DNA from: Prevotella sp.
Lineage (GTDB): Bacteria; Bacteroidota; Bacteroidia; Bacteroidales; Dysgonomonadaceae
DNA length: 22,389 nucleotides
Assembly (NCBI GenBank): GCA_031285625.1
Contig: JAITVV010000008.1
Location: 1-22,389 of the forward strand
Direction of reading: 5' to 3'
The notes beneath the pieces were generated by a model. It did not search any database and was not told the DNA's origin. It saw only the letters and a list, made by a program, of their open reading frames with translations. Below, piece after piece: positions 1 through 22,389 of this stretch; position 1 is the stretch's first letter, and each line of letters begins with the position of its first letter. The translations under genes were made by a program, and so were the position numbers.

Positions 1-179
1 AACTTGGAAAGGTCTACCTGAGGGTTCTCCAGTACAGTATATTCAGGTTTCATAGTCTCAGTTGTTGTTTTTGTTGAATCTGAATCAGTTCCTTTAGTAT
101 CGGCGCTTTTTCCACCACCGCAAGCTATAAATGCTCCTGCGATCATACAGCAACTCAAGCTGTAAATAATTTTTTTCAT
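1..179 (-). CDS. 5' part of a lipoprotein, probable DUF1080 3-keto-disaccharide hydrolase/hydratase (BT2157-like); runs off the window edge
   Basis: Manual translation from ATG at 179: MKKIIYSLSCCMIAGAFIACGGGKSADTKGTDSDSTK..., with lipobox FIA-C and a low-complexity linker. It starts 34 bp downstream of the BT2158-like gene, the position BT2157 occupies in the B. thetaiotaomicron operon. The catalytic domain is outside the window, so the product is inferred from synteny. Confidence 0.7.
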   Translation of the reverse strand, partial: MKKIIYSLSCCMIAGAFIACGGGKSADTKGTDSDSTKTTTETMKPEYTVLENPQVDLSK

Positions 180-213
180 CTTTATTTGGTTTTAGTTTTA
201 ATTAAATAATTAA

Positions 214-1683
214 TTACGGCATATCCGGCAATTTCCAGCCTTGACGATAAGTATGCTTGATCAATTCCTGAGCATATGCTTGCGCATTTACCGGATCTGT
301 CCATGTTTTATCAAATGTCGGGTGACCATCTTTAATCTGGAATCCATCTTTGATGACAGTTCTTATCGTTGCATTTGGATCAATATTTGTAAACTTCATA
401 TTTACTCCATCCCAGTGTAGTTCCTGGTTAAGAGCTTGTAGTCTTACTGCAAGTACACCCATTACCACCATTTCGTTAAATGGTCCGGCCTCGCTAAATG
501 GAGAAGCAGTTTCTACACGGTTTGAGGCAGATTCTTTACATGCACGTACCCAATCCATTTCATGAGATTCTTTTACTTCTCTCATTACTTTCGGAGCATT
601 TGGTGTACGCCCTGATAATAACCAAGGTCTTACTCCGTAACATCCACAGATAAGCGTATCTTTTGTTCCGTGGAAAATTACACCACCACCTTCGTCATTC
701 ATGTCTTTATTAGCAGGGAAGCCTGCAGGACGCATCGGTTTCAACCCTCCATCATACCATGTGACCTTAACCTCAGGCATAGCCACCTTCGGCATATTGT
801 CACGGGCAGGAAATGTAAGTTCTACCATTTGTGCATTCGGAGCACAATCTGTTAATAGTAGAGTAGAACTACCTTGTACTTTTGTAGGATAGCCTAGTCT
901 CAAACCTTTGAATACAGGATGAAGAATATGGCATGCCATATCACCAAGGGCTCCTGTACCGAAATCCCACCATCCACGCCAATTCCAAGGAGTATAAATA
1001 ACATTGTAATCGCGGTATTTAGCAGGTCCTATAAACAGATCCCAGTTAAGGGTGCTTGCCGGTTTTTCTGCTTTTTCAGGGCGGTTAAGTCCTTGTGGCC
1101 AGATAGGGCGATCTGTGAAAGCTTCTACTTTTGTTATTTCACCAATCTCACCATTCCATATCCATTCGCACACTTTACGTACGCCTTCACCTGAAGAACC
1201 CTGGTTACCCATCTGTGTAGCTACTTTATATTTTGCAGCTAACTTGGTTAGCAAACGGGATTCGTAAACTGTGTGAGTAAGTGGCTTTTCACAATAAACG
1301 TGTTTACCCATAGTCATTGCATCTGCTGCAACGATAGCGTGTGTATGGTCAGCAGTTGCAACCATTACTGCATCAGCAGATTTTCCTAATTCATCAAACA
1401 TTTTTCTATAATCATAGAATGTTTTTGCATTAGGATAACGTTTGAACGTATTTGCACTATATTTCCAGTCTACATCGGCTAACCCGATGATATTCTGACT
1501 TTCTAATCCTTTTAATACTCCGGATCCGCGTCCTCCTACACCAACACCCAGTATATTTAGCTTATCGCTAGGCGCTACGTGTCCAAAGTTTGATCCTAAA
1601 ACCGTACTTGGAATAATCGTTAATCCAATGGCGGCTTTGGCTCCTGTTGAAAGAAATTTTCTTCTCGAAATGTCTGATGCCAT
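214..1683 (-). CDS. Gfo/Idh/MocA NAD-dependent oxidoreductase with Tat signal; probable glycoside 3-dehydrogenase (BT2158-like)
   Basis: Twin-arginine motif SRRKFL; Rossmann GVGVGGRG; ATADHTHA; HVYCEKP; WRGWWDFGTGALGDMACH; C-terminus resembling recalled BT2158 (DGHPTFDKTWTDP...GWKLPDMP). Confidence 0.9.
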   Translation of the reverse strand: MASDISRRKFLSTGAKAAIGLTIIPSTVLGSNFGHVAPSDKLNILGVGVGGRGSGVLKGLESQNIIGLADVDWKYSANTFKRYPNAKTFYDYRKMFDELGKSADAVMVATADHTHAIVAADAMTMGKHVYCEKPLTHTVYESRLLTKLAAKYKVATQMGNQGSSGEGVRKVCEWIWNGEIGEITKVEAFTDRPIWPQGLNRPEKAEKPASTLNWDLFIGPAKYRDYNVIYTPWNWRGWWDFGTGALGDMACHILHPVFKGLRLGYPTKVQGSSTLLLTDCAPNAQMVELTFPARDNMPKVAMPEVKVTWYDGGLKPMRPAGFPANKDMNDEGGGVIFHGTKDTLICGCYGVRPWLLSGRTPNAPKVMREVKESHEMDWVRACKESASNRVETASPFSEAGPFNEMVVMGVLAVRLQALNQELHWDGVNMKFTNIDPNATIRTVIKDGFQIKDGHPTFDKTWTDPVNAQAYAQELIKHTYRQGWKLPDMP

Positions 1684-1713
1684 AATTTAAAATTTAGATT
1701 TATTTATAACTAA

Positions 1714-2787
1714 TTATATTTGTTGTAACAAACCATATCCGTCTTTCATGGTTTTTCTTCTATAGAGTATCTTTTCAAGTGTTTTAGTTTCACCAATTAT
1801 AGGTAAATCCTTATTTTTGGCGTCTTCAAGAAATTCCCAGGCATACTCGGAAGAGATAGCTGAATCACGTAGTATAGGCAAATCCGGATGTCTTATACCC
1901 GACTCTATAGAATCTGCAAACAGATTACATAGTATATCAATATTTTTACCTCCGAAAGGTCTTTCTTCACGTATAGTTTGTGTTATACCATGTAGTTCTA
2001 CCACAGCCGTTTTGAAATCGTGCGTCATACGTGCAATCCCCTCAGTTCCTATTATATCGATATAAGAATTGTGCGTTTGTGTTTCTGATAACTGCCCATA
2101 TACATGACCTTGCGTAATATCGAACACAACTCCGTTTTCGAATGTACCATGACATTGAAGCCACCAAGGATCTTTATAATTCCACATTCTAACAGCCTGT
2201 GCATTCCATGTTTTGAAGTTGCAGCTGGTATACCAGCGCGCAATATCTACATAATGCATACCACAATCATGAAATGACGGACCTTCATATTCGTGTCCTT
2301 CTCCAGGAGCCAACCCCGGCGTAAGATGACAAATACGTATAATGGCCAATTCACCGATTTCTCCCTGCTGTATAAAGTCTTTAATTAATTTGTGATACCA
2401 GGCATTACGTAAATAGAGGTTGACTGTCGAAAATAGAGTTGTACTTTCTGCTGCTTTTACAGCACCCCATTCACGAACAACCGTATCGGCAATGGGTTTC
2501 TCTGATATTACATGCTTTCCATGCCGGAATGCCTTTTCGATTTGTTCTTTTCTGGAGTTGGCAAGAGCAAATAATCCTACCACCTGAACGGTCTTATCTT
2601 CAAATATTTCCTGCTCATTTTCTATAATTCTTGATTCGGGGGAAAGTCTTCTGGCTATTTCTCGTGACTTGGGGCTAACATCACATATATAAGCTATATC
2701 CCATCTCCCACTTTTCTGCATTTCCTGAAGATAAAACCTCCCCATTCTTCCAAAGCCGATAAGTCCAACTTTAATTTTATTATCCAT
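1714..2787 (-). CDS. Gfo/Idh/MocA oxidoreductase (BT2159-like), no signal peptide
   Basis: GLIGFGRMG Rossmann motif; HVISEKP; TPGLAPGEGHEYEGPSFHDCGMHYVD, characteristic of recalled BT2159 homologues; 30 bp from the next gene. Confidence 0.9.
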   Translation of the reverse strand: MDNKIKVGLIGFGRMGRFYLQEMQKSGRWDIAYICDVSPKSREIARRLSPESRIIENEQEIFEDKTVQVVGLFALANSRKEQIEKAFRHGKHVISEKPIADTVVREWGAVKAAESTTLFSTVNLYLRNAWYHKLIKDFIQQGEIGELAIIRICHLTPGLAPGEGHEYEGPSFHDCGMHYVDIARWYTSCNFKTWNAQAVRMWNYKDPWWLQCHGTFENGVVFDITQGHVYGQLSETQTHNSYIDIIGTEGIARMTHDFKTAVVELHGITQTIREERPFGGKNIDILCNLFADSIESGIRHPDLPILRDSAISSEYAWEFLEDAKNKDLPIIGETKTLEKILYRRKTMKDGYGLLQQI

Positions 2788-2859
2788 GATATTTACGATT
2801 AAGATTTTCTATGGTAAAAGAGGATCACTAATATTATAAAAGCATCATTTTTAATGATG

Positions 2860-2890
2860 CAAAATCAATGTAAAATCCTTGTAGAACAAA
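2860..2890 (-). promoter_or_regulatory. Possible Bacteroidota sigma-70 promoter for the 3-ketoglycoside operon
   Basis: On the minus strand, TTTG (2890-2887), a 19-nt spacer, then TGATTTTG (2867-2860), one mismatch to TAnnTTTG. It abuts the inverted repeat GCATCATT-ttt-AATGATGC (2842-2860). Confidence 0.4.
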
Positions 2891-3093
2891 ACTAAAGGTA
2901 AATAATATGTGTTCTGAAAAGTAAATGCTATTTTGTAGAATGTTAAAAAAACATACTATTGACAATCAATAGAGTACCGTTACTTAGTAATAAAAAAATG
3001 TAGATGAAATAAAATAGTTTTCTACTAAATATAAAGTATGAAACTATGATATACAGATAGAAGTGGATAATAATTCAGAAAGGAATAAATAGT

Positions 3094-4770
3094 TTAATTT
3101 TTCTTTGAATTTATTGTACCAATTTTCATCACGAGTTGTTCAAAATCATCTCGATTTGTCCCTGCCCGATTCCTCATTTTAGTACGGTAATTATATATGG
3201 TACTCATTGAACATCGTAGAAAACCAGAAATTTTCACATTATCATTAATTCCAAGCCTCAACAAGGCAAAAATACGAAGTTCTCTATTCATTAAATCTTC
3301 AGATTTGAGAGTTATTTGCTCATCATCTGCAAGCAAAGCGTTAAAATCGTCCACAAAAGTAGGATATAAGCTCAAAAAGACCATATCAAAATGCCTGTAT
3401 AAATCCTCCAGTTCACTTTCAACAGCCGAATTGGATTTTAACCGTTTCATCAGATCATCAAATTGCCTGTTGATACCAAGTTTATAGAGGTTTTTCCTAT
3501 AATCTTCCATTTTGTCTATATAGGCAGAACAGAGATTGAAGAACTGTGCAATATATTGCTCCTTAATATGGTTGGATTCCCATAATTCAGTATTTCTTTC
3601 ATTCAGCAAAGCATTTGTTCCTTTAATCTTTTCATTCAGCCCGATCAACTTTTCATTCGTTCCAGATAATTCTTCCTTAACCCTGGATAGCTTTTTCATC
3701 TGTTTATAGACATATATAACTAATAAAATAAGGAATAGTGAAAGTATACTTATCAATACAAGGTATGTCTTTAACTGACTATTTGTCTTTGCTTCCGTTA
3801 CTTGATATGACGCATTAATAATGGAGTAAAATTCAGACATTTCGGCTGTTCTAAACTGTACACCCGAAAATACAGCATCTTCAATGGCAGATTGGGTATA
3901 TTTGAAAGCCTTTGAAATATCGCCATCTTCATAATATATTAGTGCCAGTTGCTGAAAAGATGCATTTTCTTTAATGGAATTTTTAATATCTGCGATGGCA
4001 GACATCGTATAATATTTTTTTTCAAGTTCGGAATTGCCTTTCATGCCATATATCGACCCCAGATAATGAGTAATTAAGGCATATTCGGGACTGTCAATAC
4101 TTTCTGTTTCGAGCAAATCATTAAGTATTTCTGTAGCTTTTTCCGTATTACGTTGCGTTATATATTTGTGTGCAATATTAATCTTATACTGAAAGGAAGA
4201 GGGTTCCAATACACTTAATAAAGAGTCGCGATAAATTTCAACCTGCTGATAATATTTATTTTGATTGCTTACCGCTGCGTAATGTTCATAAAAGCGAGAG
4301 AATGTCTCATAATATTGAGGTAACAGCTCTTTAGGTATATCTTTTGAATTGAGAGTATTCAGTATTTTTTGTGATTCAAGAAATTTACCTGAATAAGAAT
4401 AAGCACTGGCAAGATTAATCTGTGAATTATATTTAAGAACTTCATTTTCTTGTATTTCGGCTATCTGCATGTTTCTTTCTGCATAATGTATTGCAGAATC
4501 AAGCTTAAACTTCTTATATTCATTATATAATTTAAGGTTTATCTCATACTCATATTCTAAAGAAGAACCTTTCTTTTCCAGCAAATTCTTTAAGCTGGTA
4601 ATTTCTCTCCCTTTTTGCTCAGCAAATTGTTCTTTATTGTCGATTATATGATTTAAATAATCAGACATGGATTTTAAATCATCTTTCCCGTTAAGTGAAA
4701 CAGAAAAAACGAAAAAAATAAAAGAAATAATATAGTACTTCTGATAATTGGTTATTTTGCTTTTCATCAT
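3094..4770 (-). CDS. SusR-like membrane-spanning transcriptional regulator (DUF6377, BT2160-like)
   Basis: N-terminal signal/TM segment, TPR-like periplasmic domain, TM helix YLVLISILSLFLILLVIYVY, coiled coil, ESNHIKEQYIAQFFNLCSAYI, and C-terminal HTH ELRIFALLRLGI...STIYNYRTKMRNRA. ATG at 4770 (or 4767) is preferred over the track start at 4827. Confidence 0.88.
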   Translation of the reverse strand: MMKSKITNYQKYYIISFIFFVFSVSLNGKDDLKSMSDYLNHIIDNKEQFAEQKGREITSLKNLLEKKGSSLEYEYEINLKLYNEYKKFKLDSAIHYAERNMQIAEIQENEVLKYNSQINLASAYSYSGKFLESQKILNTLNSKDIPKELLPQYYETFSRFYEHYAAVSNQNKYYQQVEIYRDSLLSVLEPSSFQYKINIAHKYITQRNTEKATEILNDLLETESIDSPEYALITHYLGSIYGMKGNSELEKKYYTMSAIADIKNSIKENASFQQLALIYYEDGDISKAFKYTQSAIEDAVFSGVQFRTAEMSEFYSIINASYQVTEAKTNSQLKTYLVLISILSLFLILLVIYVYKQMKKLSRVKEELSGTNEKLIGLNEKIKGTNALLNERNTELWESNHIKEQYIAQFFNLCSAYIDKMEDYRKNLYKLGINRQFDDLMKRLKSNSAVESELEDLYRHFDMVFLSLYPTFVDDFNALLADDEQITLKSEDLMNRELRIFALLRLGINDNVKISGFLRCSMSTIYNYRTKMRNRAGTNRDDFEQLVMKIGTINSKKN

Positions 4771-4880
4771 TAACTCTTTTTTAAGTAGGTATCTTCTGAT
4801 GTAATGCAAATATAGATAATTAGACACAGAACGAAAATGACATTCGTCAATTTCTATTGATTCATTGACTTAAATCAGAG

Positions 4881-6026
4881 TTATAAAAAACCATCACTTT
4901 TTGACAGAAACCTTTTTCTTAACCACTCTCTTACTGGTAAATCATAAAACCTCATAGACAAATAAGCCACAATAATGGCTATAATAGCGCATAATATGCC
5001 CACATGCCAGCTTTGTTCCAATGTCAGATTATTATTGGTAACCCATGCCATATAAATATATATTATTGGGAAATGTGTTATGTAAATGGGATATGATATA
5101 TCACCCAGAAACTTACATAACCTGGATGCTCTTTTACCTTTTACTTTTCCACCAGCTCCCAACCAAACAATTAATGGAAATATAATCATCAGACAAAAAC
5201 ATTCATATAAGCCATTTATCCATAGATTATCTATACCACCGATATGTGGCACTGATAAGATAAGAACTAACAAGAGGCTTGCTGTAAGAAATGCATTTCT
5301 TGTAAATTTTAGTTTAGCTGTTTGAGCCAAAATCATACCGGCAAGAAATGGAAATGCCAGACGGGTAAAACCAATTCTTAGTTGATGTGGTTCTAGCGAC
5401 CACCCGCCAATAAGATTTCCGTTGGCATTAGTCAATGTATAATGTATTGTGATGCCCGCTGCAATCACAACAAGTAAAGCAAGAATTACTTTGGTAACCC
5501 GTCGCAAGAAAAGAGCATAAACAATGTTTGCAATATATTCATAAAATAAAGACCAGGCTGGACCATTCAATGGATGCATCTCCTCCCACCCACGGATATC
5601 CAACCCTTTACCTACCGGGATTAATGTAAACCCTATTACCATTACCACAAGCATTTTCCACACCGGAACCTCATGTATACCACCCCAACCCAAACCAGCT
5701 GAGTCCTGAAAATAAAATAAAACAGCGCCAATAATCATACCGATAATAATCATGGGATGAAGGCGAATAATTCTCCTCTTAAAAAAATCTTTTAATGTCA
5801 TTCTCTCCCAACGGTCATCATAGGCATATGAAATAACAAAACCCGAAAGCATAAAGAAAAAATCAACTGCCAGATAACCGTGATTTATGATTTGTTTCGA
5901 ATGGTCTCCATGTGAATGAACTTCAAAGATGTGAAAAAGGACTACCAGAAGTGCCGCAACGCCACGCAAACCGTCCAAAATTTCGTAATGAGGCTTGGAG
6001 GTCATTAAATCAGAAGATTGTTTCAT
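4881..6026 (-). CDS. Acyltransferase family 3 (integral membrane O-acyltransferase)
   Basis: LDGLRGVAA..VVLFH, GYLAVDFFFMLSGFVI, FFKRRIIRLHP, WSLFYEY and LGDISYPIYITHFP motifs; about 10 hydrophobic segments. Confidence 0.9.
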   Translation of the reverse strand: MKQSSDLMTSKPHYEILDGLRGVAALLVVLFHIFEVHSHGDHSKQIINHGYLAVDFFFMLSGFVISYAYDDRWERMTLKDFFKRRIIRLHPMIIIGMIIGAVLFYFQDSAGLGWGGIHEVPVWKMLVVMVIGFTLIPVGKGLDIRGWEEMHPLNGPAWSLFYEYIANIVYALFLRRVTKVILALLVVIAAGITIHYTLTNANGNLIGGWSLEPHQLRIGFTRLAFPFLAGMILAQTAKLKFTRNAFLTASLLLVLILSVPHIGGIDNLWINGLYECFCLMIIFPLIVWLGAGGKVKGKRASRLCKFLGDISYPIYITHFPIIYIYMAWVTNNNLTLEQSWHVGILCAIIAIIVAYLSMRFYDLPVREWLRKRFLSKSDGFL

Positions 6027-6081
6027 TTTATATCAGTATATACCGCTTTATAAATATATATATGTATGGATTTATTGGATA

Positions 6082-6160
6082 CAAAAGTAACAGTAATAAT
6101 ATAATCCACGTTGTTCTATTTTTATATTCTTTTGTCCTATATTTGCAAAATATACTTTTG
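6082..6160. promoter_or_regulatory. Divergent promoter region for acyltransferase and AraC
   Basis: TAnnTTTG -7 boxes: minus strand TACTTTTG (6089-6082); plus strand TATATTTG (6138-6145) and TACTTTTG (6153-6160). Confidence 0.45.
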
Positions 6161-6171
6161 ATTATAAAAAA

Positions 6172-7026
6172 ATGTTTAATAATATAAAATATAGTCATAA
6201 TCCAAGGGCAAAAGACAGGTCTTTTCTATTTGACCATGTTCACATCTACTGGAACGAACAGATAACAATGCATCAACAAAATACATGGGAATTATCTTAC
6301 GTTATATCCGGAAAAGGGATGCGGGTTATAGGTGATAATATCGAACCATTCCATGCCGGTGAAATCATTCTCATTCCCCCTAATATTCCACATTATTGGT
6401 CTTTCGAAGAATCGACATGTGACAAGGATGGCAAAATTGAAAATATCACTCTTGTTTTCCAGACAGAGCTTCTAGAGGGTTTGAAAAACGTATTCTCAGA
6501 ATTAGACGATCTTATCACTTCAATACTTAGTTATCAAAACGCTATATCATTGGGAGGCAATACTTTACTAAAAGTAAAAAACATTTTGATACAAATGAAA
6601 GATTGTGGTGAAATTGACAGAATATCTTTACTAATCAAAATGCTGGCATATATTTCTTCGCCAGAAATAGCCAATACAGTGGGCTGTCCTGTAACCGAAG
6701 ACAAAAAGAATAAGAGATTACATAAAATATACCTCTATATAATGGATCATTACCAGTATCCCATTTCTTTAAAAGAAATAGCAAGTCATGTGAATATGGA
6801 AAAAACCGCCTTCTGTATATTTTTCAAAAAAATGACAGGCAAAACTTTTGTTGATTTTATGCTCGATTACAGGATAAATGTCGCCTGTGAATTATTGGCT
6901 AAAACAGACAAAAATATTGCAGAAATATGTCTGGCTTCAGGCTTTCGGGATGTTCCATATTTTAACCGCGTTTTTAAACGGCTTAAAAACACAACACCAG
7001 GTAAATTCAGAGAACAAGTTGCATAA
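6172..7026 (+). CDS. AraC family transcriptional regulator (cupin + HTH)
   Basis: Cupin-like MHQQNTWELSYVISGKG...IPPNIPHYW; C-terminal double HTH IAEICLASGFRDVPYFNRVFKRLKNTTPGKFR. Confidence 0.92.
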   Translation: MFNNIKYSHNPRAKDRSFLFDHVHIYWNEQITMHQQNTWELSYVISGKGMRVIGDNIEPFHAGEIILIPPNIPHYWSFEESTCDKDGKIENITLVFQTELLEGLKNVFSELDDLITSILSYQNAISLGGNTLLKVKNILIQMKDCGEIDRISLLIKMLAYISSPEIANTVGCPVTEDKKNKRLHKIYLYIMDHYQYPISLKEIASHVNMEKTAFCIFFKKMTGKTFVDFMLDYRINVACELLAKTDKNIAEICLASGFRDVPYFNRVFKRLKNTTPGKFREQVA

Positions 7027-7054
7027 TCCCTTTTTGACCTTTATATTTATACCA

Positions 7055-7903
7055 ATGAAAACTATTCCTACCCGAAAAAGCTCGGAACACTTTCCAGGAG
7101 CAGTTGCACGGATGCGGTATTTCTCCGAAGAAAATCCACATCAGACACCTCCTGATCTTCATGCCCACAGAGACGAATACTATATCTTCCTATTAATTGA
7201 AGAAGGTGGCGGAAAGCTGGTGATTGATTTCGAGGAACGGGAGATAACAGGGAAAAGTATTCTTTGTATTCTACCGGGGCAGGTTCATCTTCCAGAAAAT
7301 GATATCCGTGGAAGTGGATGGTTTCTGGCGGTTGACAGCATGGTAGTAAGGGATGAATATAAAAAGATATTTGAGAAGTCCGTTCCTGCCGGAAATAGCA
7401 TAAAACCGGAAAAAGCTATAATGAACGATTTAAGATCCTGTGCTTCTATTATTTATAATCGGCTTAAATCGGACAATGAAAATACCCGACAGTATATTCT
7501 TCAGGATTTACTCTCGTCCTATATTGGGATGATTGCCGAAACCTATCAGGAAAAGTTTCCTACGACAATAAGCAACCGGCTAACTGTTATTACACATGAA
7601 TTCAAGTCTTTATTGGCAGCTAATTATCGTTCCATGAAGCGACCCGCACAGTATGCTGCGGCAATGAATATTTCTCCGGTGTATTTGTATGAGGTGATTA
7701 AGCAAGCTACCGGACAAAGTGTGGGGGATTATATCCGTAATGAAATTGTTATACAGGCTAAACGTTTATTATTCTATACCCACATGAGCATAAAAGAGAT
7801 CGCCTTAGAATTGGGATATGAGGACTGGGCATATTTTACCCGCTTGTTTACCAAGGTTTCCAAACTATCGCCTACACAATTCAGAAACAAATACCTTAAA
7901 TAA
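7055..7903 (+). CDS. AraC family transcriptional regulator
   Basis: HAHRDEYY cupin, ILPGQVH; HTH SIKEIALELGYEDWAYFTRLFTKVSKLSPTQFR. ATG at 7055 avoids the 149-bp overlap implied by the track start at 6878. Confidence 0.9.
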   Translation: MKTIPTRKSSEHFPGAVARMRYFSEENPHQTPPDLHAHRDEYYIFLLIEEGGGKLVIDFEEREITGKSILCILPGQVHLPENDIRGSGWFLAVDSMVVRDEYKKIFEKSVPAGNSIKPEKAIMNDLRSCASIIYNRLKSDNENTRQYILQDLLSSYIGMIAETYQEKFPTTISNRLTVITHEFKSLLAANYRSMKRPAQYAAAMNISPVYLYEVIKQATGQSVGDYIRNEIVIQAKRLLFYTHMSIKEIALELGYEDWAYFTRLFTKVSKLSPTQFRNKYLK

Positions 7904-7991
7904 TCCAAGCCTCACCTCTTTTTCTCCATTTCAGGTATCTGTTCTTTAGGCTTACTTTGCATCAGATATTAATTATTAAAAATTGAAAAGG

Positions 7992-8327
7992 ATGGAAGTA
8001 TCACAAAGAAAATCATTCAGCCGGCGAAAGTTTGTATCTGTCAGTCTCTTTCTCGCATTGGCAATATTGGTGATCACAGGAATATTAATTCAGATATTTG
8101 AAAATTTTGAGGAGGGGTTCTCTATCCATTTCTTCACGGCTGTGCATGTCTTGACTGGGTTGGTTTTTGCCGTTTTATCCATTCTCCATACCACAACAAA
8201 CTGGAAGTCGCTGAAATCGTATCTAAATATAAAAGGAGCTGGTATAAGCAGTGAAGCCATCTGGGCTTTTGGGATTACTACAATTCTTATCAGTATAGGA
8301 GGACTCCTTGCCTATACTTTTTTTTAG
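7992..8327 (+). CDS. Small three-TM membrane protein, DUF4405-like (possible haem-binding)
   Basis: ITGIL...HFFTAVHVLTGLVFAVLSILHTTTNWKSLK: paired TM histidines and HxxxNW are typical of DUF4405. ATG at 7992; TTG at 7983 is the alternative start. Confidence 0.7.
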   Translation: MEVSQRKSFSRRKFVSVSLFLALAILVITGILIQIFENFEEGFSIHFFTAVHVLTGLVFAVLSILHTTTNWKSLKSYLNIKGAGISSEAIWAFGITTILISIGGLLAYTFF

Positions 8328-8366
8328 GTATTATCATTGCAAAGGCTCAAGAAAATAAATCCATTA

Positions 8367-9458
8367 CTAGATAAATACGCTTGACTCACGAGGAATAATT
8401 AATCCGGGCAGATTTGCCATTATCGGTATTGCTTTCCTGTCTTTGAGCCTCCTCATCATTAGGTCGATGCTAACACTTGTTATATCCACACAAGGCTGCT
8501 CAAATGATGTTAGTGAACATTTAAGATGAGTGGAATATTTCATATTGTCGTACCCGCATATTAATATATCCGACGAAATCTTTACTCCTATAGCGTCTAA
8601 AGTCGACATTAAGACAGCTGCTGTCGAATCATTAGCACAAACAATTCCTGTTTTCCCTTTTACAAACTTAATTTTTTTTACAAATTCTATATTTGAAGGA
8701 TCTCCGCAATAGATATTGGAATTGTCGAATATAAGATTATTCTCTAATACAACATTTCTAACTCCAGAAATACGCATATCTACAGACCATGCAGAATCAG
8801 GCCTATAGAAAAAAATGATTTTCTCGCACCCTGCATCTATCATATGCTGTCCCATTATACTGCCTGCATTGAAGTTGTCGATACCAACAACATCATATTC
8901 GCTTCTTTCTGGTGCTTTTATAATGTCCCGGTCAATTAAAACCAAAGGGATATTTGCATCTGTTATTTTTTTACATATCTCAATATTAATTTCGTTAGCA
9001 CGAGGTACCCTTTCCAGTGGAGCAAAAAATATTCCATCCACATTATTTTTTATGTAATTATCACAACAAGTCTCAATCCTGTTTCTTCTGATATCGGCAT
9101 CACTGGCAGTAGCGCCTTCCCATAAGCAGTTAAACTCTCCTTCTTCTGATTTTTTTTGAAATTGATCATTAATAATGGCAAATATTTCCGATTCGCCAGC
9201 GCCAGGTAATAATAGCCCAAAAGTATAAATCTTATTATTTGCTTTATAAGTTACGATAGTACCCAACCCTTTTTTCTTAACCAGGTATCCCTCATGTTGA
9301 AGTTGATTATAAACTTTAGCTATGGTAGGTCGTGATACTGAATATTTATCTGCAAGACTTTGTTCAGTAGGTAACATCGAACCATTCGGAAAGACTTCTT
9401 TTTGAATGTCTTGTTTGATAATATCATAAATGGATTTATAATTGGCTTTTATTTCCAT
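8367..9458 (-). CDS. GntR winged-HTH + LacI-type sugar-binding domain repressor (AraR-like)
   Basis: LPTEQSLADKYSVSRPTIAKVYNQLQHEGYLVKKKGLGTIV (GntR HTH); VDGIFFAP, IPLVLIDR, VGIDNFNAG, CANDSTA, GYDN, LTSFEQP, LIIPRES (LacI effector domain). ATG at 9458 lies downstream of a -7 box at 9490-9483, which overlaps the track's TTG start. Confidence 0.9.
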   Translation of the reverse strand: MEIKANYKSIYDIIKQDIQKEVFPNGSMLPTEQSLADKYSVSRPTIAKVYNQLQHEGYLVKKKGLGTIVTYKANNKIYTFGLLLPGAGESEIFAIINDQFQKKSEEGEFNCLWEGATASDADIRRNRIETCCDNYIKNNVDGIFFAPLERVPRANEINIEICKKITDANIPLVLIDRDIIKAPERSEYDVVGIDNFNAGSIMGQHMIDAGCEKIIFFYRPDSAWSVDMRISGVRNVVLENNLIFDNSNIYCGDPSNIEFVKKIKFVKGKTGIVCANDSTAAVLMSTLDAIGVKISSDILICGYDNMKYSTHLKCSLTSFEQPCVDITSVSIDLMMRRLKDRKAIPIMANLPGLIIPRESSVFI

Positions 9459-9482
9459 TGCTCTATAAACTTTTCGTTTGTA

Positions 9483-9490
9483 CAAATGTA
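9483..9490 (-). promoter_or_regulatory. -7 promoter element of the GntR-LacI repressor gene
   Basis: TACATTTG on the minus strand matches TAnnTTTG, about 25 nt upstream of ATG 9458; no clear -33 TTTG. Confidence 0.55.
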
Positions 9491-9729
9491 ATAATTTTTA
9501 TCGAATTATGCTTATGTCTCTATTATCAAGTTTACATATATGTAATATTTTTATTTATAAACTGCATTAATGTAAATTTCCATTATCTCTTACATAACAA
9601 TTATAAAAACTCTTACAGCAAGGATTACAAACTATAAATAAATCATTATTACTATTACAAAAAGAATGCATATGTAAACAATATGATAATAATAGAAATA
9701 AAATAATATTACATTTATATAAATATATA

Positions 9730-9760
9730 TTTGCATATATAAAAATAAACATTACATTTG
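9730..9760 (+). promoter_or_regulatory. Consensus Bacteroidota promoter of the susC operon
   Basis: TTTG (9730-9733), a 19-nt spacer, then TACATTTG (9753-9760): exact -33/-7 consensus and spacing. Confidence 0.7.
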
Positions 9761-9769
9761 CAATAGATA

Positions 9770-9781
9770 TGTAATATTACA
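9770..9781. promoter_or_regulatory. Palindromic operator candidate TGTAATATTACA just downstream of the predicted susC transcription start
   Basis: Perfect 12-bp palindrome with GT..AC arms typical of GntR-family sites; related palindrome TTACATATATGTAA at 9532-9545. Confidence 0.55.
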
Positions 9782-10037
9782 AAACTCTTATCTAATTGGT
9801 AAGTAAGTGATCATGAGCCTCATTCTTATTTTATTAAGAATAATCTTCTCCAGTATATTCATCTAATTTATTGATCTGTATAATAAATATAAATATGAAA
9901 AACATTAGAAACGGTTAAAACAGTTCATCCAACCTTAATTAAAAATCTCAACCATCAAAAATTGAGAATTGCACAAAACAGATAACCTTAAGTTTAATAA
10001 TCAATTTAAAAAGCCCATGAATCAAAAAAGAATTAAA

Positions 10038-13000
10038 ATGAAGAAGGCTGTATTCTTTCTACTAGCCTTTATTTTCTTTGCGGTCTTTCCAGCACACATT
10101 TTTGGAACAACAAGCTTAGATAATACATTCTCCGTTACACAAAACAATAAGAACATTACTGGTAAGGTCATAGACCAAACGGGAGAATCGCTACCTGGAG
10201 TTTCTGTAATTGAAAAAGGAACTACCAATGGAACCATGACTGATGCAGATGGAAATTTTTTATTAAATGTAAAAAATGAAAGTACCATTATATTCAGTTA
10301 TATAGGATATAAATCTCAAGAAATTGCAGTTTCTGACATCAATGGTAGTTCAATAGTATTAATTGAAGATGCACTCAATCTCGATGAAGTTATCGTTACC
10401 GGATACACTACCCAGAAAAAAGCCGATTTGACAGGTTCAGTATCCGTTGTAAAGGTAGATCAACTAAGAGCAAGTACTTCGGGGAATGCAATGAGAGCAG
10501 CACAGGGAAAAGTAGCAGGTATGTCTGTTTCAGGAAATGGGTCGCCTAACTCGGATGCAAAGATCCGTATACGTGGAGAAGGATCGGTGAAAAGTAGTAA
10601 CGATCCATTGTATATTATAGATGGTACACCGACTACCCGTTCGATGAATGAGTTGGCTACGCTGGATATCGAATCTATGCAAGTGTTGAAGGATGCTTCG
10701 TCAGCATCTATCTATGGTTCACGTGCAGCAAATGGTGTTATCATTATTACCACACGTAGAGGTAAGAAAGGGACAACAGTCGATTTTACAGCATCAAATA
10801 CTTTTGTAAGCAATAAGAAACCCTATGACCTGATGAATACTGAACAACGTGGAATTGCACAATACTGGGCAATTAAAAACGACAATCCGAATGCCGATCC
10901 AAACAAGGTAGGCCTAGGTTGGGTAGATGGTTATGGAGGTATATACCAGTATCAAGATCATAAAGACTCAAATGGAAATTTTGTTTTAGATAATGTTTCG
11001 TGGAGGGAATTTTTAGATCCGGAACCGGGTAGGCAAACCATGAGGACATCTGACACCGACTGGCAAAAAGAAGTACTACGGACAGGTTATATACAACAAT
11101 ACAATGTTACACTTTCTACCGGAAGTGATACTGGAAATGCACTTTTTGCTCTTGACTATTATAACAATAAGGGTACGGTAAAAGGAAGCTTTTTCAATCG
11201 TATCAATGCCCGTATCAACAGTGATTATTCATGGCTGAACGGAAAGGTGAAAGTAGGTGAAAATTTTACTGTATCAAAATGGAGAAGAAACATCAATAAC
11301 TTTACTACCGGCTCTGATGATGAAATATTCAATCGGGCTAAAGGACTCATGTCGGCAGTCCCTGTTCATACCGAAGATGGAGGCTGGGGCGGACCAACAG
11401 GAGGAATGAGTGACAGGCAGAATCCGGTCAGATTGATAGAAGATAATAAGGATAATTATGAAGATAACCTTCGCCTGTTTGGTAATGCATATGTCAGTGT
11501 AGAGGTTCTGAAAGGGCTTACCTTCCGTTCTTCATTTGGTCTTGACCTCACTGGTACCTGGCGCCGTTTAATGGAACTGAAATTTCAATCGGGAAGCGTA
11601 AGTTCGGACAGAAATAAGTTAACCCAAAAATCGGGATATGATCTGAACTGGAATAACAGTAATATCATACAATATGTATTCGACGTCGACAAGCATAATA
11701 TTGATGCAATGTTGGGGCAGGAAACCATCCAACGTAACTATGCGGAGATGGGGGCAAGCCGTATGGATTATGGTTTTGAAACACCCGACTATATGATATT
11801 GGATTCGGGAGAGAGAGAACCCAATAATAGTGGATACAACAGTAATCATACAATGATTTCCTGGTTCGGAAAGATAAACTATAATTATGATAGCCGTTAT
11901 CTGGCATCATTTACGCTACGTCGCGACGCATCTTCCGTATTTGGAGATAATAACCCATGGGCTACATTTCCAGCATTTTCATTGGGATGGGTATTGAGCA
12001 ACGAAAAATTCTTTGGCGGTTTATCCAACGTATTTTCGCAACTGAAGCTTCGATATGGATGGGGAAAAAATGGTAATGCCAGTATAGATGACTACGCAGC
12101 TTCCGAATTATATCAGGCACTTTATGACCAAGGAGTACTAGACGGTTGGAACTGGGGTACGGCATATGATATAGTCGGAAATGAGAAGCAATTAATGTCG
12201 GGTTATCGCAGGAGACAACCCAAAAGCCCTGATCTAAAATGGGAAACAACTGCACAGCATAATTTCGGACTCGATTTTGGAGTACTTAACTCTAAGCTTG
12301 GCGGATCTTTTGACTATTATCGTAAAACCACAAGCGACTTGATTATGCAACCGGGAAGTGTAGCCACTGTTGGTGAAGGTGGAAATCTGTGGCGCAATGC
12401 CGGCGAATTTACCAATAATGGTTTTGAACTCACATTATTTTATAGAGATAATATTGGTAATGTCGGATTCGATGTAAGTGGAGTATTTTCTCATAACAAA
12501 CAGACTGTTAAATATGTACCGGATTATGCTATTAATGATTTTGCAGGAAATAACAGAGACCAAACTATTATAGGAAGACCTCGCTATTCTTTGTTTGGCT
12601 ATGTAGCCGATGGGCTTTTTCAAACTCAGGAAGAAATAGACGCAGCACCTAAACAGGTTGGAGCTACACCGGGTCACATCCGTTTCAAAGACCTGAATGG
12701 CGATAAAATAATAGATGATAAAGACCGGACTTGGATAGGTAATGAAAATCCTGACTTGGAATATGGAATCACATTAGGACTCACATGGAAGAATTTTGAT
12801 TTCAATATTTTCTTCAACGGTGTATTGGGTAAAGACTTAAATGTTCGGGGATGGAAAGGATGGTCTGACCTTTATTCATTGGGTACAACCGGAGAAAATT
12901 ATGGGACACGTATGCTTGGTGCCTGGACACCGACTAACACCAACAGTACAATACCGGCAATGAGCCTCACCGATAAGAATGATGATGGGCGTTTCTCAAC

Positions 13001-13244
13001 TTATTTCGTTGAGAGCGGGGCATATATGAAGATAAGAAATGCAGAGATAGGCTATACTTTACCTCAGAATATGCTAACCCGAATGCTCATTAAGAGAGCT
13101 CGCGTATCCCTACGTGCAGACAACATTGCTACTTTCAAGAAGGGCTGGGGTGACAACCAATATACTGGTTTAGATCCTGAAACACCGGGAAATGGCTATC
13201 CTTTACCTTTCTCTATGACAATGGGAATAAACGTAACTTTTTAA
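10038..13244 (+). CDS. susC: SusC/RagA TonB-dependent transporter, fructan-PUL type
   Basis: Signal peptide MKKAVFFLLAFIFFAVF; N-terminal extension ITGKVID..GESLPGVSVIEKGT; LDEVIVTGY; plug NDPLYIIDG and LKDASSASIYGSRAANGVIIITT; LKWETT; terminal Phe. No STN domain. Start is 10038 or 10017. Confidence 0.95.
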   Translation: MKKAVFFLLAFIFFAVFPAHIFGTTSLDNTFSVTQNNKNITGKVIDQTGESLPGVSVIEKGTTNGTMTDADGNFLLNVKNESTIIFSYIGYKSQEIAVSDINGSSIVLIEDALNLDEVIVTGYTTQKKADLTGSVSVVKVDQLRASTSGNAMRAAQGKVAGMSVSGNGSPNSDAKIRIRGEGSVKSSNDPLYIIDGTPTTRSMNELATLDIESMQVLKDASSASIYGSRAANGVIIITTRRGKKGTTVDFTASNTFVSNKKPYDLMNTEQRGIAQYWAIKNDNPNADPNKVGLGWVDGYGGIYQYQDHKDSNGNFVLDNVSWREFLDPEPGRQTMRTSDTDWQKEVLRTGYIQQYNVTLSTGSDTGNALFALDYYNNKGTVKGSFFNRINARINSDYSWLNGKVKVGENFTVSKWRRNINNFTTGSDDEIFNRAKGLMSAVPVHTEDGGWGGPTGGMSDRQNPVRLIEDNKDNYEDNLRLFGNAYVSVEVLKGLTFRSSFGLDLTGTWRRLMELKFQSGSVSSDRNKLTQKSGYDLNWNNSNIIQYVFDVDKHNIDAMLGQETIQRNYAEMGASRMDYGFETPDYMILDSGEREPNNSGYNSNHTMISWFGKINYNYDSRYLASFTLRRDASSVFGDNNPWATFPAFSLGWVLSNEKFFGGLSNVFSQLKLRYGWGKNGNASIDDYAASELYQALYDQGVLDGWNWGTAYDIVGNEKQLMSGYRRRQPKSPDLKWETTAQHNFGLDFGVLNSKLGGSFDYYRKTTSDLIMQPGSVATVGEGGNLWRNAGEFTNNGFELTLFYRDNIGNVGFDVSGVFSHNKQTVKYVPDYAINDFAGNNRDQTIIGRPRYSLFGYVADGLFQTQEEIDAAPKQVGATPGHIRFKDLNGDKIIDDKDRTWIGNENPDLEYGITLGLTWKNFDFNIFFNGVLGKDLNVRGWKGWSDLYSLGTTGENYGTRMLGAWTPTNTNSTIPAMSLTDKNDDGRFSTYFVESGAYMKIRNAEIGYTLPQNMLTRMLIKRARVSLRADNIATFKKGWGDNQYTGLDPETPGNGYPLPFSMTMGINVTF

Positions 13245-13265
13245 TCAACATTAAACCTAAAACAG

Positions 13266-15014
13266 ATGAAAATAATAAAAATAACTGTTGTATCCCTTAT
13301 AGTAATTCTTCTCGCTTCGTGTAATTCTATGCTTGATGAAGAACCACAAGGATATGTAGATGGCGACGTTTTAGTTACGCCAACAAAAGTTGAACAAATG
13401 GTAATTTCAGCCTACTCATTTCTTGGTCAAAATCATATTAATAAGCAATTTGGCCTACCTTACGAAGAAGGCTCAGTAAGAGCAGGTGAGGCATATAAAG
13501 GTGGTGGAGGACCAGGTGATAATGAGGACAGAGGATTCTGGGAAACCTTTACTTATATGAATCCCGATAATTCAAAAAGCTATAGTTTGGACGAACTGTG
13601 GTGGGTGCACTACGTTGCAGCATGGCGTATAAACGATGCAATGATAAGAGCTAAAAATCTGACGGATGAAGAATACCCGCTACGTTCCAGACGCATTGCT
13701 GAACTACGCTTTTTGAGAGGGCATGTATATATGTATATGAAACAGAACTTCAAATTTTTCCCATATATAGATGAAAATACTCCTTATGATGATTATGATA
13801 AAATAAGTAACAGAGAGTTTACCGACCAGGAACTTTGGGGAAAACTGATAGATGATTTTCGTGCTGCCGAAGCTGTTTTGCCTGAAACTCATCTGGAAAG
13901 TGGAGTGGAAATAGTGGGAAGACCAACTAAATACGCTGCTAAAGCCTATCTGGCTAAAGCCTTGTTATTTGCAGCTTATGAACAGGATGATCAACATAAT
14001 GTGGTAAATATCAATAAAGAAAAATTAATAGAAGTAGAAAAATTATGCACTGAAGTTATAAATGAATCCGGAAAATCATTATTCTCTGATTTTGCCTATA
14101 ACTTCCTGTGGGAAAACGAGAACGGACAAGAATCAATCTGGGCTATACAATACTCCGCCAATACTGACAATTCCCCTATAGGACGCAACAATTCATGGTT
14201 AATATATCCTACAAATTCAGAATACGGTTGTTGTGGTTTCTTAAGACCATCACTCAGCTTGATGAATCGTTATAAAACCATAAAGGGGATTCCTGATTTC
14301 GATAATTTCAACAAAGGAGAAATGCTTGATAATAAAACTGCCTTTGCTAAAACGCCAATGGATCCACGTTTGTTTCATACAGCATGCGTACCCGAAATGC
14401 CTTGGAAATATGATCCGGCTTACATTATGCAGCCACACTGGTCTCGAGCTCCTGAAATATATGGCTATTCTATGAGTCAAAAAATGATAGTTCTTCCATC
14501 ATGCCCTTGTTTTAGAAAAACATATCCGTTTATGGGTAGTGGTTTAAACTGGGACGTGCTCCGGATGGATGAAGTTATCTTGTGGAAAGCTGAAGCATTG
14601 ATACAACTCAATCGCGAAACAGAAGCATTACCTTTAATTAACAGTATACGTACTCGTGCTGCAAATAGTACAAGTTTTCTGAAATTTGCAGACGGAACAC
14701 CTACCGGAAAATTTGATGTAGCAGAATACAAGCCCGGCACAAACTGTCCGGCTTGGAATAAAGACTTTGCAATGAAAGCTTTGCAGTGGGAACGTCAACT
14801 AGAGTTTGCTACAGAAGGAAAATGGTTTTTTGATTTAGTTCGCTGGGGTATTGCTGCAGAATATATGAACAATTATTTTACCATAGAGAAAACCAGAAGA
14901 AGCCATCTTGAAGAAGCGAAATTCACTAAAAACCGTGATGAATACTTCCCTATTCCACAAGTTCAAATCAACTTTGTGAAAGAAGGAATATATAAGCAAA
15001 ACTATGGATGGTAA
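13266..15014 (+). CDS. susD: SusD/RagB lipoprotein, BT1762 (levan SusD)-like
   Basis: Lipobox LLAS-C; AELRFLRG; ENGQESIWAIQYS; GCC and CPC cysteine pairs; DPRLFHT; WERQLEFATEGKWFFDLVRWG; QNYGW terminus. The motifs parallel the recalled BT1762 sequence. Confidence 0.95.
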   Translation: MKIIKITVVSLIVILLASCNSMLDEEPQGYVDGDVLVTPTKVEQMVISAYSFLGQNHINKQFGLPYEEGSVRAGEAYKGGGGPGDNEDRGFWETFTYMNPDNSKSYSLDELWWVHYVAAWRINDAMIRAKNLTDEEYPLRSRRIAELRFLRGHVYMYMKQNFKFFPYIDENTPYDDYDKISNREFTDQELWGKLIDDFRAAEAVLPETHLESGVEIVGRPTKYAAKAYLAKALLFAAYEQDDQHNVVNINKEKLIEVEKLCTEVINESGKSLFSDFAYNFLWENENGQESIWAIQYSANTDNSPIGRNNSWLIYPTNSEYGCCGFLRPSLSLMNRYKTIKGIPDFDNFNKGEMLDNKTAFAKTPMDPRLFHTACVPEMPWKYDPAYIMQPHWSRAPEIYGYSMSQKMIVLPSCPCFRKTYPFMGSGLNWDVLRMDEVILWKAEALIQLNRETEALPLINSIRTRAANSTSFLKFADGTPTGKFDVAEYKPGTNCPAWNKDFAMKALQWERQLEFATEGKWFFDLVRWGIAAEYMNNYFTIEKTRRSHLEEAKFTKNRDEYFPIPQVQINFVKEGIYKQNYGW

Positions 15015-15028
15015 TTAATAACTATTAT

Positions 15029-15079
15029 ATCTATTTGAGTAGAGATAAATGTGAATTATCTATCTTTACTCAAATAGAT
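15029..15079 (+). terminator. 19-bp stem-loop between susD and the first GH32 (attenuator or mRNA-stabilising hairpin)
   Basis: ATCTATTTGAGTAGAGATA (15029-15047) pairs with TATCTTTACTCAAATAGAT (15061-15079), with one G-U pair; no long U tract. Confidence 0.7.
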
Positions 15080-15131
15080 TAATCAATACATTTATACTTT
15101 TTAACCCGTATATTAAAACCTAATAAAAAAA

Positions 15132-16610
15132 ATGAAAAAGATCCTGATATCGATATTAATTACCTTTGTGAGCTCAGTAGTCTGTGGGCAAGTAGCCAAA
15201 GACTACAATCCAACCATTCAAAGAACAACAAATATGCAGTATTTTAAACCTGTAGAATCTCACTTGTTCTCAGGTGATTGCATGCCTTTTTCTCACAACG
15301 GTACACTTTATCTTTATTGGCTTCTGGATGAAGGAAACCATTCGGGACTAGGCGGACTAGGCGGACATCAGTGGGCATTGAGTACGACAACAGACCTTAT
15401 CAACTGGAAGCATTATCCCGTGGCATTAGGAATAGACGAAGATTGGGAGAAATCCATTTGTACAGGTTCAGTTATTGCAGATGGGGACAAATTTTATGCA
15501 TTTTATTCTACTCGTGTTAAAGATGAGAAAGGTATACATGAGCAATTGAGCTATGCGATGAGTACAGATAAAGGGATTTCTTTCAAAAAACAAAAACCTA
15601 ATCCATTTTATTATGCACCCGAAGAATGTGTTAGCCGCGATTTTAGAGACCCGCGTGCATTTAAAGATAAAGATGGAGTATTTCATCTATTCATATCAGG
15701 ATATGAGAAAAATCCAAGCATTGGTGGACAAGGAGGATATCTGGTTCACTTGACATCTAAAGATCTGAAAGACTGGAGAGAAACCACATCTCCTTTAAAA
15801 GGACAAAACGGTACACCCGAATGCCCCGACTATTTTAAATGGAATGATTGGTACTATTTGTTATATAGCATCCATGGTGATACATATTATGTAAAATCAA
15901 AAAATCCATATGGCCCATGGGAGTATCCCCGCACTCAGCCTATGGTGGACAAATGGGCAAACGTAGCTAAAACAGCCGAACTTAATGGTCGTCGTATTGT
16001 TGCGTTCTATACAAATGTAAAAAAGAACAATTTAGATTCTGAAGGACAGATATGGGGTGGGTGTATCCTTTTACGTGAATTGTTTCAACAAAAGGATGGA
16101 ACTTTATCTGTAGGATATTTACCGGAAGTAGCTCCGCCGATGTCGCTTATTTCTACTCCTGATATTATTATTCCTAATATCTCAGATAATAATGGTACAT
16201 ATAAAAATGGTGTCTTGGATATTATTGCTCCTAATGGTATAAGTACAGGCTCAATGAAAGACCTCCCTCGTCAATATCGTATAACAATGACAATAGAACC
16301 CCAAGGCAATTATGACGAATTAGGTTTGTATATGCGAGCAACGGATAAAGACAAAAAAGGATACAAACTTACGTTGAATGCAAATAAACAAACAGTTTCT
16401 TTACATGAATCAAAAATTGAAGGTGTACAAGGCTTAAGAGATAATATAGAGCTGAATATCACAGTGATGGATGATATAATAGATGTATATATCAATAATG
16501 AACGATGTATTATTAATCGCTTGGGAGAGCAAAAAGGTGAAAATATATTTTTCTTTGTGAAGAATGGAGAAGCAATAATCAAGGATATCAAATTGTATAA
16601 GATAGACTAA
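15132..16610 (+). CDS. GH32 glycoside hydrolase (5-blade beta-propeller + beta-sandwich), periplasmic
   Basis: SPI signal ending VCG|Q; nucleophile SGD49CMPF (BT1760-like GDPMP rather than WMNDPNG); TTDLINW; ICTGSV; FRD173P; PE230CPDYF; C-terminal sandwich IIDVYINNE. Confidence 0.88.
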   Translation: MKKILISILITFVSSVVCGQVAKDYNPTIQRTTNMQYFKPVESHLFSGDCMPFSHNGTLYLYWLLDEGNHSGLGGLGGHQWALSTTTDLINWKHYPVALGIDEDWEKSICTGSVIADGDKFYAFYSTRVKDEKGIHEQLSYAMSTDKGISFKKQKPNPFYYAPEECVSRDFRDPRAFKDKDGVFHLFISGYEKNPSIGGQGGYLVHLTSKDLKDWRETTSPLKGQNGTPECPDYFKWNDWYYLLYSIHGDTYYVKSKNPYGPWEYPRTQPMVDKWANVAKTAELNGRRIVAFYTNVKKNNLDSEGQIWGGCILLRELFQQKDGTLSVGYLPEVAPPMSLISTPDIIIPNISDNNGTYKNGVLDIIAPNGISTGSMKDLPRQYRITMTIEPQGNYDELGLYMRATDKDKKGYKLTLNANKQTVSLHESKIEGVQGLRDNIELNITVMDDIIDVYINNERCIINRLGEQKGENIFFFVKNGEAIIKDIKLYKID

Positions 16611-16623
16611 CAAATAATAGATC

Positions 16624-18675
16624 ATGAATAAACCATATAAAATAGTTTTTTTATTTTTAATAATAATTTGTACCTGCAGTTTATCAGCACAAGATGCCGC
16701 AAAAATAGATTTGCTGAGCCACTGGTGGAAGTTTACTCCCACTACTACGGCAACAAGTGCTATAGGGCAAGGAACTAATAAAGTAGAGTTTTATACAAAA
16801 GACCCTATGCAAGGATTTACCCTCAGGTTCAATATAGATCTGAAAAAGGCAGAAGGGCAACAAAATATACTGGATATACCAGGTGTATTATCCGTTTATA
16901 TGCGTCGTACCAGCCCTGATGTACGCGATAGACAAAATTACCCTACACACAAGATGGCCGACGGATCTGTACCTGTGCTTGAAGCAAGCCTTAAACTATT
17001 TCGCACAGAACCTGAAGCGGAAGGCAAGGATATGATAATTGGGTATCCACTTGCCATGTTGAAAAACAGTTATGGAAAACATGAAGTAATTTTGAATTTT
17101 ACCGAAGCTCAATGGACTATGTATGTTGATGGAGAACTTGTAGATAATGATTTCCCGATAGGTTACCCCAAATGGAATACTAAAACAGCATGGTCTGTTA
17201 ATTCGCAATATGTGACAAGTGCTGAAATATTCATGCCAATGATACAACCTGTAAGAGACTTATCCAAAAATACAGAAAGACCCCAAGTGCAATATTGGAC
17301 ACCTGTGGGACATAATTCGTGGGTAGGTGATGTCGCAACTCTATTTCATAATGGTCGCTTTCATCTGTTTTATTTATATGATCGTCGCCACCATTCAAGT
17401 AAATTTGGAGTGGGAGGGCATTATTTTGAACACTTGTCAACAACAGACTTCAAAACATGGACAGAGCATGAAGCGGCTACTCCGATCGAGGAACAATGGG
17501 AGACATTCGGGACAGGAACTCCATTTGTATGGGATGGAAAACTGTGTGTGTCATACGGACTACATACCTCCCGAATTTATCCGGATGTGAAAACAATGTA
17601 TCCGGCCCTGAAAGTACACTATGAGAATTATGGAAAAACAGGACACTTTGATTATAAATCTTTTCCGACTGTACCTTCAGGCGCAACTTATTCTGTTAGT
17701 CAGGATGGGGTTACTAATTTCAAAAAAAGCAAAAAAATAATACATTATAGCGAGAATCCAACTATCTATACCGATGCAAACGGAAAGTTGACAATGATAG
17801 CAAGCTTCCGGTCGAAGGGTATGTGGCAATCCGATTCTTTAGATGGAGGCTGGTATTGTGTCAACAAAGACTTCCCTCCGGGTGGAGATTGTACATTTTA
17901 TTTCCGTTGGGGCAAGTTCGATTATATCATCGGCGGCTTCACAGACCTATGGTCGAAATCTGTTAGTGCAGAGAATAATGAATATAAAAGTGTAGTGGAA
18001 CGAGGTAAAGATTTCTATAACGGATTTAATGTGCCTGCCATAACAGAAATTACTGACGAACGGTTTATTATGTCGGGATGGTTGCCTGTACGCGGATGGG
18101 GAGGTCCTCTTCTAATACATGAGATGATACAATATCCTGATGGTCGCATAGGTACAAAGTGGATGAAGGAATTGATTCCGGATACAGGAGTTTCAAAAAA
18201 TATTATCAAGCAATTGGACAAAACAGTATTTAGTGATGTTTCAGCCCAGTCATTTATGCTTTCATTCGATGTGATTCCTTCAAAAGAAAAAGATGATAAA
18301 TTTTCGGTATCTTTTCTGCCTGCGGAAGGTACAGATAAAGGCTGTGAATTCCAGATGCGGTTAAAAGATTTAGTTGCTCAGTATGGAAATGCATCGTTTG
18401 CCGAATATGCCGTAGCCGAAAAAAGCGTACATGAAGGAGGTCAGCCTCAGGAAGCTCGCAATTATGCAATAGAAAAACTTATAGGAGTGGATAAACCTTT
18501 TACTGTTCGCATGGTTGTTAAGTACTCAGATAAGTTAGGAGGTGTGCTTATCGATTCTGAAATAGCAGGGCAACGCACAATGATAACATATCGCCCCGAT
18601 TTGCTAGTAAAAAAGCTAATGTTCAGGTCAGATGGTGCTCAAGTAAGAAATGTTAGTATAGCACCTTTGTTATAA
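16624..18675 (+). CDS. Atypical GH32-like (clan GH-J) protein with N-terminal LamG/ConA-like domain and altered catalytic motifs
   Basis: SPI signal ending LSA|Q; N-terminal beta-domain with HEVILNF..WTMYVDGELVD; propeller WVGD236V...HLFYLYD...STTDFKTW...FGTGT. SENP replaces FRDP and GGDC replaces PECP. WGGPLLIHEMIQYPDG aligns with WGGCILLRELFQQKDG of the upstream GH32. Confidence 0.75.
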   Translation: MNKPYKIVFLFLIIICTCSLSAQDAAKIDLLSHWWKFTPTTTATSAIGQGTNKVEFYTKDPMQGFTLRFNIDLKKAEGQQNILDIPGVLSVYMRRTSPDVRDRQNYPTHKMADGSVPVLEASLKLFRTEPEAEGKDMIIGYPLAMLKNSYGKHEVILNFTEAQWTMYVDGELVDNDFPIGYPKWNTKTAWSVNSQYVTSAEIFMPMIQPVRDLSKNTERPQVQYWTPVGHNSWVGDVATLFHNGRFHLFYLYDRRHHSSKFGVGGHYFEHLSTTDFKTWTEHEAATPIEEQWETFGTGTPFVWDGKLCVSYGLHTSRIYPDVKTMYPALKVHYENYGKTGHFDYKSFPTVPSGATYSVSQDGVTNFKKSKKIIHYSENPTIYTDANGKLTMIASFRSKGMWQSDSLDGGWYCVNKDFPPGGDCTFYFRWGKFDYIIGGFTDLWSKSVSAENNEYKSVVERGKDFYNGFNVPAITEITDERFIMSGWLPVRGWGGPLLIHEMIQYPDGRIGTKWMKELIPDTGVSKNIIKQLDKTVFSDVSAQSFMLSFDVIPSKEKDDKFSVSFLPAEGTDKGCEFQMRLKDLVAQYGNASFAEYAVAEKSVHEGGQPQEARNYAIEKLIGVDKPFTVRMVVKYSDKLGGVLIDSEIAGQRTMITYRPDLLVKKLMFRSDGAQVRNVSIAPLL

Positions 18676-18709
18676 TAAAATAGAACCCTGTAAAATTAAC
18701 GTTTATAAT

Positions 18710-19876
18710 ATGAAAAAGGAAAATTTTATACCTAAGATAATACCTGTAATGATGGCTTTCTTTACGATGGGTTTTGTAGACCTTGTAGGAATAGCTACTA
18801 ACTATGTAAAAAGCGATTTTGAGCTAACAGATACTATGGCCAACTCGTTTTCAATAATGGTTTTTGTCTGGTTTCTCGTATTCTCGGTTCCCACTAGTAT
18901 ACTGATGAATAAGATAGGTCGCAAAAGAACGGTTCTGCTTAGTTTGATAGTAACATTTATAGGACTTATCATCCCATATATTGAATATAGCAAAGTTTCG
19001 ATGATTATATGTTTTTCCTTTTTAGGGATAGGAAATACTCTTATGCAAGTATCGCTAAATCCGTTATTGACAAACATAGTGAGCGGTGAAAAACTTCCAA
19101 GTTTCCTTACATTAGGGCAGTTCGTAAAGGCTATAGCTTCATTTGCAGCTCCCATCATTGCAGCACAGGCTCTTTTAAGGTATGGCAACTGGACCTTGCT
19201 TTTTCCAATATTCTCAATCGTGGCTCTTATAACTATCGTATATTTAGCCTTCACTGATATAAAGGAGCAAGCTATTGAGGGTAAACCTTCCACATTCAAA
19301 GAATGTATTAGCCTATTAGGCAACAAGGTCATTCTTCTTTTGTTCTTAGGTATACTTGTACATGTTGGTATCGATGTAGGGGCTAATATTACTGCACCAA
19401 AGTTGTTGATGGAAAGACAGGGAATGGTATTGGCAGATGCCGGATATGTGACAAGTCTTTATTTCTTGTTTCGCACAATAGGTTGCTTTTCAGGAACATT
19501 TCTACTGGCATTAGTCCCTGCCAGAAAATTCTTTATTATTAGTGTATATGTAATTTTGTTGGGAGTCGCAGGTTTATACTTTAGTCATACCACCATCATG
19601 ATTTATATCTGTGTAGCTCTCATCGGACTGGGTAATTCTAATATATTCCCTATTATCTTTTCACGGGCATTGATGTATATGCCTACCCGCAACAATGAAA
19701 TATCCGGATTGATGATAATGGGTATTTCAGGAGGAGCTGTCTTCCCCACATTAATGGGATTTGCTTCCGATAAGCTTAACGGACAAGTAGGTGCTGTCAT
19801 TATCCTGACTGTGTGTGTTGCTTATTTGGTTCTGCTGGCAGCCAAGTTGAAAGGTATTGAGAGTAAACAGAATTAA
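18710..19876 (+). CDS. MFS sugar permease (FucP/GGP family), BT1758 fructose-permease-like
   Basis: About 12 TM segments; FFTMGFVDLVGIATNYVK, LMQVSLNPLL, GQFVKAIASF, HVGIDVG, GNSNIF and NEISGLMIMG, closely matching the recalled fructan-PUL permeases. Confidence 0.9.
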   Translation: MKKENFIPKIIPVMMAFFTMGFVDLVGIATNYVKSDFELTDTMANSFSIMVFVWFLVFSVPTSILMNKIGRKRTVLLSLIVTFIGLIIPYIEYSKVSMIICFSFLGIGNTLMQVSLNPLLTNIVSGEKLPSFLTLGQFVKAIASFAAPIIAAQALLRYGNWTLLFPIFSIVALITIVYLAFTDIKEQAIEGKPSTFKECISLLGNKVILLLFLGILVHVGIDVGANITAPKLLMERQGMVLADAGYVTSLYFLFRTIGCFSGTFLLALVPARKFFIISVYVILLGVAGLYFSHTTIMIYICVALIGLGNSNIFPIIFSRALMYMPTRNNEISGLMIMGISGGAVFPTLMGFASDKLNGQVGAVIILTVCVAYLVLLAAKLKGIESKQN

Positions 19877-19899
19877 TTTATAATCATATACTAGAAAAT

Positions 19900-21237
19900 A
19901 TGTATTTTATAGGAATCGACATAGGAACAAGTTCCATTTGTGGTATTATTTATAATTTTGAAAATAAAGAAATAGAATCAATTACCAGAGAAAATAATGC
20001 TTCTATAGAAGCATTGCATATCTGGGAAAAGGCACAGGATGTTTCCATAATACATCAGGTCGTATTAAATATTATCAACGAATTCTCAATTAGATACTCT
20101 GATATAAGAGGTATAGGCTTTAGTGGGCAAATGCATGGAATGTTGTATGTAAACGTAGAAGGCAATGCTGTAAGTCCTCTTTATACATGGCAAGATGAGA
20201 GAGCAAATCAAACATATAAAGAAAATAAGACCTATGCTGAATACCTATCCGATGCTACAGGTTATTCGCTAGCAACAGGCTATGGATTAGTAACACACTT
20301 CTATAATATTGAAAACAATATTGTACCTGAAAGAGCATCAAGGCTTTGTACAATTATGGACTATATTGTAATGAAGTTATGTAAAAATACTCAGCCTTTG
20401 GTCGATTATTCAAATGCCGCAAGCTTAGGATTTTTTGATATCGAAAACCTTAAATTCGATACTGATGCATTAGATAAAATCGGAATAGACACTTCAGTTT
20501 TACCTGAGACAGTAGAATCACCCCAATTGGTAGGTCATTATAAAGAGATACCAGTATATTCGGCGATCGGTGATAATCAAGCGAGTTTTCTCGGCTCTGT
20601 CCAAAACATCGATAATTCTACTCATATTATGGTAGGAACTAGTAGCCAGATATCAGTTTATTCTCCCCACTATGTCCATATTAAATCACTTGACACACGA
20701 CCTTTTCCCGGAGGTGGATTTTTACTTGTAGGAGCTGCATTGTGTGGAGGACAGTCAATTGATATTCTCAAAAAATTATTTGAGAATACCCTCAAGTTGT
20801 TTTCTATAGGAAATAATGATATCGATTATTATGAGAAAATGTCTACTCTGGATTATAAAAAATGTTCGAATAATTTACCTGTTGTAAGGACTCTTTTTGC
20901 TGGTACACGTTCCGAACCGGAAAACAGAGGCAGCATTTTGAATATATCCACTTCAAACCTGACCCCCGAAAACTTGATTCTGGCATTCACTAAAGGAGTG
21001 TGTGACGAATTACTTGAATTTTATAAAATAATTCCTGAACATATAACAAAAGAAAAAGTAATATTAATTGGTTCGGGTAATGGAATAAAAAAGAATGCAC
21101 TTCTAAGGAAAGTTATAGAAGATGGGTTTAAACAAAAACTTATTTTATCTCCCTATCAGGAAGAATCAGCATTTGGAGCTTGTAAATGTACAATTGTAGG
21201 CGGTAATTATGTGAAGGGATATAAGGATTTCGGCTAA
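19900..21237 (+). CDS. FGGY-family carbohydrate kinase, sedoheptulokinase (SHPK)-like
   Basis: GIDIGTSS; GIGFSGQMHG; AVSPLYTWQD; LATGYG; TIMDYIVMKLC; SNAASLGFF; IGDNQAS; GTSSQ; GAALCGG; IGSGNGIKKN. These match recalled SHPK motifs (SGQMHG, AVSHLVTWQD, VATGFG, TIHDYVVAMLC, NAASWGYF, GDLQAS, ASLNGG, MGSGS) better than xylulokinase or glycerol kinase. Confidence 0.82.
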   Translation: MYFIGIDIGTSSICGIIYNFENKEIESITRENNASIEALHIWEKAQDVSIIHQVVLNIINEFSIRYSDIRGIGFSGQMHGMLYVNVEGNAVSPLYTWQDERANQTYKENKTYAEYLSDATGYSLATGYGLVTHFYNIENNIVPERASRLCTIMDYIVMKLCKNTQPLVDYSNAASLGFFDIENLKFDTDALDKIGIDTSVLPETVESPQLVGHYKEIPVYSAIGDNQASFLGSVQNIDNSTHIMVGTSSQISVYSPHYVHIKSLDTRPFPGGGFLLVGAALCGGQSIDILKKLFENTLKLFSIGNNDIDYYEKMSTLDYKKCSNNLPVVRTLFAGTRSEPENRGSILNISTSNLTPENLILAFTKGVCDELLEFYKIIPEHITKEKVILIGSGNGIKKNALLRKVIEDGFKQKLILSPYQEESAFGACKCTIVGGNYVKGYKDFG

Positions 21238-21297
21238 AAGTACAAGAAAAAAACAGGAAGCCTATCCCCTATTTTACATTTTTTACTTTACCAACAT

Positions 21298-21336
21298 ATA
21301 AAAGGTGAAATTCAATGAATTTCACCTTTTATTTTT
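21298..21336 (+). terminator. Intrinsic terminator closing the PUL operon
   Basis: Perfect inverted repeat ATAAAAGGTGAAATTCA-a-TGAATTTCACCTTTTAT (21298-21332), followed by a T run, 60 bp after the kinase stop. Confidence 0.85.
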
Positions 21337-22030
21337 ATTGTAAAAAAATAGAATTATAACCTTTCAAGGTATAGATAAGATTAAAATAGTATCAATATCA
21401 ATTAAATTGGCTGCATTATCTATAAAAATAATATAAATATATGCTAATATGATTAACATCGTATCTAAAGCAATTAATTGAGGCATCTTAAGAAATAATT
21501 CATTAAAGTATTTTTGTATACTCTAATTAGAGTAATATAACTCTATTCATGATGGGCGCTTATTAAAAAAAAATAAATAACACTAAAAAATAGAAAGGGG
21601 GACCTTATGATATAAATACATTAACTAAGTTATAAATAAGCAATAGATGACGCAAAGGCAAGCCAAAACAAGTAGAACTGTACCCTTATCAAGTAAAGCT
21701 CAGCATTTTTAAGAATCAACCCCAAGAATAATACTGAACTCTGAGTTGAGAAATATGGATTGTAAAGAAAAACAACCATAGCCGATACCTCAAAAGTGAT
21801 AGCCCAATAACACCGCTCAATTCTGGATTTTTGTAACTACAAGTGCAAATCTAACCTTTGAGATGTCAACAATCTCACTAATGCCTAATGGATTATAATA
21901 CTAATTCTATTTGTCATGCCCAATGATAATAATCTTCTCCCGATTTAGGAGTAATATTTCTCTCCCTGATTAGGATAATTCCTTTCAGCTAATTCATTTT
22001 ATTGACACTAATCATTTTTCAACCTCAAAT

Positions 22031-22162
22031 ATGGCTAACGTTTCTATCGAAGGATCTACAACATCTTTGACGATTGTGTCTCCCGAAAACCGGTCTCCTG
22101 TGGCATTTAGTGGAAATATGGAAATCGGGCTTCAATCGATGGTCGTTATTATAGAAAAATAA
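22031..22162 (+). pseudogene. 43-codon ORF or gene remnant of unknown function
   Basis: MANVSIEGSTTSLTIVSPENRSPVAFSGNMEIGLQSMVVIIEK*; the frame stays open upstream to a TAG at 21971; followed by a 6-bp hairpin TTCGGT/ACCGAA (22167-22184). Confidence 0.25.
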
Positions 22163-22303
22163 TCATTTCGGTGAACGAACCGAATAACTATATTTTTATA
22201 ATTTATCTAATAGTACAAACAATGAGCGTGTTATACTAATTACAAGATTATGGTAATAAGTAAAAAGTAACAGCTGGAAAATCCAGTGAGCGTTGCCCCC
22301 TCG

Positions 22304-22389
22304 TGCCAAATCTAAATTGACCCCTGAAAAAACTTTATGATTACCCCTAAATTATCCTGGTCGACGGGGTCATTTTTATTTTAGATTTA
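22304..22389. repeat. Imperfect inverted repeat resembling insertion-sequence (IS21-like) ends
   Basis: AAATCTAAATTGACCCC (22308-22324) versus GGGGTCA..TTTAGATTT (22366-22388); a second ACCCCT copy lies 23 bp after the first; truncated by the window end. Confidence 0.35.

Follow-up and report, generated by a model that had tools for sequence, protein, structure and literature searches.

A conserved fructan-type PUL of Bacteroidota ending in a sedoheptulokinase-like FGGY kinase

Introduction

The closest described system to the locus reported here is the levan PUL of Bacteroides thetaiotaomicron, which we take to comprise locus tags BT1754-BT1765. In that system an inner-membrane MFS transporter and a cytoplasmic sugar kinase of the PfkB type lie at the locus end, control is by a hybrid two-component sensor (HTCS), and a canonical GH32 enzyme and the surface binding protein BT1761 are present. 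Two further systems bear on the kinase. Eukaryotic sedoheptulokinase (SHPK/CARKL, EC 2.7.1.14) is an FGGY-family enzyme with a salvage role. In E. coli, a review describes 'anhydroglycolysis', in which glycyl-radical enzymes (GREs; YbiW/PflD) open the ring of 1,5-anhydro-hexitol 6-phosphates, namely 1,5-anhydroglucitol/-mannitol 6-phosphate, after phosphorylation by the PTS (PMC13450708). Here we analysed a stretch of 22,389 nucleotides (the window), one whole contig (C39) of genome G000, and found in it a genuine and conserved operon for sugar harvesting, from a bacterium of the Bacteroidota, with the layout of a fructan (levan) uptake system.

Results

ORF calls placed a minus-strand regulator divergent from six plus-strand genes in the order susC-susD-GH32a-unk683-MFS-FGGY kinase, with intergenic gaps of 13-117 nt among the six (Table 1). 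Gene order and families agree with a preliminary description, which had proposed a single operon opposite a GntR/LacI-type regulator, closed by a strong terminator and devoid of any further catabolic gene; the hairpin with its T-run was recovered, and no such gene is among the six. By sequence, the regulator is a GntR-type HTH joined to a LacI/periplasmic-binding-type sugar sensor domain and, as had been proposed, not an HTCS, and its homologues (54-68% identity) adjoin the same PUL type in other loci. The 'consensus promoter' of the same description did not hold, as a sigma-70-type scan gave 53 sites against 53.8 expected, no better than chance. Two candidate boxes of the consensus TAnnTTTG were spotted by eye at 9726-9733 and 9753-9760. 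The control region also contains the palindrome TGTAATATTACA at 9770-9781, which we treat as a lead only, because none of 178 loci contained it and a match arose in 21 of 100 shuffles.

Table 1. Features of the operon and its control region (window coordinates)
Feature	Position	Strand	Basis
Regulator	8367-9485 (ORF from TTG); probable ATG start 9458, giving 8367..9458	-	GntR HTH 58.9 bits; Peripla_BP_3 67.5 bits
Divergent AT-rich control region	9486..10016		sequence inspected
susC	9969-13244 (ORF from TTG); likely true start the first ATG, 10017, giving 10017..13244	+	TIGR04056 838.8 bits
susD	13266..15014	+	SusD_RagB 116.7 bits
GH32a	15132..16610	+	Glyco_hydro_32N (Pfam) 89 bits
unk683 (683 aa)	16624..18675	+	GH32 fold from AlphaFold model and Foldseek
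MFS, putative inner-membrane sugar importer of gluP/TsgA/FucP-like kind	18710..19876	+	MFS_1 88 bits
FGGY-family sugar kinase, 'sedoheptulokinase-like' group	19900..21237	+	FGGY_N 104 bits
Intrinsic terminator hairpin (16-bp stem, 3-nt loop, T-run)	21298..21332	+	hairpin scan

SusC, a predicted TonB-dependent transporter, matched the SusC chain of levan SusCD/utilisome entries 5t3r, 6z8i and 8a9y at 804 bits over residues 60-1091, and SusD, a predicted surface glycan-binding lipoprotein, matched the SusD chain of entries 5lx8, 5t3r, 6z8i and 8aa2 over its full length at 391 bits, against only 54 bits for its next-best match. Judged by sequence, the pair is homologous to the levan importer, full length in both proteins relative to the B. 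thetaiotaomicron utilisome (5t3r, 6z8i, 8a9y, 8aa2), and the locus resembles the levan PUL, as claimed before. The MFS scored 58.7 bits with the gluP subfamily model, under its cut-off, and homologues at 59-73% identity are present in related PULs. As in the B. thetaiotaomicron locus, an MFS and a sugar kinase stand at the end and GH32-clan enzymes are present, their nearest solved relative being the levanase BT1760.

GH32a appears to be a divergent, secreted GH32 enzyme that keeps all three GH32 catalytic motifs (D49, R172-D173-P174 and E230-C231-P232); its closest solved relative is the endo-levanase BT1760 (68 bits, RDP and ECP aligned). The unk683 protein, likewise predicted to be secreted, gave no Pfam, NCBIfam or PDB sequence match, with no Pfam GH32N at E<=0.001. 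All Foldseek matches listed for its AlphaFold model (pLDDT 84.2) were GH32 structures, with E down to 6.6e-17, and hhalign related it to GH32a with a probability of 97.8, so that the former label 'GH32like' for this ORF stands. As modelled, unk683 is a GH32 fold, a five-bladed beta-propeller with a C-terminal beta-sandwich. It shares this architecture (TM 0.62-0.65, target-normalised) and the nucleophile Asp with the Arthrobacter levan fructotransferase 4ffh and with BT1760, but is only 12-14% identical to them and carries an extra N-terminal beta-sandwich at about residues 25-210. Of the canonical Asp / RDP-Asp / EC-Glu triad the nucleophile alone is retained. The variant set is D236 / E377-N378-P379 / D422-C423-T424, in which Asn takes the place of the RDP Asp (ENP) and Asp that of the acid/base Glu (DC). 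As these changes are invariant across 25 aligned members, they hint at a different chemistry. The family is large (907 homologues, about 55% identity across phyla). The window's own PUL contains no canonical GH32 and, again unlike the levan PUL of B. thetaiotaomicron, no BT1761-like surface binding protein.

The kinase was less readily named. Its best NCBIfam model was XylB, at 127 bits against a cut-off of 380, and none of the NCBIfam models reached its cut-off. The core motifs are intact: GIDxGTSS, GDNQA, GTSSQ and GSGNG, which we take to serve ATP binding or catalysis, are invariant across 10 homologues. In a language-model feature search the nearest Atlas clusters were named sedoheptulokinase (0.99), with a chordate sedoheptulokinase cluster at 0.97, and homologues at 56-57% identity carry that name from NCBI or JGI. 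These findings agree with the earlier assignment to an SHK-like FGGY kind rather than PfkB. The name itself, for the kinase and its homologues, is transferred annotation only; a PDB search returned no SHK structure among its matches, and a literature search turned up no assay of a bacterial sedoheptulokinase, none of the 30 papers listed out of 785 dealing with an enzyme from bacteria. We know of no FGGY-family fructokinase.

Dysgonomonas-, Parabacteroides-, Tannerella- and Parapedobacter-like genomes carry the locus type, as do human-gut contigs. Co-occurrence of kinase and GH32, which the preliminary description had put forward as a check, was borne out in Bacteroidota, where a GH32-family gene lies beside the kinase in 11 of 15 loci; outside this phylum the count was 4 of 65 (80 kinase loci in total). 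Among the Bacillota loci, the kinase adjoins GH32 in L055, L062 and L064, an arrangement resembling the scrB-scrK gene pair. Canonical GH32 (GH32N E=4e-97, with the C domain also present) occurs in the related PULs L002, L003, L006, L007 and L009, and 24/80 unk683 loci gave a tblastn match to canonical GH32. The kinase directly adjoins the MFS or unk683 in the window and in L003, L004, L006, L010, L011-L014, L106, L138, L144, L164 and L166. In other related loci a different FGGY type or a ROK kinase takes the kinase slot, and of 30 unk683 loci flanked by 4 kb or more on each side only 6 held an FGGY kinase of any type.

Elsewhere, the most frequent partners of the kinase are a GRE with its activase (AE) and a mannose-6-phosphate-isomerase-like protein. 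The kinase directly follows AE and GRE in 26 of 80 kinase loci, and 17 loci also have the manA-like cupin (class-I mannose-6-phosphate-isomerase-like; TIGR00218 89 bits, cut-off 116). In the kinase tree, a Bacteroidota clade of 23 rows with 99% support contains four GRE-linked kinases, among them that of L106, the window's nearest relative; three of the four are in PULs with GH32-family genes. In L006, L106 and L166 the PUL itself includes the genes for AE and GRE. A Cys loop of sequence GCQEP and the unusual glycine site RIHGTF are common to all 25 full-length linked GREs, and scores were 206 bits with PFL2 2f3o, 134 with PflD and 91 with YbiW. Bacillota and other kinase loci lacking a GRE showed no enriched neighbour family, at most 4 of 114 flanking proteins sharing one.

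The window's own genome has neither partner: its best match to the kinase-linked GRE is 27% identical, and no PMI-like (manA-like) orthologue was found, so that the kinase product must enter core metabolism directly. What it does have, on contig C6, is a classical GH32-HTCS-Sugar_tr-PfkB-DUF2961 locus whose HTCS bears a periplasmic-binding sensor. The window PUL is therefore a second, distinct system. Two levan-type traits, a PfkB fructokinase and a fructose-sensing hybrid regulator, are absent from the window locus; a PfkB and an HTCS sit in the C6 locus. Of 5 other genomes tested, 3 carry both the kinase and a PfkB 48-54% identical to that of C6, which argues against the kinase being simply a fructokinase replacement. 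In the Parapedobacter defluvii isolate (L002), canonical GH32 adjoins the kinase and the PfkB match to the C6 locus is only 33% identical.

Discussion

We tentatively read the window PUL as a member of a conserved, uncharacterised fructan-type PUL branch in Bacteroidota, whose sugar is most likely a fructose-configured hexose. The levan-importer-homologous SusC/SusD would take up a beta-fructan-like oligosaccharide, which the secreted GH32-clan pair GH32a and unk683 would degrade; the MFS would bring the liberated monosaccharide across the inner membrane, where the SHK-like kinase would phosphorylate its terminal primary hydroxyl, and the GntR/LacI-type regulator would repress the operon until the sugar arrives. 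Hexose-level, fructose-configured chemistry is suggested by the canonical GH32 of related PULs together with the levan-type SusCD pair, and also by the other kinase types in the same slot and the GRE and activase that precede the kinase in about a third of its loci, often together with a manA-like gene. In this organism, whose operon has no follow-up enzyme, the route would most simply run from fructose to fructose 6-phosphate, and not through sedoheptulose. The levanase-like motifs of GH32a, the GH32 fold of unk683, the pairing of kinase and GH32 (seen in some Bacillota too), the absence of the linked GRE and PMI-like gene from this genome and the low PfkB identity in P. defluvii also speak for the fructose reading. 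Several points argue against it, namely the classical C6 locus, the co-existing PfkB, the unk683 triad, the lack of a canonical GH32 of its own, the absence of any FGGY fructokinase known to us, and the GRE linkage, as GRE and activase would serve no purpose were plain fructose 6-phosphate made.

A non-standard route we regard as possible but doubtful. Here unk683, possibly with GH32a, would release a fructose-derived non-fructose sugar (an anhydro-, deoxy- or rare keto-hexose) for which the kinase would be specific, and the phosphate ester would be opened or dehydrated by the linked GRE in relatives and by an unlinked enzyme in this genome. The recurrent AE-GRE-kinase order with its manA-like companion, the nesting of GRE-linked kinases in the GH32-linked Bacteroidota clade, AE and GRE genes within three PULs, the uniform GRE active-site motifs, the invariantly altered unk683 triad and a PfkB in most genomes tested are consistent with it, as is the ring-opening chemistry described in the review (PMC13450708). 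The likeness to E. coli 'anhydroglycolysis' as set out there is that the relatives' kinase adjoins a PFL2/glycerol-dehydratase-class GRE with its activase; the differences are that an FGGY kinase and not the PTS would phosphorylate, and that the GRE is distant from PflD and YbiW and absent from both window and genome. Against the non-standard route also stand the missing PMI-like orthologue, the lack of a reductase or isomerase in the operon, the scarcity of FGGY kinases in unk683 loci, and the lack of any known chemistry of this type among GH32 enzymes. It is unlikely, in our estimation, that kinase, unk683 and, in relatives, the distinct GRE and manA-like isomerase form an undescribed anaerobic pathway, a fructan-side counterpart of 'anhydroglycolysis', in which a GH32-type enzyme would turn a fructan-like glycan into a modified sugar derived from fructose, followed by phosphorylation and radical chemistry.

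The preliminary description had favoured a heptulose (sedoheptulose) glycan system, with GH32-like enzymes cleaving beta-heptulofuranosides and the kinase yielding sedoheptulose 7-phosphate. The names of the nearest clusters and homologues, the kinase/GH32-like co-occurrence kept elsewhere, the altered sugar-binding RDP motif of unk683 and the fact that no further catabolic gene would be necessary all accord with this proposal. Nevertheless we consider it very improbable, and found nothing that points to a heptulose substrate: the name is transferred, the SusCD pair is levan-type, the same PUL family contains canonical fructosidases, and related loci fill the slot with other kinases. The GRE and manA-like partners are in keeping with the chemistry of hexoses and would have no role downstream of sedoheptulose 7-phosphate; the bacterial context of GH32 enzymes, GRE and manA-like isomerase finds no parallel in the salvage role of SHPK/CARKL. 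We know of no heptulofuranoside polymer. The broader half of the earlier inference, 'another non-fructose ketoside', may hold. Least probable of all is a general salvage or housekeeping kinase riding at the operon end, unconnected with the PUL substrate; the many unk683 loci without the kinase and the lack of enriched neighbours in GRE-free loci would suit it, but the 23-nt MFS-kinase gap, the common terminator and the recurrent adjacency to MFS or unk683 speak against it.

In summary, fructans are of major importance as prebiotics and as polymers in soil and biofilms, and how Bacteroidota use them is currently modelled on the PUL of B. thetaiotaomicron, from which this locus type differs in employing another regulator and another kinase family. 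It also brings to light unk683, a widespread and highly conserved GH32-fold enzyme named by no database. Assigning functions to unk683 and the kinase would put right a widely propagated 'sedoheptulokinase' annotation, and could reveal a new GRE-linked sugar route in gut anaerobes.

Results

The window is the whole of contig C39 (22,389 bases) from a Bacteroidota genome of 4.84 Mb and 94% completeness. Six co-directional plus-strand genes, with intergenic gaps of 13-117 nt, form the PUL listed in the table, and the true starts of susC and of the regulator are probably at 10017 and 9458. ORFs, family scans and the terminator bore out the gene set and order of the preliminary description, whose family labels for the PUL genes also matched the scans. 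Its "consensus promoter" did not hold up, as a scan for sigma-70-type sites returned 53 against 53.8 expected, showing no enrichment. Two boxes of the TAnnTTTG consensus were spotted by eye only. The palindrome TGTAATATTACA (9770-9781) was considered as a conserved operator and was dropped because it was found in none of 178 loci and because 21 of 100 shuffles contained a match. No RNA gene came up in the window, either with Rfam or in a tRNA scan. The GFO/IDH/MocA pair was rejected as part of the pathway: it lies on the opposite strand, five unrelated genes intervene, and it is not conserved together with the PUL, homologues occurring in only 5 of 80 loci sampled around unk683.

Features of the window and of related loci (L, fetched loci; AE, activase; GRE, glycyl-radical enzyme)
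Feature	Position or loci	Strand	Remark
Two adjacent GFO/IDH/MocA oxidoreductases	window 214-2787	-	489 and 357 aa
DUF6377/TPR protein, Acyl_transf_3 membrane acyltransferase, small DUF4405 protein	window 3094-8327		DUF6377/TPR protein 577 aa
Two AraC-type regulators	window 6172-7026 and 6878-7903		ORFs, overlap about 150 nt
Regulator	window 8367-9485	-	ORF; GntR HTH joined to LacI-type periplasmic-binding fold (family scans)
TAnnTTTG boxes	window 9726-9733 and 9753-9760
susC	window 9969-13244	+	TIGR04056, 838.8 bits
susD	window 13266-15014	+	SusD_RagB match
GH32a	window 15132-16610	+	Glyco_hydro_32N, 89 bits
unk683	window 16624-18675	+	683-aa ORF
MFS gene	window 18710-19876	+	ORF
FGGY kinase	window 19900-21237	+	FGGY_N, 104 bits
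Terminator	window 21298-21332	+	16-bp hairpin and T-run, ends operon
AT-rich contig end, about 1 kb	window 21333-22389		GC 0.29; no ORF >50 aa, Rfam match or tRNA
Classical fructan-type locus, contig C6	L097 9772-18762
Canonical GH32 near kinase	L002, L003, L006, L007, L009
GH32a-type near kinase	L002, L006, L007, L010, L014
unk683 near kinase	L004, L006, L011-L014
AE-GRE-kinase module	L005, L006, L022, L028, L033, L037, L040, L044-L049, L052, L067-L073, L078-L080		kinase at about 10001 in most
Second-type FGGY kinase adjoining unk683	L108 1603-3027; L110 8498-9922; L116 8126-9463; L118 5059-6534		29-31% identity to the window's kinase

SusD matched the SusD chain of the levan SusCD/utilisome entries 5lx8, 5t3r, 6z8i and 8aa2 over its full length (391 bits; next best match, 54 bits), and SusC matched the partner chain with 804 bits. 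A structure search identified 8a9y and 8aa2 as levan utilisation machinery. By these matches, the import apparatus is of the fructan kind. GH32a, the first hydrolase of the PUL, aligned to the endo-levanase structure of B. thetaiotaomicron over both the catalytic and the C-terminal domain; FRDP and ECPD were matched and, together with D49, make up a complete GH32 catalytic set. A classical fructan-type locus lies on contig C6 of the same genome. Its canonical GH32 (248 bits) has DUF4980 and GH32N/C, its regulator is a hybrid two-component protein whose sensor is of the periplasmic-binding type, and it further encodes a Sugar_tr MFS, a PfkB kinase and a DUF2961 (GH172) protein of 721 aa. This genome thus has two GH32 systems under separate regulation, of which the PUL of the window is the second.

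The 683-residue protein unk683 had no match in Pfam, NCBIfam or PDB sequences, and its 907 homologues, with about 55% identity across Bacteroidota, Verrucomicrobiota and Planctomycetota, were all "hypothetical" or without a name. In its AlphaFold model (pLDDT 84.2, pTM 0.84), a propeller lies between an N-terminal and a C-terminal beta-sandwich. The top Foldseek matches were all GH32 enzymes; among them were levan fructotransferase and, at E=6.6e-17, the BT1760 levanase as part of the levan utilisome. Profile alignment to GH32a (probability 97.8) equated the nucleophile D49 of GH32a with D236, the RDP motif (R172-D173-P174) with E377-N378-P379, and the acid/base motif (E230-C231-P232) with D422-C423-T424; D236, N378, P379, D422 and C423 were invariant among 25 aligned members. 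The earlier label "GH32-like" was right as to fold and profile alignment, but of the three catalytic motifs that define GH32 the protein fails two. The distribution of unk683 is patchy: none of 400 other genomes in a phylum sample matched at E<=1e-50, so that this sample was of no use for co-occurrence.

We then examined 80 metagenome loci fetched around unk683. SusC was present in 20, SusD in 16, a canonical GH32 in 24 (tblastn match), a GH32a orthologue in 14 (at least 47% identity), the regulator in 11 and the MFS in 12. The SHK-like kinase of the window was found in seven (52-61% identity), and a different FGGY kinase occupied the same slot in four; of the 30 loci in which each flank reached 4 kb or more, 6 had a kinase of either type. 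In L108 and L110 this second kinase lies between GH32a and unk683 in an otherwise homologous PUL. In L114, unk683 adjoins not an FGGY kinase but a glucokinase-like kinase of the ROK type, together with a Sugar_tr transporter and a manA-like cupin, and a GH127-like gene is also present; in L112 its neighbours are the manA-like cupin and a DUF2961 gene. Two human-gut metagenome contigs (L154 and L162, 10001-22070) carry a version of the PUL in which a ClpB-like gene stands ahead of unk683-susC-susD-canonical GH32-GH32a-MFS, and a kinase, if present, would lie beyond the fetched flank. A 3611-nt metagenome contig, L098, encodes residues 132-683 of unk683 and the start of the MFS with 100% amino-acid identity to the window, which indicates, at the level of sequence, independent sampling of the same or a very close strain.

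The kinase came near the cut-off of no NCBIfam equivalog (best, XylB, 127 vs 380), and its solved relatives, glycerol, gluconate and xylulose kinases, all scored 52 bits or less. In a language-model search the adjacent clusters were named "sedoheptulokinase" (0.99), with a chordate cluster at 0.97; NCBI and JGI give the same label to homologues from Parabacteroides and Sphingobacterium (56-57% identical). These names are transferred annotation. Our search brought up no publication on a bacterial member of the group, none of the matches listed concerning a bacterium, and, among the papers searched, none that pairs sedoheptulokinase with GH32 or with glycyl radical, or glycyl radical with FGGY. 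The passages searched in the fructan papers PMC11774028 and PMC10515425 mention no kinase.

Among 80 genome loci around kinase homologues (15 Bacteroidota by record title, 65 others), a GH32-family neighbour was present in 11 of the 15 and in 4 of the 65 (L055, L061, L062, L064), so the co-occurrence with GH32 proposed for checking does exist elsewhere. Counterparts of the regulator, SusC/D and the MFS, 59-73% identical, were also present in several of these Bacteroidota loci. In two rumen Bacteroidales loci (L011, L013) the kinase gene converges on that of unk683 amid unrelated genes, and unk683 is near the kinase in L012 too. The commonest kinase neighbours overall were, unexpectedly, a PFL-like glycyl-radical enzyme (GRE, about 790 aa) and its radical-SAM activase, directly upstream in 26 of the 80 loci; a 350-aa cupin lay downstream in 17. 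By its match to TIGR00218 (89 bits vs a cut-off of 116), the cupin is a distant mannose-6-phosphate isomerase of class I. The GRE falls into the PFL2/glycerol-dehydratase class (TIGR01774, 252-272 bits, under cut-off), its best solved match being 2f3o (206 bits; PflD 134, YbiW 91). All 25 full-length kinase-linked GREs have a GCQEP loop and a RIHGTF glycine site; NCBIfam holds no specific model for this subfamily, and an Atlas look-up returned generic names only.

Bacillota and some members of the Bacteroidota share a conserved activase-GRE-kinase module, with or without the manA-like cupin. In a FastTree phylogeny of 90 kinases, the Bacteroidota clade (23 rows, 99% support) comprised 15 GH32-linked, four GRE-linked (L005, L006, L106, L166) and four rows with neither link, and 24 of the 57 rows of the Bacillota clade were GRE-linked. 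The nearest relative of the window's kinase (L106, 61% identity) has the order MFS-AE-GRE-kinase-unk683-GH32. Outside Bacteroidota, kinase flanks without a GRE showed no enriched Pfam family, with at most 4 of 114 proteins in one family. In a Candidatus Symbiothrix MAG (L005, 7154-12138), the module is followed by an MFS and a xylose-isomerase-like TIM-barrel protein and, further on, by an enzyme of the long-chain mannitol-dehydrogenase family and another MFS, an arrangement that hints at hexitol or ketohexose input.

Discussion

In the genome from which the window comes, the kinase-linked GRE and the manA-like cupin have no orthologue (best matches 27% and 29% identical), and there is no second SHK-like kinase. 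As this organism has no enzyme to take it further, the product of the kinase is expected to be a central metabolite, and we tentatively propose fructose 6-phosphate as the simplest candidate. A plain fructokinase is opposed by three observations: a PfkB co-exists with the kinase, the unk683 triad is altered, and GRE, activase and manA-like partners recur beside the kinase. The first also holds in three of five other genomes tested, where a PfkB 48-54% identical to that of C6 stands alongside the SHK-like kinase; of the other two, P. defluvii had only a 33% match and one MAG none. The same observations suggest that some of the family, if not all of it, may handle a non-standard sugar derived from fructose, a somewhat less likely reading.

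The preliminary description had proposed a fructan-type PUL directed at a heptulose glycan. Its fructan-type anatomy stood; the heptulose substrate, whose sole basis is the transferred sedoheptulokinase name, is improbable given the canonical fructosidases in related loci, the levan-type SusCD, and the GRE, activase and manA-like partners, for which sedoheptulose 7-phosphate would leave nothing to do. That the kinase merely hitch-hikes at the operon end is very unlikely, as its adjacency is repeated across loci.

In summary, the PUL is of fructan-type anatomy with a swapped regulator and kinase, and it has gained a GH32-fold enzyme that is strongly conserved. This enzyme's unnamed family and the link between the kinase and the GRE are the parts that most deserve bench work.
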